From NCBI GenBank assembly GCA_000004985.1, contig GG738912.1: DNA of 64,000 bases; one strand, 5' to 3'. The stretch is from Naegleria gruberi. Its lineage: Eukaryota. Positions 1 through 64,000 of the stretch are shown one piece after another (positions within the stretch are counted from its first letter, which is position 1; each line of letters starts with the position of its first letter). Both the position numbers and the translations under genes were made by a program. Below the pieces are notes generated by a model that searched no databases, was not told the DNA's origin, and saw nothing but the letters and a program-made list of their open reading frames with translations.

Positions 1-959
1 CAGTTGGAAATTGTGGTTTTTGGTTCATTATTAGAATTTCCATTTTGAGAGTTATTCGAAACCTCAGGGTAAGTTTCATTACAGCTAATTTTGAATCGTG
101 AGCATTGTTGGGATGTTGGTGGAACGTAAAAACCAGTATACATGTTATCTAACTTCCATGAATCATCAGATTGTTTTGTCCAACTCTATATTTGAAAGAT
201 AATTCAAAATTCCAAAATAGGTAAAATAAAAAAATACATGAAGAAAACCTACCGAACTTTCTTGTGTATAATCCCCACATGGTCCTGTATAATTGTACTT
301 GAAATTACTCAATTCCACAGTTCCATTAATTTGAATATTAGCACAGCTGTGATAGACACTTCCACATAATTCTGAGTTGCCTGTTTTTGTGGTTGGATAG
401 GAACAACAACCTGATTGTTTATCAGTCATTGGGTTGGTTAATGAGATGGAACATTTTTGGCATTTGATATTTGGAATGTCAACTAAATATTGGTAAACTT
501 TTAGAGAGCTACTGTCTGATTGATCATTGTGTGGAATGTGATCGATCAAAATGTACTTTTCATAATTGGAATCAGAGTTGATACTCAGTGCAATACGAAA
601 GGGAGCTCCTGTATGTGAAATTGTTTCTTCAAATTGAAGAATTTGCTTTCCTGGTTGAAGAATTGTAACTGGTTGACCATTTCCAAAGAATTCAACACCT
701 CCACATGGATAACTTTTTAATCCAGAATCTGATGTTCTTGGTCTAGTAGTATTTCATTCAAAATCGTCCAATTTCATGTTTAATATTTTTAATAATTTAC
801 AATTAATAATTAATTTACATGATTGTTGATATTTTAATAGTATTTTAAACACTCACGTTGGATATTTCCATCTAGCATGCCCACTAACTGATGAAATCAT
901 AAACATTCCGATACACAAAAAGAGGAAAACCAACTGTTGTGAAACTGTCATTTTTTTCA
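1..959 (-). CDS. secreted protein whose predicted mature N-terminus is His (histidine-brace / LPMO-like candidate); 3 exons; 3' end runs off the window
   Basis: ATG at 959-957 encodes MKKMTVSQQLVFLFLCIGMFMISSVSG (signal peptide) followed by HARWKYPT. A GTGAGT donor at 856 and introns 743-856 and 186-252 (GTAGGT..ATAG) keep one reading frame through ORF 166-549 and on into 1-185. The downstream part is Cys-rich (…GAPFRIALS…, CCSYP…). Exons are 959..857, 742..253 and 185..1. Confidence 0.55.
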
Positions 960-1051
960 TGAATTGATTTGTGATACTTGGTTATTGATCTTTACAATCT
1001 AGGTTTTTATTTACAAATATTGTTGCAAAAACGATGGTTTTGTTAGCAATC

Positions 1052-1420
1052 TCATGGCATGGCAACAATCTCTGCATGGCTTGGTAACTTCAACGTGCCA
1101 ACTAATCTTTCCTCTTCAGAACTCAACAAGACGTCAACATTTCTGCCAAACCATTCACAGGGTATTTCCACCTTAAAGTAAAACGAAGATGATTGTGGTG
1201 CGTAGCATTGTGAGAAGATGGTTTTGTTATTATCTCGGAGGGTCATGCGAATTTTGAAGAGATCTTGTTCTTGTTGAATGAGACATCGTAAATCGTACGG
1301 ATATCTATTCGAAATGTGAATATCTGCGAGTGGCTTATCATTGTGAAGGTCAATGTCTGTGAGTTTTAGTTGAACTTGTCTTGTGTTTTTGATGGTTGGT
1401 GGAGAGGTGAATGCTGTCAT
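1052..1420 (-). CDS. hypothetical protein (122 aa)
   Basis: Clean ATG-to-stop ORF flanked by AT-rich spacers; no recognisable domain. Confidence 0.4.
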   Translation of the reverse strand: MTAFTSPPTIKNTRQVQLKLTDIDLHNDKPLADIHISNRYPYDLRCLIQQEQDLFKIRMTLRDNNKTIFSQCYAPQSSSFYFKVEIPCEWFGRNVDVLLSSEEERLVGTLKLPSHAEIVAMP

Positions 1421-1720
1421 GATATTGTTTGTTTTTTTTCACATAAAGTTTCCTCGCTCTCCTATTTTGCCGAACCTTTTCGTATGTTTTCTGATTATTT
1501 GGTTCGGTTGCCTTTTATGTGAAAAAATTCATATTGTAAAAAAATGTTATATACTAATAAAGTAAGCATGAAAATAATGATCAATAATTTTTTTACCAAC
1601 CATTGCCACAAATAGATAAAATGTGAATATACAATGAGCTCTTCACAAGCACAAATAGGCTAGAGCCTCAAAAGGCAAAGCAATTATAATCCATGCAAGT
1701 AGATGTCCATTAATGTTGAA

Positions 1721-3172
1721 TTATTCATCTATTACAATTGAAACATCAGAGAAATGTCCAATATTTGATTGTATATGATACTTCAATCTAGTCTTGGTCA
1801 GGTTGTCTGTGGCTTTGAGAATTTGCTTACTGAGGAATGATTTACCATGATACGGAGATCCACTTTCCAGTAAAGCTCTCAAAAATAGAACATTTTCCTC
1901 CATGTCAACTAGATTGACCACATAGTAAGGCACTACTTCATGGTATTTTCTACACAATATCCAAAACTTGCTGAAGAAGTGTTCAAAAACTCGAAGAGGA
2001 TCAGTACTGTTTCCAACAAAATCTGGGAATATGGATTGTACATCGATGGATCCTGAAGAGATTCGCTTGGAAAAGATATCTGCCTTTGTGAAAACCAGTA
2101 CTTTTTGAGTGCCAGGATCTGTGAGTGTTGTATAGAATTTCTCCAGGTAATCAGTCACAAATGTTGTCCTCTTGCTCTTCTTCTTATCAATATCAGATAA
2201 GGGTACAAGGAAGAGCACAACTGGAGCTGATTTAGTATGATAGGATTGAGCCAGATTGTACACTCTGGGCTCTGTTTTGATTCCCCAAGAGAATTTTCCA
2301 TACTTGACACCTTGTTCTCTATTCTCAGTAATGTGTTTGTCATTTTGTGGATTACTAATGTCAGGTGCAAAGAACCTATCCTCGAGATAGGTCTTGAGGA
2401 GATATTCCACAATCTTAATACTTCCATTCTTCATATCTTTTTCAGATCCTTGAATAGTAATAGGCCTTTTCATTATAAAACTCAAATTATCCAACAAGTC
2501 AGCAATATTCTCTCCTCTAATATTTGGATTTGATTGTGCATAGCCATACTTATCATTGGAAAATTGAAAGAATGGTGTAAAGTATCCACAATCCAACAAC
2601 CTCTGATACGTACTCTTAATAGCAGGAATCATCCAAACAGTACTCAAATTATCAATCATTCCATTCACTCGATGAGTATCCAATAAACTATCCCAAATAC
2701 TATTCTCTTCAATAATTTCCACCTGTCTACCAAATGTATTCTTAATATCAGCATATTCACTTCCGAGAGATGAAGATCCCAACATTTCTGATGCGTTACT
2801 TGCTGATGAATAGCCATGAACCGAATGATTATGTTGATTCAGCTTTAATTCATTCAAAATTAATTGCATTGTCTTTAAACAAGTTTGTAAGACTTTGAGC
2901 TGGAATTGATAGCCGTACGAGGTAGATTCATTCGATGGAATGGGGAAGCCTGTGATGAGTGAAGTAATTGGTCCAGATGAGCCGAGAGATGATGATGAAG
3001 AAGGCTTTGCTTTTCCAGTTAACAAATCCAAAAGATCAGCCTTTCGGATCAATCTCAACAAGGTTGATTTACCACTATATGGCGATCCAACAATCACTAC
3101 TCCATAATTAAATTTACAAAGGAGAGTTGCTGCTGGATGAAATGTTTCTATTAAATTGTAATTATTATCCAT
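1721..3172 (-). CDS. divergent G-protein alpha-subunit-like protein (483 aa)
   Basis: P-loop VVIVGSPYSGKSTLL aligns to the G-alpha G1 motif KLLLLGAGESGKST. VVLFLVPLSDID matches the AIIFCVALSDYD region, and VLVFTKADIF matches the G4 motif ILFLNKKDLF. The switch II DVGGQ motif is replaced by LAQSYHTKSAP. An S-rich insertion lies in the helical-domain region. Confidence 0.6.
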   Translation of the reverse strand: MDNNYNLIETFHPAATLLCKFNYGVVIVGSPYSGKSTLLRLIRKADLLDLLTGKAKPSSSSSLGSSGPITSLITGFPIPSNESTSYGYQFQLKVLQTCLKTMQLILNELKLNQHNHSVHGYSSASNASEMLGSSSLGSEYADIKNTFGRQVEIIEENSIWDSLLDTHRVNGMIDNLSTVWMIPAIKSTYQRLLDCGYFTPFFQFSNDKYGYAQSNPNIRGENIADLLDNLSFIMKRPITIQGSEKDMKNGSIKIVEYLLKTYLEDRFFAPDISNPQNDKHITENREQGVKYGKFSWGIKTEPRVYNLAQSYHTKSAPVVLFLVPLSDIDKKKSKRTTFVTDYLEKFYTTLTDPGTQKVLVFTKADIFSKRISSGSIDVQSIFPDFVGNSTDPLRVFEHFFSKFWILCRKYHEVVPYYVVNLVDMEENVLFLRALLESGSPYHGKSFLSKQILKATDNLTKTRLKYHIQSNIGHFSDVSIVIDE

Positions 3173-3477
3173 ATTACTATTAATATTTTAAAAACTATTA
3201 GTATGATGATGATTAGGTTTTTAATCAACGTTGATGTTATTAGTTTGTAAATAAATTAATTAATTAATTAGTTGTTATTGTTGTTGTACAATTAGAAATT
3301 ATGATGGAATATTATTCTGTGGTTTTTTAAAGATAAAAAAGATTCCAAGTCAAACACGATAACAAACGAGCGGATGGTCTCTTTAAAACACACAAGGATT
3401 CTTATGAAGATGAGGAACAACAAGAGTTTCAAATTCAAAAATTAAACAAAATATTATCTTTAATAATAACTAGTATT

Positions 3478-5346
3478 ATGGTGGCCGAACAAGGTGGAAT
3501 TGTAGAAGTATCTAGTGATTGTGTTTGCATCAATGATGATGATCATCAATTTAATAATAATAATATTAGTAATTTAAATAATGTAGTAATAACAAATGAT
3601 GAACAACCAATCAAGACAAGATTCCAAGAATTACCCTTTGAAGTTTTGCTCCACATTATGGATTACTTCTTTCCTTTCTATTCTCACTTTGAAAAGGCTA
3701 CCCGAGAGAAGAGTAGTAATATTAATTTCACTGATCGTAGAAAATCCATCATGATACTGAGTGAAGTTTTGCATCGTGTATTCTCTGCTCCTTCTTTCAT
3801 GTTGGAAACACGAATTGTACAATGTGGTGGGGATGCCATGTTGCATTTCAACTCAAACCAGCAGGTATCATACAAGTATTTGAATACTAATCGCGACATT
3901 GATGTACGGGCATTGGCTTTACGACAATACATCATTGATGAGGTTATTTGTGAATTTTACAATTTAATTAGAGTTTCAAAGAGAACTTTCTATTCGTTTC
4001 TGATAGAGGATTGCTATGACTTGCTGGTTGTGAAATTGATTTGGGAAGGCCTACATCATTGTATCAGAAATCCTGACTTGGTACTTGACAATGCTATGGT
4101 AGATTTGGAAGAAATTCAGCCATTACCAGGCAGCCAGTATATTATTTCAGAGCCACTTTATTTATATGTTTTGAGATCGAGATTGGAGCCTATTTTGTTC
4201 GTTAGATTATTCCTTTCACAGCCAAGTTTTGGATTTTCCAATTATGTGACTTGGAAACTCGGCAAAAATGTAAATCTCACCAATGAAATCACAGAGTCTG
4301 ATTGGAGTTCATTCTTAGACTTTATTCGTGAGCAAGTTACTAGATATCCCCTACTGAAATCTGGTACAAAGTTCAGCTCCAGATTCCAGACTGAAGATTT
4401 TGTATTTATCAAGAAGTGTGGTTTTGATACAGATTCAATTGTAAAGCTGGTTTATATCGATTTGGATATTCCAATCGGAGCAGTGAGTACACTGAAATCT
4501 ATAGAATCTCCTATACTGTGGAAGGCCATTTTGGAAAGGAAGGGAAATAATTTCAGTGCACTTGAAATTTGCGAGGATGGTCCACTATTTTTAGCTGTTC
4601 TTAAGAATCTTAGATTAGATATTTTGGAATTAATAATGCAACTTCAACAAGAGAATTCATCAGACCTGGACTCGTTCTTCAATGGACTATTATCACCTTT
4701 ATACACACTCATTTCAGCATGTATGTATGATGATAATTTTGAAGAGAAGAGTGAACGAATAGGGCGTATACTAAAAACGATGAGAAGGAACTTTTTGCCT
4801 TTTCTTGATATATTTACAACTCCCTCATCCTGTCTTCACCTGCTTATTTCACGAACAGCTGAAATTTTCCAGTTCAAATTATCCTTTTATTATCCAACAC
4901 AGTACTGCAAGACAGTATTCCAAGTATTTTATCGAGTTTTTGTAGAGGAATTGGAGCAGTCACAGTATGAAATCCTTGCTGCAGGTTTGCCTAGCCTTGT
5001 ATTGCAAGCTGTTGGTGTTCCGTTTTTCTTTCCAATATTGTTTGATAAGAGTTTACCTCCATACATTCTAACTCTTCACAAGAGGATGCTTGCTAATCCA
5101 ACAGATGACATTTTTGGGATACTTTTGGAAAGTTATGGAGCTAAACCACAGCAAAGTATTTCTCCATTGAGAACTATTTTTGAATGTGTGAAAGAAAATC
5201 CATTTGCATTCAGAGACACTCTCATTCAAAATAATTTTGCAGAAAAGCTAAATGATTTTATCCAAAATATTCCCCAAGAAAATAATTCTATTGAAATAAG
5301 TGCTCTCAAAGAAATTCTCCAAGATTTAAATACTCTCTACAATTAG
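3478..5346 (+). CDS. hypothetical protein (622 aa) with poly-N tract and a possible F-box-like motif (LPFEVLLHIMDYF)
   Basis: Single long ORF; N-run near the N-terminus; the F-box assignment is weak. Confidence 0.55.
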   Translation: MVAEQGGIVEVSSDCVCINDDDHQFNNNNISNLNNVVITNDEQPIKTRFQELPFEVLLHIMDYFFPFYSHFEKATREKSSNINFTDRRKSIMILSEVLHRVFSAPSFMLETRIVQCGGDAMLHFNSNQQVSYKYLNTNRDIDVRALALRQYIIDEVICEFYNLIRVSKRTFYSFLIEDCYDLLVVKLIWEGLHHCIRNPDLVLDNAMVDLEEIQPLPGSQYIISEPLYLYVLRSRLEPILFVRLFLSQPSFGFSNYVTWKLGKNVNLTNEITESDWSSFLDFIREQVTRYPLLKSGTKFSSRFQTEDFVFIKKCGFDTDSIVKLVYIDLDIPIGAVSTLKSIESPILWKAILERKGNNFSALEICEDGPLFLAVLKNLRLDILELIMQLQQENSSDLDSFFNGLLSPLYTLISACMYDDNFEEKSERIGRILKTMRRNFLPFLDIFTTPSSCLHLLISRTAEIFQFKLSFYYPTQYCKTVFQVFYRVFVEELEQSQYEILAAGLPSLVLQAVGVPFFFPILFDKSLPPYILTLHKRMLANPTDDIFGILLESYGAKPQQSISPLRTIFECVKENPFAFRDTLIQNNFAEKLNDFIQNIPQENNSIEISALKEILQDLNTLYN

Positions 5347-5373
5347 ATGATTCAAAGATTTTATAATACTGTA

Positions 5374-5964
5374 TCATTCATCACTGATGGTGGTTTCTAA
5401 ATCAGTTTGGTCTGTAGGAGATCTTCTGAAAAAGACAACTCGCCAAAACTGTTTCGAACCAAACCAAGTTTCCAACCATCCAATGTCTTCCGGAGGAGAA
5501 TTAATGAACCACTCAAACCACACATGACACAGAGCTAATCTTACAATCAAATAACTGAACACTCCAAAAGGGCAAGCCATAAGTGTCAACATTATAATAC
5601 CACAGGTGATGATGTGTGGAATTTTCCTACTGATGGCATCATTGTAAATGAAAATTGCACACAATGGATCAGTAAATAAATAATGTATCCATCCTACTAG
5701 TGCAAATGGCTTTTGAGCAAATCCATCATTTACCAATGATTCAAAGGAGAGGAAGTTTATCATTTTCGGAGTTGTGGCCATAACCATCACTAGTAAAATG
5801 GCATAAATAATGGATACGATGCACATCATGATTTTTGAATTGATGATAAATTTAGTAATCTTGGTATTGGGAAGAATTATCATCGGCGCCAAAACAAAAC
5901 CAGGTGTCAGGTTAATAATCCAATACATCCAACTCAGTGCTTCATTACTAGCTGGGAATGACAT
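5374..5964 (-). CDS. multi-pass membrane protein (196 aa), function unknown
   Basis: ORF with 4–5 hydrophobic helices (e.g. IMMCIVSIIYAILLVMVMA, IITCGIIMLTLMACPFGVFSYLIV). Confidence 0.5.
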   Translation of the reverse strand: MSFPASNEALSWMYWIINLTPGFVLAPMIILPNTKITKFIINSKIMMCIVSIIYAILLVMVMATTPKMINFLSFESLVNDGFAQKPFALVGWIHYLFTDPLCAIFIYNDAISRKIPHIITCGIIMLTLMACPFGVFSYLIVRLALCHVWFEWFINSPPEDIGWLETWFGSKQFWRVVFFRRSPTDQTDLETTISDE

Positions 5965-6028
5965 TTTTTATTGAGATTCTTATTGGTTACATCAATTACA
6001 GAACTTGAAACGCACTATTGAATTGAAT

Positions 6029-7779
6029 TTATTGCGTTGGATCAAAGAATAAAACCAAATCCACTCGATTCTTGGGATTAGGGGAGGTGGTAAAAAGAGT
6101 ATCCTCAGAATCGTCAAATTTTCGAATCCATAATGCAAATTTTCGTAACGTTTCGCTGTCTACTTCTTGTATGTATATTTGCAATCGATCTTTGAACAGA
6201 CCTTTCTTTGTGCTCGTTAACTTTCGTTCTCTCTCACTTGGTAATAAGGTAAAATCGAATAGCTCATTATTAAATGTTATTGTTCTCGAATGGTTATCTT
6301 GGTTCTCTATGAATGACAGGTAAAATACGTTGGTATCCTTATATCTGGGACGCGAGGGATTATGTGGAAAGTGGATATCCACAAAACGTTGTTTAGCTAT
6401 TGGTGCAATATCCTTATGATGTACCAAGTTTTTCAATACTGTTTTTGTCAATTCCTTTCCATAATTCGTTCCACTATTTGGTTCATTCATCATGAAACAA
6501 GTTACAATAGCTCCGTGATATTGTTCATTTCTTTTAAACAATGCAGAGAGAATGTAAAATCTTGTTAAAATGTGAGAATTCTTCACAATGCTCAGAATAC
6601 AGTCATCGTCTCCAAAGTGTTTGGCCAATTCTATCAGCTTAAGCTTTGCTTCACAATCGGGTAGTGAACCATCAAGCAAATATTTTACATAGCTATTGAA
6701 TGTAGGCATTATAATAGGAGTTCTATCTTTGAAAGAGGAATTTCCAATATCAATAAAAACATTTGAATTTTTTTTGAGAATTGGGTGGTAATCTGTCAGT
6801 ATCTTTGAAAAGAACTTGGACCTTTTCAAATGCTTTACACATAAATTGTGATATTGATTTTCATAGCCAATCAAAAATTCTTTCTCTGGATCTAGAGTTT
6901 CATTCAGCTCTGAAATGATTTTGCCTTCAGGGAATTGTGCATGAGCAAAGTTCAACTCTGGTTCATCAAAAAAGAACTCTAAATCCACCGATCGATTTCT
7001 TGACTTGGAGAGCCAATAATTCGATGCTCCCAAATTCTGTTCCACTCCAACTCCTGTTAGATATTTAATTCCTACTTGTATCTGAGCTGCAACATCATCT
7101 CTCTTTGCTGCTTTCAAATACAACTCAAATGCTTTTTTGTAATCTTGTTTTACATGAATTCCAAATTCGTAAAATATTCCTAGGTTGTATATTGCATCCG
7201 AATCACCAATTCCAGCATACTCAGAATACCATTCAAACTCTTCACTAAAATCACGTTCCATTCCTTGAGAAAACATGAATAATCCAGAGGATTTAAAACG
7301 TCCAATTGCACTATTTGATTTTTCAAACCATTGCATAGCCATCATTACATTTTCCTTAACAACTTTTCCCTTCTCAAAGAAGGTTCCAATCTTGTATTTG
7401 GAAATTTCATCACCTTGTTCCGAGGCTTTCATATACCATTCCAATGCTTTTTCATAACTTTTCTGCACTCCCTTTCCTTCATCATACAACCATCCAATAT
7501 TAAACTGAGCATGAGCATCACCCTGTTCAGCAGCCTTCCAATACCACTCAAATGCTTTAACATAATCCTTTTCACTCCTCTTCCCTCCTCAAACAACAAT
7601 CCAACATTGTATTGAGCATCGGAATGTCCCTGCAAGGCTGCTTTCATATACCAATGCATTGCTAAGGCACAATCCTGCTTTACTCCATCAGAACCCTCAT
7701 CAAAACAAAGCCCCAAATTATATTGAGCATCAGCATCACCTTCCTCAGCTTGTTTAAGGTAAAGATCGAGCGCGGACAT
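6029..7779 (-). CDS. Sel1-repeat + BTB/POZ domain protein, interrupted by one frame break
   Basis: ORFs 7429-7779 and 6029-7489 both read as Sel1 repeats (…AEQGDADAQYNLGLCFDEG…, …GDAHAQFNIGWLYDEGKGVQKSYEKALEWY…). Adding one A/T to the T4 run at 7569-7572 restores GVKKDYVKAFEWYWKAAEQGD and joins them. The C-terminal third resembles the BTB region of the paralog at 10613-12228. Confidence 0.6.
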
Positions 7780-7946
7780 TTTTTTTAAAACAAATCAATT
7801 AATATCGCGTGATTGTTTTTGTGATTAAGGTGCGGCTTAATTGGCGCCAAAAATCTTATCAAATGATATTAAGGTGAAACACCTTTTGAGAATGTTGTGA
7901 TACTGGTACTATAGTATTCTGTAGAAGATTGATGAATCTAATTGAA

Positions 7947-8981
7947 TTAGTAGAATGGCTCTTCATCAAAGTTAAAATCATGATCATGAGTTGTTTCTGG
8001 GTTTTTGATTTGGGTGGTGGCAGAATTTTTCATTTCCTCGATTTGCAATCTTAAATTTTCTATTTGGGTCTTTTCTTCTTGGCGTTCTTGTTGAATTTTT
8101 TCAAGTTCTTGTTTCAGAGTTTGCATTTCTTGTTTCAATTGGGTAACAATTTCTGTTAAGTTTTCTGTTAATGGTGGTGGTGGAGAGAGTGGTGAAGAGA
8201 AAAGTTGCCTGGGTGTAGTTGCTAGTTCTTCGCTTGATTCAATTATTGATTGGTGAATTGGAATAATAGGTTGCAACATTAGCATGTTTTCCATTGTTGG
8301 AATTAACTGGAGGGGTTCATGCTCTTGTATTTCTCTACTCCTTTTTGGTGCAGAGTCATTATCGGCCTCACTTTCATTGGATCTTTTACCTGTTTGATCT
8401 TTCACTTCGAATGCACTCTCTGAAATAAACCAATCCAACCTTTCTGGATTTTCTACATCCTTTTTATGAGCGAAACACAATAAAATTCGAAACTTTCCAC
8501 TTCTATCATCCTTTTTGAAAAATCTACACTTTTCAGTTACGAAAATGTCGCTCAATATTGATTTCTTCTTATTTCCATTTATCGTCTTATTCTTTTCCAC
8601 TAATTTACTCATTGTTGTAATCTTTTTCCGAATATCAAAGAATGCAAATGCATAAATTGCTTTATATTTGGCAAAATTTGTTATAGAAATTTCAAAGGCT
8701 TTTCTTGTAAATGTAACATCACTCAATTTTAAATTAATAATTCCAGCATTTTCGTTCGGATCAAGAAAATTTCTATTCTCCTTCTGAAAGTATTCATCAA
8801 TTTTATGTTTAATTTCCAAGCCTTCCGAATCAACATCCGATTTATTATCCTTTGCTTGCTTAATTTTGAGAATTAATTCCTCGAGAATTTCACTTGTTAT
8901 TGAAGATAGTCCCGATGATGGTGATGAAGGTGTTTGTGGTGGTAAGAGACGAAAAGTTTCCCAGTTTTCCGTATCAGACAT
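7947..8981 (-). CDS. hypothetical protein (344 aa) with C-terminal coiled coil
   Basis: Single ORF; the C-terminus (LTEIVTQLKQEMQTLKQELEKIQQERQEEKTQIENLRLQIEEMK) has heptad-like periodicity. Confidence 0.5.
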   Translation of the reverse strand: MSDTENWETFRLLPPQTPSSPSSGLSSITSEILEELILKIKQAKDNKSDVDSEGLEIKHKIDEYFQKENRNFLDPNENAGIINLKLSDVTFTRKAFEISITNFAKYKAIYAFAFFDIRKKITTMSKLVEKNKTINGNKKKSILSDIFVTEKCRFFKKDDRSGKFRILLCFAHKKDVENPERLDWFISESAFEVKDQTGKRSNESEADNDSAPKRSREIQEHEPLQLIPTMENMLMLQPIIPIHQSIIESSEELATTPRQLFSSPLSPPPPLTENLTEIVTQLKQEMQTLKQELEKIQQERQEEKTQIENLRLQIEEMKNSATTQIKNPETTHDHDFNFDEEPFY

Positions 8982-9163
8982 TTTTTTATAATTTGTTTTT
9001 AATTTTTATTTAATTCCTATTTTAGGTGGAAGAACTATTCCTTTTGCAAATATTGATTGCAAATATTAATGCTTTTCACATGTTTTACAAAACGAAAAAT
9101 TACTTTGAAAGTGCATATAATATAGAAATATTAACTAATATTTACTAAAAAAAGAAAATAAAT

Positions 9164-10186
9164 CTATTTTCTGAGAGGAGAAACTTGAATTTGAGCAGAC
9201 ATCATAACATCCATAGTACCTCCATATTCCAAAGTGACTACGAATGGACCATCTTCAATTTGATTAGCCACGAGGGAGGTTTGAGTTTTCAATTCCTTTT
9301 TGGTGGTGGAATGAACAGCCATGTTGGAGTTGAATGGATTTGGATACAATATTGTTGGAAAGGTGGAATGGTAGAGAGTGTATGGTTTGATCATGTCATA
9401 ATTATTGTTATTCAAAATTGTTGTAAAGTTAATTCTTGAATTTCCTGGAACATTTTCAAAAGTGAATTGAACAGAATTCAAACCAGATGCTCTTTGATCA
9501 TTAATATAGACATGTTCATAAAAATTGGTGGATTTGACATTAACAAACTTGGAAACTCCTGAATAAACAGCAACTGAAACTGTAACAGGATGAGACGAAA
9601 GTGTAATAACACTCAAATAAACAATATAAACCACAGGAGATTGAACATAATTTGGAGCATAGAGAGTTGCATTAATACCTCTTCCACCAAACAATGAATT
9701 TTCCTTAGTTGGTTTTCCATAAGCAATAGATCCATAAACTAAAACTGAACTATTCTCAAATCCCTTAATATTATTCAGGAAAGTAACTTCTGAACCCAAA
9801 AGTGGATCATAATTGAGAGTATCAATATCACTTTGAATACTAATGTAATAATAAGTAGGTTGCTTATTATCAACAAGAAGGACTTGTCCATGTTTGATTT
9901 CCTTGGCATCTGACGGCAAATCAGTAGCAAAACAAACAGTTCTCTCCTCATTACTGGCAGCTGGACATTTCATGCATGAAGTCGAGGCCTTTCTGGTGGA
10001 AATAGTTCCTGGTGGACACTTGTTGGCAGAATCATTTCCTGGACAGTAATAACCATAGTCACATGGGAGGCAACGATCGAGATCGTTTGGAGTTGGTGCA
10101 TAGTAATAACCAGGATCACAAGCGAATGCAAGGGTTGTGAAGAGCAAGATGGCAGAAATGAGTGTTACTGACAAGTGTTTAGACAT
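9164..10186 (-). CDS. secreted protein with Cys-rich N-terminal module (about 340 aa; an alternative upstream ATG lies at 10258)
   Basis: MSKHLSVTLISAILLFTTLAFA is signal-peptide-like; followed by CDPGYYYAPTPNDLDRCLPCDYGYYCPGNDSANKCPPG and then a long beta-rich domain. Confidence 0.55.
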   Translation of the reverse strand: MSKHLSVTLISAILLFTTLAFACDPGYYYAPTPNDLDRCLPCDYGYYCPGNDSANKCPPGTISTRKASTSCMKCPAASNEERTVCFATDLPSDAKEIKHGQVLLVDNKQPTYYYISIQSDIDTLNYDPLLGSEVTFLNNIKGFENSSVLVYGSIAYGKPTKENSLFGGRGINATLYAPNYVQSPVVYIVYLSVITLSSHPVTVSVAVYSGVSKFVNVKSTNFYEHVYINDQRASGLNSVQFTFENVPGNSRINFTTILNNNNYDMIKPYTLYHSTFPTILYPNPFNSNMAVHSTTKKELKTQTSLVANQIEDGPFVVTLEYGGTMDVMMSAQIQVSPLRK

Positions 10187-10612
10187 TTTGTTTTTTTTGT
10201 TTCGAATAGGTTTGCAAGAAAGTTGTGTAATGCATTTTATTGCTATTTGAAAGGTCACAACGCCGTTGATTTTACATCCATTAAAGGAAGAGTGGAAGGA
10301 TACTTTGTTCTTGGAAGTAAATATTTTATAAACTCCGAAAACTCCTTTTCACAAAGATTGGTTTTATTAATCTCCTATTGAATTGTAAACTATCTTTCAT
10401 TTATTACAACTCCAAAGCAGAATATTTAGATACCTCACAGGTGTTGATTCTCTTTGATTTTACAAGAAACTGGAAGAAACTGGAAAAATCATATCTTCTC
10501 AATGACCGAAAAGCAAACTCACAACTATCTCTAAAATTCTCAATAGAAACTAAGAAATAAACCTCCAGTAGAGCGAACGGTTCGTAGAACTTCCAACTTT
10601 ATTTAATTTTAG

Positions 10613-12228
10613 GGGAGGAATTTCATAACAGAGGAGAACACGCAAAAGGCTTTGATTGTTTTTGTAAAGGTTATGAAATACACAAATCCAGCGAGTTGGA
10701 GCATGCAATTGGTTGTTGTTATACATTCGGATTGGGAGTTGAAAAGGATTATTCTAAAGCAAGGGAATGGTATTTGAAAGCTGCTGAAAAGGGATTTGCA
10801 AATTCACAAAATAATCTTGGTATGATATATGAAAATGGATTAACTGTTGAAAAGGACTTGGCTGAAGCACTGGAATGGTATTTGAAAGCTGGTGAAAATG
10901 GTGATCTAACTGCTCAAGTAAATCTTGCTCGGCTCTACCGTGACGGTGAGGGAGTTGAACAAGATTATTTGAAATCATTCGAATGGAATATGAAAGCTGC
11001 TGAAGCTGGGGATGCAGAAGCTCAAGTTCACATTGGCTATGCATATGATAAGGGTCTAGGAGTTGAACAAGATTTTTCGAAATCATTCGAATGGAATTTG
11101 AAAGGAGCAGAAAATGGGAGCCTAGATGGTCAATTTAATGTTGGACTTTTATTGGAACTGGGGGATGGAGTTGAAAAAAACATCAAGAAATCTGTGTTTT
11201 GGAAATCAAAGTGTTTTAATAGGTCAAAATGTTTTGACTTTGTAGAAGAACCTTACGAGCAGTTTGCTATGCAATATTTTACATCAAATACTGAGGATTG
11301 GAATCAATCCTCACCAAATAGTGACAAAGAACACGTAGTCGTACGATTTGAAGAGAAGGATTTCACACTTTCACAAAAGCATTTAAAGCATTCAAAATAT
11401 TTATCAACCATGATGAATTCAAATTGGAAAGATTTCAATGTCAAAGAGAAAAACCGAACCATACTTGATTTGAGAACCATTCAAAATGATATATTTCAAG
11501 AACAAACAGATATCATTCAAATATTTAATAATTATGTGAACTACTTAACAAATGAAATATTACCACCAGATTTTGACATGAAATTGAAATTAATTGAACT
11601 GTCAAGATATTTACAAGATGACGGATGTATATTGAATATTGTCAAAGAAGCAAGTATTCTGCAGAGATTTTACATTCTTTTGATATTAGAAATTATTGTT
11701 GAACCTATTCACATTGCAATTACTAGTTGTTTTGCAGCAGAAACTAAATTTAAAATCAATGATCTCTCAGAAAATGTTATTGAAAAATTACTCACTCAGT
11801 CTGGCCTATCTCAACATGGAAAGGACGAGATTTATAATGTATTTAAAGAAAAATTCAATGGATATCCTATAGCAATCAGTAAGTTGATCTATATTCAATT
11901 CTAATTTTTCCAACTTAATTTAGATATGAATATTCTTCATGTAACATTTTCAACGCTTAAAGAGAAGAAACTAATTCATTTCAATCAAGAACAAGTCGAA
12001 TTTTCTTTGGAATTGGGTAAAGATATCGATAACACTATTTTCAATATCAACAGCTCGCATGATGTTCAATTCTTTGGAAAGAATGCCAAGTTATATATCC
12101 AGATATCGAGTAGTGTTGATGGAGTATATGGATTTTGGTTGGATAACAGTTCTGAAAAAGGAAAAACTATTTTCATTTTACCTGAGATTAACTTTGAGGC
12201 ACTTAACTTGATTATAATGACTACATAA
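10613..12228 (+). CDS. Sel1-repeat + BTB/POZ domain protein; multi-exon with the 5' exon not located
   Basis: Sel1 repeats (AEKGFANSQNNLGMIYENG…, GDAEAQVHIGYAYDKG…) are followed by a BTB-like block (EHVVVRFEEKDFTLSQKHLKHSKYLSTMMNS). The frame is open from a TTTTAG acceptor at 10612 with no in-frame ATG before it, so an upstream exon is implied. Intron 11879-11924 (GTAAGT..AATTTAG) joins ORF 10696-11904 to ORF 11926-12228. Confidence 0.55.
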
Positions 12229-12286
12229 TAAGGCCAGTTATTAAGGTGTGTTTGGGGTTTATTTTCATTATGTTTTTGTAATTATT

Positions 12287-12613
12287 TCACACTTGTTGAG
12301 ATTTAGTGATTCGCAACCATCGAATGAGTTCTAAATTCTCAAGTACAGGGCTTTGACTGCTCCAATATCCACCATTTACTATTTCTTCTGTACAGGGCAT
12401 CCAAAATATCTCATCAGGAGACCAAAACCATCCATTGGTATCCATTTTTTTGAAATATATTGGGCTTACAAAGATGCTATCAACTTTGTGAATGAAAACT
12501 CCATCTGGTCTGTGAGGACGATTGGAAAAGACATCTACAATGAATTGAAATTGAGTGGCAGACCATCTCTTAGAGAATAATGCAGTCAATATCAAATATC
12601 CAACAAGCTCCAT
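12287..12613 (-). CDS. small putative secreted protein (108 aa)
   Basis: N-terminal MELVGYLILTALFS is hydrophobic; ORF bounded by AT-rich spacers; no homology recognised. Confidence 0.35.
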   Translation of the reverse strand: MELVGYLILTALFSKRWSATQFQFIVDVFSNRPHRPDGVFIHKVDSIFVSPIYFKKMDTNGWFWSPDEIFWMPCTEEIVNGGYWSSQSPVLENLELIRWLRITKSQQV

Positions 12614-12792
12614 TTTTTTTAAGATAAAATACCGGCTGGACTGGGTTAATGGAATGGAAATATATAAGGAAATAGATATAAATACACATGATGTACAATC
12701 ACTCTACTAGTGCAATAGGTAGAAAAATGTATTTGATGGATGTAAGATCACTGAAATAAAGAATCTGATAGTTCAAAAACAGTATCTGAGCT

Positions 12793-15700
12793 TTACTTTT
12801 TATTGAGCAATGAAAGCGAGGATAAAAGGGCAACACCAGTTTTTCTTTCCTCTCCGTATTTGAATTGTCTAGTTACAAGGTTGAGTCGTTGATGGAATTG
12901 TGACTTGAGGACAGCTCGTTGTTTGGCAGTGAGGAATCTTCTTCCAATTGCTTGAATTGTTGTGGTAGATGATAAAGTTTGTTCAGAAAATTGAGTGGTC
13001 TGTTTTCTTGTAAAGGAACCTCGCAGCAAACCTTGGATAGTTTGTAAATTCTCATTCTTGATGCTTAATTCAACTCTCGTTCTTGATCCCTCAATTGCTG
13101 ATCGAATAGTGAACACCTTATCCGTTATACTCTTGAGTGATTTGGCTTGTTGAATTTGTCTGACTCGGGCTTGCAATAGCGAAATACTACTCAGAGCAAA
13201 TTCAAATTCATTCCTCTTATTGTGACACATAAAGAGAAGAGCGACAGTGTTAGATAACTCCTTCATATCAGTGAGACTCCCTCTCGTTTCATGACCATAA
13301 TACAAGCTCTGAAGATAGTTGGCAGAGTCAGAGACAGTTCTGAAATCTTCATTGACAAATCGTCCTCTAATAATACTCTGCAATGCGTTAATATATTGAA
13401 TGTTGGTATTAAGATCTCTGATTGCAATCTGTTGTTGCATGAGTGATTGAATGGATTCTGTGAGTATTTGCATTTTTTTGAATTCTTGTCTTGTTTGATT
13501 GGCTCTGTAGAGGGCAATGATCATATTTCTAGAATCGAGTAGAGAATCTCTGTCCTCATTAAAAGATCTTTTCACTAGGTTTGACCTGAAAAAGGTCTGA
13601 ATGACAATTAGTCCGCTCATTTTCATATCTCTTTGTTTGAGAGTTGTGAAAGTTCTCACCCTTGATTGAAAGATTTTCATATCTTTCTTTTTCTGATATG
13701 TTTTGAGAATGGTAGTCTTTCTTTCCAATAAGGATTGTAAAACAGTGGCCAGAGTGATAGACTTGCTAAAAGATCTTCTTGCAAGTTGCGATTTGAAGAG
13801 AGCTTGAATGATAGCAATATTTTCTCTGGTTTTTTCAATTCTTCTTTCTTCAGACATTCTATGGACAATAGATTGAATTGTTTTGATGGATTCGGTTGTG
13901 GTGGACGATTGTCTCCTGGTAGAAATTCCATGTAAGCGAGTTGTGACAATTTGAACTTTGGTCATAGAATTTGCATATTGTTTTCTAACTAGACTGGAAC
14001 TCATGAAGGTTGAAATTAAATCCATTTGAGAGGATATTCTTTCGAAAGTCTTCAATGCTAGTTGTTTTCTGCACAAGGACTGAATGTGAGTGAGAGAATT
14101 GATAACTTCTTCTCTACTGGTTCTCGCAGAATATCCTCTTGATGCAGCTTGGAGAGTACCAACACGTTGTAATTGATTTTCATGATTTTTCCTATCTGTA
14201 TTTCCTCTGGCAGCATTTTGAATTATAGTAATTGAATAGTATCTCCTTTCGTTTTGGTATTCTTGTTGAATTGAACGGCTTCTACAGACAGCTTGTAAAT
14301 TAAGAATATGCTTTTCGATACGTGATCTTGTGGAGAGTTGAATGAACCCCTTAGCAAATGATGTGAAAATCTGCAATCTCTCCTGTTCAAGGGTGGTTGC
14401 ATTTCTTTGACTTATGCCATTCCATAAAGATTGAAGTAAAATGACTTGATTGATAGAAGTAGCTTTTTCGTCTTTGGCTTGTTTTCTTCTTAATAGTGAT
14501 TGAAGAGCACTAACGTCTTGAATAGCTTCAGCATTTTCCCTACGTTTGTATTTACCTTGAAAAGCTGCTTGGATGGTGACTAAATCATGTTGAGCTCTTT
14601 CATAACCAGATCTCACAAGGACTCCTTTGGCAAGAGCATGTACATACTTGGTAAATGTTTGGAGTGCATGTATGTTTGATCTTTCCTTGTTTGCTCTCAC
14701 TAATGCTTGAATCATTTGAGTGGCATTCCTATCAATAGGAGAATAATTGTTCTTTTTAGATGATTTGTTTCTAATCAAAGCTTGCAAGACAATAATCTTG
14801 TTAAGGGTTTGATTTTTCAACATGTTGATATTTCTAGAATTAGCCAGTGCTTGTAGAGAAATTAAATCTGAAATGTGTTGCTTTCTGCTCTGTTCTTCAG
14901 CTTTTCTCCTTACCAATGCTTGCAATACTATGATACCAGAACAATCCATGTGAGTCGTGCTTCCTCTTAAAAAGGCTTGAATTATTGTTATATTTTCTAG
15001 TTGCTTTGATTCTATGTTTTGCATTGCAGAGGATCTACATCTAGCTTGTATTGCTAATACTGCATTCTTGGATATTTCAAACTCTGCTCTTGTAAATCTA
15101 TTTCTGATTAGTGACTGGATAATTTCAATATTGTTTAAGGAGTTTTTTACCAATAGTCTGGTCTTATTTCCTCTAAGGAAGGCACAAACCATTGAACTTG
15201 AACTAGTTTGTTTATCCAATTTCTTTTGTACTATTTTTGATCTTATTAATGATTCCAAAGTTTCCAATCTTTTCAAATCCAATTTCATCTTGGCAGCTTC
15301 AGATGATTTCCTAATAGTACTTTGAAGATTGGTAACAAATGCCATGCTGGTTTGAGCTAGTCTTCTTTCCATGCCTGATTGTATTAATGCATGAATAAGA
15401 TGAACACTCTCAATAGGGGATGCATGTTCAGTCCTTTCCTTGTGAGAAATTATTAAATTTTGTATCATGGAGACTGCTTCAAGTTGGTTAAGTTTGCTGG
15501 CAACTGTTGAGCTTGATCTAAAAGCAGATTGAATGGTAATAATTTGATTCTGCATGCGATTTCTACTAGTTCTTTCTGTATTACCTTGTAGCAAGGCATG
15601 CAATAGATTCACTCCACCTCTAATTTTTTGTTCATTAAACTTCCTGATAGTGGCTTGAGCAACAACCAACTTTTGAATATAAACCCTGCCATGGGAATTG

Positions 15701-18700
15701 TTCCTAACAATATGTCCTCTAATAAGAGCTTGCAAACTTGAAATTCGCTGCTTTTCACTCTCCAAACTAGCAGACACAAGGTTGGATCTTGCTGCTGATT
15801 GTATAATTTGAATTTGTTCCATCAATTTAAGCTTGACTTCTCTTTCTATGCATCCTTGGTTTAGTGTTTGAACAATTGTGGCAACATCTCTAAAAGCAGA
15901 CATTTGGAGCTTTTCAACCAGAGATTTTCCAAGTGATTGAAAGGTCAAAATAGCATCTTTTTGTCTACCATCGTTGACCCTTGTAAAGTGGCCAACTACA
16001 GCGCTTTGTATTATCTTGGTATTTCTGATTGCCTTCTCGGTTTCCCTACATTTCAAGAATCTCCTGACCAAAGATTGCATTATTTCCACCAAGTCCCTTG
16101 TTAAGTAAAAGGTTTGCCTTAATGATCTACCTTTAAAAAAAGATGCAAGGGTATTACTATCCTCAAAACGGTTCCTTACCAGAGCTGACTGTAACAAGGT
16201 TGAAATAATATCTATTTTGGACTTTTCTTGTTCCGCTAATCGCCTTGTGTTGAATGACCTAGCACTCAATGAAAGGATAGAAATCATGTCCAAATGAGCT
16301 TGTTTGCTTGTCATTACATGTTTTCCTCTGATTGCACTCTGAATTACAAGCACTTTGGTTAATTGATACATGTCCACATGGTTATTTCCACGTCCTCTGA
16401 AGAAGGCCTGAATATTAGTGATACTATCATGTACATGTGAAAAATTCTTCCTTTCCAAATATCCTCTAATGAGAGCTTGCTGAGTGTTGATGTGGTTTTT
16501 GGTAGGTTGTAGATTTTTTCTCTCATCTCTTCCTCTCATGCTAGATTGCAAATTGATGATGTAAATTGTGTACTGTTCATGTTGTGCACGTAGCGTGTGA
16601 GAAAGAATGAGAGATTGTAAAATCTTGATGTTGTTGATGCATGTTTCCGATTGTTTTCTATTGATGTATGCTCTTCCGAATGTTTCAACTAAAAGAGAAG
16701 AGTCAATCAAGTCCTGATGTTCCTTCAACTTTGCATGTCCTCTTACCACAGCTTGAACATATTTGGTGTTGTTTGAAAGGGTTGAAAGGTGAGCCTTTTC
16801 CAATTTGCTTCTTATACGAGCTTGTAAAGTTTTGATCTTGTTCAATTCATTGATGAAATCTCCTCTACAGAAAGAGGATTGTAAAAAACCTTGTACGATT
16901 TGAACATTTTCTACATTTTCAATAAATTTGTTCTCTGTCAATTGTCTTCGGGAAAGTGATTGAATAACAGTAACATATTCATTAACACTGCTTTCTATTT
17001 TCCTGGCTATAAAACCACGTACCGAAGCTTGAAGAGTCAAAATGTTATAGTGGTTATGTCTAAAGGATTTGATTTCATTCTTTTTACGAATGTTGGATTG
17101 CACCAACAATACGTTATTCATTTGTTTCTCTTGTTCTTGAGTTATTAAAAAGGTCTTGACTCTTGCCTGAAGAGTTATTATTAAACTCTTATTTTGTGAA
17201 AATTCCTTTCGTGCAAAGTTTCCAAATAAAACAGATTGGGTATTCACTAAATCTTCTCTTCTGGCAGATAAATCTTTTCTTGTGAGATAAGATCTAGCTG
17301 CAGTTTGAATCATTCTCAAGTTCGCAACACTGTTTCTAAACAAGCATCTTGTTTCGAATGTCCTTAAAAGTGCCTGAGTAAAACAGATTCTAATTAGTTC
17401 ATTCTTATGCTCCAAACGTTGCACATGACCTTTCATGAGAGAACCTAATATATTTGAGCTTTCAGTTGTGTGTTTAACAAGTTGATTTTCAATTTTTCCT
17501 TGATATAATGTTTGAATTTGATGGGCCAAATTAATTTTAACTTGAAAACCACGTCTAGTCTGTACGCCTCGCAGCCATGATTGTATAGTCGAAACCTTTC
17601 GTTGAGTTTGGTGCATCAATGAACGGTTTAGCTTCCCTGAGAAAGACGCTTGAATACTATTGATGGCATTAATTCGATGCTTCAAATCAATTCTTCCCAA
17701 ATGTCCCTTGATTGAATGCTGTAAAGTTTGAACAGCATTTTGCAAGGAATGCTTATTTACTTGCTCCAATGTGCCTCTTGCTCTTGACTGAATTAGATGG
17801 GCAGCATTTCTCGTATCATAAAATTTCATCTGTCCACTGTGGCCACGAGCCAAAGAGGTCAAGAGAAGTGCCTTATCTAAATCCGTGCAAGCTTGCGAAG
17901 CGGTATTAATGCTCCTTAATAGAGTTTGAAGAAGCAACACACCCTTTTTAAGATCTGTATATTCCTTCCTTCTTGCGACAGCGTCAATTAAAGTTTGTAG
18001 GACAAGCACGTCCGATTTATACCTTTGGACTACCTTTTGTTGTTCTAGTCCACGACCATTGGCTTGAAGAAGGGAAGCAACTTGCACATATTGAGATAGG
18101 TCCTTTCTTACAAATAAAGATCTTGAAACAGGTTGAACAAGGATAGCAACGTGTTTCTTCTTTTTAAAGTCTAGGAATACCTTTCTTGCACAACAAACAG
18201 ATTGAATTAAAGTGGATGCATTCAACGCTGAATCTTTGAATTTCTGAATCAATTTGGCTCTTATAAGCGATTGTACAAGTGTAATTCTATTACATTGTTC
18301 TTTAAAGGTTGTACGAGCATTGAAACCCCTGATTGCACTATCCATAATCAAACATTTTGAATTCAAAGATTTTCTGTTTCGGTATTCGATAAATCTTCTG
18401 GAAAGCGTTTGAATGGTAGTAATGTCATTGATTAGATGGTTCAAATTGGATTGGCATTGCTTGACCCTTATCAAGGTCTGTATTGCTTGGATATTAGAAA
18501 TTTCCTTAGAGGAGTCTTGTTTCAAAAGTATTCTCCTGATCAATGCCTGAAGTAATGGAATGGATTCACTAGTGGTTTGATATTTCTTTCTCTGATTGCA
18601 TCCTAGTATCGTAGATTGAATTACTTTGATATTTTCCATAGAAAGAGTAAAGCATTTAGCTTGTTGTCCAGCTCTGAATAATCCTTGGATTACTACAGCA

Positions 18701-21700
18701 GAGTCCAAACTTGTTGTGAGATTAGTTCTTTCCAATCTTCCAACTAATGCTGCATTGAATAGATGAGCCAAATTTCGGAGCAATTGCAGGTTTTTCCTAC
18801 TAACATTAGAAGACATCATAGCTTGCAAAACCTCAATTGAGGAGGAGAAGATTACCATTTCCTGCCTGTCAGAAGAACCCTTGATGGATGCTTGCAGAGT
18901 GAGTAAAAAATTCTCCAATTGGCTCACTTCCTTCATTGCTGCTCTTCCTCTAACAAGACTTTGAAGCAATATTATCCTACTTGTCAAAACCGAACGAGAA
19001 TGTTTAACTGATAATGCCTTGGAAAGAGCTGTAAATATTTCGGATCTATCCAATTCGAATCTATAAATTTGTCCTTCTCCTTTGCCTCTGCAAAAGCTTT
19101 GCATTATCTGTATGGCTTCCTTCTTCGATTGTAAATCTTTTTGCTTATGATGTCTCCTTACAAGTGACTGTAAAGTAATGATTTGTTGAATATTGTGTCT
19201 TGTGAAGGAGACTAATAATCTAGACCTTGAAATAGACTGAAGAATTACAATTTGTTGAATATTCTTTGCAAAACAACCTCTTTCAAGTTTTGATCTGGAG
19301 AGCGATTGAATACATTCCAAGTTCAACTTGTTAGAATTGAAATCTTCTTGTTGGTATCTTCTTCTGTGCCAAGTTTGAACGGTGAGAGCAGTAACCCTCA
19401 TCAGATTGAATGTCTCTCTGATTCTATTAGACTCGCACAACACTGCAATGTTTGAAAGGGCTTGAGTCCTGAACACCTCAAAGGCAAAGAGTGAACAAAC
19501 TCTAATTAACTCTGCATCCTCGACAAGTCTTTGGTCTTCCATGATTTCGTCCTCCTCTCCAAAATAAGGTCTCATTCTCGGTATTTCACAATTGTCAGGA
19601 TAGCAATCATAATTAAATCTAACTACAGCCTCCATGAACTCGATAATGAAAAGTGGAATATACTTGAAATCAAGTGGGAATAGCCGTATTTCGTTCAAGT
19701 ATGGGAAGAGTTGTACTTGAACCCATATCAACAAAAGGGGAACCGTAGATTTTGCATCTTCTTCTACCACCTCATCTACCTTTTTGCTTGTTGTCGAATA
19801 GTAATGTTCATTCATTTTGGTGAGAACGGATTTAAGTTTTTCTCCATCATAGTGAACCAGTAGAGCTTCGTGGAAAATGTGTGAGAGAGGGTGTTCATCT
19901 CCAATTTTCATCAATGACTTGTAATTTTCCACATACTTTTCTGCATCTTCGATTGATATCTTTTCAGAAATCAAGTCAACTATACCTCTAACATTATCAC
20001 CTCTAGGATCTAATTTTTCAATTTCCTTTCTCAAAATTGCTGGGGTTAGTTTGGATTTAATCTTATCCAAAGAAGTAGGTTCCTCTGGGAATTGTATTCC
20101 TTCTTCATCTGAAATTTTTTCAATTTCCGATTGGTCTGATGATGACTCTCTGCCATGTCTCTTCAGTGGAGGTTCTTCATAATTTGCCAGAGATTCTAAG
20201 GATGTAACCTTAGCCATATCAGTGGATGTTGGTGTTGAAGGAGTTTTTGCCTTTTTGGCAAACTTGTTGAAAAAACTTTTGATTTTTTCACTTTTTGTCT
20301 TTTTTCTTTCTAATAGTTGACTACTTGTCAATGCTATTTGCGTATTACTATATGTTGATTCATCATCATCAAGTGTATCCAAACTCTGTCCTACAGAACG
20401 GCTGAAATTATTGTTTCTTGCTGGTGCTGATGCAACAGAAAATGCAGTGAAATTACTGTGAGAAGAAATTGTATCAAAAAGATCATCCCTTTCCACAGAT
20501 CCCTTCCCATCCATTAGACTGATTTTAAATGATTTGGATATATTCATGGCTTGAGATCTTCTGACTGGACTCTTTGGAGTTGTTGAGCCAGAAGCTTTTT
20601 CAGCCAGCTCTGAAAAATTGACACCCTTTCTTCTTTTCTGAGACAAATCTTTGTGTACTCCATTAAATTCTGTCAACTTGACTAGAACTTCACTCACCTC
20701 ACTATTAACATGAGAATGGGTTGTGGTTGTACTTATTTGAGAGGCAAAGGTGTGAGTATATTGTGAATATTGAGATTCTTCTGGTGATACAGGTGTTGCT
20801 GTTTCCTTCTTTTTTCTTTTTAATTTTGTAATTATGGAAGGCAACTTTCCTAGTAGAGATTTTGATCTTCCTTTCGTGGTTTCCTTTGTTATTGGAACTA
20901 CTATAGAGGGAACAACAACTAGAGGTCCTTGAAAATTATTGTTTGCTGATGCTGATGTATTACTGGTACCAGTATGATTAGGTGTATTTCCACTAGAAAT
21001 ATCCGATGTATTCATATCATCAAAATCATTGTCAGATTCATTCTCCTCTCCTTGCATATCATTCTCTGTAATATCATCAAATGATGCTCCATACACTCTA
21101 TTGCCATGTTGAACATTTTGAGTTGATGGTGTAATGCTGGATGCACTTGGTGGTGGTGAGGGTCTTCCTCTTGGTGAAAATTCATTCCTTGGAGAACGAC
21201 CATTTGGCATGATTGACCTAGGTGATAATAAGTTACCTCCTCTCGGAGTGTATAAATTGTGAGCTAGTGAATGTGATCGATGTGTACGACCACCACTCTT
21301 GGATGAAGATGTTGTAGATGCAAGTGAACTCTTATTTGAATTATTTCTAAATCTACCAACAGGTCTATTCTGTACAGGTGGTTTACTAATTACTATGGCT
21401 ACAGGTGTGGAGGAATTAATTGATGGTGAATTATCGCTATTATTGTTGGTTTGTTTACTCGATGTTACTAAATTATTCGAATAGATTATTACTCCTCCTC
21501 CATTAGTTGAAGAAGTACTTGTTCCATTCTGATTATTAGGTATTTGTCTATAGAAGGAAGAAGATGAATGTAGGGATGTATTGCTATTATTGTTACTATT
21601 ATTGAAAAGGGATGCTGGATTGGAATTTTGAATGGCAGAAAGTTTTAACTGGGGAATGACAGCAGGTACTCTTTTCGAGGAAGTAGAAGAGAAGGTAGAT

Positions 21701-22275
21701 GCATTAGGTGGAGTGGATGGAGAAATTGGTGAAAAGGTCGTGTTATTACTTCCCTGAAGATGATGAAGATTTGAGGCAAAATTGGGACTTGATGACTGAG
21801 AACGATGTCTTGGTGATAATGTCGATGATGAAGACAATGAATTGGCAAGTGATAAATTAGAAGAACCCACATTCCGTAAAACTGAAGAAGCCGAAAGTAT
21901 TCCTCCTCCTACTCCTCCTGGTGAATTCGAGTTATCCAAACATTGACTATTACCTATCGATAATTGACCTCCATTATTATTATTATTACTAATAATATTA
22001 TTATTAATCGAAGCAGCAATCAATCCTCCAATATTATTATTATTATTATCCATAATACTATTATTTAAATTAATTGTTCCTTGTTGTTGCACACTTGTCG
22101 GCGATGATACAACAACAGATGCAGATGCACCTCCTCCTCCTCCCTGAGCAGACGAAGAAATACTTCCATTGAAAAGAACATTTTGTGCAGCTGCTGATGA
22201 TGATAAATTGGCGGCGGGAAGTAAATCTTGATGGAGGCGGGAAGTGATTTTTTCGGGATTTATCGAATTTCCCAT
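12793..22275 (-). CDS. giant IQ-motif array protein (3160 aa), ASPM/Asp-like architecture without recognisable CH or motor domain
   Basis: Uninterrupted 9.5-kb ORF. The N-terminal ~700 aa are S/N/G-rich and disordered. A ~250-aa globular region follows (…LLIWVQVQLFPYLNEIRLFPLDFKYIPLF…). Then ~2100 aa consist of degenerate repeats with ~23–27-aa period matching the IQ consensus [IVL]Qxx[IVL]RGxxxR (e.g. IQSLVRRHH, IQALIRGHIVR, LQSLVRGRAAMK), running to the C-terminus. Confidence 0.75.
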   Translation of the reverse strand: MGNSINPEKITSRLHQDLLPAANLSSSAAAQNVLFNGSISSSAQGGGGGASASVVVSSPTSVQQQGTINLNNSIMDNNNNNIGGLIAASINNNIISNNNNNGGQLSIGNSQCLDNSNSPGGVGGGILSASSVLRNVGSSNLSLANSLSSSSTLSPRHRSQSSSPNFASNLHHLQGSNNTTFSPISPSTPPNASTFSSTSSKRVPAVIPQLKLSAIQNSNPASLFNNSNNNSNTSLHSSSSFYRQIPNNQNGTSTSSTNGGGVIIYSNNLVTSSKQTNNNSDNSPSINSSTPVAIVISKPPVQNRPVGRFRNNSNKSSLASTTSSSKSGGRTHRSHSLAHNLYTPRGGNLLSPRSIMPNGRSPRNEFSPRGRPSPPPSASSITPSTQNVQHGNRVYGASFDDITENDMQGEENESDNDFDDMNTSDISSGNTPNHTGTSNTSASANNNFQGPLVVVPSIVVPITKETTKGRSKSLLGKLPSIITKLKRKKKETATPVSPEESQYSQYTHTFASQISTTTTHSHVNSEVSEVLVKLTEFNGVHKDLSQKRRKGVNFSELAEKASGSTTPKSPVRRSQAMNISKSFKISLMDGKGSVERDDLFDTISSHSNFTAFSVASAPARNNNFSRSVGQSLDTLDDDESTYSNTQIALTSSQLLERKKTKSEKIKSFFNKFAKKAKTPSTPTSTDMAKVTSLESLANYEEPPLKRHGRESSSDQSEIEKISDEEGIQFPEEPTSLDKIKSKLTPAILRKEIEKLDPRGDNVRGIVDLISEKISIEDAEKYVENYKSLMKIGDEHPLSHIFHEALLVHYDGEKLKSVLTKMNEHYYSTTSKKVDEVVEEDAKSTVPLLLIWVQVQLFPYLNEIRLFPLDFKYIPLFIIEFMEAVVRFNYDCYPDNCEIPRMRPYFGEEDEIMEDQRLVEDAELIRVCSLFAFEVFRTQALSNIAVLCESNRIRETFNLMRVTALTVQTWHRRRYQQEDFNSNKLNLECIQSLSRSKLERGCFAKNIQQIVILQSISRSRLLVSFTRHNIQQIITLQSLVRRHHKQKDLQSKKEAIQIMQSFCRGKGEGQIYRFELDRSEIFTALSKALSVKHSRSVLTSRIILLQSLVRGRAAMKEVSQLENFLLTLQASIKGSSDRQEMVIFSSSIEVLQAMMSSNVSRKNLQLLRNLAHLFNAALVGRLERTNLTTSLDSAVVIQGLFRAGQQAKCFTLSMENIKVIQSTILGCNQRKKYQTTSESIPLLQALIRRILLKQDSSKEISNIQAIQTLIRVKQCQSNLNHLINDITTIQTLSRRFIEYRNRKSLNSKCLIMDSAIRGFNARTTFKEQCNRITLVQSLIRAKLIQKFKDSALNASTLIQSVCCARKVFLDFKKKKHVAILVQPVSRSLFVRKDLSQYVQVASLLQANGRGLEQQKVVQRYKSDVLVLQTLIDAVARRKEYTDLKKGVLLLQTLLRSINTASQACTDLDKALLLTSLARGHSGQMKFYDTRNAAHLIQSRARGTLEQVNKHSLQNAVQTLQHSIKGHLGRIDLKHRINAINSIQASFSGKLNRSLMHQTQRKVSTIQSWLRGVQTRRGFQVKINLAHQIQTLYQGKIENQLVKHTTESSNILGSLMKGHVQRLEHKNELIRICFTQALLRTFETRCLFRNSVANLRMIQTAARSYLTRKDLSARREDLVNTQSVLFGNFARKEFSQNKSLIITLQARVKTFLITQEQEKQMNNVLLVQSNIRKKNEIKSFRHNHYNILTLQASVRGFIARKIESSVNEYVTVIQSLSRRQLTENKFIENVENVQIVQGFLQSSFCRGDFINELNKIKTLQARIRSKLEKAHLSTLSNNTKYVQAVVRGHAKLKEHQDLIDSSLLVETFGRAYINRKQSETCINNIKILQSLILSHTLRAQHEQYTIYIINLQSSMRGRDERKNLQPTKNHINTQQALIRGYLERKNFSHVHDSITNIQAFFRGRGNNHVDMYQLTKVLVIQSAIRGKHVMTSKQAHLDMISILSLSARSFNTRRLAEQEKSKIDIISTLLQSALVRNRFEDSNTLASFFKGRSLRQTFYLTRDLVEIMQSLVRRFLKCRETEKAIRNTKIIQSAVVGHFTRVNDGRQKDAILTFQSLGKSLVEKLQMSAFRDVATIVQTLNQGCIEREVKLKLMEQIQIIQSAARSNLVSASLESEKQRISSLQALIRGHIVRNNSHGRVYIQKLVVAQATIRKFNEQKIRGGVNLLHALLQGNTERTSRNRMQNQIITIQSAFRSSSTVASKLNQLEAVSMIQNLIISHKERTEHASPIESVHLIHALIQSGMERRLAQTSMAFVTNLQSTIRKSSEAAKMKLDLKRLETLESLIRSKIVQKKLDKQTSSSSMVCAFLRGNKTRLLVKNSLNNIEIIQSLIRNRFTRAEFEISKNAVLAIQARCRSSAMQNIESKQLENITIIQAFLRGSTTHMDCSGIIVLQALVRRKAEEQSRKQHISDLISLQALANSRNINMLKNQTLNKIIVLQALIRNKSSKKNNYSPIDRNATQMIQALVRANKERSNIHALQTFTKYVHALAKGVLVRSGYERAQHDLVTIQAAFQGKYKRRENAEAIQDVSALQSLLRRKQAKDEKATSINQVILLQSLWNGISQRNATTLEQERLQIFTSFAKGFIQLSTRSRIEKHILNLQAVCRSRSIQQEYQNERRYYSITIIQNAARGNTDRKNHENQLQRVGTLQAASRGYSARTSREEVINSLTHIQSLCRKQLALKTFERISSQMDLISTFMSSSLVRKQYANSMTKVQIVTTRLHGISTRRQSSTTTESIKTIQSIVHRMSEERRIEKTRENIAIIQALFKSQLARRSFSKSITLATVLQSLLERKTTILKTYQKKKDMKIFQSRVRTFTTLKQRDMKMSGLIVIQTFFRSNLVKRSFNEDRDSLLDSRNMIIALYRANQTRQEFKKMQILTESIQSLMQQQIAIRDLNTNIQYINALQSIIRGRFVNEDFRTVSDSANYLQSLYYGHETRGSLTDMKELSNTVALLFMCHNKRNEFEFALSSISLLQARVRQIQQAKSLKSITDKVFTIRSAIEGSRTRVELSIKNENLQTIQGLLRGSFTRKQTTQFSEQTLSSTTTIQAIGRRFLTAKQRAVLKSQFHQRLNLVTRQFKYGEERKTGVALLSSLSLLNKK

Positions 22276-22709
22276 CTCTCTATGATTTCATACTAGGTGT
22301 TATGGGAGAGAGGCAGAGGCTTGGGAAGGGAGAGAACCAATTTGTTTTTTTGGTTTTGTGATGAGTGATAGCGCTTCTGCTTGATGTGTTGTTGTTGATG
22401 ATGAAAAAGTGGAAATTGATTGGCGAATTTTTTCAGAATGAATTTTGACAGGAGACTTCCGTACGTGTTGTTTGGCAGGTGGCTTTCAGATTGGGGTTGG
22501 ATCAGGTGAAAAGTTTGCGACTTCCATCTATGAGCAAAATTCTTGTTCCATGTTGATCAATATCAGGTTGACTTTAATTTTACAACCATTGTATTTCAAT
22601 ATTTGAATTCAGATTTACTCAAAAAGTTTTAGATTGAAACACGTTCTAGATAGAATTTCTGTCTTGAAAAATATAAATTAGTTTTATTAAGATTGAAAAT
22701 TAATATTAT

Positions 22710-23821
22710 TTTGATTCGAAATTTGGAATTAAACCTGATAATATTACACTCACAACAATTCTTCTGTCCTGTGCTGAACATCATGATATTGGAAAGGGTC
22801 ATACCCGACTACATCAAGGAGAATAGACTTGTTGGTGATGTCTCATAAACTTTTACTCTAAATGTACTGATTTAGAGACTGCTCTCTCAATTTTCGAATC
22901 AATTATTAAGAAAAAGAAGGAAGTGAACTCATACACGTACAATGCTATTATTTTTGCATGTGCAGAGCATGGGCAGTCAAGCCATTGCTTTAAATTCTTC
23001 ACTCAAATGATACAGAGCAATATTGAGTTATTGCCAACACCAGAAACATTCACAGCTTTGCTTACTGCTTGTAGCCATTCTCATATGTACGATAAAGCCT
23101 GGGATATCTACAATTCTATGGGAACAAGTTTCGGTATTGAACCAAGTAATATTCATACATCTTGTTTGATTGATGCACTAGCGAGATCTGGGCAATTTGT
23201 GAAAGCTCTTGAAATAATTGGAAAACGCAAAGATAAAGTATATTGGATGACTCTGATGGGAGCATGTAGAAAATTCAACCATGTTGAGATAGCAGAGAAG
23301 GCTTTTGATGCATTGATTGACATTGATTCAACAGATGGTTCATATTATGTTTTATTATCCCATATTTATATATTCAACAATCAAATGGAAAAGGCAGCAA
23401 CAATAAGATTTAATGAAATATAATAATGGCTCAAAAGTTGTTGGAGTCACTTCTGTGATACATTGGCGACGAGATTCACACCCAGTGATGACAGATAAGC
23501 ATCTCATTCAAGTCGAGCTTGATAAATTGATTAATGAACTAATGGAGGCAGGTTATTCTCCAGATACTAGATGGGTTACCAGAATAGAAACTTTGAGCAC
23601 TGAAGAAAAACGAAACCTTTTATGTAGGCATTCTGAAAAGATTGCCATGGCGTATGCTTTTGTCAGAATGCCAAAAACTAAACAAATAGTCTTATTCCAA
23701 AACCTGACTGCCATGAAGCAACAAAGTACATTTCCAAAGTGAGAAAATGATTGTTGTGAGAGATGCAAGTCGATACTACCATATTAAGGACGGAAAATGT
23801 AGCTGTGGTGATAATTGGTAA
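22710..23821 (+). pseudogene. truncated PPR–E–DYW (plant-type organellar RNA-editing factor) gene with several frame disruptions
   Basis: Conceptual translation across three frames gives …FGIKPDNITLTTILLSCAEHHDIGKG / VIPDYIKENRLVGDV / INFYSKCTDLETALSIFESI…YTYNAIIFACAEHGQ…TFTALLTACSHSHMYDKAWDIY…CLIDALARSGQ…, a PPR/E motif series. It continues …SHP…HSEKIAMAYAFV…NL.CHEATKYISKVRKMIVVRDASRYYHIKDGKCSCGDNW*, a DYW deaminase domain that has HxE but lacks the first Cys of CxDCH. There is no N-terminal PPR array and no in-frame start. Confidence 0.5.
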
Positions 23822-24852
23822 TAACTGTACTAATTTCACTTACAATAATTCAGTCTTACCAATTTATCAAACATCAAATAATAATATCGTATCAAATGAA
23901 AACAACTAGAGATTCTTTCCTGTTAGAATCAAATAAGTATCTGGACTTGAAGTACAAATCCAAACACACTCCATTATAATATCATCACTGTTGTTCCTCC
24001 GAGTGAATCGGACTACTCAGAGACTAATCTCTCTATCTCTCAATCATCTAGAGGCTTATCGACATTACATAACAGACTTGTTTGATAGTATGTCGGAGAA
24101 GGTATTCGTTCAAGTTGTTTTAATAACAAATCTGATATTATAACAATATCTCTTTGCAACCCAAAAAGTTAAGGTATATGATCCAGTCTAGACAGAATAC
24201 TTTCCTTATTTACCTTTGGACATGTTGAGATAAAACGAAGACATAATATTGAGATTGGTCCTTGGAGGATGGCCTTAATAATTTATAGGTTCTGCGAAGT
24301 TATGTATTGGTCCCTTAAGCTTGCAGTGGGGAAGAGAATGTAGGAAAAGTCGAATACAAAAACATCATGACAAATAGTAATCAAATCATGGTGTTGAGAA
24401 TTGTAAATACTAATATGAATTTACATGATTTATCAATATCAAATATTGGATTCTTGATCCACAAGTGTTGCTTAATATCATCTCTAATACCCTATTAGAG
24501 CATTAATTTTAAACCGCCAATAGTTCCATTGTCCAAAACCAAACCACATCCTTAATTTGGCTAGCATATCCGAAAATCCAAATTCAGAACGTATTGCTTA
24601 TGGCGCATATGCTTGCGTCAATCGAATCAGCAGCATGAAGCTCAACTTTGCAGATGATGGATCTGCTAAGAGGACAAGACCTAAACAAACTCAAAAAAAA
24701 CCAACAACACAACAATCACAACATTAAGCAGAAGAGGAATAAGAACTCTTTCTTTAGTAGTACTACTCTCTGACAAGCACTGCAAGACCGCATATAATAT
24801 TTGGTGGTTCGATTTCTTCTTTTTTAAAAGCTCTCACAGAAAGTGAACTGGA

Positions 24853-27742
24853 TTGGATCACAATAATATTATACAATATATTATAATATTCAAGAATAAT
24901 TATACTATGAATCATCCTGCACCCAATAATAGTGATATCATCAACTATGCAAATGGGCATCCTCATCGTCATAACCAACAACAACAGCAGCAACAAGATA
25001 CTCAACACTTTTATTCAAAATCCTATCCAACTTCCTTTAATAATGAAATTGGAAACATCAACAGAAGTGAAGGGGTGAGAGAACCACTCAACCCTGTTTG
25101 GAATAATACTCAACCATATCAGAACCCAAATAAGAGTGCAGCCTCCATGCTCATGTTTCCTCATGATGATGACAGAAGTCCTCTAACCTATTCATTAATA
25201 TCTTCACCTGCCAACAATACTACAAATACAACAACACCATGTACATCTTCTCACAACCGTAATGCTAACAATACCACTAGTTCAAGTATACCACAAGCAT
25301 CAACAGAGAGATCCTCATGTACTAACTACATGTATCCAACGTCCTCAAACAACAACTCAAACATCCAACAACAATATCCTCAAAGGAAACAATCTTCTCC
25401 ACCACCTCACTATCCAATCAGAAATAATAATCAATCTGTACATGATGTGGCGCCTTCACCCATACAGCGTAATACACCTTCTTCAAATGGCTCAACCATA
25501 AACAGTCAATTGCTCCATGACTGTCGGGGTGTACAAATTAATAATTATGATATACCTAGTTCGAATTGTCAAAGAGAGGATGGAAAATCATTCATCCAAC
25601 AACCTGATCAGCTTGTCCAAACAAAACAAGAATTCAAAACAAACATAACCATCAGTAGCAGCTCGGATATTGATTTTCCCAACAATATGAATAATACCAA
25701 TAGAGTTTCGACTGATCATCATCAGCCTACATGTATTATTAATAATAATAATTATAATAATAATAATAATATGAACGAATTCAATAACACTAGAAGAACA
25801 ACATCATCATCAACATATGGTTATAATAATAATAATTCTACGACATTAGACCAGAATATGTTTAATAATTCCTCTTCACCACCTCCTTCTTCCATGTTGC
25901 AATATTATAACTCACAACAACATCATAACAACAACAATAACTCTGTATCAAATATTCCTAATCAGAAGAGAATTTCTCCAACTGTAAATTATGAATCTTC
26001 TTCGACTGGTAGGATTGTTGATGAATCAGCATCATATCATAATGGTAGTAGAGCAACAACAAGCTTACCACAACAACAGCATGCAGCAACATCCTCACAT
26101 GACAATACACATGTACTACCTTATTATAATGCACATCCTTCTAGACATGCATCGCCTACATCCACCACCTATCAATACTCCCCACATCAGCAGCACCAAC
26201 AACAACATGTACAACAATCACCTAGAAGTTTGCCAACTGATCAGCCGAGAGAATATCCTTCTTCTTATTCTGATCCAGTGGTGAGTAATTCTTCTCAACC
26301 ACCACAGTATCAGCCATCATTACAGAAAGATAATAGATCGTTGGATCCTTCTTATTCAGCTAATGGATATCACTCGCAACAGCAGTATCAATTAACAACA
26401 CAAATAATACTACTAGCAGCAATCATACTAGATCAAATTTAAGTGCTAATTTCCATTCCTCAACTGATTTTTCATTTAGTGGAAGAAATGCAAGTCATAG
26501 TGGATCCTCTGATGATAATTCTGATTCAAAACTGAATCATGGAGGAGCTTTGAATGGTGATTCTAGAAAACACAAGAAGAAAGGTCCAAAGAAGAGAGAA
26601 ATTTCAAGAGATGATATGAAAAAGTATTTCCATGTTTCTCAAACAGTTGCTGCTAAAATGTTAGGAGTTTCAGTTAGTACTCTTAAAAGAAGGTAAGTTG
26701 TCTTCTCGAAGAAAATCATCTAATTCTTGTATTTATCATGTTTGCTCTCATGTACATTGATTGCATAATACTTAATGTAAATGTATTAATTATCAATATT
26801 ATGTTGATGCATCTTACATCCAATGCATGTATCTGAATTTAAATTATATCGGATGAACCAATTCGCTTTTTGCTGATTCCTCCCTTAATGCATTTAACAT
26901 TGGTATTTACCGTAAAAAAACTTACTTTCATATTTGGACTTTAAGATTTTATGAGGAGTTTAACATGAAATGGCCATATGTGCCTTCAAAAACCAATACT
27001 TCAAAGAGAAAGAAGGATGACAATGGGGAGACAACATTGGGAAGTGGTGATAATAGTCAACAAAACTCAGATGAGCATGCTTCATCACATGAGATGGTAC
27101 TTCCTCATCAACAACAGCAACTGCAACCACCATCCTCATTCGATTCACCTTATAAGAAATTGAAGAGAGATGTTATCTTTGATCCACCAAATAATGTAGT
27201 TAGCGAGCAAAATCATCTTTCTGCAACATTCACATACTTCTTATCAAAATAATGTTCAGAATGCACCACCACCTCAATATTCTCAAATGAATGATAGAAA
27301 TTCATCCACACATGGATCCATGCATGCCTATCCAACATCCATTAATGTAAATAATAATCATATAGAAAATGGATCAACTAGTTTACATATCAGAAATGAG
27401 AATGTTTCAAATGTAGCTCCAACAAGACATGCTCAAGTGGTTTCTTATCAACATGCTGAACCTTATCCTCCTTCCTCTTCTGCTACCATTCGAAACAATA
27501 TCAATAACAGTACATCTACCTCACTCATGTCTTATCATGCTCCACAACAAACAATGAACCATGCCAATCATGGTATCATACATTCTAATTCACCTCCTGG
27601 TTACATGATGAGAGGAGAAGATGTTTATTCATCAGCTGCAACTACATCTCAATCACAACATTTTGAAGCAGCTACAGTTTCTGGACCAACTACCAATATG
27701 TTACCTCCTATTTCCTCTTTTAAAATGGAATCTTGGAAGTAA
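24853..27742 (+). CDS. N/Q/S-rich RWP-RK domain protein; at least 3 exons
   Basis: A long low-complexity ORF shifts frame by one base near 26380-26400 into SANFHSS…KKREISRDDMKKYFHVSQTVAAKMLGVSVSTLKRR (RWP-RK N-terminal half). The GTAAGT donor at 26693, intron 26693-26945 and acceptor TTTAAG give R-FYEEFNMKWPYVPSK (the RWPxRK position reads MKWPY). A second intron 27196-27259 (GTAGTT..TTCAG) joins to ORF 27287-27742. Confidence 0.55.
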
Positions 27743-28392
27743 TTAATACACCCAATTGTTTAATTGTTTGACATGTTACATATGCCATGTCACTTTGGAA
27801 CCTGATCGTTTTTTGCAAACAATAAAAGGATCTTTGTTATCCAAAATTATACTCAAGGTGCATTGTTTAATAAGGAAATCATCAGATATTAAATAGTTCA
27901 CTGTTTCAAACGACATTTTCCTTTCGTCAGATATGCATTTTTTAGTGTGGATGATTTACTATTTGCAATTTATTTACAATGAAATTGAGGAGGAGCAGTA
28001 ATTAGAATAGTCAATTCCTAATACCGCTCCATATATGTGAATTATGAAACAAGTGACATGATAGCAGCTGATTAATTGCAGGAATGGGTTTAATTGTATA
28101 AATGTTAAATACGTAAACATCTTCACCCGTTGAATACCTTCAAGTATACAATTACATTGAAGCCACTTTTACAATTAAATACCTAGATAAAGACAATGAT
28201 TTAAGATTGGATGTAAACAATCTCCAATATATATTCAAAATATCGATCAGTGTTGCTGCTCAATAACAACTTCCAAAGCGTGAAATTTGAATCAGATCAA
28301 CAACTTATATTTTGAGGGTTGGTCTGGGAATCGAATTGCAATAAAAAATTTGAAAGACCAGAGAATAAATACATTGATATAACAGCCAAGAA

Positions 28393-28444
28393 GCGCGATG
28401 GGCTCATAACCCATAGGTCCTAGGATCGAAACCTAGATTTGCTA
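28393..28444 (+). pseudogene. tRNA-Met(CAT)-like 3' fragment (anticodon arm, T arm, acceptor 3' strand); 5' part missing
   Basis: AGCGCG-ATGGG-CTCATAA-CCCAT-AGGTC-CTAGG-ATCGAAA-CCTAG-ATTTGCT-A folds as D-stem 3' strand, anticodon stem-loop (CAT), variable loop, T arm and 3' acceptor. Nothing upstream pairs with ATTTGCT. Confidence 0.4.
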
Positions 28445-28553
28445 ATCGTTTTACAATTTTGGAATTGAAAATGTTTAAAATATTTAAATCTATTAATAAA
28501 TTTAGTGAACTAAGGTAAGAAAACCTTATCTATCCAATACATTTAAAAGGAAA

Positions 28554-28625
28554 GGGGACCAGTGGGAATCGAACCCACGGCCTCTCGCACCCAAAGCGAG
28601 AATCATACCACTAGACCATGGTCCC
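28554..28625 (-). tRNA. tRNA-Pro (anticodon TGG)
   Basis: Reverse complement GGGACCATGGTCTAGTGGTATGATTCTCGCTTTGGGTGCGAGAGGCCGTGGGTTCGATTCCCACTGGTCCCC is a canonical cloverleaf with loop TTTGGGT; near-identical to eukaryotic tRNA-Pro-UGG; a T-run follows. Confidence 0.85.
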
Positions 28626-28733
28626 TTACACTATTATTTGCTTAAGACATAGATCCCAATAGTTTGTTGTGTTTTCTCGAATAATTTGTAGGCACTGTTT
28701 GTTTAAGCAAGTTAAAATTTTGAAAAGAATAAC

Positions 28734-28739
28734 AAAAAA
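28734..28739 (-). terminator. Pol III oligo-T terminator of the 5S gene
   Basis: TTTTTT immediately 3' of the 5S rRNA on the minus strand. Confidence 0.6.
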
Positions 28740-28857
28740 GACTACAGCACCACAGGTTCCCAAGTTGTCTCCAACCTCAGTATTGATGTGGCTCGACGAT
28801 GCTTAACTTCTCAAATCGGACGGGATGAGGTGCATTCATCGTGATATGGCCGTAGCC
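28740..28857 (-). rRNA. 5S ribosomal RNA
   Basis: Reverse complement GGCTACGGCCATATCACGATGAATGCACCTCATCCCGTCCGATTTGAGAAGTTAAGCATCGTCGAGCC…GGTTGGAGACAACTTGGGAACCTGTGGTGCTGTAGTC has the helix I pairing and the conserved CCCGTCCGAT / GAAGTTAAGC / GGGAGAC-like blocks; followed by T6. Confidence 0.85.
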
Positions 28858-29045
28858 GTTCATTAATAAAAAATTTGAAATATAAATCAAATTCACACCA
28901 GTTTCTTGAAAGAAGCAACATTTCTTAGCTATTCTGTTACACAAAAACTGGGAAATTGAATAGAATTAAGTTGGGAATTCCCAACTCGATATTCCTCATC
29001 ATATAAATCAAAGTTGGAAATATTAATTGTCATAAATAAAAAAAA

Positions 29046-29663
29046 ATGATGAACAACCAAACAAACGAAACAGTAGAACAAGCAAATGAATTAAAGTACG
29101 AATTAAACTCTGTTGTTGAACGTTTAGATCAAGTGGTCATGGCTTGGAGCAGTAAAATGACCAAACGCGAGAATGATTTTCAAGAATTACAAAAACTTTC
29201 AACAAAATTCACATTCAAAGAAGGTGAAATTATCAAACTAAACATTAGTGGAATCGTTTTCAAGGTTTTTAAGGAAACTTTGGATCAGAAAATTGTAAAA
29301 CCTAAACCTACAACAATTAAATTTACAAATAGTAGACTTAGAAATGAACAAAGTATGGAACAGTCAACGGAGGAAGTTCAATATTATCCACCTAACTTTT
29401 TCAATGTACTCATGTCTGGAATTCACAATTTATCGATGGATAAGGATACAAATGCGATATTTATTAATAGAGATCCAACTCATTTTCATTGCATTCTCAA
29501 TTATTTGAGAGGTCAAGGACATTCGAAAGATTTCGTTCTTCCAAAAGATTCGTATGCTCTCGAATGTTTGTTTATCGAAGCAAGATTTTACATGTTGGAA
29601 GGTTTGATGGAAATTATTGAGAGAATTTCTCCAAATATTAAACAAAATTATTGCAGAGATTAG
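29046..29663 (+). CDS. BTB/POZ (KCTD / K-channel-tetramerisation T1-type) domain protein (205 aa)
   Basis: N-terminal coiled coil, then EGEIIKLNISGIVFKVFKETL…INRDPTHFHCILNYLRGQGHSKDFVLPKDSYALECLFIEARFYMLEGL, the T1/BTB signature. Confidence 0.65.
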   Translation: MMNNQTNETVEQANELKYELNSVVERLDQVVMAWSSKMTKRENDFQELQKLSTKFTFKEGEIIKLNISGIVFKVFKETLDQKIVKPKPTTIKFTNSRLRNEQSMEQSTEEVQYYPPNFFNVLMSGIHNLSMDKDTNAIFINRDPTHFHCILNYLRGQGHSKDFVLPKDSYALECLFIEARFYMLEGLMEIIERISPNIKQNYCRD

Positions 29664-30083
29664 TTTAAAAGAATTGCAAACTAAACTCTTTAGATTCTGC
29701 CAATTCTTCAATATACAATTATATTCTGTAACTTCTTTGAATAATAAACCAACACGTAATTGTCAATCCTCATTCCAATTAAAGATGCTTCTGACATTCA
29801 ATTTCTCCATCTCTTTAAACCAGTTTCGAACAACTGAATTCAACACTTTCTTGCATTCACGCCATTCTCAACATTTTCAGCATTTTCTTACATCCACAAC
29901 GCATTCCAATCATTGTAATCTTTGAATTTCTCTTCTTCTTATCTCTCAAGTCCTTAAAGAATCCGCACAATAAACCCAAATATAGACCACAACAAGTCAA
30001 CTCACGTACAATGAATTGTAAAAAAAAACAAAGCAACATACATTGAGCAGTACGCACACTCTCTTTTGCACTACTAACTCAAG

Positions 30084-31526
30084 ATGTTCGCAGAGGAAAC
30101 TCATGGTCATTACCATGATAAAAAGAAGACGAAACTCGCCAAAGATAATGTTGACGAAATGATTGAAATTGAAATGCCAAATAATGCAAATAACAGCAGT
30201 AGTGGAAACGGAGATGTGGCTGGACAACAAACAGTAATGCATAGAATTGGTTCTTCTCCGACCTTTAGTCCAGTTTCTGTTCCTAGGTTAAATGTTTCGT
30301 ATGTGGATCAAGCTACTCGAGAGTGGCAATCGGATTTTAAACAATTTCCTCTAGTGGATACAGCCAATATTTCAAAGAAGGAAGTTGTAGAGTTTTACGA
30401 AAAGCAAAATGAAATGGTTGATGAATATTCGAAACTTTTCAAATCCAAGTTGGAGCATTCGGACGAAACTACAACTGAAGGCGATTTGACAGGACGTTCT
30501 GTTGCCAATGAAGCTGCTTTCGAACAGGAAGAACATATTACACCTGCCATGAAAAGATTAGAATATTGGTGCATTCACTTGTCATTTTGGACAAACGTTT
30601 GTTTATTTGTGTTGAAATGTTCTGCGAGTATCTTATCAGTTTCTCTCTCAGTTATTACATCCACAATTGATTCTGCTTTGGATTTATTATCTGGTTTGAT
30701 TATTTATATTACTTCATTGTATAGAAGAAGAAAGAATGATATTTATCAATATCCAATTGGTAGAAATAGATTGGAACCAATTGGTTTTGTAATTTTTGCT
30801 ACTTGTATGTGTACTGCAAGTTTGCAAATTATCAAGGAAGGTTTATCTCAAATCGTGACAGGTCTCATTACAGGTGATGTTTATATTAATGCAAATAGCT
30901 CAGATGATTCAAATGCTGAAGTTGACTGGATGTTTGGTATTATGATTCCTAAATATGTTGCCACTATTTTCTATTGGTATGGTATTGGTGTCCTGTTGGC
31001 AACCATTCTCATCAAATTGGCTCTCCATTTGATTTGTAGAAGAGTTAAACATTCTCCTTCAGTTATTGCCTATGCATTCGATCACAGAAATGATGTCTTG
31101 TCTAATAGTTTGTTGCTTGTTTCCCTATTCTTGAGCAAATATTTGTGGTGGCTCGATTCTATTGGTGCTGTCATTTTGAGTATTTACATTATTAAGAGTT
31201 GGATTGACGAATCTTTGGAACATGTGACTAAACTTGTTGGTTTGACTGCTGATAAGGAATACATTCAAAAGTTGACATTCATGGCATTGAATCATAGTCC
31301 TCTAATTACTCAAGTTGATTCAGTAATGGCCTATTATTCTGGTGCCAATATGATTGTTGAGATTGATGTTGTCTTGCCAAAGGAAACTCCACTCTTGGAA
31401 TCTCACGACGTTGGTGAAACATTGCAAAAGAAGATTGAATCCTTGCCAGATGTTGAAAGATGTTATGTCCATTTGGATTATGAATTTTCACATACAAAGG
31501 ATTATGAACATGTCGTTAAGGATTAA
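30084..31526 (+). CDS. cation diffusion facilitator family transporter, Mn-type (DxxxD motif)
   Basis: Six TM helices; SASILSVSLSVITSTIDSALDLLSGLIIY…YQYPIGRNRLEPIGFVIFATCMCTASLQIIKEG matches the Mn-CDF (MTP8/11-like) TM2–TM5 consensus; C-terminal cytoplasmic domain present. Confidence 0.8.
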   Translation: MFAEETHGHYHDKKKTKLAKDNVDEMIEIEMPNNANNSSSGNGDVAGQQTVMHRIGSSPTFSPVSVPRLNVSYVDQATREWQSDFKQFPLVDTANISKKEVVEFYEKQNEMVDEYSKLFKSKLEHSDETTTEGDLTGRSVANEAAFEQEEHITPAMKRLEYWCIHLSFWTNVCLFVLKCSASILSVSLSVITSTIDSALDLLSGLIIYITSLYRRRKNDIYQYPIGRNRLEPIGFVIFATCMCTASLQIIKEGLSQIVTGLITGDVYINANSSDDSNAEVDWMFGIMIPKYVATIFYWYGIGVLLATILIKLALHLICRRVKHSPSVIAYAFDHRNDVLSNSLLLVSLFLSKYLWWLDSIGAVILSIYIIKSWIDESLEHVTKLVGLTADKEYIQKLTFMALNHSPLITQVDSVMAYYSGANMIVEIDVVLPKETPLLESHDVGETLQKKIESLPDVERCYVHLDYEFSHTKDYEHVVKD

Positions 31527-31667
31527 TTTTAAACACACAATTATATAACTCGACAACACAGACTTGTCTTTGTAAATATTAAATATATATTCACATAATA
31601 TTTATTCTAGAGACAGTTCAATAATTTCAGATTTGATTGATTTGTTTACAATACTTTACAAAAATCT

Positions 31668-32388
31668 CTAAAACAACATTTTCAAAATACTCTTAATGAC
31701 AAAGTAAGCAAGAATCAAAAATCCTAAAAAGTATAATGGACGTTGTTCCACAGGAATTCCATTAGCTTGTCTAACAAGAGGATCAAACAAATCCGATAAT
31801 CCACCTCTACCTCCAGAAGCTTGCAAATTATTATAGGTTGTTGAAGATGATGCAGATGATCCCAAAACTCTTCCTCCACCCGAAGGGAAAGCTCCTGGTG
31901 ATGTATTAGTTCCATGTTTCTTAATCATATCCTCCACTTTATCCATATCAGCTCCTACAATTTGTCCTAACTTTGATCCTGCCTTGAAGAAGAGGAATGT
32001 TGGAAGAGAAGAAACTGAGTATTGAGAGGCAATATCTTGCGATTGATCAACATCGACACTGACAAAATTTGTATTTGGATATTTAGTAGATAATTGTTCA
32101 AATTTTGGTTTGGCATTCATACATGGTCCGCACCCTATAGATGATGATCAAAAGTGTTTTAGAATTATTATTAATTCAATATCCAATTTAAATAAATTAA
32201 ATAATTTAATAATTTTGTATGATGATTGTAAATTCATTCCGAAATTAATTTATAGTATCTTCCTCATTATGTTCTTCATAATTAATAAACATACATGTAG
32301 CAAAAAAATCAACAACAGTTAAATTTGATTTCTTGATAATTTCCGAAAATTTAGAACTTGAAGAAACTTGTTCAACCTTTCCACCCAT
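31668..32388 (-). CDS. thioredoxin (WCGPC) with C-terminal Gly/Ser linker and hydrophobic tail (tail-anchored candidate); 2 exons
   Basis: Exon 1 (32388..32295) encodes MGGKVEQVSSSSKFSEIIKKSNLTVVDFFAT. Intron 32135-32294 (GTATGT..CTATAG) splits the Trp codon. Exon 2 (32134..31668) encodes WCGPCMNAKPKFEQLSTKYPNTNFVSVDVD…LPTFLFFKAGSKLGQIVGADMDKVEDMIKKH, then a G/S-rich linker and …PLYFLGFLILAYFVIKSILKMLF*. Confidence 0.7.
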
Positions 32389-32535
32389 TTTTTTTAATAA
32401 TAATTAATTAATTGATTTTTCTATTATTAGGTTTTAATGTAAACAACACGTGTCATTTTCCGTAGGATGTTTACAATAAATGTCAAATATTTACAAATTT
32501 CAAATAGATTTAAAGAATTGTTTTGTGTGAATAAT

Positions 32536-33543
32536 TTATTCTCCATGAACGAATTTATCAAAGAGTGATTTCTTTTTCTTTTGTTGGACATAGACAGTAG
32601 TTGAAGAAACTGGAACGCTATGTTGAGGATAATAAGCAGAATATCCCACAGCTCCTGGAGGCATTGAAGGAGGTGGTCCATGAACTACTCTTACATTTCC
32701 AACTGGTGGTACAATTGATGGAGTGGTGGTGGTAACAACTGTTGTTCTTACTGGAACTTGTGTGACAACTGGAGGAGAAACAAATACAGGTTGATGAATC
32801 ATTTGAGGAGTATTGTAGGTTTGTGTGACAGTTCTTTGAGTTACAACAACTGGTTGTTGTGTTATCATTACAGGTTGTGGATGAATATATGGTTGTTGTG
32901 GTGGAATAATCATTGATTGACGCATTGGCATTACAGGTTGTGGCATTGGCATGTGTTGTGGAATTGGATTTGGTTTTTGATAAGTCATGGTAGTTGGTTG
33001 AGTTTTTTGTGGAAGAGGAGGTAAACTTGGTTGTTGTGGTGGTACATATTGGTTATTCATTGGAATGTATGGTTGTTGTGGTGGAATTTGTTGATTATTC
33101 AAGTTTGGATAGACAACTTGATTTTGCAAGTGTTGTGGAACTTGTTGTTGTTGTGGAGGTTGATATGGTTGTTGTTGTTGTGGAATGTAATATTGATTAA
33201 TTGGTTGTGGAACATTATATTGTTGACCTTGAGTTTGTGGTCTCAAATTGACAAGTCCAGTATCATAGGCCTGATCATTTGGATGATACTTTGTCTCCAA
33301 TTGATGATTTTTAATAAAGGAATCACTCATTGATTGTGTTACAGTTGCTGATGAAGAGGTTGAGGTAAAGGAGGCATTCATATTCGAATTTCTATCCAAA
33401 AAACCAACTGGAGCAACTGGCGTATTTGTTGTTGTAGGAGTACTTGGAGTATGATTCATCATTGATTGTTCATAGGAAGGAGGTTGTTGTTGTTGTTGTG
33501 TTGTTGGATATTGTCCACCAAAAGCTGTATTATCAAAACCCAT
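32536..33543 (-). CDS. Q/P-rich low-complexity protein (335 aa)
   Basis: ORF dominated by PQQ/QQP repeats. Confidence 0.45.
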   Translation of the reverse strand: MGFDNTAFGGQYPTTQQQQQPPSYEQSMMNHTPSTPTTTNTPVAPVGFLDRNSNMNASFTSTSSSATVTQSMSDSFIKNHQLETKYHPNDQAYDTGLVNLRPQTQGQQYNVPQPINQYYIPQQQQPYQPPQQQQVPQHLQNQVVYPNLNNQQIPPQQPYIPMNNQYVPPQQPSLPPLPQKTQPTTMTYQKPNPIPQHMPMPQPVMPMRQSMIIPPQQPYIHPQPVMITQQPVVVTQRTVTQTYNTPQMIHQPVFVSPPVVTQVPVRTTVVTTTTPSIVPPVGNVRVVHGPPPSMPPGAVGYSAYYPQHSVPVSSTTVYVQQKKKKSLFDKFVHGE

Positions 33544-33834
33544 TCTTTCTTCAATAAATAAATAATAAATAAATAGTTTTAAATGATCTCTGATTCTATC
33601 AACAAGTATTTAAATTTTAAATTTTAAAAAAGGCTTGCAAAATATTTTAAATCAGCCGTTTTGTGCTATGATACAAAAAATGATGAGAATTTTTTTTTTG
33701 AAATGAATTTGACGCGGACGTTGAGGAAATATTAATAGGCAGTTGAATTGGAAGATGAATTGGAAATGATTTTCCTTGTTGGTATTACTATTGAAATACT
33801 TTACAAAAAAATATAGCGAGTTTACAATAGGTTA

Positions 33835-34896
33835 TTATTGTAATGAACACCAAGAATTATCAGTTTCTGGTTTGGATTTTGGAGAGCTTTCTTTTCTTTC
33901 CTCTAGTATTTTCCATGAATTTGAGAATAAGCATTCCAAATGAATAAACCTTGAGGGTAGATTAATGTTCTGCATTTGGGCTGCGTTGACCTCTACATAA
34001 ATTGAGTTGAATTCATTTATGGCTAGTTCACAAGCCTCCTGTTGAGTAACTTGTCTTGTGAATTTCTCTTCTCTTGGGTAGAATCCAAGTAAAATTGCAA
34101 CTGTATTTGGAGCAAATTGTTTCCACAAAGGAATCCAATATTTCGAAATATCTGTAAACGAGCATCTATTGTCAATAGAAAAGCTGAATACCAATATAGA
34201 CGCAGAGTGCAGAAAGGATCTTGCTACAATTCCAGTAGTTTTGGCATAATTGAGAATTGATCCATGCCACACTTGATGTTTCAATTTAAAATTTAAAAAG
34301 TCACAATCTCTAACAATGAAATCTGCTCCAATATTAGGAAGTAAATGAGGTGAATAACATCCACTGGCGAAACTTCTGAAAAATCTTGATTTACCCACTT
34401 TCTTATTTCCAATAATGGCATACTTGATATATCTTTTGTCTTTCCTTTCATTTTTCTCATCTTCAATCTTGGTAGATCCCAATTGATTCTTATAGAAATT
34501 GAATAATTTCAGCTCATTGGCAACTATTTTCTTTTCCAATTTATCAGAAAAGCCAAGCAAATAGTATCGAATAATAGTTAATCTATTTCGCCTAATATGT
34601 ATTCTTCCTTCATGAGTATTCACACAACGACAGGAAGAGTTTGTATCTACTCTCTCAGAAATTCTATTATTATTATTATCACTCTCTCCATCATCATAAT
34701 AATAATAAACTTTTAAATTTTCTAATTTAAAATTCCGATCATCATGATTATTGAAATTATTTAATTGTTGTGATGATATATAGAATCCATCAATTAATTC
34801 TTGAACTGTTCGGGATATTCCATTCAAACTAGCCAAAACATCAATAGGTTCTAGAAAGGACACGATTTCAATCCATTCATCATTTAAACTTTCCAT
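33835..34896 (-). CDS. F-box-like N-terminus + Rab/Ras-like domain with degenerate G3/G4 motifs (pseudo-GTPase candidate)
   Basis: N-terminus WIEIVSFLEPIDVLASLNGISRTV is F-box-like. KYAIIGNKKVGKSRFF is a GxxxxGKS P-loop; PNIGADF is the Rab switch I TIGVDF; QVWHGS replaces WDTAGQE; GFYP replaces NKxD. Confidence 0.5.
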   Translation of the reverse strand: MESLNDEWIEIVSFLEPIDVLASLNGISRTVQELIDGFYISSQQLNNFNNHDDRNFKLENLKVYYYYDDGESDNNNNRISERVDTNSSCRCVNTHEGRIHIRRNRLTIIRYYLLGFSDKLEKKIVANELKLFNFYKNQLGSTKIEDEKNERKDKRYIKYAIIGNKKVGKSRFFRSFASGCYSPHLLPNIGADFIVRDCDFLNFKLKHQVWHGSILNYAKTTGIVARSFLHSASILVFSFSIDNRCSFTDISKYWIPLWKQFAPNTVAILLGFYPREEKFTRQVTQQEACELAINEFNSIYVEVNAAQMQNINLPSRFIHLECLFSNSWKILEERKESSPKSKPETDNSWCSLQ

Positions 34897-35286
34897 CTTT
34901 TTTGATGAAACTCTTCCACTGTTGTTTTTCTTTATTTTTTTCTTTGTAATTGGGTTGACAACCTAAATTGTAAAAGACCTATCAATATAATTGTAATGAA
35001 GAATAGAAAAATGAATTTGCAATATTAACTTCCTATAATAAAACTGAATTCATCCAAGTTCAAAGTCAACAGAGAGATATCATTGACGGAGATATAAAAA
35101 GCAACCATTGAAACGTTCTTACTAAAAAACAGTCCTCTTCTAATGAAAATGTCCTCCACCATCACACAGCTCAACATCATTTAAATACCTCACCATTTAA
35201 ACTCCACATCAATATCAATATAATAACCAAAAAGAAATCAACAACATCAATAGGACTTTATAAATCTCTTTCATCATCTTCATAAA

Positions 35287-35655
35287 ATGTCCAAAGTAAA
35301 ACACATTATTAAAACCTCCTTAAAAACCTTCGAAGTTGCCTCGGGGACAAACTTGAGAGCTGCCCTTGTGGAGAATGGAATTCCTCTCTATAATGGCAAA
35401 ACAGAGACTTTCAATTGTGGTGGAAATGGCACTTGTGGAACGTGTGCAGTGCAAGTGTTGGATATTGATGAAAAGACCTCCGTGAAGGACTCTATGAAAA
35501 GAACGAGTGGTGAGGAAATGAGATTGAAACTCCCACCACATTTCAATAAGAATCAAGATATTAGATTGGCATGCCAGTGTCAAGTGACACAAGATGTGAG
35601 TGTTCAAAAGTTTGATGGAGTTTGTGGTCATAAGTTTGATAAGACTAAATGGTAA
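35287..35655 (+). CDS. [2Fe-2S] ferredoxin-like protein (adrenodoxin-type Cys spacing)
   Basis: CGGNGTCGTC (C-x5-C-x2-C) plus a downstream LACQC; 122 aa, single exon. Confidence 0.55.
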   Translation: MSKVKHIIKTSLKTFEVASGTNLRAALVENGIPLYNGKTETFNCGGNGTCGTCAVQVLDIDEKTSVKDSMKRTSGEEMRLKLPPHFNKNQDIRLACQCQVTQDVSVQKFDGVCGHKFDKTKW

Positions 35656-35904
35656 ATAAATTTCACTTGGTCAATTGACAATATGAAATGAAATTTTAAA
35701 ATAGATACTTCAAAATACGGCTCTTGATCAACATTCAACTCAAATTTGAAATTTGGAACGAAAGAGGATTACCCATAAATCAAGAAATCGGTTTTGGATC
35801 ATTTAGCTCTTAGTCCAAATCTGGTTGACTGATGAAAACCTTCTCAAATACTATAAAACCAATGCCTGGCGAATACTTTTCAAATCATTCAACAAAAAAA
35901 CAAA

Positions 35905-37110
35905 TTGATTCAAATCAATATGAAAAATTCAGCTCTTAAATCAATCCTTCTAGGATTGGCTTTCATTGCACTTTCTGCAATGGTGGTCATGGGAACAGCT
36001 CCTCAAAAACCTGTTTCTAAACCAACTGATACTTATGGTGATCATCAACAATATTGTTACAATAAGTGTACTCATTACAAGACTATTCAAGGTAAATGCG
36101 TTGATTACGAATGGGTTGGTACCAAGAAGGAATGCTGTGATTGGAAGACAGTTGGCAAGGGTAAATGTTTGGAATATAAGAAGACTCACAAGTGTGACAA
36201 GTACAGTAAGAATGAAAAGATTTGTTTGGGTCACGGTTACAAACAATTCTGTACCAAGGTTACTAAGCATAAGATTTGTGCCAAATATGAATGGAAGGAA
36301 TTGTGCAAACATCACGGAAAGAATAATGCATGTGATGAATATGCTTATCATTTCATTTGTACCAAGTATGGTCATTCTGCTAGATGTGCTGAAGAAACCT
36401 ACGTTCCAAAGATTAAGTATTTCCATAAGAAGAGATGTGCCAAATACTCTGTCCATCAATATTGTGCCAAATATAAGAAACTCTCAAGAACTGTTGCTAA
36501 ATGGGTTCCAGTCAGTAAGAAACATTACAAGGGTTGGATTGATCATTACTATAAGCAAGTTTTGGAAAAGAAGTATCACACCATCTGTGTTGCTTATGCC
36601 AAGAGAAAGACCTGTACCAAATATGAAAACGTCAAGTTTGCCAAGAAGATTGGTTATGAAAAGAAGTGTGTCAAAATCGTCAGAAGAAAGTATTGTGTTG
36701 CCAAGCAAAAGGCTAAATTCTGTACCAAGTGGACTCCAAGCAAATTCTGTGATCTCAAAGAAAAGGTCAGAATCTGTAAGGCTTTCAGAGAAGATAAGTT
36801 CTGTTGTGATTATACTGCCAAGCCATATTGTACTCAATACAAGACATTGAAGCCAAGATGTATTAAGAGATCATTCAAGAAGCATTGTGTCAAGAAGTCA
36901 CCAGGTTATAAGGTCTGTGTCAAGTACAACTTTGTTGGAGGTAAGAGAATTTGTAAAAAGCACGCTGATAAGAGTGTCTGTGCTAAGAAGAAGAGAGTTT
37001 GTACTAAGGTTGATACCTACAAACCACCAAAGAAAGTTGACACCTACAAGCCACCAAAGAAGGTTGATACTTACAAACCACCAAAGAAGGTCGACACTTA
37101 TAAGAAGTAA
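35905..37110 (+). CDS. secreted, very basic Lys/Cys/Tyr-rich repeat protein with C-terminal 4x KVDTYKPPK repeats (no family recognised)
   Basis: Signal-peptide-like MKNSALKSILLGLAFIALSAMVVMG; about 11 spaced C-[AT]-K-[YW] units (CAKYEWKELC, CTKYGHSARC, CAKYSVHQYC, CTKYENVK, CTQYKTLKPRC…); AAG-rich coding; ends KVDTYKPPKKVDTYKPPKKVDTYKPPKKVDTYKK*. Confidence 0.65.
   Translation: MIQINMKNSALKSILLGLAFIALSAMVVMGTAPQKPVSKPTDTYGDHQQYCYNKCTHYKTIQGKCVDYEWVGTKKECCDWKTVGKGKCLEYKKTHKCDKYSKNEKICLGHGYKQFCTKVTKHKICAKYEWKELCKHHGKNNACDEYAYHFICTKYGHSARCAEETYVPKIKYFHKKRCAKYSVHQYCAKYKKLSRTVAKWVPVSKKHYKGWIDHYYKQVLEKKYHTICVAYAKRKTCTKYENVKFAKKIGYEKKCVKIVRRKYCVAKQKAKFCTKWTPSKFCDLKEKVRICKAFREDKFCCDYTAKPYCTQYKTLKPRCIKRSFKKHCVKKSPGYKVCVKYNFVGGKRICKKHADKSVCAKKKRVCTKVDTYKPPKKVDTYKPPKKVDTYKPPKKVDTYKK
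37006..37107 (+). repeat. 27-bp tandem repeat (3.8 copies) encoding KVDTYKPPK
   Basis: aaggttgatacctacaaaccaccaaag / aaagttgacacctacaagccaccaaag / aaggttgatacttacaaaccaccaaag / aaggtcgacacttataag: copies differ mainly at synonymous positions. Confidence 0.8.
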
Positions 37111-37492
37111 TTCGATCAATTTTGAATTAATATCAGAAAATTTCTAATTAATTAATTAGAATTTATATCCGAAAACTACTTTGTGAGAAAACAAGAGCCT
37201 AATAAAAACCCAATTTTCTTAAATTTATGAAACTTTCAAATCCTCCCTTGCTATAACCATTTAATAGTAGTAATCATGATGAAACTTCTTCCTTAAGGAA
37301 ACCAACGCCTTAATTTTTTTTTCTCACCAAAGAAAAATTCCACCACGCTACCTGCATCGTACGGATTCATCATATCGTTTGATACTCGACAAATTAAATC
37401 AAAGGCAAAAAATTGGGTGGTTCTTTTTCTTATTATTGTATATTAACAAGAGTGAGGGAAGGAGTTGTTGACAACAAATAATAAAAGAGAGA

Positions 37493-38145
37493 ATGACGAC
37501 TGAAGAGGAATTTGATGAAAATGATCTCCTTCTCGGAGGAGAAGCAACAACAGTTTCAGTTGAAGAATTTAGAGCAATGAAGAAAATGATGAAGGAGTAT
37601 ACGGAGAGAATTAAGGTTCTGGAAGATGTTTCAACACACTTTGCAAATGAATTTAAAATTATGAAAAAGTTGATCACAGCTCATGTCCATGAAGTGAACA
37701 ATAATATAGAAAACAAATTTAAGGAGATGAACAAGATTGTTGATTCAAAATTGGAAAAGATAGAAGGAAGATTGGATATGGCCTTTCAAAAATTGGAATC
37801 CACCTCTGAAGAATTGAACAAATCACAACATAGAAAGAGTAACAACTCTTCATTCCAAACCCCTAGAAAGAACGATTCTCTGTTGCAAATGTTCTCCCCG
37901 ATTGAAAGGAGTACAGGCAAGAAGGTTACTAGTGTTAAAAAACCAACTATTATAGAAGAGGAAGCACCATTGGAGGAAGTCGATTATACAGAAGAAATGA
38001 TAGAGGGTGTCTTGTCGTCGGAAGTTTTCGAGCCTCAACAAGGTATGTAGTATTGTTGTTGGAATGGATGACAGTTAACTCTTTGATTAGAAACTCTGCA
38101 AAAGATATTCAAGCATTGCGTTCTGAGATTGAAAGATTTGAATAA
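37493..38145 (+). CDS. coiled-coil protein (about 210 aa); 2 exons
   Basis: ORF 37493-38050 ends …EPQQ at a GGTATGT site. A 32-nt intron (38041-38072, GTATGT..GACAG) continues VNSLIRNSAKDIQALRSEIERFE*. The intron is inferred from frame continuity only. Confidence 0.45.
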
Positions 38146-38164
38146 GGGAGATATTAGAAAAACA

Positions 38165-39060
38165 ATGGCAAAAACGCATTTTGTGCAATTCTTTACAGAA
38201 GGAAAGATTGCCATCTTTTTGGATGAAAAGAGTTGTAACACCGATGTTGTTTGGATTGGAATTATGAAAAAGTTCAAAAAGTTTGGAATTATCAAGAGTA
38301 AGTAGTTTTTAGAGTTGATGAACAAATGTGAATTTCAATAGCTCAAGAAGAGTTATCGTATGACAACTTTGAGAAGGCAATCATAGTAATGGCTCAAAGC
38401 CTCAAAGATTCTTCATCAATGACACCAACACAACGAACTGAAATGTTTCTTGTTTCTTTCATTCCTAATTTCTATGATGTAATACAAATGAAGGAAGTCT
38501 ACAACTCAACTAATGAGGAACTTTTGAATCAGACCAGAGACATGGATAATTCCCATTACTTTTTAACAAACAATGAATGCTTTGATATTCTAAAGAAAAA
38601 CAGAAAACAATTGAAGCAAATATGGTCTATCCATAGTATCAATAAGAAACCAAGAGCTGGTTTACAACCAACACTGATTGGAGTCAACATTAAGGATCTA
38701 TTCGATATCTGTCAACAATATGGTTTGAAATCATTGATTACCAAAACTGATTTGATAACAGTAAGTATTCAGATGATATGGTTTTTTGTAATCATAAAAT
38801 CTTTTTAGATATTCGAACAAAGAATGGATCTCAAAAAGAATTCATTGTTTGAAAACAGACTTTCATACAATGCTTTCGAACTTGTACTAATTGACATTTC
38901 CAATCATATCTATGGTGGTAAACCATTTTGTAATACATACACTACTATTGAATCAAGAGTAGAAAAACTAATTAGCAAACTAATACTGGCATACGAAGAG
39001 GATAAATCAGTTCAAGCTGTCAAAATATTGAACGCTGTAACTTATGGACCGGGAATCTAG
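38165..39060 (+). CDS. hypothetical protein; 3 exons (38165..38297, 38342..38760, 38809..39060)
   Basis: ATG MAKTHFVQFFTEGKIAIFLDEK…; donors AGAGTAAGT and ACAGTAAGT; acceptors CAATAG and TTTTTAG. Splicing joins ORFs 38389-38808 and 38824-39060 in frame. Confidence 0.55.
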
Positions 39061-39744
39061 GTAATAAACATGTTCAAATAATACATATGTACAGTTCAAA
39101 TTTTAATAATTATATTTATATTGTTATTAGAATCATGGAGAATTTGCTCCGTGACTATCTAGTTTGTATCATCTCGAGATTATTGAACAACACATCCTTC
39201 AGATTCAGCTCTGACTGGAGCCTATTAAAAGTTACCCGATAAATATCATCACAACAATAGAAAATACTACATACCTTCAAAGGGTTAACTTGGGAAAGGA
39301 AGACTAAAATCCACATTGTCCAACAACACAAAACAGTCAAGAAGGTCATGGTTCTAATCAAACTATAATATGATGAATAAAAAAACAATTGGTCAGTTAA
39401 TGTTCGTATCCTCCAAACTCCTAAAACAAGATCTCAACATACCCAGCTTGTTTACCGAACAAAATGGTGAATGGCATGATAACAATGCACAAACCCCAGA
39501 AAAGAGCAGATCCAATAATGAGCGTCTTTGCGTCTTCGCTCAAAGCCATTTTTTCTTTTTTATATTTTTTTTAAAATTCAATTAAATATTTTATTTTCAA
39601 CTCCGGAGCCGGAAAAGGATTGCCTGCTAAAAAGAAAATATCTTCAAGGCAGATGGTGTTTGGAAACTATCAAGAATGTGTGAATTCATTATTTGATCAT
39701 TAATATAGATTAGTATTCTTCTTTGAATTATTCAACATATTGAT

Positions 39745-39860
39745 GCGGAAGAAAATATTTTAAAATTATTAACGAAGAATTTAATCAAAAATTTACCTCC
39801 ACACTGATGTGTGATGATATTGGTTGGAAATTGTACAATCAAAAATTAGATGATTGCCAG
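39745..39860 (+). repeat. ~120-bp element, copy A (same orientation as copy B at 43459-43580), 86 bp upstream of the ATPase gene ATG
   Basis: Shared blocks: ggaagaaaatatttta…cgaagaattta(a/t)…aaaaatttacctcc…ttggtt(g/a)gaaattgt(a/g)caatcaaaaatta(g/t)atgatt(g/a)cca. Confidence 0.6.
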
Positions 39861-39945
39861 ATTGTTGTCTAATAATTCCACTTGAGTTTGTTCAATTTCT
39901 ACAGCTTGGCGCCATTTTTTTAAACAACTCAGAAAAACAAAAAAA

Positions 39946-42587
39946 ATGGGAACATCAAACTCTAAACCAACCCTGCAAAACAAAGGTCACAAAAGGACAG
40001 CCTCGTTTGAAACTTACCCAACCACTACTCCGAAGAAGCCTAAAACCACAATTGATCTAAAAACTGTTAACAAATATGAAAATATTAAAGAAAGGGCAAA
40101 GCGATCATTGTATTCCATGGCAGACACCATTAGACTTCCATTCGTCAACAGAGAGCAATCGTGTGAAGCCTTAATGCTGAATCTGATACGACAAAAAACT
40201 TCAGTTCATGGAATGCTTCCAATTTTGAGTCAGCATTATGGAAGCGGAAAAACACGTCTTGTTCATGAGTTTCGTAAAGCACTACCAGAAAGAGGCGATT
40301 TATCATCGCTAAGATTAACTGAGTCTTCTAATATCGTTGCCAACAATTTAATGAAAGCAACTCTTGTAAATATGGACATGTCTAATGCTACATTGACAAC
40401 CTCCCTTGATAATGATCTGGATTTTCCTAATGGTGCTATTTCAGATCTATTCTTACAAGAAGTAGTTATTGCATTGAAGCATCTGTCATCAGAGAATAGT
40501 GATCCACTAATTTTAAAATCGTTAAGAATTCTCAACTGTATAAGTGTGCCAAATATTTATGACCTTAATAGAGAAGAATTAATCATTTATGATTGCTTAA
40601 TTAAGTGCACTAAGTGGGCCAGTTTTCTTCGTAAATATTCTCAATTTGAATTGTACCCTCTATTGATACTAATAGATGAAGCATCATATTTAGAATATCA
40701 CTACAAGGAAGGATATTCCTCCTTTGTAAACCTTTGGGAAAGTACTTTCAAAACAACAATGGGATCATACGGAGATAAAGTAAGAACACCTGGTATCTAC
40801 TTTATTGTTTGTGGAGTTTCCTCAAACTTAACCAAGTTGGGAAGAGGTTTACTAAAAGTTTCGAATAAGGTTATTTCGCCTACACCCGCTGTGCATATTA
40901 TATTGGATATGCTAAAAGTAGATCACATTACAGAAATGTTCCAGAAAGTGGTTGTAACAACAGATGGAAATAACATACGAGAGTTCACTGAAATATTTTG
41001 TAATATAGGAAAGAACTACGAGTACTTTTGTAAAGTGGTATTCATCTATACAATAGGATTGCCCAGATTGATCGAATATGTTGTCTTATCCTTACTCAAT
41101 TTTGTTAAACAAAATCATTCAATAGATTTCAGCAGTAGAGAGAGAATAGATGCTGTATTTGATAACTTTTTAATGAGAAAAGAACTAGCCCTTGTGAGAA
41201 ATGCAAAAGAGATTTGCCCATTCTATACCAACCCATTCAATGATGAGAAAATCGACAGACTTATAGCACTTTTTACGATGGGACTAATGGGATTTCCCGT
41301 ACCAATCGCTGATGAATATATTTCAGAGATTGATCTACTACATAATCTGAATGTGGCTGTTGAAACACCTACTGTTAACGATGATCGAGTATTCAAAATG
41401 TATATTCCCAAGTTCACTTTGATTAAGGCAATGAATGATAACAATATGAAACATATTTCAATACTTTCTTGCCTTCCTCAAAGATTTTATGATTACATAG
41501 ATAAAGGTGATTTACTCAAACAACTATTCCTTGACACAATTCTTACCCGTATATTATTTACTCTGAGGACTTCAGATTCGAACGAATGGGACAAAATTCA
41601 TTCGATATTTTCACTTCCAAAAATCTTGAAAAACAAACAGTTGGAACTGGATATGAACCTTCCTGTTAGATATCTCCCTAAAATTGTAAGCTCAGATAAT
41701 AAGAACACCCCTAAAGCTCTTTCTTTTTCTAAAAGACATCCCTGGTGTTTCAATATGAGTTACAAGTTTTGGAATGATCTTTATGGATTGCAAATGAATG
41801 GCGGCGTGATAGGTCATCCGGCTCCTAAATCCAAAAGTCCAGATTTTGTAATATCAGTTCCACCAAATTCTGCCATATCTATTGCATGCAAGAATTTTTC
41901 CTCCAAATTCTCATTAAGTATGTTACAAGATGAAATAGATAAGGCCAGTCTAGTGGAAAAGAACAATGTACTATTCATATTTTCTTCCCAACTGTGTGAA
42001 ACGTTATCAAATGCTTGCCTAGAACAAGGTTATATTCATCTGTATGAAGGAAAATGGAAATTTGATGATTATTTGCAATTTCATGAGTTGAAGAGCATTC
42101 CTAATCTAAAATATAGAGCAAAAGGCACCACCTATGTGGCAAACACCATTAATGTGTATCCGAAAATGGAAGTAATTATTTTAGGAGAGAAATTGTTTAA
42201 ATCTTTCTTTTTGGAGGATGAGCAATCACCTATGGATATTCATCTCAAATGATCTTCATAGAAGAGAAGTTACTTCCATATGCTGGTGGAAGTTATGAAA
42301 CAGCATCCAGTGTTACTGGAGGAGAAGGTCAACCACCACCACATCCAGTTACCATTCCAAGAATGCTTGGAAATGGCCCATCTCTACTAGATTTGAGATT
42401 GCCATCCAATGTACTGGAATATATACTCGAACTCTTGAGAACTAACTCAGGTCCAGGATCTGTACTAAACGAAAAGGTTGCACAATCTGAAAAGGATGAA
42501 AAGGAAGCCAAGGATTTTGATATCTTCAATCCTCATCATGATCATCATGATAAGAACGATGATGACTATGACTACAATCTAAATTAA
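39946..42587 (+). CDS. N-myristoylation-motif P-loop NTPase (Walker A GSGKT, Walker B LLILIDEA); likely about 880 aa once the frame is repaired
   Basis: MGTSNSK fits MGxxxS. ILSQHYGSGKTRLV is a Walker A motif and YPLLILIDEASYL is Walker-B-like. ORF 39946-42252 stops at AAATGA inside an A-run; adding one A reads …HLK-MIFIEEKLLPYAGG… through ORF 42249-42587. Confidence 0.6.
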
Positions 42588-43458
42588 GTTTTAGGTTCAT
42601 GTTCAAAAAGTTTTGTAAATAAAGTTGTGTGTAACTTTTTTAAACGGTGACCTGGTTTCCATTAATACTGTTGTGATCTTTCTAATGGATTGTAAAAGTA
42701 GTTGTTGAGGTTTTTTTTTCATCAAAGAACATCGAGTTCTGATCTGGATTTGAACAGAAAAGCTTGTAAAAAGTGGAAATTGTTTGTTAGCATAAAATAA
42801 TTCACAAAGCAAGATATTTTGATGAATTTTGCAATTCCATTTCACCCACACAAATTCAATCCAAACACAATTTCTTTCACCTTCTCCAATTCTCTATTGT
42901 TGATGCCCGTTTTGTTAATATTCCTAATAATCATTAATGCTGAACAAGAACAATAGAGAAGATTTTCCCGCCCAAGAATAACTTGCCTTAACAAAAAAAT
43001 GTTTAAAACTAACAATAAATATGTGAACAACAATCAGTTTTATTCATGTTATTAGGATCATTTCCCTTTTGTTCTTCATCATGTTCCTCATCATGTTTTT
43101 TACTCATACTCTCTTTATCAGATCCATTTTCACAACTTCCTTTTCATAACTGAATCTTCACTTGTTCAATTCTTGGAATCCAGATTCTTACATAATTTGA
43201 TATAATTTCTGTTAGCTCAACTGGTTCATATGTTATTGAAACACCGTCATTTGGTACTGATGTCCTCAGAAGAAAGAAGGGTTAAGGAACATGCTGCTCC
43301 ACAAAAGCTATGAATTAAAAACAACTATGTTTAATAAATTATTAATTCTTAATCAGGTTAATATTTTCCAATTTTGATGATTTTGATGGCAGAGATACTC
43401 ACCAGTGTTCAGAAATTGCAAATCATTATTAATAATAAATAGATTATTAATATTCTTT

Positions 43459-43580
43459 GTGGAAGAAAATATTTTAATTAATTATAATTAGTACCGAAGA
43501 ATTTTATTAAAAATTTACCTCCGAGTTTGATCATGTTGGTTAGAAATTGTGCAATCAAAAATTATATGATTACCAACATG
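43459..43580 (+). repeat. ~120-bp element, copy B, 375 bp upstream of the USP7 ATG
   Basis: About 75–80% identical to 39745-39860 over blocks in the same order and orientation. Confidence 0.6.
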
Positions 43581-43954
43581 TTAAAAGATCTCTCTTGTCA
43601 TTAATAATGTAAAATGTGGATTGATCACAACAAGTTGATGGTTCATCACCTCCAACAATCAGCACTGTGTGATGAAAGAACTAGCAAAATTGTATTTTTA
43701 GACCAGAATAAAAAATAAAAGAAAAAATTTTGTCGCTTGCCTTCTTCCATCATCAGGAGAGTGAAACGCGTCATCAAAAATTAAATTAGTTAATCTAAAT
43801 ACAAGTGGTTGTATATTGTTAAATTGCTACTTGTTTAGGTTACAGTAGATTATTATTATATATAGTGGTTATTTGTTTGGTTTTTAGGAAGCTAAATATT
43901 ATTATTTTACACCCGATCAAAGTATTGTTGTGAAGAGATAAATACCTAGTAACA

Positions 43955-46900
43955 ATGAAAATGACAGATGAATATGACCTTTCAGATAGTGATGATGAAA
44001 TGATGCAAGATACTGAGGAAGATAGAGGTTTCAGTGCTGAAGAAGAGAGAAAGCTTGCTTTAAGACAACAGGAATTGGATGAAGCAGCTCAATATTATGA
44101 ACCAATCGATGAATCAAAGGAAGGTGTCTATCATGTCAAATCATTTGATGCCAATACTGAAAAAGTGAGATGGAAGGCTGACTTTTCAAAAATGGCACAA
44201 AAGCAATATTCTCCAACATTTACTATTGCTGGAAATCATGAATTTAGATTACTTGTTTTCCCAAGAGGTAATCAAGTACCTTGCATCAGTCTTTATCTTG
44301 ATACCAATAACTCACAAGAAATCAAATTGGTTCGTTTCCAAGTTTCAATTTTGAATCAAAAGGATATCAGAGAGTCACACTCACAAGGTTTGTTTACATT
44401 ATCAATAATTAACTCATTTTGAATTTAGATGCTGAGAAAAGATATGGTCCAAATGATGTCGATTGGGGCTTTAAAGAATTTATTGAATTGAAAAAAGTCA
44501 ACCCAGATGTAGGATTCATATCTACTAGTGGAATTGTATATTTTGAAATGGTTATCCACATCTGTACTCAACCATATCTTATTGATCCAATTTCTTATGA
44601 TTCTAGAAAGGAGACAGGTTTTGCTGGCTTGCAAAATCAAGGTGCTACTTGCTATATGGTAAGTTTAAAAATTGATATAATTTTTATTAACATATTTGAT
44701 AGAATTCTCTTCTTCAAACATTGTATCTATTAACTTATTTCAGAAAATCGGTTTATAAAATGCCAATCGACGAAAATGAAAAGCCTCAAGATAGTATTCC
44801 ATTGGCATTGATGAGAGTTTTCTTTAGATTACAATTTGATAAAGGTGCTGTGGATACTAAGGAACTTACCAAATCATTTGGTTGGGATACTATAGATTCC
44901 TTTTTACAACATGACGTTCAAGAATTTGCTAGAGTTCTGATTGACAATTTGGAAAAGAAAATGGAAAAGACTGATCAAAAGGAAGTTATGAGACAAATTT
45001 TTGAAGGAATGTGTAAAAATTATATCAAATGTATCAATGTTGATTATGAATCATCTAGAAAGGAACCTTTTTATGATTTGCAACTCAACGTTAAGGGATG
45101 TAAAAATGTAGCTGAATCTTTTGATCAATATATTTTGGAAGAAACTTTGCAAGGAGAAAACCAATATCAAGCTGAAGGACACGGTTTGCAAGATGCTAAG
45201 AAGGGTACTAACTTTTTGAAATTACCACCAGTTTTAATGTTGCATTTGAAGAGATTTGAATATGATTATATCAGAGATTTAATCTACAAAATTAATGACA
45301 GATATGAATTCCCACTTGAAATTGATTTAGGAAAGTACCTAAGCGAAGATTCCGAGCAAAAGAAGGAAGATAATACCTATGTTTTATTCTCGGTTCTTGT
45401 ACATAGTGGTGATGTTTCTGGAGGTCACTATTACAACTTTGCTAGACCATACATTAATGAAGATAGGTGGTTCAAGTTTGATGATGAAAAAGTCTATGAG
45501 GTCAATGAAAGTCTCGCAGTTCAAGACAATTATGGTGGAGAAGCAAAGAAGAGTAAGATGTTTTGGTTGTCATCAAATCCTAACTCTGTCTACAAAAAGT
45601 TTACAAATGCTTACATGTTGCTTTATATTAGAAAATCTGCTATTTCTAACATGATTGCTCCAGTTGAAGTTGATGAAATTCCATCTCATTTGGAAGAAAG
45701 ATTCCAAAAGGATAGAGATGAAAGAGAAAGAAAAAAGAGAGAAAAACTTGAAGCAGCCAAGTATTGCAACATTAAGATTGTTACTGATGATGATATCAAA
45801 AAATCTGTTGAAAAGACTGGATCCGGTTTGGTTGAATTTGAAGATGTGGAACCTATCAAATTCTTAAGAGAAGGTACTTTTGCAGAATTGAAAGAGCAAA
45901 TTGAAACTCTTTATGGTATCAAGGCTGAACAACAAAGATTTTGGAAGTGGCAAAAGAGACAAAATCATACTCTCCGTCCAGATGCTATTATAAAACCAGC
46001 CGATGATGCTTCTACTATTGAGAGAAAGTATCCATATGTTAAGCATCAACAAGCTCCTCCTGTAGAATTATACCTTGAAGTGTCAAAACAAACTTACTCT
46101 TATCAAAAGGATGATGAGGAATGTGTTGTTCACTTCCCAGAACCAGCACAAAGATATATTCTCTTATTTATCAAGGAATATAATCCAGAGGAAAGAAAAT
46201 TGAACTTTGTTGGTACTGTATATGCTGATATGTTGAGTGAAGTCTCTGAAGTTATCCCATCCATTAAAGCCCTCATTGGTGCTGATGAAGATGATGATAT
46301 TCATATTGTTGAAGAAATCAAACCAAAGATGATTGATGATGTTAGAATTGATCAAAGCTTTAAGGATGCTCAACTCCAAAGTGGAGATATTCTTGCCGTT
46401 CAAAGAGTTCCAAAGGGAACTGACTTATCTAAATATCCAATTCCAACAGCAAAGAGTTATTACGACTATTTGAATAACCGTGTTTCTGTTGAAATTAGAA
46501 AATTGGAAGATCCTTTAAAGAATGTTGCAGTTGTCGAACTTTTGAAGAATATGGAATACAAGGAGCTTACTGACAAGCTAGGTTCTGCTCTTGAAGTTGA
46601 TGGAAATTTCCTTCGATTGACTGGTCACCATCCTTATAGTGAAGGACCTTTGGAGCAACCATTTAAGAGTAACTCAGGCTCTACTTTGAAGGATATGATC
46701 AACATTGGTCAAACCCCTCAAAAGATATTGTATTATGAAATTTTAGATGAACCAATATTTAATGTCGAAAATAAGAAAGAATTGATTGTGACATGGATGA
46801 ACTCTAAATGCCAAGATGTAGAAAAGTTCAAATTCCTTCTCTACCCTGACCAAAAGGTCAATGATTTGAAGCAATTGATTGAAGCCAAGGTCAATGGACG

Positions 46901-47429
46901 TAGAGAAATTGAGAACTCTACAATTGTTATTTCTCAAATTTCTAATTTCAAGATTAGCAAACTTTTAACGGGAGAAGAACTCATCAAAACTCTTGCTACC
47001 AACAAGGGAGAAACTATTCGTGCAGAAGAAATTCTAAATGAGGAGCTGTCTATTATCACTTCATCACATAATCTGACAGAAAACACACGTATCTTACAAG
47101 TTCAACATATTTGTAAGGAAACCACAGGTTATCGTTTGTTTGGTAATCCAAGCGTTCTTGTTGTCAAGACTGAAGAAACTTTAGGAGATGTCAAGAAGAG
47201 ACTCCAAGATAAATTGCAAGTCAGAGACATTGACTATAAGAGATACAAGTTCTACTTTATTGTAAACATGAAGATCAAGGATGCTTTGGAAGATGATTCT
47301 CTATTGTTCTGTGAATTATTCGACAAGGAAAAACAATCAACCAACGTTGATGTTGTACTTGCTTTGGAACACAAGGATCCAACACCAAAAGCCAGATGGT
47401 ATGAAAAGCCAATTGTTATCAAGAATTAA
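43955..47429 (+). CDS. USP7: ubiquitin carboxyl-terminal hydrolase 7 (HAUSP)-like: MATH domain + USP catalytic domain + UBL repeats; 3 exons
   Basis: Exon 1 (43955..44387) carries a MATH domain (YHVKSFDANTEKVRWKADF…FRLLVFPRG). Exon 2 (44429..44658) ends with the Cys box GLQNQGATCYM. Exon 3 (44703..47429) begins NSLLQTLYLLTYFRKSVYKMP and has the His box YVLFSVLVHSGDVSGGHYYNF; it aligns with human USP7 to the C-terminus. Introns are 41 and 44 nt (GTTTGT..TTTAG, GTAAGT..TGATAG). Confidence 0.9.
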
Positions 47430-47516
47430 ATAAATTATTATTCTCACAAGAGAGATTATCATTGGATGCTAGTAGAGTGTGGAAAATCCTGCAACTAGAA
47501 CTAAATGGAATTTCGT

Positions 47517-48188
47517 TTATGCAATAACTGTGATTGAGTAGCCACTTTCATATCTAAATGTAAATTTAGCTGGAATATAATCATTTCCAAGAACATGCCT
47601 CCAAAATTCGAAACGATTTGAAAAGCCAAGATCTTCCAAAAGTTTAGTAAAATCTGGAATGAATTTTGCAGTGTATGATCGATGAACAATAGCAGCTTGT
47701 TTGATAATTTCGAGATTGTATTTCAATTTGGTAGAAACTGCACTGAAATGTGCCCATCCAGTATTTTTCAGAACTAATAGTACAAGTTCTTTGTCATTTC
47801 GAATAGTTTCGTCTAAATGATAAAGAGCATGTCCATTCGTTTGTTGAATCATTTTCTTGGCAAATTCCTTGTTTTGTTTGAGTTGTTTTGGAACTGCTTG
47901 CATAATTCTCTTGTAAAATCGAAACGAAAGTAAACTAATCGCAAATAAAGTAATTTCCATATCAAGTTTGAAACATCTCGGAATTAGATAATAATAATAT
48001 GGATTATTTGGAGTTTCTTTTTGAATCTGATGAATAATTTCCACCTTTTGAATCGAATACTTTCTTGCACTTTCGTATTTAATTTGTAATTTTGTAAATA
48101 ATTTAATTTCCGAACAAGATTTTAAATTTTCACATTCATCTAATGATTGCAATACTAATTTAATATCCCCCTTTACTAAATTGCTCAT
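47517..48188 (-). CDS. hypothetical protein (223 aa)
   Basis: Single ORF; no confident domain. Confidence 0.45.
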   Translation of the reverse strand: MSNLVKGDIKLVLQSLDECENLKSCSEIKLFTKLQIKYESARKYSIQKVEIIHQIQKETPNNPYYYYLIPRCFKLDMEITLFAISLLSFRFYKRIMQAVPKQLKQNKEFAKKMIQQTNGHALYHLDETIRNDKELVLLVLKNTGWAHFSAVSTKLKYNLEIIKQAAIVHRSYTAKFIPDFTKLLEDLGFSNRFEFWRHVLGNDYIPAKFTFRYESGYSITVIA

Positions 48189-48266
48189 TTTTTTTAACAG
48201 TTTCTTTTGTAAAGTTTAAATTTCACTGCAAATTCAGATTTGAAAATTAGAAACAATTAAAAAAAA

Positions 48267-49179
48267 ATGAAACCAACAAAAAGTTATTCTAAAGTGATTC
48301 ATCCACTTCAAGAACAATTCGACATGATGTATTTGATATTTGAATTTATTGGAATCTCTCCGATCGTGGCTGTCGATTTGTCTCTTGTTTGTAAGGATTG
48401 GATGCAAGTTATTCGAAAGTTGCCAATTAGTTTAAATTTGTTTTATGCTTCAAGAAATTTAAATCTGGAAATGAGTGAAAAATTAGACGAATTGTTATTC
48501 TAACCTATTTAAGCTTGGCAAGAAATGACATTTCTCACAAAGGAGCTTCCTATATTTCGTCCAGTTTCAATTTATCCCAACTGAAACATCTCAATCTCAA
48601 TGGAAACCATATTTCAGATGAAGGAATATACGAAATTTCACAACTCGAAACTCTAACAAGTTTACATTTAAGTGGAAATCAAATTACCACCACAGGTATT
48701 ATCACCCTATCTCAAAGCCCCTTCTTAACCAATTTACAATCACTCAACTTGAGAAATCTAAAATCATGTCATGAGATCGAAAATTCACAAAACAAGTTTA
48801 CGAGAATTTTTATGGAGCTGAGGTTTGTGAAATAATTTCACAGAGTTTGAGTTTGAAGAATCTCACTCGTTTGGATTTGCTCGATGAAGCGATTACGCCA
48901 AAAGGAGTCAAATTGCTGACTGACAGCAATTCGAAACTTGACTATTTGAAGAATTATATTAGAAATGTTGAGATTTCGTATTATGAGAGGAAAGAACGTG
49001 GTAGAACAATTGGAGATTGTTCTTCAACCCTAATGTTGAAAGTTGAGTGTAAGGAATTCAATCCTCCAATTCGAATTGATTTTGTAGTTGGCCACTCTTT
49101 ATATCCCTTTAATGGAATAGAATATGAATTCATGATTCATGACTATCGACATTGCAGATGTTATTCTAAAATTTACTAA
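48267..49179 (+). CDS. F-box-like + leucine-rich-repeat (RNI-type) protein, split by two single-base frame breaks
   Basis: ORF 1 (F-box-like LIFEFIGISPIVAVDLSLVCKDWMQVI), ORF 2 (LNLNGNHISDEGIYEISQLETLTSLHLSGNQITTTG) and ORF 3 (SLKNLTRLDLLDEAITPKGVKLL) are in three different frames, all LRR-like. Adding one A in GAAAAATT (about 48480) and one base at about 48775 joins them. Confidence 0.5.
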
Positions 49180-49226
49180 ATAATTCATTAGTGATTATTT
49201 TGTTTGAAATCATTTACAAAAAATCT

Positions 49227-50678
49227 TTACAATAAATTTATCAAGAATACAAAAATCAAGACAAGCAATCCAATCACAGAATTCAAAGAAGAAGCTGCAC
49301 TTCTCTCTGGAAGAATAGGCAAAGCACTTGCAGAGTAAGCTTGCCAATCAACTCCTGCCAAATCTCCACTACTTGAAATTCCAGTTTTCTCCAAAGATTT
49401 CTTCATGCACGAATAATACCTACTATAGGCAACTTTACATTTGGTGAAGAGAGAGCTAGCTTGATCTGCAAATTGATTCTTATCCAGGCCATGATATACC
49501 CTTGTTCCACTAGTAACATCTATTCCCATATTGTAGAGACATGCTCTAATATCTGTGGCGGGTCCATCACATGGAGTGGTGCATTTTCCAAAGGTGTATG
49601 GGAGGGTTCCTTTACCTCCACAAGAACATGCTCCTAATTTACAGCCATCAGAGTTGCCACAAATATCATCATCTAGTTTTTCTTCACATCTTTTTGAGGT
49701 GGAGCAATAGGAGGTGTAGCATTCATCATTTTGTTTACAACTTCCACCCAATGGAGTTCCATAAATTCTTTGACATTTGTAATTGATACACTTAACGATA
49801 TTTGATTTAGAAAAGGCACAATCGCTGTCAATTACACAACTATCTCCATAGGAAGGAACATTTTGACAAGTGAAAGTTGGGTCACTTTGAGAAGTTTGGC
49901 GACAAACCAAATCATTATCACACAAATCAGTACCTGTAGTACTGCAAACACCACCTCTTGGAATTCTATCCATGCAAGTCCATTGCCCACTTCCTTTAGA
50001 TGTTTCTTTACATTGTAAACCATTTCCACATAAAGTGAATTGAGGTGCATCAGATTCTGCATTTCCACAGACTGCTCCCTTGCCAACCCTTACAATTGGC
50101 ACACATTTGCTAGGTTGGCCAGAAGTTACGTACTTGTAACATGTAGAACCCTCTTTACAACCATAAATTATCTTTGCATTGTTATCAACATAACAAGAGT
50201 CTCCATTGTTTCGTTTTTCAATCTTGAATTTTGAACACTTATTCTGAATACATTTAACACCAATGAAATTTGCTAAAAAATCATTCAGAGTTGTATATGT
50301 TGTTGTATCTTGTAAACATTGACCGTCAATTTCACAAGAATCACCCAAATATCTATATGCTTGATAACACTTTTGATTAAAGCAATTCAAGGATGGAAAG
50401 AGACAATTATAATTTCCATAACATGTGGTCACATTCATGAAAGATTGTACATATGTGTATGGAGAGCATTTGGAAGCAAAGTTTACAAAACCAGGAGGAC
50501 AGATTGAGCTATCTCCTTGGGTTGTTTCTGTTTCTGCTAAGAAAGCACTTGCACAGGATTGCTGGAAGGAATGGTTGATTTGTGGCCAACATGTTGATTG
50601 TTTTTTTTTGTGTCTGTGGTGGTTTTGACATGAACATGTCAATCGTGATTTAATGATGAATTTGGAAGTTACAGACAT
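49227..50678 (-). CDS. Cys-rich extracellular repeat protein with C-terminal hydrophobic GPI-anchor-like tail; 5' end uncertain
   Basis: Repeated GDSC…D.DC…C…KC modules (about 60 Cys). C-terminus …ERSAASSLNSVIGLLVLIFVFLINLL*. The first Met gives a non-hydrophobic N-terminus (an A9 run lies 60 nt downstream of the ATG), so the signal-peptide exon or start is unresolved. Confidence 0.55.
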   Translation of the reverse strand: MSVTSKFIIKSRLTCSCQNHHRHKKKQSTCWPQINHSFQQSCASAFLAETETTQGDSSICPPGFVNFASKCSPYTYVQSFMNVTTCYGNYNCLFPSLNCFNQKCYQAYRYLGDSCEIDGQCLQDTTTYTTLNDFLANFIGVKCIQNKCSKFKIEKRNNGDSCYVDNNAKIIYGCKEGSTCYKYVTSGQPSKCVPIVRVGKGAVCGNAESDAPQFTLCGNGLQCKETSKGSGQWTCMDRIPRGGVCSTTGTDLCDNDLVCRQTSQSDPTFTCQNVPSYGDSCVIDSDCAFSKSNIVKCINYKCQRIYGTPLGGSCKQNDECYTSYCSTSKRCEEKLDDDICGNSDGCKLGACSCGGKGTLPYTFGKCTTPCDGPATDIRACLYNMGIDVTSGTRVYHGLDKNQFADQASSLFTKCKVAYSRYYSCMKKSLEKTGISSSGDLAGVDWQAYSASALPILPERSAASSLNSVIGLLVLIFVFLINLL

Positions 50679-50787
50679 GAAAGATTTCCATTCATTGTAA
50701 TTTTCTCATAGAATTGATAATTGGTTGCCACAGTCAATCAAAATCTTTACAAAAGCAAGATCCTACTACTTTGTTTATTATGTACAA

Positions 50788-53700
50788 TTAGTGGTATTGA
50801 TCGAAAAATTTAAAAGTCAATTTGAGTTGTTTCAACAATTCAATTGTTGCACTCAATTCATCTCTGTAGGATGTGTTCAATAATAAGGAGGTGGTAGGAT
50901 CGTAATACTTCTTCAAATAGGATAATGTTGAAAAGTGAGTCAGTTGCAAGATGAGTGTTGTCATGACATCCTTGTGGAAACAAAATTGGACTAAAAGATG
51001 TGCCAAGTTAGAGTCTTTGTGAACATCATTTGGTAATTTCTTCTTAATACCAGACACATCAATAAACTTGTTAAATTCCTTAACGATGGCATCGCCTTGT
51101 GGGCTCAGTCCTTTCATAATTGTGACAGGAGATTCCTTGTATGGTTTGTTGGTAAGGAATGCCTTCTTTTCCAATCTATGGTCCAATAAGAGATTTTCAA
51201 TAGAGACACAGATACGTTCCATATATTCCTCGAATGGTCTCTCGTTGGTGCAATTGAATTTGAAATAAACTTCATCATTATTATCAGTGTAGGTTGTAAT
51301 AGCCGATTGTGAACGTTGTGAGGCCAAAGTAATGAGTTGTTTCACATTTTCTCTCAGGGATTGAACAACCTCGGTTGGAGTTTCAAATTGTTCATTAGCT
51401 TGATCGTTTCCATAATTTGTCACTGTGACAGAATTTGGTCTATCTTCATGTTTGAGTTCAATTGATTTCTTTGGGCTTTCGGTGTGGATAACTTCAATAG
51501 AGTTACTGGTATTATCATGGCTCGAATCCTCTATTGAAAGATTCAGAGTTGGGAAGGATGAATCACTGTGAGCTTCTGGGAACATTTCAATAATGGACTT
51601 TGGAGCTTCAGGTTTCTTTTTAGGTTTCTTCTTCTTGTCTGACTTTTTCTTTCTTTCAATTACTAAATCTCCAACTTCTTCAACAATTTGATCCTCAGAG
51701 TGCTTTTTCTTCTTTTTGGTAGAGCTGGATCTCTTCTTGTGTGATGGCTCTGCTAAGGTATCGTTTTGAGAATGTGATGAGACAGTATTGGAAGACAGTT
51801 CATCTTGATCAGTCAACACAACATCAGTAGAATCCTTTTCTTCCTCTGTGCCTATGTGAAGAGTGTTGGAAGCATCTTCAGAACTTTCCACAATAATTGA
51901 GGGTGTATTGTCTTGACTGAGTGATGCATCATCTGAAGGGGAAGAGGTGGAAGGAGAGCTGATCTTTGGCGAAGTTTCCACAACTGAAGTTTCTAAGACT
52001 GTTGGTGTAGGAGCTTCTACGACCTTTGGTGATTCTTCCACTATGCTTATTTGGCTTGATTTTCAGGATGTTTCTTCTTCAATTCTTCTTCCAATTTACG
52101 TTGTTGTTCCTCAATGATTGCATGTTCCTTTTTCTTTCTTTCCTCATCTTCTTTTCTTCTCTTTTCCTCTTCTGCCTTTTTTCTTTCTTCTTCGATACGT
52201 TTTTGTTCTTCCTCTCTTCTCTTCTTTTCATCATCTTCCTTCTTTCTCCTTTCTTCTTCTGCTTTCTTCTTCTTTGCTTCAAGCTCTTTTTGTTTTCTTT
52301 CCAGCTCGAGCGCCTTTTCCAGTTCAATCTTTCTCAATTCCTCTTCAATTTGATGGACACACTCATCATACCTTAACTTGGAATCCCCAATTAGGAGCTT
52401 TCCCTTTTCGTGCCAAAATATTTTGAGATCGGTAAGAGCTTTTTCCTGTCTTGCTGATTCCAGATGGTTAGTAAATTCTAATTGTAAATCTCTTTGTTGT
52501 CTGATTGTGGTTATGTACATGTCCAATTTTTTCATTTCAATTTGAGTGTCACCTTTAGTTCCTAAGCTTTCAACAACTTTTCTAGCTCTCTTTCTAAAAT
52601 CAATGACATCTTGATAAATACGATTGAGTTCTTGCTCGCTCTCCACTTTGGCACAGTTTCTCACAAACAAATCATTGGAAAATGAGCTGGTGGCATTAGA
52701 TATTGGCGATAATACCTTATCCTCCAGATATTTTAACTTTTCTTTCAACTCGGTCTTTGTACTTTGTTCGTTATCCATTTTGACAATGTGCGCCGATGCT
52801 TCCTCAATTAACTCGTTCAATTTAGTCGATTTTAAGTAATAATTCTCGGATTTTTGTTTAAGTTGCTTGATATTTTCAAGAGAAATGTCACTAAGGATAT
52901 GTCTAGTTTGAAGAACTCTGGTAAATTCATCCTCCAATCTATTTAAATCATCAGCCATAACGCAAGCGTTCGAATAGTATTCTTCAATTTCAATTTGCAG
53001 ATATTTAGAATCAAATTTCAAAAAATTAATTTTGAATATGATTTCATCTGATTTGTTAGGTATTTTGATGATTCCTGCTTTGATTTCATTAACAATATCT
53101 CTGATCAAATCGCCATCTTTTACATTCATGGAATTGATCAATTTTTCACCAAGGTTCAAAATATGCTCGCAAATGACGACTTCCCATTTACTTTCTGGAA
53201 TATAACCAATCAGAATTCTAAATTTGAGTGGCCCTTGACTGAAAAGTGTTGGTCGGTGAGCTATGGCATGATGTTGCAGCTTTACAATAAAATCCATAGG
53301 AATCAGCGAAGGATAACAAGGGAATGTATCAGTAATATATAAACTGGATGGTTTTTCTTCTGCTTGTGAAATATTTTCAAAAGGTTCCTCATACAATTCA
53401 AAATACTGTATCAATTGCTTGAAAATATCATTCTTTCCTGAAGATGAATATGTAATTGGTGAGATATTTTCTTTAAATTGATTAAAGAACCCAGAAAGTA
53501 CGGTAACATCAAAATTATAATTTGATGAAGATGCTGTAATACCTGGAATATTTGATAATCCAGAAACATAGGTAATATTTTCAATAAATAATTTGTAAGC
53601 ACCAATGTGTGATAATTGAGTTTTCACTTCACCTAACCCTCCTGTTTGTTGACTCAAAGTATCTTCCAGAAATACCATTTGTTCAAATTCCTCAAATACA

Positions 53701-54191
53701 TCCACTTGATAATAAACAGATCCCAATCCCAATGTCACACCACTAATAAGATCAATTTCAATTTCATCCTTTCCAATCTGTGTCAAATATTTAAAGAATG
53801 GTGAATAAGGATCAGCCAAATCGATACGTATCTCCCAAGAATCAGAGGCCTTTAACAATTTCAAGCTCTGTAAGGTCTTTTTATCCTTTGAAATAAGATC
53901 AGAATGATCAACTTCATGAAAATCATGATCATCATTAGATGTCCTTGTGAGAACTGGAATTTCCTTCTTTGTTTTGGTCTTATTCACAAAATTGTGATCA
54001 ATTCTCTTCTTTCCAATTCTAATATCAACATAAAACTCCAAACCAAATCCTCCAACAACATTGGTATTCTTCACTTTGATCGTATAGACACCTCTGTGAG
54101 TAGGCTTGAATGATACAATTTCTTCCTTTCCTTTTCCAAGAAAGCCTTTTTTACTTTTAATCATTACATGAACTGTATCAATCCATTCCAT
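50788..54191 (-). CDS. large hypothetical protein (about 1130 aa) with ER/K-rich single-alpha-helix segment; split by one frame break
   Basis: ORF 52047-54191 ends in EAKKKKAEEERRKKEDDEKKRREEEQKRIEEERKKAEEEKRRKEDEERKKKE…HPENQAK*. ORF 50788-52041 has no ATG (GTG only). Adding one A to the A4 run near 52055 reads …HPEKSSQISIVEESPKVVEAP… into the downstream acidic/S-rich region and C-terminal globular domain. Confidence 0.55.
52070..52330 (-). repeat. purine-rich (GAA/AAG/AGA) coding low-complexity tract; polypyrimidine on the + strand
   Basis: About 260 bp of E/K/R codons; spurious ORFs in all frames (52079-52327, 52114-52353, 52118-52426). Confidence 0.7.
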
Positions 54192-54775
54192 GATTGAATA
54201 ATTATAATTAATGTGTAATTACATATATATTACATACAATATGATGATTGATTGGGTAATTCAGAGTCGACCATAACAAATTCATCCTCTCCATCATCGT
54301 CATCATCAACGTGATCCTCATGATGATAGAACAACTTGTTAGCACTCGTATCCGATCGACTGCCTCCAACAATATTCTTCAATAGATTCATGATGATCCT
54401 TTTCCTCTTCAATTTATTCAATCAATATTCAACAACAGCAATATATTAACCGTTCAAATTTGAAACCCTGACCAAAGCAATAACAACAAGAATAATTATC
54501 TATTGTGGTGCTACTACTGCTGTAGAATGATCGGTGTTTTTTCTGTTGTGTGATTATTTGAAGTGTCGTTTGAAAAGTGATGGCGTGATAACCTCTTTGT
54601 TTTTTTAATTGGAAATGAACAAGAGTCCGAAAATTATTCACTCCGGACCTTAATATTTTATAAATTAATAATTATAATAACTATTGAAGCGTTAACAATT
54701 CTCAACTCTCCAGGTAATAATAGTGCCTATGGTAGGTAATAGTAGATTCGAATAGGTCTCAATCTAGAACATTAT

Positions 54776-55812
54776 TTAATGTTTGAGGAGTTGTTCAATT
54801 TGTTGTTGGAGGTTTTCTATGGAATCGTATTCTTGTTGAGCTTTCATAGAGGAATAGAGATGTGTGGAAAGTGTGGAGGTCACAATGAAAACGAAAAGGA
54901 AGAGCACAATATCTGAAATGAATCGATCTACACTCACCCAAATTCCTTTAACAAATAAGAACATATCCAAAGCTGATTCAGTATGCATGGAAAATATGGA
55001 TTTACCACTCAGTAATCCTGGTAAAATTATTGCCAATTCAAATGTAATTAATACTGAAACTGGTGTAAATTGACTAAAATAGCCCAACAAGGTATCCAAT
55101 CCTGCAGCTCCAAAATGCAATTTTTCATTATGATAGAAAGTAGAAATAGCACACATGAATGAAAGAATCAAGATGAAGAGAGGTCTTAATTTTTCGAAAA
55201 TACCTGGTTTGGCTTTTGCACTTGCTTCCTTATCCCAATTTGCAAGATTTGGTATTGCTGATGTTAGTGAATCATGTGTTGAAATACTTGGTTCTATAGT
55301 GATTGGTTGTTCGTATTCTCTGGTCTCCTTCTCAATTAATTTAGGATCATGTAGCTTGAAGAGTGGAGAGTAGGCTTCCTCTACTTTTTGATTAATTAAT
55401 AAGCTCAATGCTTCGATAGGTGAAGGATGTGAATGAGATGGTAATTCCGATGGTTGTGATACTAATGATGGATTTTCAACACTAACAGGTTGTTGTGTAG
55501 ATGTTCCTTCTTGTTGTTGTCCGATGAATCTTTTTCTTCCTTTGATTCCAAATTTTCCACTGCTGTAGAAGATGATGGTGTTGTAGTAGGAGCAGAATCA
55601 CCATACATAATCTTATTCATTCTCGATTCTCCTTGTCCTTTAATCTTCTCAAGTCTCCTCCTTCTCAAGATTTCTCTCTTTTCTTCATCCGTTAATTTTC
55701 TCTTTTGCATAACAGGTGGAGTTGATTGTTCGGCTCCTTCATTGTTAGAAGTTGGTGTTATTTCCTCTTGTGTTGTTGTTGTTGGGATTTGTTCGTTGTC
55801 TTGTTCAGTCAT
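54776..55812 (-). CDS. GET2/CAML-like tail-anchored-protein insertion receptor subunit (candidate), with one frame break
   Basis: N-terminal ORF has KRKLTDEEKREILRRRRLEKIKGQGESRMNKI, which resembles the Get3-binding basic motif of Get2/CAML. C-terminal ORF 54776-55408 (no ATG; TTG start) has three TM helices. The frames meet around 55460-55540. Confidence 0.5.
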
Positions 55813-55993
55813 TTTTTAATATTTGAATTATTTAAATATATTTAATTTATATTATAGTCTTCAATATAATTTAAATCCATAATTAAAAGATCTGCTTCAT
55901 GAAAATCCTTCTTTTAATTCCAAAATAATTTAATTCTTATTAAATTTTTAAATAATTAAATATTATATAATTTTACAATTTATTTACAAAAAT

Positions 55994-56593
55994 TTACATT
56001 TGTTCAAATGTTCTTTCAACTTGCTTGGTAGCATCCCTAATTTTAGAGTGTAAATCTTGTAATTGTTCCGCATTACATGAAATTGTTGCTTCTTGTCCAT
56101 CCTTACATTTAAATCGGAGTGTGTAAACAGGTTCATGTACTTGTTTCAATTCACTAGTTTTCAAAACATAGTCCAATCTCCAATCCAATTGAACAATTTC
56201 AGGGAAGGAAAATGTTTTTTGTTTTAAAACACATTCACGGATATCCTTCTTATAAGTTTCATATTCCTGAGAAAGATAATTCAATCGTTGACGATTCACA
56301 AAGTGATCTTCCAACAAGTGAGTAAGTTCAATAGCAGCCATATCATGTTTAGAAGCCTCCAATAAAAGATAAACAATTGCCGATTGTACAGCCTTTTGAT
56401 CAAATGTTGTTGGAACAAGAGGTGTCGTATTGTTGGAAATCATTTCTTGAATTTGTTCGGAAAGTGGCTTGGTTGATGTTTTCAAAATTGAGAGTATCGA
56501 TACATTGACTAATTGTTTAAATGTTTGTTCATCAAAATATTGGTCCTCGGAGAGTGCTGTGAGGATGTGTTTACATGAAGCGTTCAATTCCAT
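55994..56593 (-). CDS. COMM domain-containing protein (199 aa)
   Basis: The C-terminal IVQLDWRLDYVLKTSELKQVHEPVYTLRFKCKDGQEATISCNAEQLQDLHSKIRDA matches the COMM domain pattern (…L.DFDW…V.L.L…F….EL..L…). Confidence 0.6.
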   Translation of the reverse strand: MELNASCKHILTALSEDQYFDEQTFKQLVNVSILSILKTSTKPLSEQIQEMISNNTTPLVPTTFDQKAVQSAIVYLLLEASKHDMAAIELTHLLEDHFVNRQRLNYLSQEYETYKKDIRECVLKQKTFSFPEIVQLDWRLDYVLKTSELKQVHEPVYTLRFKCKDGQEATISCNAEQLQDLHSKIRDATKQVERTFEQM

Positions 56594-56729
56594 TTTTTTT
56601 AAAATTTAAAGATTTTTTAAGACATGAAAAATATTGGAAAAGGAGTACCTGGAATTACGGATCCAACTGGAAAAACAGTTAATAATTTAATATTTAGCTT
56701 GTACGAAGTCAAGAAAAATAAAAAACAAC

Positions 56730-56803
56730 TACCGACAATGGGGCTCGAACCCACGACCCCAGGATTAGAAGTCCTGTGCTCTATCCAACTGAGCTATGAC
56801 GGC
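56730..56803 (-). tRNA. tRNA-Arg (anticodon TCT)
   Basis: Reverse complement GCCGTCATAGCTCAGTTGGATAGAGCACAGGACTTCTAATCCTGGGGTCGTGGGTTCGAGCCCCATTGTCGGTA folds as a cloverleaf (loop CTTCTAA; one U·U and one G·U in the acceptor stem); a T-run follows downstream. Confidence 0.75.
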
Positions 56804-56954
56804 TTTACATTCACCAAAAATGCCGCCTTAAGTTATTATTCTTGAACAAGATTTCATTATTAAATTGATAAGGATTCTCTTGTTGAAATTGAGAAGAGAA
56901 CTGAAGTTAAGGTGGAATTGTTTAATTTTATGGAATTACCTTTGTACTATCTGT

Positions 56955-57929
56955 TCAATTTCTTATTGTCCACCAGGAATGTTCCAGCTTAATACCTGTT
57001 GAGGATGTAAACTTGTTTGTGAACTCGTCTGAAGGGTTCTCAATTGTTAAACTCTTCAACTTGTAAGAAGGTGAAATTTCATAGAAAATTCTTTGGTCCA
57101 ATCCAAACCATATAGTCAATTTTTCCGCACTATCTTTAATGCTTGACAAGACGTTTCTTACACTTATGTCATCCATGGAGTGTTGCCAATGGACAGACAT
57201 GGGGTGTATCAAACCTAATTCTTTCAATTTTGGAAGATGAAATTTCTCAATCTCATTAATATGATAAGAAACAATTTCCAGTTTTTCAAGATTTTCAAAT
57301 GGTGTGTGTAATATTTGGTTTACAATTTGGTTATTAATACTGTTATCTTCAATGTAGAGATATTTCAATTGTTTCATATTCAATATTTCATTATGATAAA
57401 AAAAGACCTTTAAACCTTCTAAATATGGCAATCTTTCACGTAGAATAATCCAGTCTGTTTCTTTAAATGAAACTTCTCTCAATACTAAATATTTCAAAGT
57501 AGAATTTTGTGGAATATTCTCAGGTATAAAATCCGATATTTTAAACTCTAAACGTTTCAATATTCTAGATTCGAATAACTCCACATACTGTTCTCCATTC
57601 AATTTACAATGAAAAAAGGAATAATTGGTAAATAATTTTAACACTTCTCCACAATTTTCCAATTCATTTCTATATTCTAAAGGTTCCTTCACTTGTTTCG
57701 TATAACAGTGCATCTTGTATTCAGCGGCCGATGAAAAATCCTCTCTTTTGCCAATTTCTACTTTTGGCCGAATCATTTCACAATGAAAACAACTTTCTTT
57801 GTCTGTGGAATTTTTCACCACATGTCGGAAAGTAGAACTGACAGCTGCAAATCGAATGACATTTCCATTTGATGGTGTGATGAAGGAATAAATAATGTGA
57901 ATGATTTCCTCTAGATCGAGTGGTTGCAT
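56955..57929 (-). CDS. F-box/LRR-like hypothetical protein (324 aa)
   Basis: N-terminal LDLEEIIHIIYSFITP plus leucine-rich repeats (LKYLVLREVSFKETDWIILRERLPYLEGLKVFF…). Confidence 0.45.
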   Translation of the reverse strand: MQPLDLEEIIHIIYSFITPSNGNVIRFAAVSSTFRHVVKNSTDKESCFHCEMIRPKVEIGKREDFSSAAEYKMHCYTKQVKEPLEYRNELENCGEVLKLFTNYSFFHCKLNGEQYVELFESRILKRLEFKISDFIPENIPQNSTLKYLVLREVSFKETDWIILRERLPYLEGLKVFFYHNEILNMKQLKYLYIEDNSINNQIVNQILHTPFENLEKLEIVSYHINEIEKFHLPKLKELGLIHPMSVHWQHSMDDISVRNVLSSIKDSAEKLTIWFGLDQRIFYEISPSYKLKSLTIENPSDEFTNKFTSSTGIKLEHSWWTIRN

Positions 57930-58426
57930 TTTTTTGTAAAGTTTTTAGATCAATTACATCACAAAAGAAGATTTGATGTATACTTCAATAATTTACAACA
58001 TGGTAGAGGTGGATTATTGTAAAAAGGAAACTCAACCTACAAGGATGCAACCAGTTATGTATTGTTAATGGAATGCAAATGTGATCATGACAAAGTTTGT
58101 AGGAGAACAAAGGAGCACTCTGGGGTAAAGAATTTCAATGAATTAAGCAATTACTATCCCTTTATATGCTTGGTTTTGAGATAATGGTGGGCTTAGAATT
58201 TAACGAAAATGTTGTTTGCCTTCTTGATGTGTTTTGAAGCTATGGGAGTCACTACAATTTCCTTTTTGCTTAAAATTTTTATCTCAAAACGCGGCAATCT
58301 CTATAATAAAGTCATTCCCCACATGGAATCGATTTTAAACACGAATAGCATGAGATATCTCCAGTTTTTATCTCATTTCAAAATATTGAACCTCAACCAA
58401 CATATTTAATCCAAAAAACAAGAAAA

Positions 58427-60461
58427 ATGAAAAAAACAGCTAAATCCACATCAGCCACAATGAAAGCAAACTCTAAGAAACCTCAGCAAGAAGTTGGAGG
58501 AGGTGTTGGTGAGAAGAAGAACGGTAGTGCTGTTACTAGTGATCAACCTCCCTTAATATCAAAACCATTGAATAACAATAATTGTTCATCATCATCGGCT
58601 GTGAAAGGTATTGTTGGTTCCTCTTCGGAGAATCTTTCAACATTGAAAGGGAAGGATTCTTCTCTGAGTAAGAATGGAACACCTTCTTCATCTCAAACAC
58701 AATTACATTCCTCGAAGATCATGTCATCATCAATTGAAGGAAAAGCAAATTCTGTGGAAGTACCAAAGGCAACAAATGGTGGTGTGAAGAGTAATACTGT
58801 AAAACAGAATCATGTACCTTCAAAGCAAATCTCTTCAGTATCAAATGGAGATAAAATCAAATCACCAAAGAACATTCCACTAAAAACGGACCCAGCATCA
58901 CAAAAGGATAAACTTACAAGATCAATAACTAAATCACCTGGAATTACAAATTCACAACCGAAGGAATCTAAGAGTTTAATAGTGAAACCAACCACTGTGA
59001 AGAGTTCGAAGAGTTCTCATGCTGCAGCTAGACCAACACTTCCAAAATTCACTTTCAAAGATATTCCCTCAGACGTCATTATCATCATTTTCGATTTTTA
59101 TGGGGGAATATTCAAGAACAAGCCGCTAGTTGGTGGAAAGGATGGTAAATTGGACTATTCAAAGTTTATTAAGAAATATTATGGAAGATTTTTGGATAAA
59201 ACTGTAAAATTCCAATACCGATTTATTGAAGGAGAGTTTGAAACAAATACTGACCCAAGAGAAATTGCAGAAATATTGAGGATTCCACTCCTAACTATGA
59301 ATAATCGAAGCATCAAACTGGAGGGAAATATTGCAAGTTATCTATTTAATTGTCCGCTTAAACTATCTGCAGAAATTTCAATGCAAAAGTTGACTAATTT
59401 TATTTCACAACTTGGTGAGGAATGTAAAAGAGTTAAAGTGTTGGATACTGTGAATTTGGAAACTGTTGTGAGTCAATTTGAACTTGCATTCAAATCATTC
59501 CCATTCTTGGAGGTTATCAGAGGAGGTAAAAATATGATTAAGGCAAAATACACTGATCATGCTGCAAGATTTCACTATTTTGAAGAAGAAATGATAAGAG
59601 CTCTCGAGCATGGAGGTTCAAATGTGAAAGAAATCATGTGGATAGGATCACCCCTTCCAAAATCTCTCCCATTCATTACTCCAAATCTGGAAATCCTTTC
59701 ACTAGGTAAGTTTTTCACACAATCTCAATGATCATACCAATTGAAAAAAAGAATGTCCTAACAGTATTCTCTCACTCTCTAACGCATTCTCAATGTGGCA
59801 AAAATTGAAAGAAATTTCCTTCACAAAACATGAGATTTATATAGATTACAATCCACCACCTCTTAACATTGGTGCTTACAATACATTGGTTACTCATTTG
59901 AACAGTATGGAAAATCTTGCAAAATTATCAATTCTATCGGAAGAGAGATTTCCAATGCAAAGTTTCAAATTGTTAGAGCACAAGCGTTCTATTACACATT
60001 TGAACTTTTCCTGTTTGGCAATTGATAATGAGACAGTTAAAACGATTGGAACTTTTTGTAATTTGAAGGAAATTAAGATTTACTCTGCTTACTTTCAGTC
60101 TAAATCTTTGGAAAGTTGGTTAGGATTGAAACAATTGGAATCCATCACTTTGGATAGTTGCTCAGAATTGACTGAATTGGCCATTGACTATCTCTCCCGA
60201 ATAACAACCCTCAAAAAGCTATGTTTCTGCAATAGAAACATCAAAGATAAGGGTGCCTTAAAATTAGTTTCCCTGAAGAAGTTAGAGTATCTCGATCTGA
60301 GTTACTCACTTATCACAAGCAGCGTCATTGAACCTATTTTCAAATCATGCAGAAAATTGAAAACTTTCATTGTCAGAGGATGTAAGAATATTCACACAGA
60401 AAATATGAAGGATAGCATCATTGTTGGAGGTTTTCAACAATCTGGAGAGGTCCACGGATGA
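58427..60461 (+). CDS. S/K-rich N-terminal region + leucine-rich-repeat (FBXL-type) protein; 2 exons (58427..59705, 59752..60461)
   Basis: Donor AGGTAAGT at 59706 and acceptor AAAAAAAG at 59751 give a 46-nt intron that joins ORF 58427-59731 and ORF 59793-60461 in frame (…NLEILSL-E-CPNSILSLSNAFSMWQKLKEISF…). The C-terminal part has LESITLDSCSELTELAIDYLSRITTLKKLCFCNRNIKDKGALKL LRRs. Confidence 0.6.
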
Positions 60462-61889
60462 ACAAGATCCGTAGCCAATATCTCAATAAGTTAATAATAT
60501 CGGGTACAGTTCAATAAATAAGGATATATTTTGTACTTTCTTTGGAATTGCATTGATCGATCTGAAACAGCAAGTATCATCACTGCATTCTCTCACCTTA
60601 ATACATGATCCTTAACAGTTATTAAACTCTTTCACTCTGCAAAATCACACAAATGATGTCCACTTTACATTTTCATCATGTAAATCATCATTGATTGTTG
60701 ATAGTGAATAGTGTAACCAAATAGCTTGCAATAATGTTATTAAAGAGAAGGTTTTTTCCAAGTTTGTTCTGACTCATTATCTATCAATACCAAAACAGCA
60801 GCCAAATTGCGTATTCTACATCCAAACAAACTCAAAAGATTGTCCAAACATTCTCTCTAACCACAACTGGAGTTTTTTGCATCCCTAACAACAACAATAT
60901 CTGCCATAATATATTGGCACTAACAGTTCAGTAAAGAGAACGCCACCACAACTCATACAAACTCTTGCTGCTTGAAATTGCAACCAACAACAATAGGTAT
61001 ATATTGCACTCACACAATATTCATACATATTCTTTATATTAGAGAAAAAGCACACAAAAGTATTAATCACTTGGTGGCGGTGTCAAAAGGTTTGTTTTTT
61101 TGAAATTTTGAAGTTTTTACTAATTGATAATGTGCTGCTCATTGGGATGATATTTGGTTTCATCACTAATTATCATCATTATTGTTTTACAATTATTGCT
61201 ATCGGGTAAAATCATTCGTAAATTTATGTTATCCATATTATGATGATATATTATTGGTGTTTTGATTTTACTTTGATGATGGAATATCCTTGAATATATA
61301 ATATTTAATATTATGTAATATTAATCATGATCAATACTATGAAATGTTCAATACTACTATTATGTACCATACCAAATGTATCTTCTCTGAATGATCATCA
61401 TACCATCAACAACTTTCATCAGCAATCATCAAATCATCAACACAAGAAGAACAAGATCATCATCTCTAATCTTCTTCTTATTGTTGTTATAGCATTATAC
61501 AACCGAGAGTAGAATTGGAATATCTCAACAGTAATCATTGTTGTCTATTGAAAAAACTTCACATCATCATTGTTAGAACTTCTTGTTAGGAATATAGATA
61601 ACAACGACCACCATCACCATCATTACTACAACAATTTGTTACTAGTATTGTGTCGACATTGTAATTATCTTACTCGAAATTTTCAAAGGCTTTGTTCATA
61701 GAGAACGAACAGAAATAATCAAAAAGTCTCTAGAGTGCTCGCTCGCTTCTCTGTAAATATTTACTTCACGAGCTCGAGAGTTGCTCTCATCATTCATAGC
61801 TATATTGTATTCGGTGTGGTGTGTTCTGTTTTGTGGTCTTGTTGCAAGAATAACAACAACAGCTGAGCGAAAAATCATCACACAAACAA

Positions 61890-63836
61890 ATGCCACAGCA
61901 CAACAAGGGAAATAATTCTTCTTCTTCGTCAAGTCAACAACATCATCAAGAACAACAACAGGAAAGTTCTTCCTCTTCCTCCACTATTGCTGCTGCTGGT
62001 AATAATAATAATAATACAACTACTACTACAACAACAACTACCTCTGAGACAAATAGTGGTTCCAATAATTCCGCTACTTCCAATTCGTCATCATCTGGTG
62101 TTGCCAATAATTCATCTCATCAAATAATAATAAGAATAACAAACAACAAGGAAATACAAATTCCAATAGTACAAATAATAATAATAATAATAATAGTAAT
62201 AATAATAACATGATGACAAATCAATCATCAACGCCTACCAATTCCTCCTCCTCCAACAATAACCAATCCTCTAATAATTCAAATGTACAATCCAACAATA
62301 ATCAACAACGTAACTCTCCACAAAATCAACGAACATCACAAGATCAAACAAATGGTATGGACCAACAATCAATGCATAATTTAATGTCTGGCCAAGTTGA
62401 TCCTAATAATATCAACGGCAATGTAATGTCAAGTTTAGATGCCAATTCGTTAAGTATGATATTAATGAACAATAATGGAGGAATACCAAACTTGAATGCC
62501 CACCAACTTGTTCAACTGTTTAATTCAGATCCAAGCATTTTGAATAATCCATTCGTTAGAAAGCTCCTTACAAATAATGGAAATATGAATGGTATTGCAG
62601 GAAACATGCCATCACAAGCAGGTATGATTGCTGGAAATAACGGTAATATGAATGGTATTGTAATGGGTAATGATCCAATGAATAATATGAATAATTTACA
62701 ACAAGGAAACAAGGAACACCTCGTGGTGCAGGCAACAATCCATCGGGAGGTTTTAATGTTCAACAACAACAACCTAATAATAATAATGTTGGAAATAATT
62801 CATCTCTAGGAGTTACTCAAGAAGATGGTCTTTCAGGAAATTTATCTAGGATGTTTAATGTGAATATGATGCAAAATGGTGTTCCACAAGGAAATAATCA
62901 TATCGTGATGAATCAGAATATAATGAATAGAAATGTAACACCTAATAATCCATTTTCACAACAGCCACTACAAATATCCAATGGTAGTGGTAATTGGAGT
63001 CAAGGTGAATTGGAATATCTTAAAATTGCTATTGCCAGACATCCAGATAATGTCGATTTGGTACGCCAATGTTTTCCTAAACGTTCTGCTCAAGATGTAC
63101 AGAATAGAATACAAATCATGATTAATGAAATGAAACAACAAGGAGTCATGCCAAATGGCAATAGAATAATAATAATGTTTCAACACCGACTGCTCCTAAC
63201 AATGTCAATAATAAGAGACCTAGTATTTCAATGCCATCACCTGGAAATGATCAAGCCAAGAGAGTGAAGACAGATTCACCTGTAAACAAGACATTTAATA
63301 GTACTGGAACACCATCATCCCCTTCAACCACTTTGGTGTCTAACTCCAATTCTACTAATAATAATAATAATACTGCTAATAATAATACAGCCATCAATAA
63401 GCAAAATATTGCACCATCTGCAGCTCAATCAGAACGATACATTCAAACACTTTTACAAAATAATAATTCACTCATATCAGAAATCAAAGGAAATATTGAT
63501 CAAAGGAAAATTACATCCAATGTAAATCTTATCAACAAATTTAGAGATAATATTATTCAAATTTTAACGTGTATGTCAATGATGGAAGGTATTATGAGTC
63601 AAATGCCTCCAATACCTGTAAAATTGAGCACTATTTGTGTACCTAAGGGTGTCACTAATAACACACCAACTAGTAGTAGTAATCAACCAAACAACCAACA
63701 ACCTCAACCTTCACAACAAAATATTGTCACAACTCCAAGCACGCCCCAAGATAATAATTCCACAACCACTTTCCAAAATATGTTAGGATCTTCCAATGGT
63801 GGAGGTTTTATGATGAACAATAAGAAAATGTTATAA
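61890..63836 (+). CDS. N/S/Q-rich SANT/Myb-like domain protein (about 650 aa), split by three single-base frame breaks
   Basis: Four consecutive ORFs in frames 0, 2, 1 and 0. Each junction (about 62130, about 62720, about 63170) is repaired by adding one base (for example AA to AAA at 62718). ORF 3 contains WSQGELEYLKIAIARHPDNVDLVRQCFPKRSAQDVQNRIQ (SANT-like). Confidence 0.55.
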
Positions 63837-64000
63837 ACACATATATTTATTTTAAAATGTAAAAAAGGAAACTATTCCACCAATAAATTATTTGATTTCC
63901 AAAATAATTAGTTTATTAATTTTTTATTTATTTTATATTAATTAATTACATCCTTAACGACCAAATTCTGTACAATCTTTTGCAATCTGGAAAAAATTGC

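What the first reader, a model, noticed from the sequence alone, without database searches (positions are those of the whole stretch)
22710..23821. Truncated, frame-disrupted PPR–E–DYW (plant-type RNA-editing factor) gene abutting the giant IQ gene
Seen in sequence: stitching three frames yields about three PPR motifs (…GIKPDNITLTTILLSCAEHHDIGKG…, …YTYNAIIFACAEHGQ…, …TFTALLTACSHSHMYDKAWDIY…) and E-type motifs (CLIDALARSGQ…, YVLLSHIYIF). A DYW deaminase-like domain follows (SHP…HSEKIAMAYAF…CHEATKYISKV…VVRDASRYYHIKDGKCSCGDNW*). There is no upstream PPR array or start codon, at least four frame changes occur, and the first Cys of the CxDCH zinc motif is missing. Established knowledge: DYW-type PPR proteins are C-to-U RNA-editing factors of plant organelles, known outside plants only in a few protists and a few probable horizontal-transfer cases. 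Inference: this is either a decaying pseudogene/retro-fragment or a gene broken by assembly indels; either way it implies that the lineage has, or had, DYW-type editing factors.
Basis: partly seen in the sequence, partly recalled or inferred. Interest (0 to 1): 0.7.

Follow-up and report, generated by a model that had tools for sequence, protein, structure and literature searches.

The report
Dead PPR-DYW editing-factor gene in Naegleria
This is the broken, non-functional remnant of a plant-type RNA-editing factor gene in the amoeba Naegleria gruberi, a species already known to carry about ten working copies of that family, so it is a real but fairly ordinary pseudogene.

Summary
Window 22716-23821 (+) holds the C-terminal half (L-S-P2-L2-S2-E1-E2-DYW) of a PLS-class PPR-DYW gene: Pfam DYW_deaminase 2.8e-30, PPR 3e-20, E_motif 3e-9.

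The window is Naegleria gruberi; a neighbouring ORF is 100% identical to an NCBI N. gruberi protein.

The fragment is not a copy of an annotated N. gruberi paralog (38-43% identity). It is the reciprocal best match of an intact 808-aa Willaertia magna protein, KAL9657062.1 (68-73% aa, about 75% nt identity, same DNW end).

Against that ortholog it lacks the N-terminal 424+ residues and any start codon. It carries eight frameshifting indels (seven deletions, one insertion). One 13-nt deletion removes the first zinc-ligand Cys of CxDCH.

In the repaired frame there are no stop codons, differences concentrate at third codon positions, and dN/dS is about 0.10. The gene was therefore under selection for most of its history and died recently.

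Assembly error is unlikely: the indels are multi-base and non-homopolymer, and the adjacent 9.5-kb ORF is unbroken. Verdict: an apparently unannotated pseudogene of a known family, of low to moderate interest.

The parts
22716..23821 (+). Whole PPR-E-DYW pseudogene remnant, homologous to residues 425-808 plus the stop codon of Willaertia magna KAL9657062.1
   Evidence: tblastn and DNA alignment to P0205/L004. Identity rises from about 0.4 to 0.77 at about 22716-22729. The TAA stop is shared.
22716..22796 (+). Frame segment 1 (coordinate mod 3 = 0): end of a P motif and start of an L motif, SKFGIKPDNITLTTILLSCAEHHDIGK. A net 5-nt deletion follows at about 22798-22804.
22801..22839 (+). Frame segment 2 (mod 3 = 1): rest of the L motif, IPDYIKENRLVGD. 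A 16-nt deletion follows at 22841/22842.
22842..23405 (+). Frame segment 3 (mod 3 = 0), 188 codons: S motif (22842-22928), P2 (22929-23039, with a 6-nt in-frame length difference at about 23027), L2 (23040-23147), S2 (23148-23237), E1 (23238-23336) and the start of E2 (23337-23405). A 2-nt deletion follows at 23405/23406. Motif borders are my reading of the PLS scheme.
   Evidence: Pfam PPR, PPR_2 and E_motif hits; alignment to P0205
23407..23457 (+). Frame segment 4 (mod 3 = 1): end of E2 and start of the PG-box region, DLMKYNNGSKVVGVTSV. A 1-nt insertion follows at 23458.
23459..23479 (+). Frame segment 5 (mod 3 = 2): YIGDEIH, the conserved end of the PG box (W. magna has YIGDEIHTF). A 5-nt deletion follows at 23481/23482. 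In frame 1 this stretch reads as the spurious 'RRDSHP'.
23484..23489 (+). Frame segment 6 (mod 3 = 0): SD, a remnant of SDDKKHP. An 11-nt deletion follows at 23491/23492.
23494..23703 (+). Frame segment 7 (mod 3 = 1): N-terminal part of the DYW deaminase domain, including the catalytic HSE (HxE) at 23629-23637. A 13-nt deletion at 23705/23706 removes R-V-C-G of NLRVCGDCH.
   Evidence: Pfam DYW_deaminase
23706..23747 (+). Frame segment 8 (mod 3 = 0): DCHEATKYISKVRK. The second half of CxDCH is retained and the first Cys is gone. A 4-nt deletion follows at 23749/23750.
23750..23821 (+). Frame segment 9 (mod 3 = 2): IVVRDASRYYHIKDGKCSCGDNW plus the TAA stop. The second zinc site (H...CSC) is present. 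The terminal tripeptide is DNW rather than DYW, as in the W. magna ortholog.
22276..22715 (.). A 440-bp AT-rich spacer between the start codon of the IQ gene (minus strand) and the 5' break of the pseudogene. It shows no PPR homology, repeat or RNA family.
12793..22275 (-). Neighbouring intact 3,160-aa single-exon ORF with many IQ motifs, lying head-to-head with the pseudogene. It is context only and serves as an internal control for assembly quality.
   Evidence: Pfam IQ E 3.2e-22

Best explanation
The locus is a non-functional pseudogene in the Naegleria gruberi nuclear genome. It is the decayed C-terminal half of a PLS-class PPR-E1-E2-DYW gene, the family of mitochondrial C-to-U RNA-editing specificity factors with a built-in cytidine deaminase.

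The gene was inherited from the common ancestor of Naegleria and Willaertia. Its ortholog is still intact in Willaertia magna (ABK040_002688, 808 aa). In the N. gruberi lineage it stayed under purifying selection for most of the time since that split and then lost function recently.

The 5' half, with the start codon, any targeting sequence and most of the RNA-binding PPR array, is gone. The break lies 440 bp from the start of the neighbouring IQ gene. The remainder has collected eight frameshifting, deletion-biased indels, one of which removes a zinc-ligand cysteine of the deaminase centre. It can make neither an RNA-binding array nor an active deaminase.

Shown: homology, lesions, orthology, the selection signature and the absence of a matching protein model. 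Inferred: decay in place rather than a transposed fragment, recent timing, and lack of expression.
For: Family identity: Pfam DYW_deaminase 2.8e-30, PPR 3e-20, E_motif 3e-9 on the stitched translation.

Organism: ORF 30084-31526 is 100% identical to an NCBI 'predicted protein [Naegleria gruberi]'. The next-best hits are N. fowleri 64%, N. lovaniensis 61% and W. magna 55%.

Orthology: an exhaustive phmmer search of 1.84 billion representatives puts P0205 first at E 2.1e-91. P0205 is W. magna KAL9657062.1. BLASTP gives 66-68% identity over residues 425-808, against 43, 41 and 38% for N. gruberi paralogs P0217, P0283 and P0233, 39% for W. magna P0237, and at most 36% for plants. The best match is reciprocal.

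Lesions: eight frameshifting indels (net -5, -16, -2, +1, -5, -11, -13, -4) and no counterpart of residues 1-424 anywhere in the window.

Past constraint: over 355 ungapped codons there are 0 stop codons and 73.5% aa identity. Differences per codon position are 18.9, 12.7 and 44.8%. pN is 0.152, pS 0.677 and dN/dS about 0.10. Because 5.1% of possible single-base changes would create a stop, the absence of stops caps neutral substitutions at about 57, or 0.053 per site, at 95%.

Not annotated: neither the stitched query nor P0205 retrieved a near-identical N. gruberi protein.

Not an assembly artefact: no indel lies in a long homopolymer, and the adjacent 9,483-nt ORF is unbroken.

Literature: N. 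gruberi has 10-11 DYW-type PPR proteins and two verified mitochondrial C-to-U sites (PMC4202320; PMC4758236).
Against: Eight indels alongside zero nonsense substitutions and a low dN/dS is an unusual mix. It requires either a high indel-to-substitution ratio (at least about 0.15) or a very recent death.

There is no synteny with the W. magna locus beyond the gene itself, so decay in place cannot be separated from a transposed fragment.

I had no read-level or RNA-seq data. The N. gruberi, N. fowleri and N. lovaniensis genomes could not be searched at the DNA level, so an intact second allele or copy missing from the protein sets cannot be formally excluded.

The word-indexed protein search missed P0205 despite 66% identity, which weakens negative results from that tool.
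Confidence: 0.82

Rival explanations
1. The fragment is a 5'-truncated retrocopy, or a fragmentary dispersed duplicate, of a PPR-DYW gene whose parent copy has since been lost or was never annotated. It landed next to the IQ gene and was dead on arrival.
For: The 3' end is complete up to the native stop codon while the 5' end is truncated, the classic shape of a retro-fragment. The locus shares no neighbours with the W. magna ortholog locus.
Against: No poly(A) tract follows the stop codon, and there are no target-site duplications or flanking repeats. No parent gene appears among N. gruberi proteins; the best paralog is 43% identical. The strong purifying-selection signature and the absence of nonsense substitutions mean the copy would have to be very young, yet its source is missing. 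Synteny between these genera is poor in general: the neighbours of the cation-efflux gene also differ beyond one gene.
Confidence: 0.12
2. The gene is intact and functional, and only looks broken because of sequencing or assembly indels.
For: There are no in-frame stop codons after frame repair, dN/dS is about 0.10, and most catalytic motifs are conserved (HSE, DCH, CSC).
Against: The indels are -5, -16, -2, +1, -5, -11, -13 and -4 nt and lie outside long homopolymers. The whole N-terminal half and the start codon are missing. The 13-nt deletion removes a zinc ligand. The neighbouring 9,483-nt ORF and 24 other ORFs of at least 200 aa in the window are unbroken, so the local error rate is very low. 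From my own knowledge, not checked here, the reference N. gruberi assembly is Sanger-based.
Confidence: 0.03
3. The fragment still makes a short functional product, for example an E/DYW-only protein acting in trans like plant DYW1 or MEF8-type proteins, or a small PPR-E peptide from the 166-aa ORF 22923-23423.
For: An open 166-aa stretch and a 109-aa ATG-initiated ORF (23413-23742) exist. Plants do use short trans-acting DYW proteins (bioRxiv 10.64898/2026.09.04.749523).
Against: The 109-aa ORF is out of the ancestral frame over 23459-23493 and ends before the CxDCH and CSC zinc sites. The DYW domain is cut into five frames and lacks the first Cys. The 166-aa ORF starts at GTG and has no deaminase. 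No matching gene product is on record.
Confidence: 0.02
4. The fragment is a recent horizontal transfer of plant DNA, or contamination of the assembly.
For: Most database hits are land-plant PPR-DYW proteins.
Against: Plant hits reach only 33-36% identity, against 68% for W. magna and 38-43% for N. gruberi paralogs. GC content (about 35%) matches the rest of the window. The fragment is embedded between Naegleria genes on one contig.
Confidence: 0.01

Closest known systems
Willaertia magna hypothetical protein ABK040_002688 (KAL9657062.1, 808 aa; PPR-E-DYW)
   Same: It is the reciprocal best match. Identity is 66-68% by BLASTP, 73.5% over ungapped codons, and about 75% at the nucleotide level. 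Motif order is the same (…L-S-P2-L2-S2-E1-E2-DYW). It shares the lineage-specific signatures PDTRWVTR and LLCRHSEKIAMAYAFVRMP, the terminal GDNW and the TAA stop.
   Different: The W. magna gene is an intact 808-codon ORF with a full PPR array, a PG box and NLRVCGDCH. The N. gruberi copy lacks residues 1-424 and has eight frameshifts. The neighbouring genes are not shared.
The annotated N. gruberi DYW-type PPR proteins (10-11 genes per Knoop & Rudinger 2010; e.g. XP_002679496.1, XP_002674667.1, XP_002682650.1)
   Same: Same genome, same PLS-E-DYW architecture and the same heterolobosean clade. They are closer to the fragment than any plant protein is.
   Different: Identity is only 38-43%, so the fragment is not a recent copy of any of them. 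Those genes are intact and this one is dead.
Land-plant PLS-class PPR-DYW RNA-editing factors (e.g. At3g26782-like and DOT4-like proteins)
   Same: They share Pfam PPR, E_motif and DYW_deaminase, the HxE…CxDCH deaminase signature and the C-terminal H…CxC zinc site.
   Different: Identity is only 33-36%. The plant proteins are functional, organelle-targeted and end in DYW. This locus ends in DNW, is truncated and is frameshifted.

Membership tests
PLS-class PPR-E-DYW RNA-editing factor family (by descent) | Tandem PPR motifs of P/L/S type | tested here: met
   Pfam PPR 3.2e-20 (4 stretches) and PPR_2 2.7e-20. L-S-P2-L2-S2 align motif by motif with P0205 and with plant proteins.
PLS-class PPR-E-DYW RNA-editing factor family (by descent) | E1/E2 extension motifs after the last S motif | tested here: met
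   Pfam E_motif PF20431 scores 3e-9 and 37.4 bits against a cut-off of 27.3.
PLS-class PPR-E-DYW RNA-editing factor family (by descent) | C-terminal DYW deaminase domain (PF14432) | tested here: met
   E 2.8e-30 and 104 bits, covering profile positions 1-93 of 93 on the stitched translation.
Functional PPR-DYW editing factor (by activity) | Complete catalytic zinc site HxE…CxxCH | tested here: not met
   HSE is present (23629-23637), but a 13-nt deletion at 23705/23706 removes the first Cys of NLRVCGDCH.
Functional PPR-DYW editing factor (by activity) | One uninterrupted ORF with a start codon and a full N-terminal PPR array and targeting region | tested here: not met
   Nine frame segments, eight frameshifting indels, no ATG, and residues 1-424 of the ortholog absent from the window.
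Functional PPR-DYW editing factor (by activity) | Terminal DYW tripeptide and the H…CxC second zinc site | tested here: inconclusive
   The HIKDGKCSCGDNW end is kept. The tripeptide is DNW, as in the intact W. magna ortholog, so this is a lineage variant rather than a lesion.
Functional PPR-DYW editing factor (by activity) | Expression, mitochondrial import and editing of a defined C site | not testable with these tools
   No transcriptome, proteome or mitochondrial sequence data were available.
Pseudogene (non-processed, decaying in place) | Clear homology to a functional gene together with disabling lesions | tested here: met
   68-73% aa identity to an intact ortholog, a 5' truncation and eight frameshifts.
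Pseudogene (non-processed, decaying in place) | Location at the ancestral (syntenic) locus | tested here: inconclusive
   No shared neighbours with the W. magna locus. Other Naegleria genomes could not be searched at the DNA level.
Processed pseudogene or retro-fragment | A 3' poly(A) remnant and flanking target-site duplications, with a parent gene elsewhere | tested here: not met
   No A-run follows the stop at 23821. There are no flanking direct repeats beyond chance. No parent is found among N. gruberi proteins.

The most novel reading that the evidence does not exclude
The death of this gene records the loss of one particular mitochondrial editing site in the N. gruberi lineage. On this reading the W. 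magna ortholog still edits a C in its mitochondrial transcripts, while N. gruberi has fixed a genomic T at that position, which made the factor dispensable. That would be the first documented co-loss of an editing factor and its site outside land plants. It would also give a natural handle for assigning a target to a heterolobosean PPR-DYW protein. The locus further suggests an unusually deletion-biased, indel-rich decay of dead DNA in Naegleria.
Probability: 0.25. Interest if true: 0.45.

Novelty: new member of a known kind. Interest (0 to 1): 0.25.

Why it matters
The locus matters mainly for bookkeeping and family evolution. It adds a dead member to the small N. gruberi PPR-DYW family and shows that the family undergoes gene death as well as expansion.

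It also identifies an ortholog pair between Naegleria and Willaertia. That points to vertical inheritance of at least this family member within Vahlkampfiidae, rather than repeated transfer from plants.

N. gruberi has 10-11 DYW proteins but only two known editing sites. A recently lost member with an intact ortholog in a sister genus offers a concrete comparative test of which sites these proteins serve.

It changes nothing about what is known of DYW deaminase mechanism or distribution.

Tried and rejected
(1) Introns as the cause of the frame changes. Rejected: the frame changes are 1-16-nt gaps relative to the ortholog's coding sequence, not insertions with GT…AG ends.

(2) A recent duplicate of an annotated N. 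gruberi paralog. Rejected: identity is at most 43%.

(3) The missing N-terminal half displaced to the other side of the IQ gene or elsewhere in the window. tblastn of P0205 residues 1-424 found only cross-matches to the same locus.

(4) Synteny with W. magna, N. fowleri or N. lovaniensis. tblastx found only the gene itself in L004. The loci around the cation-efflux orthologs in N. fowleri and N. lovaniensis list no PPR or DYW gene within 10 kb.

(5) Orthologs in other Naegleria species. A search with P0205 found nothing between 33% and 100% identity. The top phmmer hits that I named were N. gruberi paralogs, W. magna, ferns or lycophytes, and unnamed metagenome or Logan contigs.

(6) Independent assemblies of the locus. 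Exact-product look-ups for four window ORFs and for P0085 returned nothing, so the N. gruberi genome appears not to be indexed there.

(7) Repeats, target-site duplications, mobile-element ends or RNA genes at the 5' break or in the flanks. None were found.

(8) The primary papers (Knoop & Rudinger 2010; Rudinger et al. 2011; Schallenberg-Rudinger et al. 2013) are not held, and the Acrasis paper's supplements list no N. gruberi accessions. I therefore could not check whether this relic was already noted. The discrepancy between '11' in PMC4202320 and the '10' I recall could reflect such a fragment.

Full report
**Observation**

A stitched 378-aa translation gives these Pfam hits:
- DYW_deaminase: E 2.8e-30, 104 bits, full-length profile
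- PPR: 3.2e-20, four stretches
- PPR_2: 2.7e-20
- E_motif: 3e-9

Even the single 166-aa and 109-aa open stretches hit PPR/E_motif and DYW_deaminase on their own. The feature is real and far beyond chance.

**Organism**

The ORF at 30084-31526, a cation-efflux protein, is 100% identical to an NCBI 'predicted protein [Naegleria gruberi]'. The next-best hits are N. fowleri (64%), N. lovaniensis (61%) and Willaertia magna (55%). The window has about 34% GC and is dense in long intron-free ORFs, which fits.

N. gruberi is the first organism outside land plants in which DYW-type PPR proteins were found: 10-11 genes (Knoop & Rudinger 2010). Two mitochondrial C-to-U editing sites were later verified (Rudinger et al. 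2011). Both are cited in PMC4202320 and PMC4758236.

**Closest relative**

A word-indexed search with the stitched protein gave only hits of at most 37% identity: one metagenome protein, then plants. It returned no N. gruberi protein at all. This shows the locus is not represented by a gene model.

An exhaustive phmmer search with the exact 194-aa in-frame stretch (22839-23420) put one protein far ahead, P0205 at E 2.1e-91. P0205 is W. magna KAL9657062.1, an intact 808-aa PPR-E-DYW protein.

Identities to the fragment are:

| Protein | Identity |
|---|---|
| W. magna P0205 (residues 425-808) | 66-68% |
| N. gruberi P0217 | 43% |
| N. gruberi P0283 | 41% |
| N. gruberi P0233 | 38% |
| W. magna P0237 | 39% |
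| Land plants | at most 36% |

The best match is reciprocal. Both sequences end in GDNW and share lineage-specific strings such as PDTRWVTR and LLCRHSEKIAMAYAFVRMP. The locus is therefore the N. gruberi counterpart of a gene that is intact in the sister genus. It is not a recent copy of a known N. gruberi paralog and not plant DNA.

**Lesions**

I aligned the window to the W. magna coding sequence (L004 10001-12427). Homology begins abruptly at about 22716, where identity jumps from about 0.4 to 0.77, and runs to the shared TAA at 23819-23821.

Relative to the ortholog, the N. gruberi sequence has these indels:

| Position | Change | Note |
|---|---|---|
| about 22798-22804 | net -5 nt | |
| 22841 | -16 nt | |
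| 23027 | +6 nt | in frame |
| 23405 | -2 nt | |
| 23458 | +1 nt | |
| 23481 | -5 nt | |
| 23491 | -11 nt | |
| 23705 | -13 nt | removes R-V-C-G of NLRVCGDCH, including the first zinc-ligand Cys |
| 23749 | -4 nt | |

That makes eight frameshifting indels, seven deletions and one insertion, which split the remnant into nine frame segments.

The homologous frame there gives YIGDEIH, the end of the PG box.

Residues 1-424 of the ortholog have no counterpart anywhere in the 64-kb window. Only 440 bp separate the break from the ATG of the divergently oriented 3,160-aa IQ-motif ORF. What is retained is L-S-P2-L2-S2-E1-E2-DYW.

**History**

Reading the N. gruberi sequence in the ortholog's frame gives 355 ungapped codons with no stop codon and 73.5% amino-acid identity. 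Differences per codon position are 18.9%, 12.7% and 44.8%. Nei-Gojobori values are pN 0.152 and pS 0.677, so dN/dS is about 0.10, with dS near saturation.

This is the signature of long purifying selection. For comparison, the functional cation-efflux pair is only 55% identical.

Because 5.1% of possible single-base changes in these codons would create a stop, the absence of any stop caps post-inactivation neutral substitutions at about 57, or 0.053 per site, at 95%. Loss of function is therefore recent relative to the Naegleria-Willaertia split. The decay so far is dominated by small deletions: 56 nt lost against 1 nt gained.

**Alternatives**

- **Assembly error.** This is unlikely. The indels are mostly multi-base and outside long homopolymers, half the gene is missing, and the adjacent 9,483-nt ORF is unbroken.
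- **Retro-fragment.** A 5'-truncated fragment with a complete 3' end fits the shape, and the lack of synteny with W. magna is compatible with it. However, there is no poly(A) remnant, no target-site duplication and no parent gene. This remains a minor possibility.
- **Residual short functional product.** This is implausible because the deaminase domain is split over five frames and lacks a zinc ligand.
- **Other features.** No RNA family and no notable repeat lies in 22000-25000.

**Other Naegleria species**

A search with P0205 found no protein between 33% and 100% identity. None of the top phmmer hits that I named came from N. fowleri or N. lovaniensis. This suggests there is no annotated ortholog in those species.

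The suggestion is weak for two reasons. The word-indexed tool had missed P0205 itself, and those genomes could not be searched at the DNA level.

**Comparison and novelty**

By descent the locus belongs to the PLS-class PPR-E-DYW family: PPR motifs, E motif and DYW domain were all tested and met.

As a functional editing factor it fails two defining tests: the complete HxE…CxxCH zinc site, and an uninterrupted ORF with a start codon and full array. It is best filed as a pseudogene member of the known N. gruberi PPR-DYW family.

I could not read the primary 2010 paper, so I cannot say whether this relic was noted there. No held paper mentions Willaertia PPR proteins.

**Verdict**

The broader implication is already known.

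What is new is modest:
- a Naegleria-Willaertia ortholog pair, which points to vertical inheritance of this family member;
- a datable, recent death of one editing-factor gene in a species with far more DYW proteins than known editing sites.

The most interesting follow-up is whether the W. magna ortholog edits a site that is a genomic T in N. gruberi.

Noticed in passing
window 12793-22275 (-): A single uninterrupted 3,160-codon ORF. Its N-terminal roughly 700 residues are low-complexity (N/S/G-rich). The rest is a very long array of IQ-like repeats (Pfam IQ E 3.2e-22, many sub-threshold stretches). It lies head-to-head with the pseudogene, 440 bp away.
   Followed up: partly
L004 9064-9951 and 10001-12427 (Willaertia magna JBEGDK010000023.1): A separate 295-aa PPR gene model ends only 49 nt upstream of the 808-aa PPR-DYW ortholog, on the same strand but in a different frame. 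The two may be one longer gene split by annotation or by a short intron. If so, even more is missing from the N. gruberi remnant.
   Followed up: no
window 23810-23818; P0205 residues 806-808: Both the N. gruberi remnant and the intact W. magna ortholog end in D-N-W instead of the name-giving D-Y-W. This is a lineage-specific variant of the terminal tripeptide in an otherwise canonical DYW domain.
   Followed up: partly
window 22716-23821: The decay pattern is strongly deletion-biased: seven deletions totalling 56 nt against one 1-nt insertion, with no nonsense substitution in 361 codons. This implies at least about 0.15 indels per neutral substitution, which hints at rapid DNA loss from dead sequence in this compact genome.
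   Followed up: partly
L001 (ENA ERZ27315067 k141_1309238), P0001; also P0038, P0207/P0355, P0356: Unnamed metagenome and Logan contigs encode PPR-DYW proteins with the heterolobosean-type signature (PDTRWVTR…LLCxHxEK) at 37-41% identity to the remnant. They probably come from uncultured heteroloboseans carrying the same family.
   Followed up: no
versus 32 and 34 (tool behaviour): The word-indexed protein search with the stitched query did not return W. magna P0205, even though the two are 66% identical and share many long exact words. The exhaustive phmmer search found it at once. Negative results from the indexed search should be treated with caution.
   Followed up: yes
window 24853-26442 (+): The next ORF downstream (529 aa, N/Q/S/P-rich, low complexity) has no Pfam hit. 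About 1 kb of sequence with no ORF over 56 aa lies between it and the pseudogene stop.
   Followed up: no

Follow-up and report, generated by a model that had tools for sequence, protein, structure and literature searches.

In algae and plants, RWP-RK factors govern gamete programmes and mating type. The plant and algal members (NIN/NLP, RKD, Chlamydomonas MID, NIT2) belong to the Pfam family PF02042. In the older view the family is found in plants, green algae and slime moulds, and later also in stramenopiles, while it is absent from fungi and metazoans (PMC7399023). Among the DNA-binding domains of Naegleria, RWP-RK ranks third by number of genes: N. gruberi has 39 and the strains of N. fowleri have 26-27 (Herman et al. 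2021, PMC8296547 Table S3). One of the N. fowleri proteins in that table, with the domain KKREISRQDMEKYFHVSQSVAAKLLGVSVSTLKRRFYEEFNMKWPYVPTK at residues 812-861, is the orthologue of the gene that we describe here.

The gene lies on the plus strand of a 64-kb stretch of N. gruberi DNA, referred to as the window, which has a G+C content of about 34% throughout. Five ORFs in the window are exact N. gruberi proteins (EFC38009, EFC37962, EFC38011, EFC37965 and EFC38016). The preliminary description, made from the sequence alone, had set the gene against Dikarya and amoebozoa and considered it lineage-informative; with Naegleria gruberi (Heterolobosea, Discoba) as the host, and the family both large and catalogued there, this framing falls away. 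The features of the locus are collected in Table 1.

Table 1. Features of the RWP-RK locus, in window coordinates. Helices are AlphaFold2 predictions.
Feature	Position	Strand	Details
First coding segment	24907..26442	+	ATG 24907, stop TAA 26440-26442, 511 codons
Frame break J1	26364..26440	+	Upstream frame closes 26440, domain frame opens 26364
Domain-exon frame	26364 to intron donor 26693	+	Open; frame differs from the 511-codon frame
J1 candidate intron (alternative)	26385-26443	+	59 nt, GTATCA...TTTAAG, restores frame
Basic arm HKKKGPKKRE	26571-26600	+	Conserved
RWP-RK domain, first half	26601-26692	+	ISRDDMKKYFHVSQTVAAKMLGVSVSTLKR(R); Pfam 37.3 bits alone
Predicted helix 1			RDDMKK
Predicted helix 2			QTVAAKML
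Predicted helix 3			VSTLKRRFYEEF, then loop with KWPY
Spliceosomal intron	26693-26945	+	253 nt, GT-AG, phase 2, start GTAAGTTG, end CTTTAAG
Third coding segment	26946..27250	+	Domain second half, basic patches, low complexity; frame stops 27250
RWP-RK domain, second half	26946-26991	+	(R)FYEEFNMKWPYVPSK
MKWPY motif	26965-26979 (KWPY 26968-26979)	+	Read as M-K-W-P-Y-V-P-S-K
Basic patch SKRKK	27001-27015	+
Basic patch KKLKR	27154-27168	+
J3 candidate intron (preliminary description)	27196-27259	+	64 nt, GTAGTT...GTTCAG, restores frame
Frame break J3	27206..27250	+	Last frame opens 27206, previous frame closes 27250
Last coding segment	27206..27742	+	Low-complexity C-terminal region, 178 codons, stop TAA 27740-27742
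LPPISS motif	27701-27718	+	Conserved

The locus is a real RWP-RK-domain gene. When the peptide spliced from the exon end at 26692 and the exon start at 26946 is compared with PF02042, it scores 39.2 bits (E 6.5e-10) against a gathering cutoff of 29.3 bits, and the match covers positions 2-43 of the 49 in the profile. This is the search that had been proposed to check the original RWP-RK call, and it bears the call out. We also built a profile from homologues, and the two exon translations align to its columns 11-55 and 55-84; since the columns meet at 55, the two halves of the domain abut and nothing is missing between them. The same profile finds no second RWP-RK copy or tandem paralogue in the 64-kb window. 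None of the family's invariant residues has been lost.

Compared with the plant and algal proteins, the N. gruberi gene has in common the Pfam domain above threshold, the helix-turn-helix core AAK.LGVS.T.LKR and the invariant Trp-Pro after helix 3. The differences lie around this core. Helix 3 follows the consensus LKR.CR in plants, while in N. gruberi it reads LKRRFYE. Further, the literal R-W-P-x-R-K after the third helix is absent: K replaces R, a Tyr follows the Pro, there is no RK, and the W-P alone is kept. Pfam searches of the flanks (the 495-aa N-terminal and 160-aa C-terminal parts, E<=10) returned no further domain, and neither the PB1 nor the GAF-like nitrate-response domain that mark the NLP subfamily is among the matches.

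The 253-nt intron that interrupts the domain is also real. The domain-exon frame, which reads ...HKKKGPKKREISRDDMKKYFHVSQTVAAKMLGVSVSTLKR, ends at GTAAGT (26693), and the intron splits the domain after LKR|R, within the second Arg codon of LKRR (AG|A); it sits inside the predicted recognition helix. In N. fowleri genomic DNA (L005) an intron of 201 nt (GTATGT...CAG) is found at the matching codon position and phase, and in a metagenomic relative (L001) one of 52 nt (GTAAGT...AG) occupies the same position and phase, with conserved exons on either side of a diverged intron. In more remote homologues LKRRFYE is unbroken. The codon log-odds of the 253-nt intron are negative in all frames. The intron, with GT-AG borders and a length of exactly 253 nt, had been called correctly from the start.

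An exhaustive phmmer search of 1.84 billion representative sequences gave 139 hits. The best matches are N. lovaniensis XP_044546103 (87% identity in the domain), N. fowleri (80%) and Willaertia magna KAL9646103 (77%). The N. lovaniensis protein (C9374_007989, 1160 aa) and the N. fowleri protein (FDP41_010994, XP_044567729, Nfowleri986_g4131, 1220 aa) are both named "RWP-RK domain-containing protein", and both carry the near-identical domain string KKGPKKREISR.DM.KYFHVSQ.VAAK.LGVSVSTLKRRFYEEFNMKWPYVP. From 26571 to 26692, that is the basic arm region and the first half of the domain, the identity to the orthologues is 87-90%, and the string FYEEFNMKWPYVP is identical in N. gruberi, N. fowleri and N. 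lovaniensis.

The resemblance extends to features outside the domain. The N-terminus of the N. gruberi protein, MNHP..., parallels the MKNH... of the N. fowleri and N. lovaniensis orthologues, and in all three it begins a long low-complexity region; near the C-terminus they share LPPISS. Outside such motifs the flanks are unalignable, and in N. gruberi they are shorter (about 860 aa for the whole protein against 1160-1220 aa). All marks of the FDP41_010994 orthologue group are present: KKGPKKREIS, FYEEFNMKWPY, the phase-2 intron after LKR, which has the same position and phase in N. fowleri, and the C-terminal LPPISS. The locus is the N. gruberi member of an orthologue group of transcription factors that is also represented in N. 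fowleri, N. lovaniensis and Willaertia magna, and it falls within the large heterolobosean branch of the RWP-RK family.

It is in this branch that the core motif has to be judged. The motif does read MKWPY, as first described. KWPY is also found in the N. fowleri, N. lovaniensis and Willaertia orthologues, and among 124 aligned homologue domains RWPY occurs 53 times, KWPY 18 times and RWPS 11 times, which makes 71 domains with [RK]WPY. LKRR[FY] is present in 96 of 136 extracted homologue domains, and the literal RWPxRK in only three of them. Since most of the nearest homologues also lack RWPxRK, it is not needed for membership in the profile; and since RWPY and KWPY prevail among them, what had been taken for a peculiarity of this gene is rather a hallmark of its subfamily. 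The locus fits a group that we define here operationally, LKRRFYE-[RK]WPY, by a GVSVSTLKRRFYE recognition helix followed by [RK]WPY. The named members of this group are Naegleria and Willaertia proteins, and the literature that we found describes neither the DNA binding nor the biology of any of them. Another RWP-RK gene of N. fowleri, V212_g4821, which is reported to be up-regulated after mouse passage, was considered and set aside as a different paralogue, as it has ISRWPYRR.

AlphaFold2, run on a shallow alignment of six sequences, predicts three helices with a pLDDT of 87-90 in the core. Of these helices, the first two and the beginning of helix 3 are encoded before the intron. According to this model the domain, of about 60 residues, would fold as a three-helix helix-turn-helix. 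From what is generally known of such folds, helix 3 would be the DNA-recognition helix, lying in the major groove, and the invariant Trp-Pro may cap it and pack against it. The basic arm KKKGPKKRE and the SKRKK and KKLKR patches could make contacts with the DNA backbone or serve in nuclear import, while the disordered N/Q/S/T-rich flanks may act as activation or interaction regions. We infer both the DNA binding and the roles of the flanks.

Sequence and profile searches of the PDB found no RWP-RK structure. The nearest folds found there by Foldseek are the helix-turn-helix domains of sigma-54 activators, NtrC and Fis, none of them significant (best E 0.24); the best matches, 2m8g, 4l5e and 1etq, are folds of the Fis/NtrC type. 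The predicted arrangement of the three helices is similar to that of the bacterial Fis/NtrC-type domain (HTH_8). In sequence the likeness is weak, with E 0.004-0.036 for HTH_8, where the score falls short of every threshold of that family, and E 0.66 for NtrC. Two of the homologues were automatically named "NtrC family response regulator" by JGI. Unlike NtrC-type proteins, the N. gruberi protein comes from a eukaryote and lacks both an AAA+ and a receiver domain, and the Trp-Pro extension is specific to RWP-RK. The likeness to Fis and NtrC is one of working principle only, not of membership.

The reading frame of the gene is less simple than its domain. The first coding segment encodes an N/Q/S/T-rich, low-complexity N-terminal region, and the last one ends ...NMLPPISSFKMESWK* at 27742. 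The low complexity of the flanks agrees with what had been described, but the roughly 565 residues before ISRDD do not form a single open frame, as the frame from 24907 stops at 26440. The domain exon has no usable ATG and must therefore join the 511-codon frame. That the last segment is part of the gene follows from its LPPISS, 9-10 residues from the C-terminus, which is also present in N. lovaniensis and N. fowleri. The gene is consequently crossed by two frame breaks, J1 and J3. In N. fowleri the frame is uninterrupted on either side of the single intron, while in the N. gruberi reference it is not (~26385 and ~27220).

At J1 the likeliest switch lies at 26383-26392 (CAG CAG TAT CAA|TTA...) and behaves like a missing base; at J3 it lies at about 27215-27230 and behaves like one extra base. 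We calculated codon log-odds trained on the unambiguous parts of the gene against the non-ORF DNA of the window. The coding signal shifts frame directly at about 26380-26390 and 27215-27225, with no non-coding gap. With this model, which is based on one low-complexity training gene and test windows of 10-19 codons, the log-odds in the downstream frame are 0.29-0.55 inside the J1 candidate intron and 0.69-0.85 from 27224 inside the J3 candidate intron, against 0.25 and 0.53 for the 95th and 99th percentiles of non-coding DNA. Further, N. fowleri has one contiguous ORF on each side of the domain intron, P0017 reaching back to the start and P0150 running on to the stop, and upstream of the domain the annotated N. 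lovaniensis model and two metagenomic relatives are contiguous as well.

The direct passage from frame to frame, together with the read-through in N. fowleri, makes J1 and J3 look like one-nucleotide frameshifts and not like introns; they are probably single-base indels in a continuous coding sequence. Our best guess for the cause of both is consensus errors in low-complexity sequence. When both breaks are repaired computationally a two-exon gene of 860 aa results, and the true gene most likely has two exons, as in N. fowleri, with a product of about this length. Taken as a whole, we consider this account of the locus likely.

Word-indexed protein searches found no independent N. gruberi read-through or spliced product across the breaks. 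In the one JGI metagenome that was scanned only distant relatives (54-69% identity) were present. The ENA metagenome ERZ929261 contains a strain that is 98.5-98.9% identical to the window, with contigs that do not cover the gene; one of them, L011, diverges from the window upstream of 29316. Literature searches on the Naegleria splice-site consensus and on the identifiers of the gene returned nothing usable. Against consensus errors speaks their number, as two within 2.8 kb would be unusually frequent for a Sanger assembly.

The gene just upstream, at 22839-23830, encodes a PPR protein that has an E motif together with a DYW deaminase domain. The DYW domain lies in pieces in three frames (profile positions 1-52, ~53-67 and 68-93), and the merged pieces score 99.7 bits. 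At least three frame breaks fall within its conserved domains, where introns cannot explain them. They are possibly related to those studied here and may be a sign that this part of the DNA is truly decaying.

If both frame breaks are real mutations, the NEG-M copy would be a recently inactivated allele or a pseudogene that yields only a low-complexity protein of 511 aa with no DNA-binding domain. We give this a modest chance of being right. The sequence as given cannot be read through, the non-intron breaks in the adjacent PPR-DYW gene make decay in the stretch plausible, and a published supplement on Naegleria GTPase genes has a "putative pseudogene?" column along with manually corrected models. 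On the other hand, the four segments are still long open frames of 511, 110, 101 and 178 codons in 34% GC DNA, the family-invariant residues of the domain are all kept, and the splice sites and the C-terminal LPPISS are intact, so any inactivation must be very recent; the orthologue group itself is conserved from Naegleria to Willaertia. A more specific form of this reading, which we regard as unlikely, is that the long-cultured axenic NEG-M strain carries a very recently disabled RWP-RK regulator. Given the roles of these factors in algae and plants, and as to our knowledge sex has never been observed in Naegleria, such a loss could mark a developmental programme that has lapsed and is no longer run.

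Alternatively, the gene could have four exons, with two additional short introns specific to N. gruberi at the J1 and J3 candidates and a protein of 819 aa; in essence this is the preliminary model with one intron added. Both candidates have GT-AG borders and a plausible length and bring the gene back into frame, candidate introns of 44-46 nt (ORF joins selected by their donors) are found elsewhere in the window, and the J3 candidate has CTTAT 20 nt before its acceptor, the same element as in the L001 intron. Against this, both score as coding in the downstream frame, beyond the 95th-99th percentile of non-coding DNA, and neither site holds an intron in N. fowleri, N. lovaniensis or the two metagenomic relatives. 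Their donors also differ from the GTAAGTT of the confirmed intron and of three short candidates, although this is a weak point as that set was chosen for strong donors. In our judgement four exons are quite unlikely. The second intron of the preliminary description (~27196-27259) is accordingly probably no intron, as P0150 runs unbroken in N. fowleri, and its two-intron model had overlooked the further frame change at J1. Two other splice candidates were rejected: a J1 micro-intron of 32-35 nt is compatible with the frame, but any branch site would lie only about 10 nt from its donor, and the GTGAGT donor at 26281 has acceptors only in the A-rich stretch of the basic arm, so that its use would delete about 100 coding residues.

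Very unlikely, finally, is the original reading of an unusual RWP-RK gene, in a lineage for which the family is atypical, whose degenerate core motif alters DNA binding: it is true that the protein lacks the canonical RWPxRK and that the older literature (PMC7399023) confines the family to other lineages, but the orthologues carry exactly the same motif, the homologue counts given above make it common, and the family ranks third in number among the transcription-factor families of the host (PMC8296547).

The preferred two-exon gene differs from what is found in public annotation. The sole N. gruberi protein at the locus, EFC37964.1 (XP_002670708.1, D2VYT4, NAEGRDRAFT_53335), is a "predicted protein" of 511 aa that is identical to the first frame, stops at 26440 and has no RWP-RK domain. 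Thus, in relation to the N. fowleri and N. lovaniensis orthologues, the N. gruberi reference stands out by two frame breaks and a public model from which the domain is missing. It would be these breaks that made the annotation end at 511 aa, ahead of the DNA-binding domain. The domain query matched no N. gruberi protein, and a domain scan of the annotated proteome can therefore not have counted this gene. New in this work are the truncation of the public model and the two additional breaks in the frame; the rest belongs to a known, expanded family with annotated orthologues.

The locus is either the fortieth RWP-RK gene of N. gruberi or a fresh pseudogene. The public N. gruberi proteome undercounts the RWP-RK family by at least the gene at this locus, and D2VYT4 should either be re-modelled, to give an RWP-RK factor with a length of about 860 aa, or be flagged as a frameshifted pseudogene. 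A single locus adds little, while the heterolobosean RWP-RK family is a reasonable target. More generally, a core motif that looks variant when a gene is viewed on its own can be what is normal for a lineage-specific branch.

The neighborhood of the RWP-RK gene holds several further genes and ORFs, whose coordinates are collected in the table below. Among them, the two Sel1-repeat ORFs are near neighbors of each other.

Further features of the window
Feature	Position	Strand	Remarks
G-alpha-like ORF, divergent	1721-3172	-	Pfam 49.5 bits, barely over the cutoff of 48.8
Sel1-repeat protein ORF	6029-7489	-	
Sel1-repeat protein ORF	10696-11904	+	
Single unbroken ORF	12793-22275	-	3160 codons
PPR gene with E motif and DYW deaminase domain	22839-23830	+	
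tRNA-like match, weak	28384-28444	+	32.9 bits; uncalled by ARAGORN
tRNA-Pro(TGG)	28554-28625	-	
5S rRNA	28739-28857	-	100.9 bits
Three adjoining large ORFs	54191-49227	-	714, 417 and 483 codons
tRNA-Arg(TCT)	56730-56803	-	

Upstream of the RWP-RK gene lies a PPR gene with the architecture of a plant-type RNA-editing factor. No single frame encodes its E/DYW portion, which is divided among three frames or more, with the parts matching positions 1-52, about 53-67 and 68-93 of the DYW profile in separate ones; once merged, the pieces score 99.7 bits. In the C-x-D-C-H zinc motif of the DYW domain the first cysteine is apparently absent. The stretch is either a pseudogene or badly assembled DNA. 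Further, the gene may be without public annotation: between the flanking matched genes there are only two plus-strand protein accessions. One of these is the 511-residue model of the RWP-RK gene, and two plus-strand ORFs, the PPR gene and a Sel1-repeat ORF, would compete for the other.

For the long minus-strand ORF the sole Pfam match is to IQ calmodulin-binding motifs. When its exact product was searched for in the protein collection no identical entry was found; therefore, the public model must differ from the ORF.

Downstream, 0.6-1.1 kb from the RWP-RK stop codon, a small RNA gene cluster occupies 28384-28857. It is followed by a BTB gene (29046-29663) in which the window parts from an N. 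gruberi-like strain in the ENA metagenome ERZ929261 / ERR1078381, whose identity to the window is 98.5-98.9%. The correspondence between the window and a 5.1-kb contig of this strain, L011, begins at 29316. Upstream of this point the contig differs, and its positions 1-2684 hold an unrelated ORF of 695 codons, for which Pfam gave no match. Either the strains differ here in structure, or the two sequences are different haplotypes, or the contig is a chimera.

More distant homologues with the LKRRFYE-[RK]WPY pattern, P0004 and P0001, are carried by two eukaryotic contigs, L002 and L003. The products adjoining them match IQUB and Leu_zip (PF15294), families associated with cilia or flagella. The contigs would thus seem to come from other flagellated protists, and the branch would extend beyond Naegleria and Willaertia.

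Finally, if the three adjoining minus-strand ORFs are one gene, there is at their first junction a candidate 59-nt intron (52099-52041) with the donor GTAAAT. In that case donors weaker than GTAAGT, the one used by the confirmed intron of the RWP-RK gene, may serve in the N. gruberi genome.

What the first reader, a model, noticed from the sequence alone, without database searches (positions are those of the whole stretch)
35905..37110. Secreted, ultra-basic Lys/Cys/Tyr-rich repeat protein ending in mussel-adhesive-like KVDTYKPPK tandem repeats
Seen in sequence: a 401-aa single-exon ORF has a signal-peptide-like N-terminus. Its body is built from about 11 iterations of C-[AT]-K-[YW] spaced 12–25 residues apart (CAKYEWKELC, CTKYGHSARC, CAKYSVHQYC, CAKYKKLSR…, CTKYENVK, CTKWTPSKFC, CTQYKTLKPRC, CVKYNF). 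Lys, Cys and Tyr together exceed 40% of residues. The C-terminus is a near-perfect 4x nonapeptide KVDTYKPPK, encoded by a 27-bp tandem repeat whose copies differ mostly at synonymous sites, which indicates purifying selection on the peptide. I recognise no described family. Established knowledge: Lys/Tyr/Pro-rich short tandem peptides are the hallmark of marine adhesive proteins (mussel foot protein-1 decapeptide AKPSYPPTYK), and basic Cys-rich secreted proteins also occur as wall-structural or antimicrobial proteins. Inference: this is an extracellular structural/adhesive (cell-wall, spore-wall or substrate-attachment) or antimicrobial protein.
Basis: partly seen in the sequence, partly recalled or inferred. 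Interest (0 to 1): 0.8.

Follow-up and report, generated by a model that had tools for sequence, protein, structure and literature searches.

The report
Secreted cysteine-ladder hairpin protein of Naegleria
This is a real, strongly conserved gene of the amoeba Naegleria gruberi for a secreted, extremely basic protein. Its 32 cysteines are laid out mirror-symmetrically, as if the chain folds into one long disulfide-zipped hairpin rod with tyrosine-lysine-proline motifs at both ends. It is probably a cross-linked cyst-wall or matrix building block, but nobody has studied it and its function is untested.

Summary
The gene (ATG 35920 to stop 37110, 396 aa) is Naegleria gruberi NAEGRDRAFT_74241, annotated only as 'predicted protein'. 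It has a conserved signal peptide and no other hydrophobic segment. The mature protein carries net charge +71 and is 41.5 % Lys+Cys+Tyr. The C-terminal KVDTYKPPK repeat (27 bp x 3.4) differs between copies only at synonymous sites.

The 32 Cys sit on a 9-residue lattice, and the spacing is mirror-symmetric about a Cys-free centre (16 + 16 Cys; p about 0.001). The symmetry holds in every divergent paralogue, including mirrored insertions and mirrored Cys gains. AlphaFold independently predicts one giant two-stranded antiparallel hairpin with its turn at the symmetry centre, but its register is 2-4 residues off Cys-on-Cys. x-D-x-Y motifs occupy both poles of this rod.

The family is tiny: 21 hits among 1.84 billion representatives. 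All named members are from Naegleria or Willaertia. It has no Pfam, PDB or literature match.

Best reading (about 0.45): an abundant extracellular structural protein, most likely of the cyst wall, rigidified by a disulfide ladder and joined through its Tyr/Lys/Pro ends. No expression or localisation data could be found. An antimicrobial or adhesive role remains open.

The parts
35852..35857 (+). TATAAA box-like element 68 nt upstream of the ATG
   Evidence: Pattern scan. The upstream 173 nt are 100 % identical in the environmental contig L001. A promoter role is inferred, not tested.
35920..37110 (+). Coding sequence of NAEGRDRAFT_74241 (396 aa plus stop), single exon
   Evidence: The translation is identical to P0012 / XP_002670712.1 / D2VYU1. 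Against L001 there are 16 synonymous and 1 nonsynonymous codon differences. It has the strongest codon bias of 24 ORFs in the window (AAG 74 %, TTC 82 %, GAA/AGA/CAA 100 %, GC3 0.39).
35920..35994 (+). Signal peptide (residues 1-25; predicted cleavage after VMG)
   Evidence: Hydrophobic core with KD 2.77 and small residues at -3/-1. The layout is conserved in all N-terminally intact homologues. No SignalP run was possible.
35995..36054 (+). Mature N-terminal Pro/Lys-rich arm carrying one x-D-x-Y motif (TDTY, nt 36025-36036)
   Evidence: D37 and Y39 are at least 90 % conserved. Every basic family member has 1-3 such motifs before the first Cys.
36055..36465 (+). N-terminal strand of the Cys ladder (residues 46-182, 16 Cys, mostly C-x8-C)
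   Evidence: Cys positions and gaps. The Cys are invariant or nearly so across the family. AlphaFold predicts beta strands for full-length residues 83-95, 99-131 and 140-201 (renumbered).
36466..36585 (+). Cys-free centre (residues 183-222) forming the tip of the hairpin. Predicted turn HYKGW (nt 36523-36537), followed by the invariant IDHY motif (nt 36538-36549)
   Evidence: The largest Cys gap (41) is the centre of mirror symmetry. Both AlphaFold runs place the turn at residues 198-210 and 202-206. D208 and Y210 are invariant.
36586..37002 (+). C-terminal strand of the Cys ladder (residues 223-361, 16 Cys), whose spacing mirrors the N-terminal strand
   Evidence: Gaps counted outward from the centre are 9,18,9,9,9,9,9,1,8,10,9,10,12,9,7 here and 9,17,9,9,9,9,9,9,10,9,10,1,12,10,4 in the N strand. 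Mirror cost is 12 against a null of 28.4 +/- 3.8, p = 0.0008.
37003..37107 (+). C-terminal tail TKVDTYKPPK-KVDTYKPPK-KVDTYKPPK-KVDTYKK (27-bp tandem repeat 37006-37097)
   Evidence: TRF. Differences between copies are synonymous only. Copy number and period vary among relatives: 2 in NAEGRDRAFT_71888, 4 in P0013, 4 x 8-mer IDSYKPx in N. fowleri FDP41_004030.
37201..37206 (+). AATAAA, a possible polyadenylation signal 91 nt after the stop
   Evidence: Pattern scan. Its function is inferred.

Best explanation
The gene encodes an abundant secreted structural protein restricted to Naegleria and Willaertia.

After signal-peptide removal, the 371-residue chain folds back on itself at residues 202-206 into one very long two-stranded antiparallel ribbon. 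The ribbon is held by about 15 regularly spaced cross-strand disulfide rungs, one every 9 residues. If fully extended, this would be a stiff, highly cationic rod of roughly 40 nm.

Both poles of the rod carry x-D-x-Y motifs. At the open end these are the N-terminal TDTY and the four C-terminal VDTYKPP(K) copies. At the tip it is IDHY. One or two 'extra' cysteines sit in CC doublets.

I infer that these handles join rods to each other or to other wall components. The joins could be oxidative Tyr/Lys cross-links, intermolecular disulfides, or both. The lysine-rich shaft would bind anionic matrix material.

Naegleria trophozoites and flagellates have no wall (my own knowledge, not tested here). 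The only elaborate extracellular structure they build is the cyst wall, so that is the most likely destination.

Shown: secretory features, the lattice, mirror symmetry, conservation, and the predicted hairpin topology.
Inferred: the disulfide connectivity, the cross-linking chemistry, and the cyst-wall location.
For: - Secretion: a conserved signal peptide and no other hydrophobic segment.
- Lattice: 16 of 31 Cys gaps equal 9, against 1.3 expected.
- Mirror symmetry in the window protein and closer paralogues: p = 0.0008 for the window protein; 0/5000 for P0006; 0.0002 for P0007; 0.0008 for P0020; 0.0002 for P0008. Direct (duplication-type) correspondence is no better than chance.
- Mirror symmetry in divergent members, tested with a best-centre-corrected null: P0029 0/2000; P0022 and P0023 0.0005.
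- Lineage-specific changes keep the symmetry:
  - An insertion between C147 and C156 is matched by one between C250 and C259 in the P0007/P0008/P0020 group.
  - An extra Cys in the 17-residue gap is matched by one in the 18-residue gap.
  - Two extra Cys appear on each side of the centre (2+2).
  - The two halves stay balanced (15/15 to 19/20 Cys) while totals range from 30 to 39.
- The nearest-neighbour loop alternative would force homologous Cys to change partners between paralogues.
- AlphaFold on the core with a 10-sequence alignment gives mean pLDDT 68.5, and above 70 over about 255 residues. It shows a single giant hairpin with strand breaks at mirrored positions and the turn at the symmetry centre. 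The first full-length run gave the same central hairpin.
- x-D-x-Y motifs lie at the termini, the tip and the mirrored bulges in all basic members.
- Three of the subfamilies have odd Cys counts (35 or 37). The extra Cys sits in a CC doublet at a different place in each, which implies at least one unpaired Cys.
- The strong codon bias suggests high expression.
- Purifying selection: 16 synonymous to 1 nonsynonymous change.
- Analogy: coccidian oocyst walls combine Cys-rich proteins with Tyr-rich proteins cross-linked as dityrosine/DOPA (PMC10729351).
Against: - No expression, proteomic or localisation data exist for any family member in the literature I could search.
- The AlphaFold register is i+j of about 408-410. 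The Cys-on-Cys register needs 405-406. The model therefore places each Cys opposite the Tyr/Trp at +3 of the facing unit and does not itself show disulfide rungs.
- Only one of five AlphaFold models was confident, and pTM is 0.26.
- A rung spacing of 9 (odd) alternates hydrogen-bonded and non-hydrogen-bonded cross-strand sites. That is unusual for disulfides in a regular beta ribbon.
- No free-standing two-stranded ribbon of this length turned up in the PDB fold search.
- Mirror symmetry would also fit an antiparallel homodimer.
- Sequence similarity between mirrored units is only weakly enriched (p = 0.03), and part of that comes from matched unit lengths.
- The family members are related, so their p-values are not independent.
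- The codon-bias argument lacks a reference set of highly expressed Naegleria genes.
Confidence: 0.45

Rival explanations
1. It is a secreted or phagosomal antimicrobial or bacteria-binding protein. On this reading the hairpin is a giant, disulfide-braced, polycationic version of the small beta-hairpin antimicrobial peptides. A bacterivorous amoeba would use it to bind, agglutinate or permeabilise prey.
For: - Net charge +71 and pI about 9.7.
- A signal peptide.
- A predicted disulfide-stabilised beta-hairpin.
- Established knowledge: tachyplesin, protegrin and arenicin are cationic beta-hairpins with cross-strand disulfides.
- Strong codon bias would fit a constitutively abundant feeding-stage protein.
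Against: - At 371 residues it is about 15-20 times longer than hairpin antimicrobial peptides.
- Hydrophobic and charged residues do not segregate to opposite faces, because the 9-residue period flips the pattern at every unit.
- The conserved terminal Tyr/Lys/Pro motifs and the unpaired Cys have no role in this model.
- Divergence between N. gruberi and N. fowleri is ordinary (56-64 % identity), with every Cys spacing preserved. That is not the fast evolution typical of defence effectors.
- Less basic environmental relatives (P0023 net +30, P0022 net +66 over 713 aa) keep the ladder.
Confidence: 0.15
2. It is an adhesive or surface-coat protein of amoebae or cysts, used for substrate attachment in the way of mussel foot proteins. 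The Lys/Tyr/Pro repeats would mediate wet adhesion.
For: - The KVDTYKPPK repeat is kept by selection.
- The Lys + Tyr + Cys-rich basic composition recalls mussel foot proteins 1 and 6 (from memory).
- Secretory features.
Against: - The repeat is a short tail (3.4 copies). It is lost or replaced by Lys/His-rich tails in several paralogues (P0002, P0007, P0008, P0029).
- The conserved bulk of the protein is the Cys ladder, not the repeat.
- There is no membrane or GPI anchor to couple adhesion to the cell.
- No DOPA or hydroxylation evidence is available.
Confidence: 0.12
3. The Cys ladder is not a hairpin. On this reading it is a string or solenoid of 16 small C-x8-C disulfide loops (nearest-neighbour pairing), and the mirror symmetry is incidental.
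For: - With 32 Cys, sequential pairing places all three long gaps (17, 41, 18) between pairs rather than within them.
- Units are directly similar to one another, for example 50-60 with 304-314 and 60-72 with 333-345.
- The AlphaFold register does not put Cys opposite Cys.
Against: - Loss of one Cys of the CC doublet and gain of a single Cys elsewhere in paralogues would shift the pairing phase for long runs of homologous Cys.
- It does not explain the mirror symmetry (p <= 0.001 in seven proteins) or the mirrored insertions.
- Both AlphaFold runs give the hairpin.
Confidence: 0.15

Closest known systems
Coccidian oocyst-wall proteins: Cys-rich OWP/COWP plus Tyr-rich GAM56/GAM82 (PMC10729351)
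   Same: They are secreted. The wall combines proteins with periodic Cys, proposed there to be disulfide cross-linked, with Tyr-rich proteins hardened by dityrosine/DOPA cross-links. They build an environmentally resistant wall of a protist resting stage.
   Different: There is no sequence relationship (no Pfam or PDB hit). Here both features sit in one polypeptide. The Cys lattice is a strict 9-residue, mirror-symmetric ladder. Wall location is not shown for the Naegleria protein.
Mussel foot protein 1 (decapeptide AKPSYPPTYK) and mfp-6 (from memory)
   Same: They are basic and rich in Lys/Tyr/Pro (and Cys in mfp-6). They contain short tandem peptides with a T-Y-K / K-P-P flavour and are extracellular.
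   Different: mfp-1 is almost entirely repeat (about 75-80 copies), with DOPA and Hyp. Here there are 3.4 copies at the C-terminus, about 9 % of the chain. There is no homology, and modifications are untested.
Plant repetitive proline-rich wall proteins (PPVYK) and extensins; insect resilin repeat GGRPSDSYGAPGGGN (from memory)
   Same: PP-V-Y-K is close to KPPK-V-DT-YK. The resilin core P-S-D-S-Y-G matches the family's N-terminal P-V-D-S-Y-G. In those proteins Tyr forms isodityrosine or dityrosine cross-links that insolubilise the matrix.
   Different: Those proteins are Cys-poor, repeat-dominated and flexible. Here the motifs are only terminal or tip 'handles' on a Cys-laddered core. The resemblance is a lead, not a test.
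Small disulfide-braced hairpins: beta-hairpin antimicrobial peptides (tachyplesin, protegrin, arenicin), theta-defensin cystine ladder, twin CX9C (CHCH) helical hairpins, plant alpha-hairpinins (from memory)
   Same: Mirror-symmetric Cys placement that ties two antiparallel segments of one chain together. Several of these are strongly cationic.
   Different: Those have 2-3 rungs in 17-60 residues. Here there are about 15 rungs over about 2 x 137 residues. CHCH spacing is i, i+10 on helices in the mitochondrial intermembrane space, whereas this protein has i, i+9, predicted beta strands and a signal peptide.
Cyst-wall lectins of other amoebae: Entamoeba Jacob/Jessie, Acanthamoeba Luke/Leo/Jonah (PMC6541295)
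   Same: Secreted, Cys-rich, abundant, and specific to the wall of a resting stage.
   Different: Those are built from recognisable chitin- or cellulose-binding domains. None is detected here, and no carbohydrate binding has been tested.

Membership tests
Mussel foot protein 1-type adhesives | The protein consists mainly of tens of tandem copies of a Lys/Pro/Tyr deca- or hexapeptide | tested here: not met
   3.4 copies of a nonapeptide, 37006-37097, about 9 % of the protein.
Mussel foot protein 1-type adhesives | Tyr converted to DOPA and Pro to hydroxyproline | not testable with these tools
   Needs amino-acid analysis or mass spectrometry of native protein.
Plant proline-rich wall proteins / extensins | PPVYK- or SPPPP-type repeats dominate the sequence, which is Cys-poor | tested here: not met
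   Pro is 3.8 % and Cys 8.1 %. KPP occurs only in the tail.
Apicomplexan oocyst wall proteins (OWP/COWP) | Sequence homology to the Cys-rich type I/II OWP repeats | tested here: inconclusive
   No Pfam-A family matched at E < 0.1 for the window protein, and nothing near a cut-off for the 13 family members. The profile search of 1.84 billion representatives gave 21 hits; the ones I traced to a source were Naegleria, Willaertia or unnamed metagenome contigs, two more were low-complexity 9-residue repeats, and several fragments and one 2774-aa weak hit were not traced. I did not confirm that Pfam holds an OWP model.
Beta-hairpin antimicrobial peptides | Mature peptide of about 17-25 residues with 1-3 cross-strand disulfides and an amphipathic cationic surface | tested here: not met
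   The mature chain is 371 residues with 32 Cys, and the 9-residue unit gives no consistent amphipathic face.
Twin CX9C (CHCH) proteins | Two C-x9-C motifs on antiparallel helices; no signal peptide; imported into the mitochondrial intermembrane space | tested here: not met
   The spacing is C-x8-C. AlphaFold predicts beta strands. An N-terminal signal peptide is present.
Amoebal cyst-wall lectins (Jacob, Jessie, Luke, Leo, Jonah) | A recognisable chitin- or cellulose-binding domain (6-Cys/8-Cys CBD, CBM49, choice-of-anchor A) | tested here: not met
   No Pfam domain hit and no PDB sequence hit at E <= 1.
Amoebal cyst-wall proteins in general (functional class) | Induced during encystation and present in purified cyst walls | not testable with these tools
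   No data were found in the main text of the searchable library or in four supplement sets. One of the supplement files was truncated in storage.
Naegleria/Willaertia Cys-ladder family (defined here) | Signal peptide; x-D-x-Y motif(s) before the first Cys; 30-39 Cys on a 9-residue lattice that is mirror-symmetric about one centre | tested here: met

The most novel reading that the evidence does not exclude
This would be the founding member of a new architecture of fibrous extracellular protein. A single chain forms a two-stranded beta-ribbon rod about 40 nm long. The rod is zipped by about 15 mirror-symmetric disulfide rungs, one every nine residues, and carries resilin/PRP-like x-D-x-Y(KPP) cross-linking handles at both poles. 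It would serve as a principal structural component of the so far uncharacterised Naegleria cyst wall, including that of the pathogen N. fowleri.
Probability: 0.3. Interest if true: 0.8.

Novelty: new variant of a known kind. Interest (0 to 1): 0.55.

Why it matters
I found no identification of Naegleria cyst-wall proteins in the searchable literature. Cysts are the environmentally resistant form of the genus, which includes the brain-eating N. fowleri, and N. fowleri carries three paralogues of this family.

A concrete, abundant, lineage-specific candidate makes wall composition directly testable and could give a cyst-specific marker.

Independently of function, a free-standing two-stranded beta ribbon of about 137 residues per strand, braced by a periodic mirror-symmetric disulfide ladder, would be an unusual protein architecture. 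It could also serve as a template for designed stiff, cross-linkable protein rods.

Tried and rejected
**Homology and fold searches that found nothing**
- Pfam scans of the protein and of 13 + 9 relatives gave nothing near a cut-off.
- A PDB sequence search with the family profile gave 0 hits at E <= 1.
- Foldseek of the better model against the PDB gave a best E of 0.011 and TM about 0.1. The hits were only proteins with long hairpins (pore-state lysenin, aerolysin, phi29 tail), so they are not meaningful.
- The afdb50 library was unavailable.

**Literature**
- Locus tags and UniProt accessions appear nowhere. The single 'D2VSC2' hit was a pine drought contrast label.
- Searching 'Werth' hit an unrelated name.
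- The 1967 cyst-wall chemistry paper is not held.

**Supplements**
- The N. gruberi copper proteome, the N. fowleri cyst/trophozoite transcriptome and the N. fowleri mouse-infection transcriptome gave no occurrences.
- One file was truncated and another was tiny, so absence says little.

**Genomic context**
- There is no tandem paralogue in the window.
- The neighbours are unrelated: ferredoxin-like, Ras-like, cation-efflux and USP7 genes.
- The N. fowleri orthologue is not syntenic.

**Ideas tested and dropped**
- Internal duplication of the two halves: direct correspondence of spacings is no better than chance.
- Sequence similarity between mirrored units as extra support: only p = 0.03, partly driven by matched unit lengths, and strong similarities also occur between non-partners. 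I did not use it.
- The first full-length AlphaFold run was too poor (mean pLDDT 40.5) to interpret beyond the central hairpin.
- An endogenous viral origin is unlikely: GC content is uniform at about 33 % and the flanking genes are ordinary eukaryotic ones.
Full report
**1. What is at the coordinates**

- The mechanical ORF list shows a 401-aa ORF from a TTG at 35905 to the stop at 37110 on the + strand.
- The window is eukaryotic. GC is about 33 % throughout, with densely packed, mostly uninterrupted genes and two tRNAs.
- The first ATG is at 35920 and gives 396 aa. This translation is identical to Naegleria gruberi NEG-M NAEGRDRAFT_74241 (XP_002670712.1, UniProt D2VYU1), named only 'predicted protein'. 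The window is therefore N. gruberi DNA.
- A TATAAA lies 68 nt upstream of the ATG, and an AATAAA lies 91 nt after the stop.
- An environmental contig (L001) carries the same gene. Its CDS is 98.6 % identical at nucleotide level and differs at 17 codons, 16 of them synonymous and one V66I. This is a real gene under purifying selection.
- Its codon usage is the most biased of the 24 ORFs of at least 200 aa in the window. AAG is 74 % of Lys codons (20-64 % elsewhere), TTC is 82 %, GAA/AGA/CAA are 100 %, and GC3 is 0.39. I read this as a hint of high expression at some stage. I had no reference set of highly expressed Naegleria genes to calibrate it.

**2.

- *Signal peptide.* The N-terminus is MKNSALK, then a 15-residue hydrophobic core (mean Kyte-Doolittle 2.77), then VMG|TAPQKP.
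  - All 20 N-terminally intact relatives have the same layout.
  - Nothing beyond residue 40 is hydrophobic enough for a membrane span, and there are no N-glycosylation sequons.
  - No SignalP was available, so this is a rule-based call.
- *Composition.* K is 22.7 %, Y 8.6 % and C 8.1 %. K+R is 102 against D+E 29, and pI is 9.75.
  - K+C+Y is 39.4 % of the precursor and 41.5 % of the mature chain, with net charge +71.
  - Other ORFs in the window average 13 %.
- *Tandem repeat.* TRF finds 27 bp x 3.4 copies at 37006-37097.
  - The peptide is KVDTYKPPK three times, then KVDTYKK.
  - All six variable sites within the shared part are third-position and synonymous. About 19 % of random changes there would be synonymous, so P is about 4e-5.
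- *Motif count and spacing.* The strict C-[AT]-K-[YW] occurs 6 times. C-x-x-[YWF] follows 17 of 32 Cys (P about 1e-7), and a hydrophobic residue precedes 18 of 32 Cys.
The real regularity is described next.

**3. The 9-residue lattice and its mirror symmetry**

- The protein has 32 Cys. Sixteen of the 31 successive gaps are exactly 9, against 1.3 expected and a maximum of 8 in 20,000 shuffles. Twenty-two gaps are 8-10.
- The consensus unit is C-x-K-[Y/W/H]-small-K-x-K-[F/I/Y].
- Sixteen Cys precede and sixteen follow a 40-residue Cys-free centre (residues 183-222).
- Gaps counted outward from that centre:
  - N-terminal half: 9,17,9,9,9,9,9,9,10,9,10,1,12,10,4
  - C-terminal half: 9,18,9,9,9,9,9,1,8,10,9,10,12,9,7
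- I scored the correspondence with a dynamic-programming comparison of gap lists.
  - The mirror cost is 12, against 28.4 +/- 3.8 for shuffled gaps (p = 0.0008).
  - The direct (duplication-type) comparison costs 31, no better than chance.
- A duplication produces direct symmetry, not mirror symmetry. Mirror symmetry is what antiparallel pairing of the two halves requires.

**4. The family, and why the symmetry is not an accident**

*Size and range of the family*
- A word-indexed search found 10 relatives.
- A full HMMER profile search of 1.84 billion representatives found 21. Two of these, P0035 and P0037, are low-complexity 9-residue Cys repeats and I regard them as spurious.
- Of the hits traced to a source, the named ones are:
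  - N. gruberi 71888, 64508, 48501, 67458 and 76199
  - N. fowleri FDP41_004030, 003065 and 001988
  - N. lovaniensis C9374_000273 and 009239
  - Willaertia magna ABK040_005866
- The other traced hits are unnamed metagenome contigs. Several short fragments and the weak 2774-aa hit P0036 were not traced.
- Pfam and PDB sequence searches are empty.

*Conservation of the Cys pattern*
- Cys positions are invariant or nearly so.
- The subfamily closest to the window protein has exactly the same 31 gaps in three species.

*Lineage-specific changes that keep the two halves matched*
- The P0007/P0020/P0008 group has an 8-residue insertion between the equivalents of C147 and C156, and a 13-15-residue insertion between the equivalents of C250 and C259 (6-8 and 12-15 residues by the Cys-gap counts). 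Under mirrored pairing these lie between the same two rungs (147 with 259, 156 with 250).
- The same group has one extra Cys inside the 17-residue gap and one inside the 18-residue gap.
- It also has two extra Cys on each side of the centre. The P0006 group shows these too.
- The distant paralogue NAEGRDRAFT_67458 (P0029) has a different, short centre (CDSYSKSVDSYQPQKC) and 15 + 15 Cys.
- The less basic environmental relatives P0022 and P0023 have a C-x-C centre with 19/20 and 17/18 Cys.

*Statistics and the alternative pairing*
- Mirror costs beat the null in all of them:
  - 0/5000 for P0006, 0.0002 for P0007, 0.0008 for P0020 and 0.0002 for P0008
  - 0/2000 for P0029 and 0.0005 for P0022 and P0023, with the centre re-optimised in every shuffle
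- These proteins are related, so the p-values are not independent. The independent evidence is the set of compensating changes.
- Nearest-neighbour pairing (sixteen C-x8-C loops) fits the window protein alone. It would force homologous Cys to swap partners in paralogues that lost one Cys of a CC doublet and gained a single Cys elsewhere.

*Extra cysteines*
- 'Extra' Cys occur as CC doublets at different places:
  - 72/73 and 295/296 in the window protein
  - only the N-terminal doublet in P0006
  - 376/377 in P0007
  - 336/337 in P0008
- This gives odd totals (35 or 37) in three subfamilies, so at least one Cys there cannot be paired within the chain.

**5. Structure prediction**

- The full-length AlphaFold run with a 9-sequence alignment was poor (mean pLDDT 40.5). 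It was confident (76-87) only for a long hairpin, E157-197 / E211-251.
- A second run on the core (residues 46-361, 10 sequences) gave mean pLDDT 68.5 for the best model, and above 70 for about 255 residues.
  - It shows essentially one giant two-stranded antiparallel hairpin.
  - In full-length numbering the strands are 83-95, 99-131 and 140-201, then the turn 202-206 (HYKGW), then strands 207-270, 279-310, 314-326 and 330-333.
  - The strand breaks fall at mirrored places. For example, 132-139 and 271-278 both lie between the rungs C129/C138 and C268/C277.
- Caveats:
  - Only one of five models was confident, and pTM is 0.26.
  - From the strand boundaries the register is i+j of about 408-410, whereas Cys opposite Cys needs 405-406. 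The model therefore faces each Cys to the aromatic residue at +3 of the opposite unit and does not demonstrate the rungs.
  - I had no access to coordinates.
- Foldseek against the PDB found nothing significant.
- The hairpin topology and its centre are thus supported by two independent lines: spacing symmetry and AlphaFold. The disulfide connectivity is inferred.
- An antiparallel homodimer would satisfy the symmetry equally well. The variable, loop-like centre and the AlphaFold turn favour the intramolecular hairpin.

**6. The motifs at the poles**

- An x-D-x-Y motif ([V/T/P/I]-D-[T/S/P/K]-Y) precedes the first Cys in every basic member, in 1-3 copies.
- In one subfamily it is repeated after the last Cys:
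  - VDTYKPPK x 4 in the window protein
  - x 2 in NAEGRDRAFT_71888
  - IDSYKPx x 4 with an 8-residue period in N. fowleri FDP41_004030
- It also sits at the predicted tip:
  - IDHY 207-210, with D208 and Y210 invariant
  - VDSY in the P0029 tip
  - QDLY...PDPY in the P0007 group
- In the P0007 group it additionally occurs in the two mirrored insertions.
- In the hairpin model the N- and C-terminal arms emerge together at the open end. Every basic member therefore carries these motifs at both poles of the rod.
- The different repeat periods (9 against 8) and copy numbers indicate repeated independent expansion of the same short motif.
- From memory, the motif resembles three known sequences: plant proline-rich wall proteins (PPVYK), mussel foot protein 1 (AKPSYPPTYK), and most closely the resilin repeat (GGRPSDSYGAPGGGN, against KPVDSYGEH in N. 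fowleri). In these three, the Tyr residues are the sites of oxidative cross-linking or, as DOPA, of adhesion. This is a lead, not a test.

**7. Most likely mechanism**

I commit to the following, with confidence about 0.45.

- The protein is a secreted, abundant structural protein. The chain forms a stiff, polycationic rod, about 137 residues per strand and roughly 40 nm if extended, braced by about 15 disulfide rungs.
- Rods are joined to each other or to other matrix components through the Tyr/Lys/Pro handles at both poles. Joining through the unpaired Cys of the CC doublets is also possible.
- The lysine-rich shaft binds anionic partners.
- Naegleria amoebae and flagellates are wall-less (my own knowledge). 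The cyst wall is the only elaborate extracellular structure, so it is the most probable site.
- Coccidian oocyst walls offer a functional precedent. They combine Cys-rich proteins with Tyr-rich proteins hardened by dityrosine/DOPA and peroxidase (PMC10729351).
- Shown: secretory features, the lattice, the symmetry and its evolutionary maintenance, selection, and the predicted hairpin.
- Inferred: disulfide connectivity, cross-link chemistry, abundance and location.

**8. Rivals**

- A giant cationic hairpin acting on bacteria (0.15). Charge and hairpin fit. Size, the lack of an amphipathic face, the ordinary evolutionary rate and the conserved handles do not.
- A mussel-like adhesive (0.12). 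The repeat is short, and several paralogues have lost it.
- A non-hairpin string of C-x8-C loops (0.15, as a structural alternative). It is contradicted by the paralogue comparison but not excluded.

**9. Comparison with the known, and novelty**

- The protein fails the defining features of mussel foot proteins, plant PRPs/extensins, hairpin antimicrobial peptides, CHCH proteins and amoebal wall lectins (see the membership table).
- Membership of the apicomplexan OWP family could not be settled. No homology was detected, but I could not confirm that an OWP model was among those searched.
- It belongs to a small, unnamed, Naegleria/Willaertia-restricted family that no paper in the searchable library mentions.
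- As a functional kind it is familiar: a secreted, Cys- and Tyr-rich, cross-linkable matrix protein.
- Its architecture, a long mirror-symmetric 9-residue Cys ladder, has no counterpart that I could find. I therefore rate it a new variant of a known kind.
- Interest is 0.55. The structural inference is surprising and testable, and it gives a concrete candidate for the uncharacterised Naegleria cyst wall. Function rests on inference alone.

Noticed in passing
window 49227-50678 (-): A 483-aa ORF with 43 Cys (8.9 %) and a C-terminal hydrophobic tail (LLVLIFVFLINLL). It has no Pfam hit and is unrelated to the finding by tblastn. It is possibly another Cys-rich surface or GPI-anchored protein. The N-terminus of the mechanical ORF may be wrong.
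   Followed up: partly
window 12793-22275 (-): An uninterrupted 3160-aa ORF whose only Pfam match is a series of IQ calmodulin-binding motifs.
   Followed up: no
window 28554-28625 (-) and 56730-56803 (-): tRNA-Pro(TGG) and tRNA-Arg(TCT) genes.
   Followed up: no
P0030 (NAEGRDRAFT_76199) and P0026 (Willaertia magna ABK040_005866): These public gene models join the C-terminal half of a family member to SAM+PB1 domains or to RCC1 repeats. They are probably chimeric annotations rather than real fusions.
   Followed up: partly
P0022/P0038 and P0023 (metagenome contigs): These are less basic relatives that keep the mirror-symmetric ladder. They lack x-D-x-Y motifs, end in C-[AT]-Y-E, and have a C-x-C centre. 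P0022 also carries a second, different Cys-rich repeat domain at its N-terminus with no Pfam match. This suggests the ladder is older than the polycationic character.
   Followed up: partly
L002 (JGI 3300061832, 1509 nt): This contig starts 2 nt before the ATG of P0008 and ends about 7 nt after a 3' AATAAA, so it is the length of an mRNA. It may come from a metatranscriptome, which would be indirect evidence that a paralogue is transcribed. The sample type could not be checked.
   Followed up: no
L003 5001-6343 (N. fowleri VFQX01000036.1): The N. fowleri orthologue FDP41_004030 spans 1343 nt for 379 aa, so it contains an intron, whereas the N. gruberi gene is intronless. Its neighbours (bromodomain, RPS24e, ankyrin) differ from those in the window, so synteny is not conserved.
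   Followed up: no
window 36067-36099 and 36829-36861 (residues 50-60 and 304-314): CTHYKTIQGKC and CTQYKTLKPRC are strongly similar in the direct sense although they are not mirror partners. Likewise 60-72 CVDYEWVGTKKEC and 333-345 CVKYNFVGGKRIC, which are mirror partners. The units are evidently ancient repeats of one another.
   Followed up: partly
P0035, P0037 (profile-search hits): These are long runs of 9-residue Cys-periodic low-complexity repeats (for example CGALTPHQF) in unrelated, GC-rich predicted proteins. They score weakly against the family profile and look like false positives caused by the shared period.
   Followed up: no

Follow-up and report, generated by a model that had tools for sequence, protein, structure and literature searches.

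MITEs are typically small, AT-rich and located 5′ of genes. Macrotransposons, as described for maize Ac/Ds, consist of two closely linked DNA transposons in direct orientation, and long target-site duplications or duplicative insertions are attributed to staggered breaks or to template switching of the FoSTeS/MMBIR type. For the genome of Naegleria gruberi, DNA transposons have been reported, with most repeats unclassified (PMC12344493), and a literature survey returned nothing specific to Naegleria MITEs or promoters. Here we describe two related segments, copies A and B, in a stretch of 64,000 nucleotides of N. gruberi contig GG738912.1 (the window; features are compiled in Table 1). The two copies share common ancestry, and with somewhat less than even confidence we interpret them as relics of a MITE-like non-autonomous DNA element.

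The original prediction held that an element of ≈ 120 bp is duplicated in direct orientation, at 75–80% identity, upstream of two adjacent genes. The duplication is real: both segments are found at the predicted positions with the quoted sequence blocks, both copies lie on the plus strand, and BLASTN gives 79.3% identity over 121 columns (E = 9e-26). The similarity also withstood formal alignment statistics, with a Smith-Waterman score of 145 vs 28.7 ± 4.3 for shuffles. The length had to be revised, in that homology extends to ≈ 190 bp within the limits listed in Table 1, at a start-to-start distance of 3737 bp; the added 5′ part is significant by itself (0/500 shuffles), the added ≈ 15 nt at the 3′ side are marginal (P = 0.06), and the sequence outside this homology is unrelated between the copies. 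A stretch of ≈ 20 nt at 39726–39746 is specific to copy A. Gap-tolerant global alignment of the two copies yielded 147 identities in 164 aligned columns, that is 17 substitutions (K2P ≈ 0.11 over aligned columns), and 11 indel events amounting to 57 nt in total.

Table 1. Features of the repeat locus and its neighbours, in window coordinates.
Feature	Position	Strand	Remarks
V-ATPase subunit e gene (ATP_synt_H)	39180..39549	-	78 aa, exons 39549-39443, 39362-39275, 39221-39180
Copy A of repeat unit	39683..39877	+	195 bp; originally predicted core 39745-39866
Orphan AAA+/STAND-like P-loop ATPase ORF	39946..42252	+	intronless, 768 aa
112-aa ORF	42249..42587	+	last exon of ATPase gene in RefSeq model; no family match
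Stretch without long ORF	42588..43419		~830 nt, between 112-aa ORF and copy B
Copy B of repeat unit	43420..43609	+	190 bp; originally predicted core 43459-43582
5′ inverted-repeat arm of copy B	43424..43444	+	CATTATTAATAATAAATAGAT
3′ inverted-repeat arm of copy B	43588..43609	+	ATCTCTCTTGTCATTAATAATG
USP7 gene	43955..47429	+	MATH, UCH, USP7_ICP0_bdg, USP7_C2 domains; introns present

Only these two copies are present in the 64-kb window according to BLASTN with the predicted segments (all other matches, E ≥ 0.006), and no third copy was found there by nhmmer with a profile built from A and B. Scans of metagenomes with the conserved blocks of the unit and a viral scan for the unit each returned 0 matches, and two isolated matches to Bacteroidota MAGs in a GTDB scan, of a 22-mer only, were taken as chance. 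A larger, degraded duplication around the copies was considered and rejected, as only the unit itself matched when the region 36–40 kb was compared with 40–50 kb by sensitive BLASTN and six-frame BLASTP.

The unit has an AT content of 76%. All of its six reading frames match equally between the copies and several of the indels are not multiples of three, from which it follows that the unit is non-coding. The longest identical run comprises 17 nt and falls short of the ≈ 31 nt that chance alone would produce at this level of identity; with 17 substitutions set against 11 indel events and no over-long identical run, the unit looks like unconstrained repeat DNA. Its decay is neutral-looking and proceeds by indels, and no preserved blocks are seen.

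Terminal inverted repeats had initially been reported as absent. The ends of copy B, lying outside the 120-bp core, are in fact inverted, with a match of 18/22 positions and one gap (P = 0.0003–0.003, with shuffled and AT-matched genomic nulls). The inverted orientation of these ends scores above the direct one, and the outer edges of the inverted match (43424 and 43609) coincide with the independently set homology limits. In copy A the arms are degraded by indels, and inversion reaches P values of about 0.1–0.5. The unit has the termini CATT...AATG, its terminal motif is CATTATTAAT...ATTAATAATG, absent from any other element within the window, and the inverted core ATTATTAATAAT is AT-rich and by itself palindromic. 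Target-site duplications were not detected for either copy, in keeping with the first description: all four flank pairings stay within the null (P ≥ 0.2), so that duplications of about 6 bp or longer are improbable, the test being blind to those of 2–3 bp (TA, TAA) in 76% AT DNA at this divergence. A resemblance of the outer flanks, AATGTG..GA..TT, was rejected after it failed against the null.

The MITE-like interpretation is supported by the ≈ 190-bp limit with unrelated flanks together with the inverted ends of copy B. A small non-autonomous repeat of MITE or SINE type had been among the options of the original prediction; the former is favoured, and the latter is abandoned, in view of the lack of tRNA, 5S or 7SL similarity in either copy and of unit ends of the form ...TAATAAT(G), without an A-rich tail. 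An AT-rich, non-coding unit of ≈ 190 bp with inverted-repeat termini would have transposed into two neighbouring upstream regions. The two placements may go back to two members of a dispersed family or, more probably in light of the 3.7-kb spacing, to a copy that re-inserted near its donor; if the unit acts at all on the promoters of the AAA+ ATPase gene or of USP7, this would be a by-product of the insertion and not the cause of its presence. Such a history can do without a donor of the ATPase gene that was lost recently; the nearest paralogue of this gene is only ≈ 50% identical. Several observations weigh against it. There are just two copies, the remaining 60 kb of the window being free of the unit, the ends of copy A are not significantly inverted and the ATTATTAATAAT core is palindromic, a target-site duplication is detectable at neither copy, and within the window the terminal motif does not recur and there is no transposase gene (transposase, reverse transcriptase and integrase were all missing among its large ORFs). 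Furthermore, two like-oriented copies 3.7 kb apart, with a lineage-specific segment exactly between them, are accounted for no less naturally by a single local event.

As predicted, the copies are located upstream of the P-loop ATPase gene and of USP7: 68 nt separate the end of copy A from the start codon of the 768-aa ORF, and 345 nt the end of copy B from that of USP7. Copy A furthermore lies between genes in head-to-head arrangement, at 133 nt from the start codon of a minus-strand gene assigned to ATP_synt_H (PF05493, 58 bits vs a cut-off of 25), which is exon by exon 84–90% identical to its orthologue in N. fowleri. This V-ATPase subunit-e gene, sharing the intergenic region of copy A, had been overlooked. 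The interior between the copies spans 3542 bp (39878..43419); its stretch without a long ORF reached the gathering score of no Rfam family and did not resemble the region left of copy A.

The bracketed 768-aa ORF displays a Walker A motif GSGKT, a Walker B motif LILIDEA and the N-terminus MGTSNSK, and 86% of its length aligns at 100% identity with an N. gruberi predicted protein. It has two paralogues, XP_002678064.1 and a protein of 749 aa. It belongs to a family with 25 representatives among 1.84 billion proteins, and no named member comes from N. fowleri or Willaertia, both of whose proteomes are contained in the searched databases; environmental relatives reside on ordinary eukaryote-like contigs. 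Fold matches to Cdc6/ORC, PAB2304 and NLRs support its assignment as a putative ORC/Cdc6-like AAA+ ATPase. The earlier label of a myristoylated P-loop ATPase is thereby borne out at the fold level as far as the P-loop ATPase is concerned, and myristoylation is suggested by the sequence motif MGTSNSK only. The possibility of a transposition ATPase was considered and set aside, TnsC ranking below Cdc6/ORC, PAB2304 and NLRs among the fold matches.

In N. fowleri the corresponding gene order is a 501-aa gene (+), ATP_synt_H (−) and USP7 (+), with the V-ATPase subunit-e and USP7 genes head to head and 611 bp apart. The N. gruberi window is collinear for all three genes, with a gap of 4405 bp instead, and no part of the N. 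fowleri locus maps to 39550–43978 of the window. Copies A and B accordingly bracket a 3.5-kb segment missing from the collinear N. fowleri locus, an arrangement that had also escaped the original prediction. Nothing corresponding to the interior is present in the N. fowleri or Willaertia loci, and deletion in silico of 39683–43419, that is one copy plus the interior, leaves an intergenic region of 668 bp vs 611 bp in N. fowleri. Alignment to N. fowleri intergenic DNA was not significant for the unit (z 0.9–1.7) or for its surroundings, at a divergence (71% USP7 protein identity) where non-coding DNA is not expected to align. Likewise, the unit and its surroundings showed no significant alignment to the 5′ leader of a further contig (L002).

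It can be rationalized from this comparison that both copies are the ends of one event of ≈ 3.9 kb, which placed the ATPase gene in the V-ATPase-e/USP7 promoter; we regard this as unlikely, yet it is the alternative that deserves the most attention. Two MITE-like units in direct orientation might have carried the DNA between them along as a macrotransposon, or ≈ 190 bp of recipient intergenic DNA might have been duplicated on both sides of the insertion, by staggered breaks or by replication template switching, such that each flanking gene would keep a copy of the promoter segment. The difference in gap size between collinear loci, the direct repeats at either end of the additional DNA, the 668 bp that remain after removal of one copy and the interior, the lack of a counterpart of this interior in the N. 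fowleri and Willaertia loci, and the lack of a named ATPase family member from either organism all speak for one event, from which the spacing, the orientation and the absence of further copies in the window follow automatically. The macrotransposon version also explains the inverted ends, which under target duplication are a coincidence at the level of roughly 1 in 100–1000. On the other hand, no duplication surrounds the whole block (the sequence left of A vs right of B scores 6, P = 0.21), and macrotransposition is rare. A copy-paste form of target duplication leads one to expect a near-identical ATPase donor, and with a closest paralogue of only ≈ 50% identity this donor would have to be lost or foreign. 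Nor is there evidence for the unit as ancestral promoter DNA, given its failure to align with the intergenic DNA of N. fowleri. Finally, many N. gruberi genes are without N. fowleri orthologues, and any two neighbouring promoters enclose the upstream gene for geometrical reasons; bracketing alone is therefore weak evidence.

The original prediction had also offered a shared promoter/UTR module, and we consider it improbable that the unit is a promoter or 5′-UTR module that was copied locally and selected to drive or co-regulate the ATPase gene and USP7. Its premise of an upstream location holds for both copies, which are on the same strand as the genes, and copy A sits within a bidirectional promoter, close to the ATG. 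Along these lines, the USP7 transcription start would lie near the end of copy B if the length of the leader on the USP7 contig of a relative (at least 314 nt) is conserved. Positive support beyond location is missing: with 11 indel events in ≈ 190 bp and identical runs no longer than chance, the unit lacks signs of constraint, its spacing to the ATG is fivefold larger for copy B than for copy A, and its sub-motifs are not repeated ahead of other genes of the window. Nothing of the unit is conserved in the upstream regions of N. fowleri, Willaertia and L002. To our knowledge, a promoter fragment of 190 bp is not copied across 3.7 kb by any mechanism in which neither a transposon nor a duplication takes part.

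It is very improbable, and already largely refuted, that the copies represent the long terminal repeats of a degenerate LTR-type (TRIM/LARD-like) retroelement with the ATPase gene in its interior. Two direct repeats of ≈ 190 bp do surround ≈ 3.5 kb, and a GC-rich heptamer downstream of copy A, TGGCGCC, resembles the start of a primer-binding site; however, it is just 7 nt long and 31 nt away from the repeat end, the termini are not TG...CA, neither a polypurine tract before copy B nor a 4–6-bp duplication around the block is present, and the interior, devoid of gag, reverse transcriptase and integrase, encodes an ORF with a predicted ORC/Cdc6-like AAA+ fold. Least credible of all is a small RNA gene, e.g. 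a snoRNA, duplicated in two intergenic regions: the best Rfam match, to the C/D-box snoRNA snR50, is confined to copy A at 22 bits vs a gathering score of 45 (E = 0.5), no family is matched by either copy at gathering score and none is common to both, and although shuffled versions of copy B fold less well than copy B itself (z about −3.3 to −3.5), the hairpins of copy B depend on B-specific bases, copy A folds no differently from its shuffled versions (z +0.1 to −1.35), the two copies have no fold in common, and the frequent indels are incompatible with a conserved structure.

If the copies belong to a MITE-like family, a described non-autonomous DNA element would be added for N. gruberi, and its members could serve as insertion markers near promoters. 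If instead a single event took place, an orphan gene would have been placed in a conserved head-to-head promoter without disabling either neighbour, and the divergence of the repeats (K2P ≈ 0.11) would date the insertion; a single block, if true, would provide a concrete, datable example of lineage-specific gene relocation in a heterolobosean genome. Under either reading the feature is local, consists of two copies and is of modest general importance. Practical gains are a corrected model of the ATPase gene and, for comparative promoter work, the conserved bidirectional pair of V-ATPase-e and USP7.

In comparison with the known systems, LTR pairs of the TRIM/LARD type share with this locus a pair of direct repeats, at most a few hundred bp in length, and a non-retroviral interior; their TG...CA ends, adjacent primer-binding site, polypurine tract and short flanking duplication are all missing here. 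Long target duplications likewise comprise direct repeats on the length scale of the recipient site around inserted DNA, and here the gap returns to a length close to that of N. fowleri once one repeat and the insert are taken out (668 vs 611 bp); they do not predict the inverted ends found in the repeat, and a donor copy of the inserted gene is absent from the proteome. Macrotransposons differ in that no duplication flanks the composite here, that there is no evidence that the block ever moved, and that the flanking units are about 10–20% diverged, but they resemble it in two like-oriented units, with inverted ends in copy B, around a few kb of unrelated DNA, a gene included, that the relative lacks at the orthologous site. 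From MITEs of the Stowaway/Tourist type the unit differs in that it is known here from two copies, without a visible target-site duplication, and that neither an autonomous partner nor a superfamily-diagnostic terminus was found for it in the window. Ends comparable to their terminal inverted repeats are seen in copy B, those of copy A being degraded, and the unit shares with them its length of ≈ 190 bp, its AT-rich and non-coding sequence, its sharp limits and its location 5′ of genes.

Common descent of the two like-oriented copies, A and B, of the repeat unit is certain. Both segments of the duplicated ~120-bp element, and the sequence blocks quoted for them, are present where the original prediction had placed them, and the similarity holds under formal statistics (BLASTN, 79.3% identity over 121 columns, E = 9e-26; local alignment score 145 versus 28.7 ± 4.3 in shuffles). 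The predicted length fell short, however, since the homology extends over 195 and 190 bp, respectively; the 5' extension is significant alone (reached by 0 of 500 shuffles), the final ~15 nt at the 3' side are marginal (P = 0.06), and outside these limits the flanks of A and B show no relation. A BLASTN search of the predicted segments against the whole window recovered only the two copies, all remaining matches having E values of at least 0.006; a profile built from both gave no third copy within the window, and when their neighbourhood was compared sensitively at DNA level and in six frames, nothing else proved to be duplicated. The unit is non-coding, because no reading frame matches better than another and the lengths of several indels are not divisible by three. 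In a gap-tolerant alignment, 147 of 164 columns are identical and 17 are substitutions, of which 5 are transitions and 12 transversions; there are also 11 indel events, totalling 57 nt (K2P divergence 0.11). The longest identical run, 17 nt, falls short of the ~31 nt that chance predicts for this level of identity, such that the "ordered blocks" noted earlier are no evidence of selection; judged by its sequence, the pair has the look of DNA in neutral decay.

Features of the window around and beyond the repeat pair
Feature	Position	Strand	Remarks
Sel1-repeat gene	6029-7489	minus	108-nt periodic repeats; opposite orientation to the next
Sel1-repeat gene	10696-11904	plus	108-nt periodic repeats
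3160-aa single ORF	12793-22275	minus	largest of the window
tRNA-like match	28384-28444	plus	short; 33 bits, without ARAGORN call
tRNA-Pro(TGG)	28554-28625	minus	
5S rRNA	28739-28857	minus	101 bits
401-aa ORF	35905-37110		Cys/Lys-rich, signal-peptide-like start
V-ATPase subunit e (ATP_synt_H) gene	start 39549	minus	three exons, 78 aa, 58 bits vs cut-off 25
Copy A	39683-39877	plus	195 bp
Copy B	43420-43609	plus	190 bp

In copy B, 18 of 22 positions agree between 43424-43444 (CATTATTAATAATAAATAGAT) and the reverse complement of 43588-43609, and the outer edges of this inverted match are the homology limits, which had been set in advance. None of the window's 2,422 noncoding-like 200-nt segments scores as high; comparison with shuffles and with AT-matched genomic ends gives P = 0.0003-0.003, and the inverted orientation outscores the direct one. 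The ends of copy A are eroded by indels (P about 0.1-0.5). Because the core of the match, ATTATTAATAAT, is a palindrome by itself, and in view of the analyst's choices, the inverted ends count as moderate evidence (about 0.01) and fall short of proof. The terminus motif was found nowhere else in the window. No target-site duplication was detected in four flank pairings (P of at least 0.2), duplications of 2-3 bp being unjudgeable in such AT-rich DNA, and the window's large ORFs contain no transposase, RT or integrase domains. The original prediction had seen neither terminal inverted repeats nor target-site duplications; the inverted ends of copy B lie outside its ~120-bp core.

The V-ATPase subunit e gene lies directly left of copy A on the minus strand, so that this copy occupies the intergenic space between two head-to-head genes; the ATG of subunit e is 133 nt away, that of the 768-aa ATPase ORF 68 nt. 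Copy B is located upstream of USP7 (MATH, UCH, ICP0-binding and C-terminal domains), its end 345 nt from the gene. A GC-rich heptamer, TGGCGCC (39908-39914, within cTTGGCGCCa), 31 nt past copy A and 32 nt ahead of the ATPase ATG, is conspicuous in the 76% AT DNA; considered and rejected as a primer-binding site, it might serve the ATPase gene as a promoter motif. The ~830 nt between the 112-aa ORF that follows the ATPase ORF and copy B (42588-43419) carry no long ORF on either strand, seem long for such a gene-dense window and have no match in Rfam or related loci; they could be what is left of a gene, an extended UTR or a portion of the inserted DNA.

In N. fowleri, a 501-aa gene (+), ATP_synt_H (-) and USP7 (+) follow in this order, the latter two separated by 611 bp. 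By protein-level mapping they are collinear with 37562-39027, 39549-39272 and 43979-47426 of the window, and no N. fowleri sequence maps to 39550-43978. The conserved three-gene block (window 37562-47426, N. fowleri USP7 locus 7090-13591) starts with the gene of ~500 aa and includes the head-to-head V-ATPase-e/USP7 arrangement; synteny ends on both of its sides, the UQ_con gene after USP7 in N. fowleri being missing from the window. Neither the N. fowleri nor the Willaertia loci contain a counterpart of the interior between the copies (39878-43419). The copies thus mark both edges of a segment that is N. gruberi-specific among the genomes inspected. The N. gruberi gap of 4405 bp, minus one copy and the interior (3737 bp), comes to 668 bp. 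The unit did not align with N. fowleri intergenic DNA (z 0.9-1.7), as expected at a distance where USP7 protein identity is only 71%. A 3.8-kb contig (Logan ERR2815185, 1-3788) with an uninterrupted USP7 and 314 nt of upstream leader is probably a transcript of another Naegleria-like species; its protein is nearer to N. gruberi USP7 (77%) than that of N. fowleri. The leader gives a weak alignment with the sequence upstream of N. fowleri USP7 (z = 2.9) and none with the corresponding sequence of N. gruberi.

Over 86% of its length, the bracketed 768-aa ORF (39946-42252) matches the NCBI entry "predicted protein [Naegleria gruberi]" with 100% identity, which identifies the window as N. gruberi nuclear DNA. 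The RefSeq/JGI model (765 aa, 39946-42587) splices away the last 110 codons of this uninterrupted ORF and attaches the downstream 112-aa ORF (42249-42587) in their place. A paralogue shares 51% identity with the removed C-terminus (E = 3e-30) and a third paralogue aligns there too; consequently, the unspliced ORF is the conserved product, and the database model is probably wrong unless it describes an alternative isoform. An exhaustive HMMER search of 1.84 billion proteins returned 25 family representatives, namely three paralogues from N. gruberi, deeply diverged from one another (identities of 100%, about 50% and 35%), and environmental sequences on eukaryote-like contigs; none was named from N. 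fowleri or Willaertia, both proteomes being among the searched databases. As the nearest paralogue is only about 50% identical, the genome is without a recent donor copy. Fold matches of the AlphaFold model (pLDDT 77, pTM 0.64) are Cdc6/ORC, the archaeal Walker ATPase PAB2304 and NLR/Apaf-1 NTPases; the N-terminal ~480 residues have an ORC/Cdc6/STAND-like fold, and the C-terminal domain after them is beta-rich and of no recognised kind. The P-loop ATPase assignment is upheld at fold level; as modelled, the protein is not one dedicated specifically to transposition. Its proposed myristoylation draws on sequence inference, the N-terminus MGTSNSK fitting the N-myristoylation motif.

The window has ~33% GC and dispersed 5S and tRNA genes, which fits its assignment to N. 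gruberi; they include a small pol III gene cluster at 28384-28857, whose tRNA-like match may be a truncated tRNA or a pseudogene. Across 100 nt, the Sel1 repeat arrays are 72% complementary (7475-7574 versus 10740-10839), suggestive of a gene duplication in inverted orientation. The 401-aa ORF, for which no Pfam match was obtained, terminates in tandem repeats of 27 nt (37006-37104), which encode KVDTYKPPK.

As to the origin of the pair, a MITE-like element placed by transposition is the leading candidate, at slightly less than an even chance; the copies would have arrived by independent insertions or by local re-insertion. Such an element accounts for the discrete unit, its inverted ends and AT-richness, the promoter-proximal sites and the neutral decay, and it requires no missing donor gene, but alone it leaves unexplained why the sole two copies in 64 kb lie 3.7 kb apart, share their orientation and flank a lineage-specific segment. 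This coincidence is softened because a pair is what drew notice, because DNA transposons tend to re-insert near the donor site, and because two neighbouring promoters geometrically bracket the upstream gene. A single insertion event, by a macrotransposon made up of two units in like orientation or with a target duplication of ~190 bp, would directly explain the geometry and is possible, if rather unlikely: a flanking duplication is missing, the copy-paste form finds no donor copy, and the non-transposon form does not account for the inverted ends. A promoter module kept by selection, without positive evidence in its favour, is improbable, and an LTR pair, which fails its defining tests, very much so. 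Least credible is an RNA gene, which likewise fails its defining tests: no Rfam family came near threshold in either copy (best match snR50, 22 bits versus a gathering score of 45, copy A only), and copy B folds better than shuffles whereas copy A does not, the hairpins of B resting on bases specific to it.

Among known systems, the unit most closely resembles, and works like, a MITE, a likeness and not a class membership, because copy number (two seen in the window) and target-site duplication (none seen) are two defining features of that class. The block as a whole may be likened to the maize Ac/Ds macrotransposons or to templated insertions with long target duplication.
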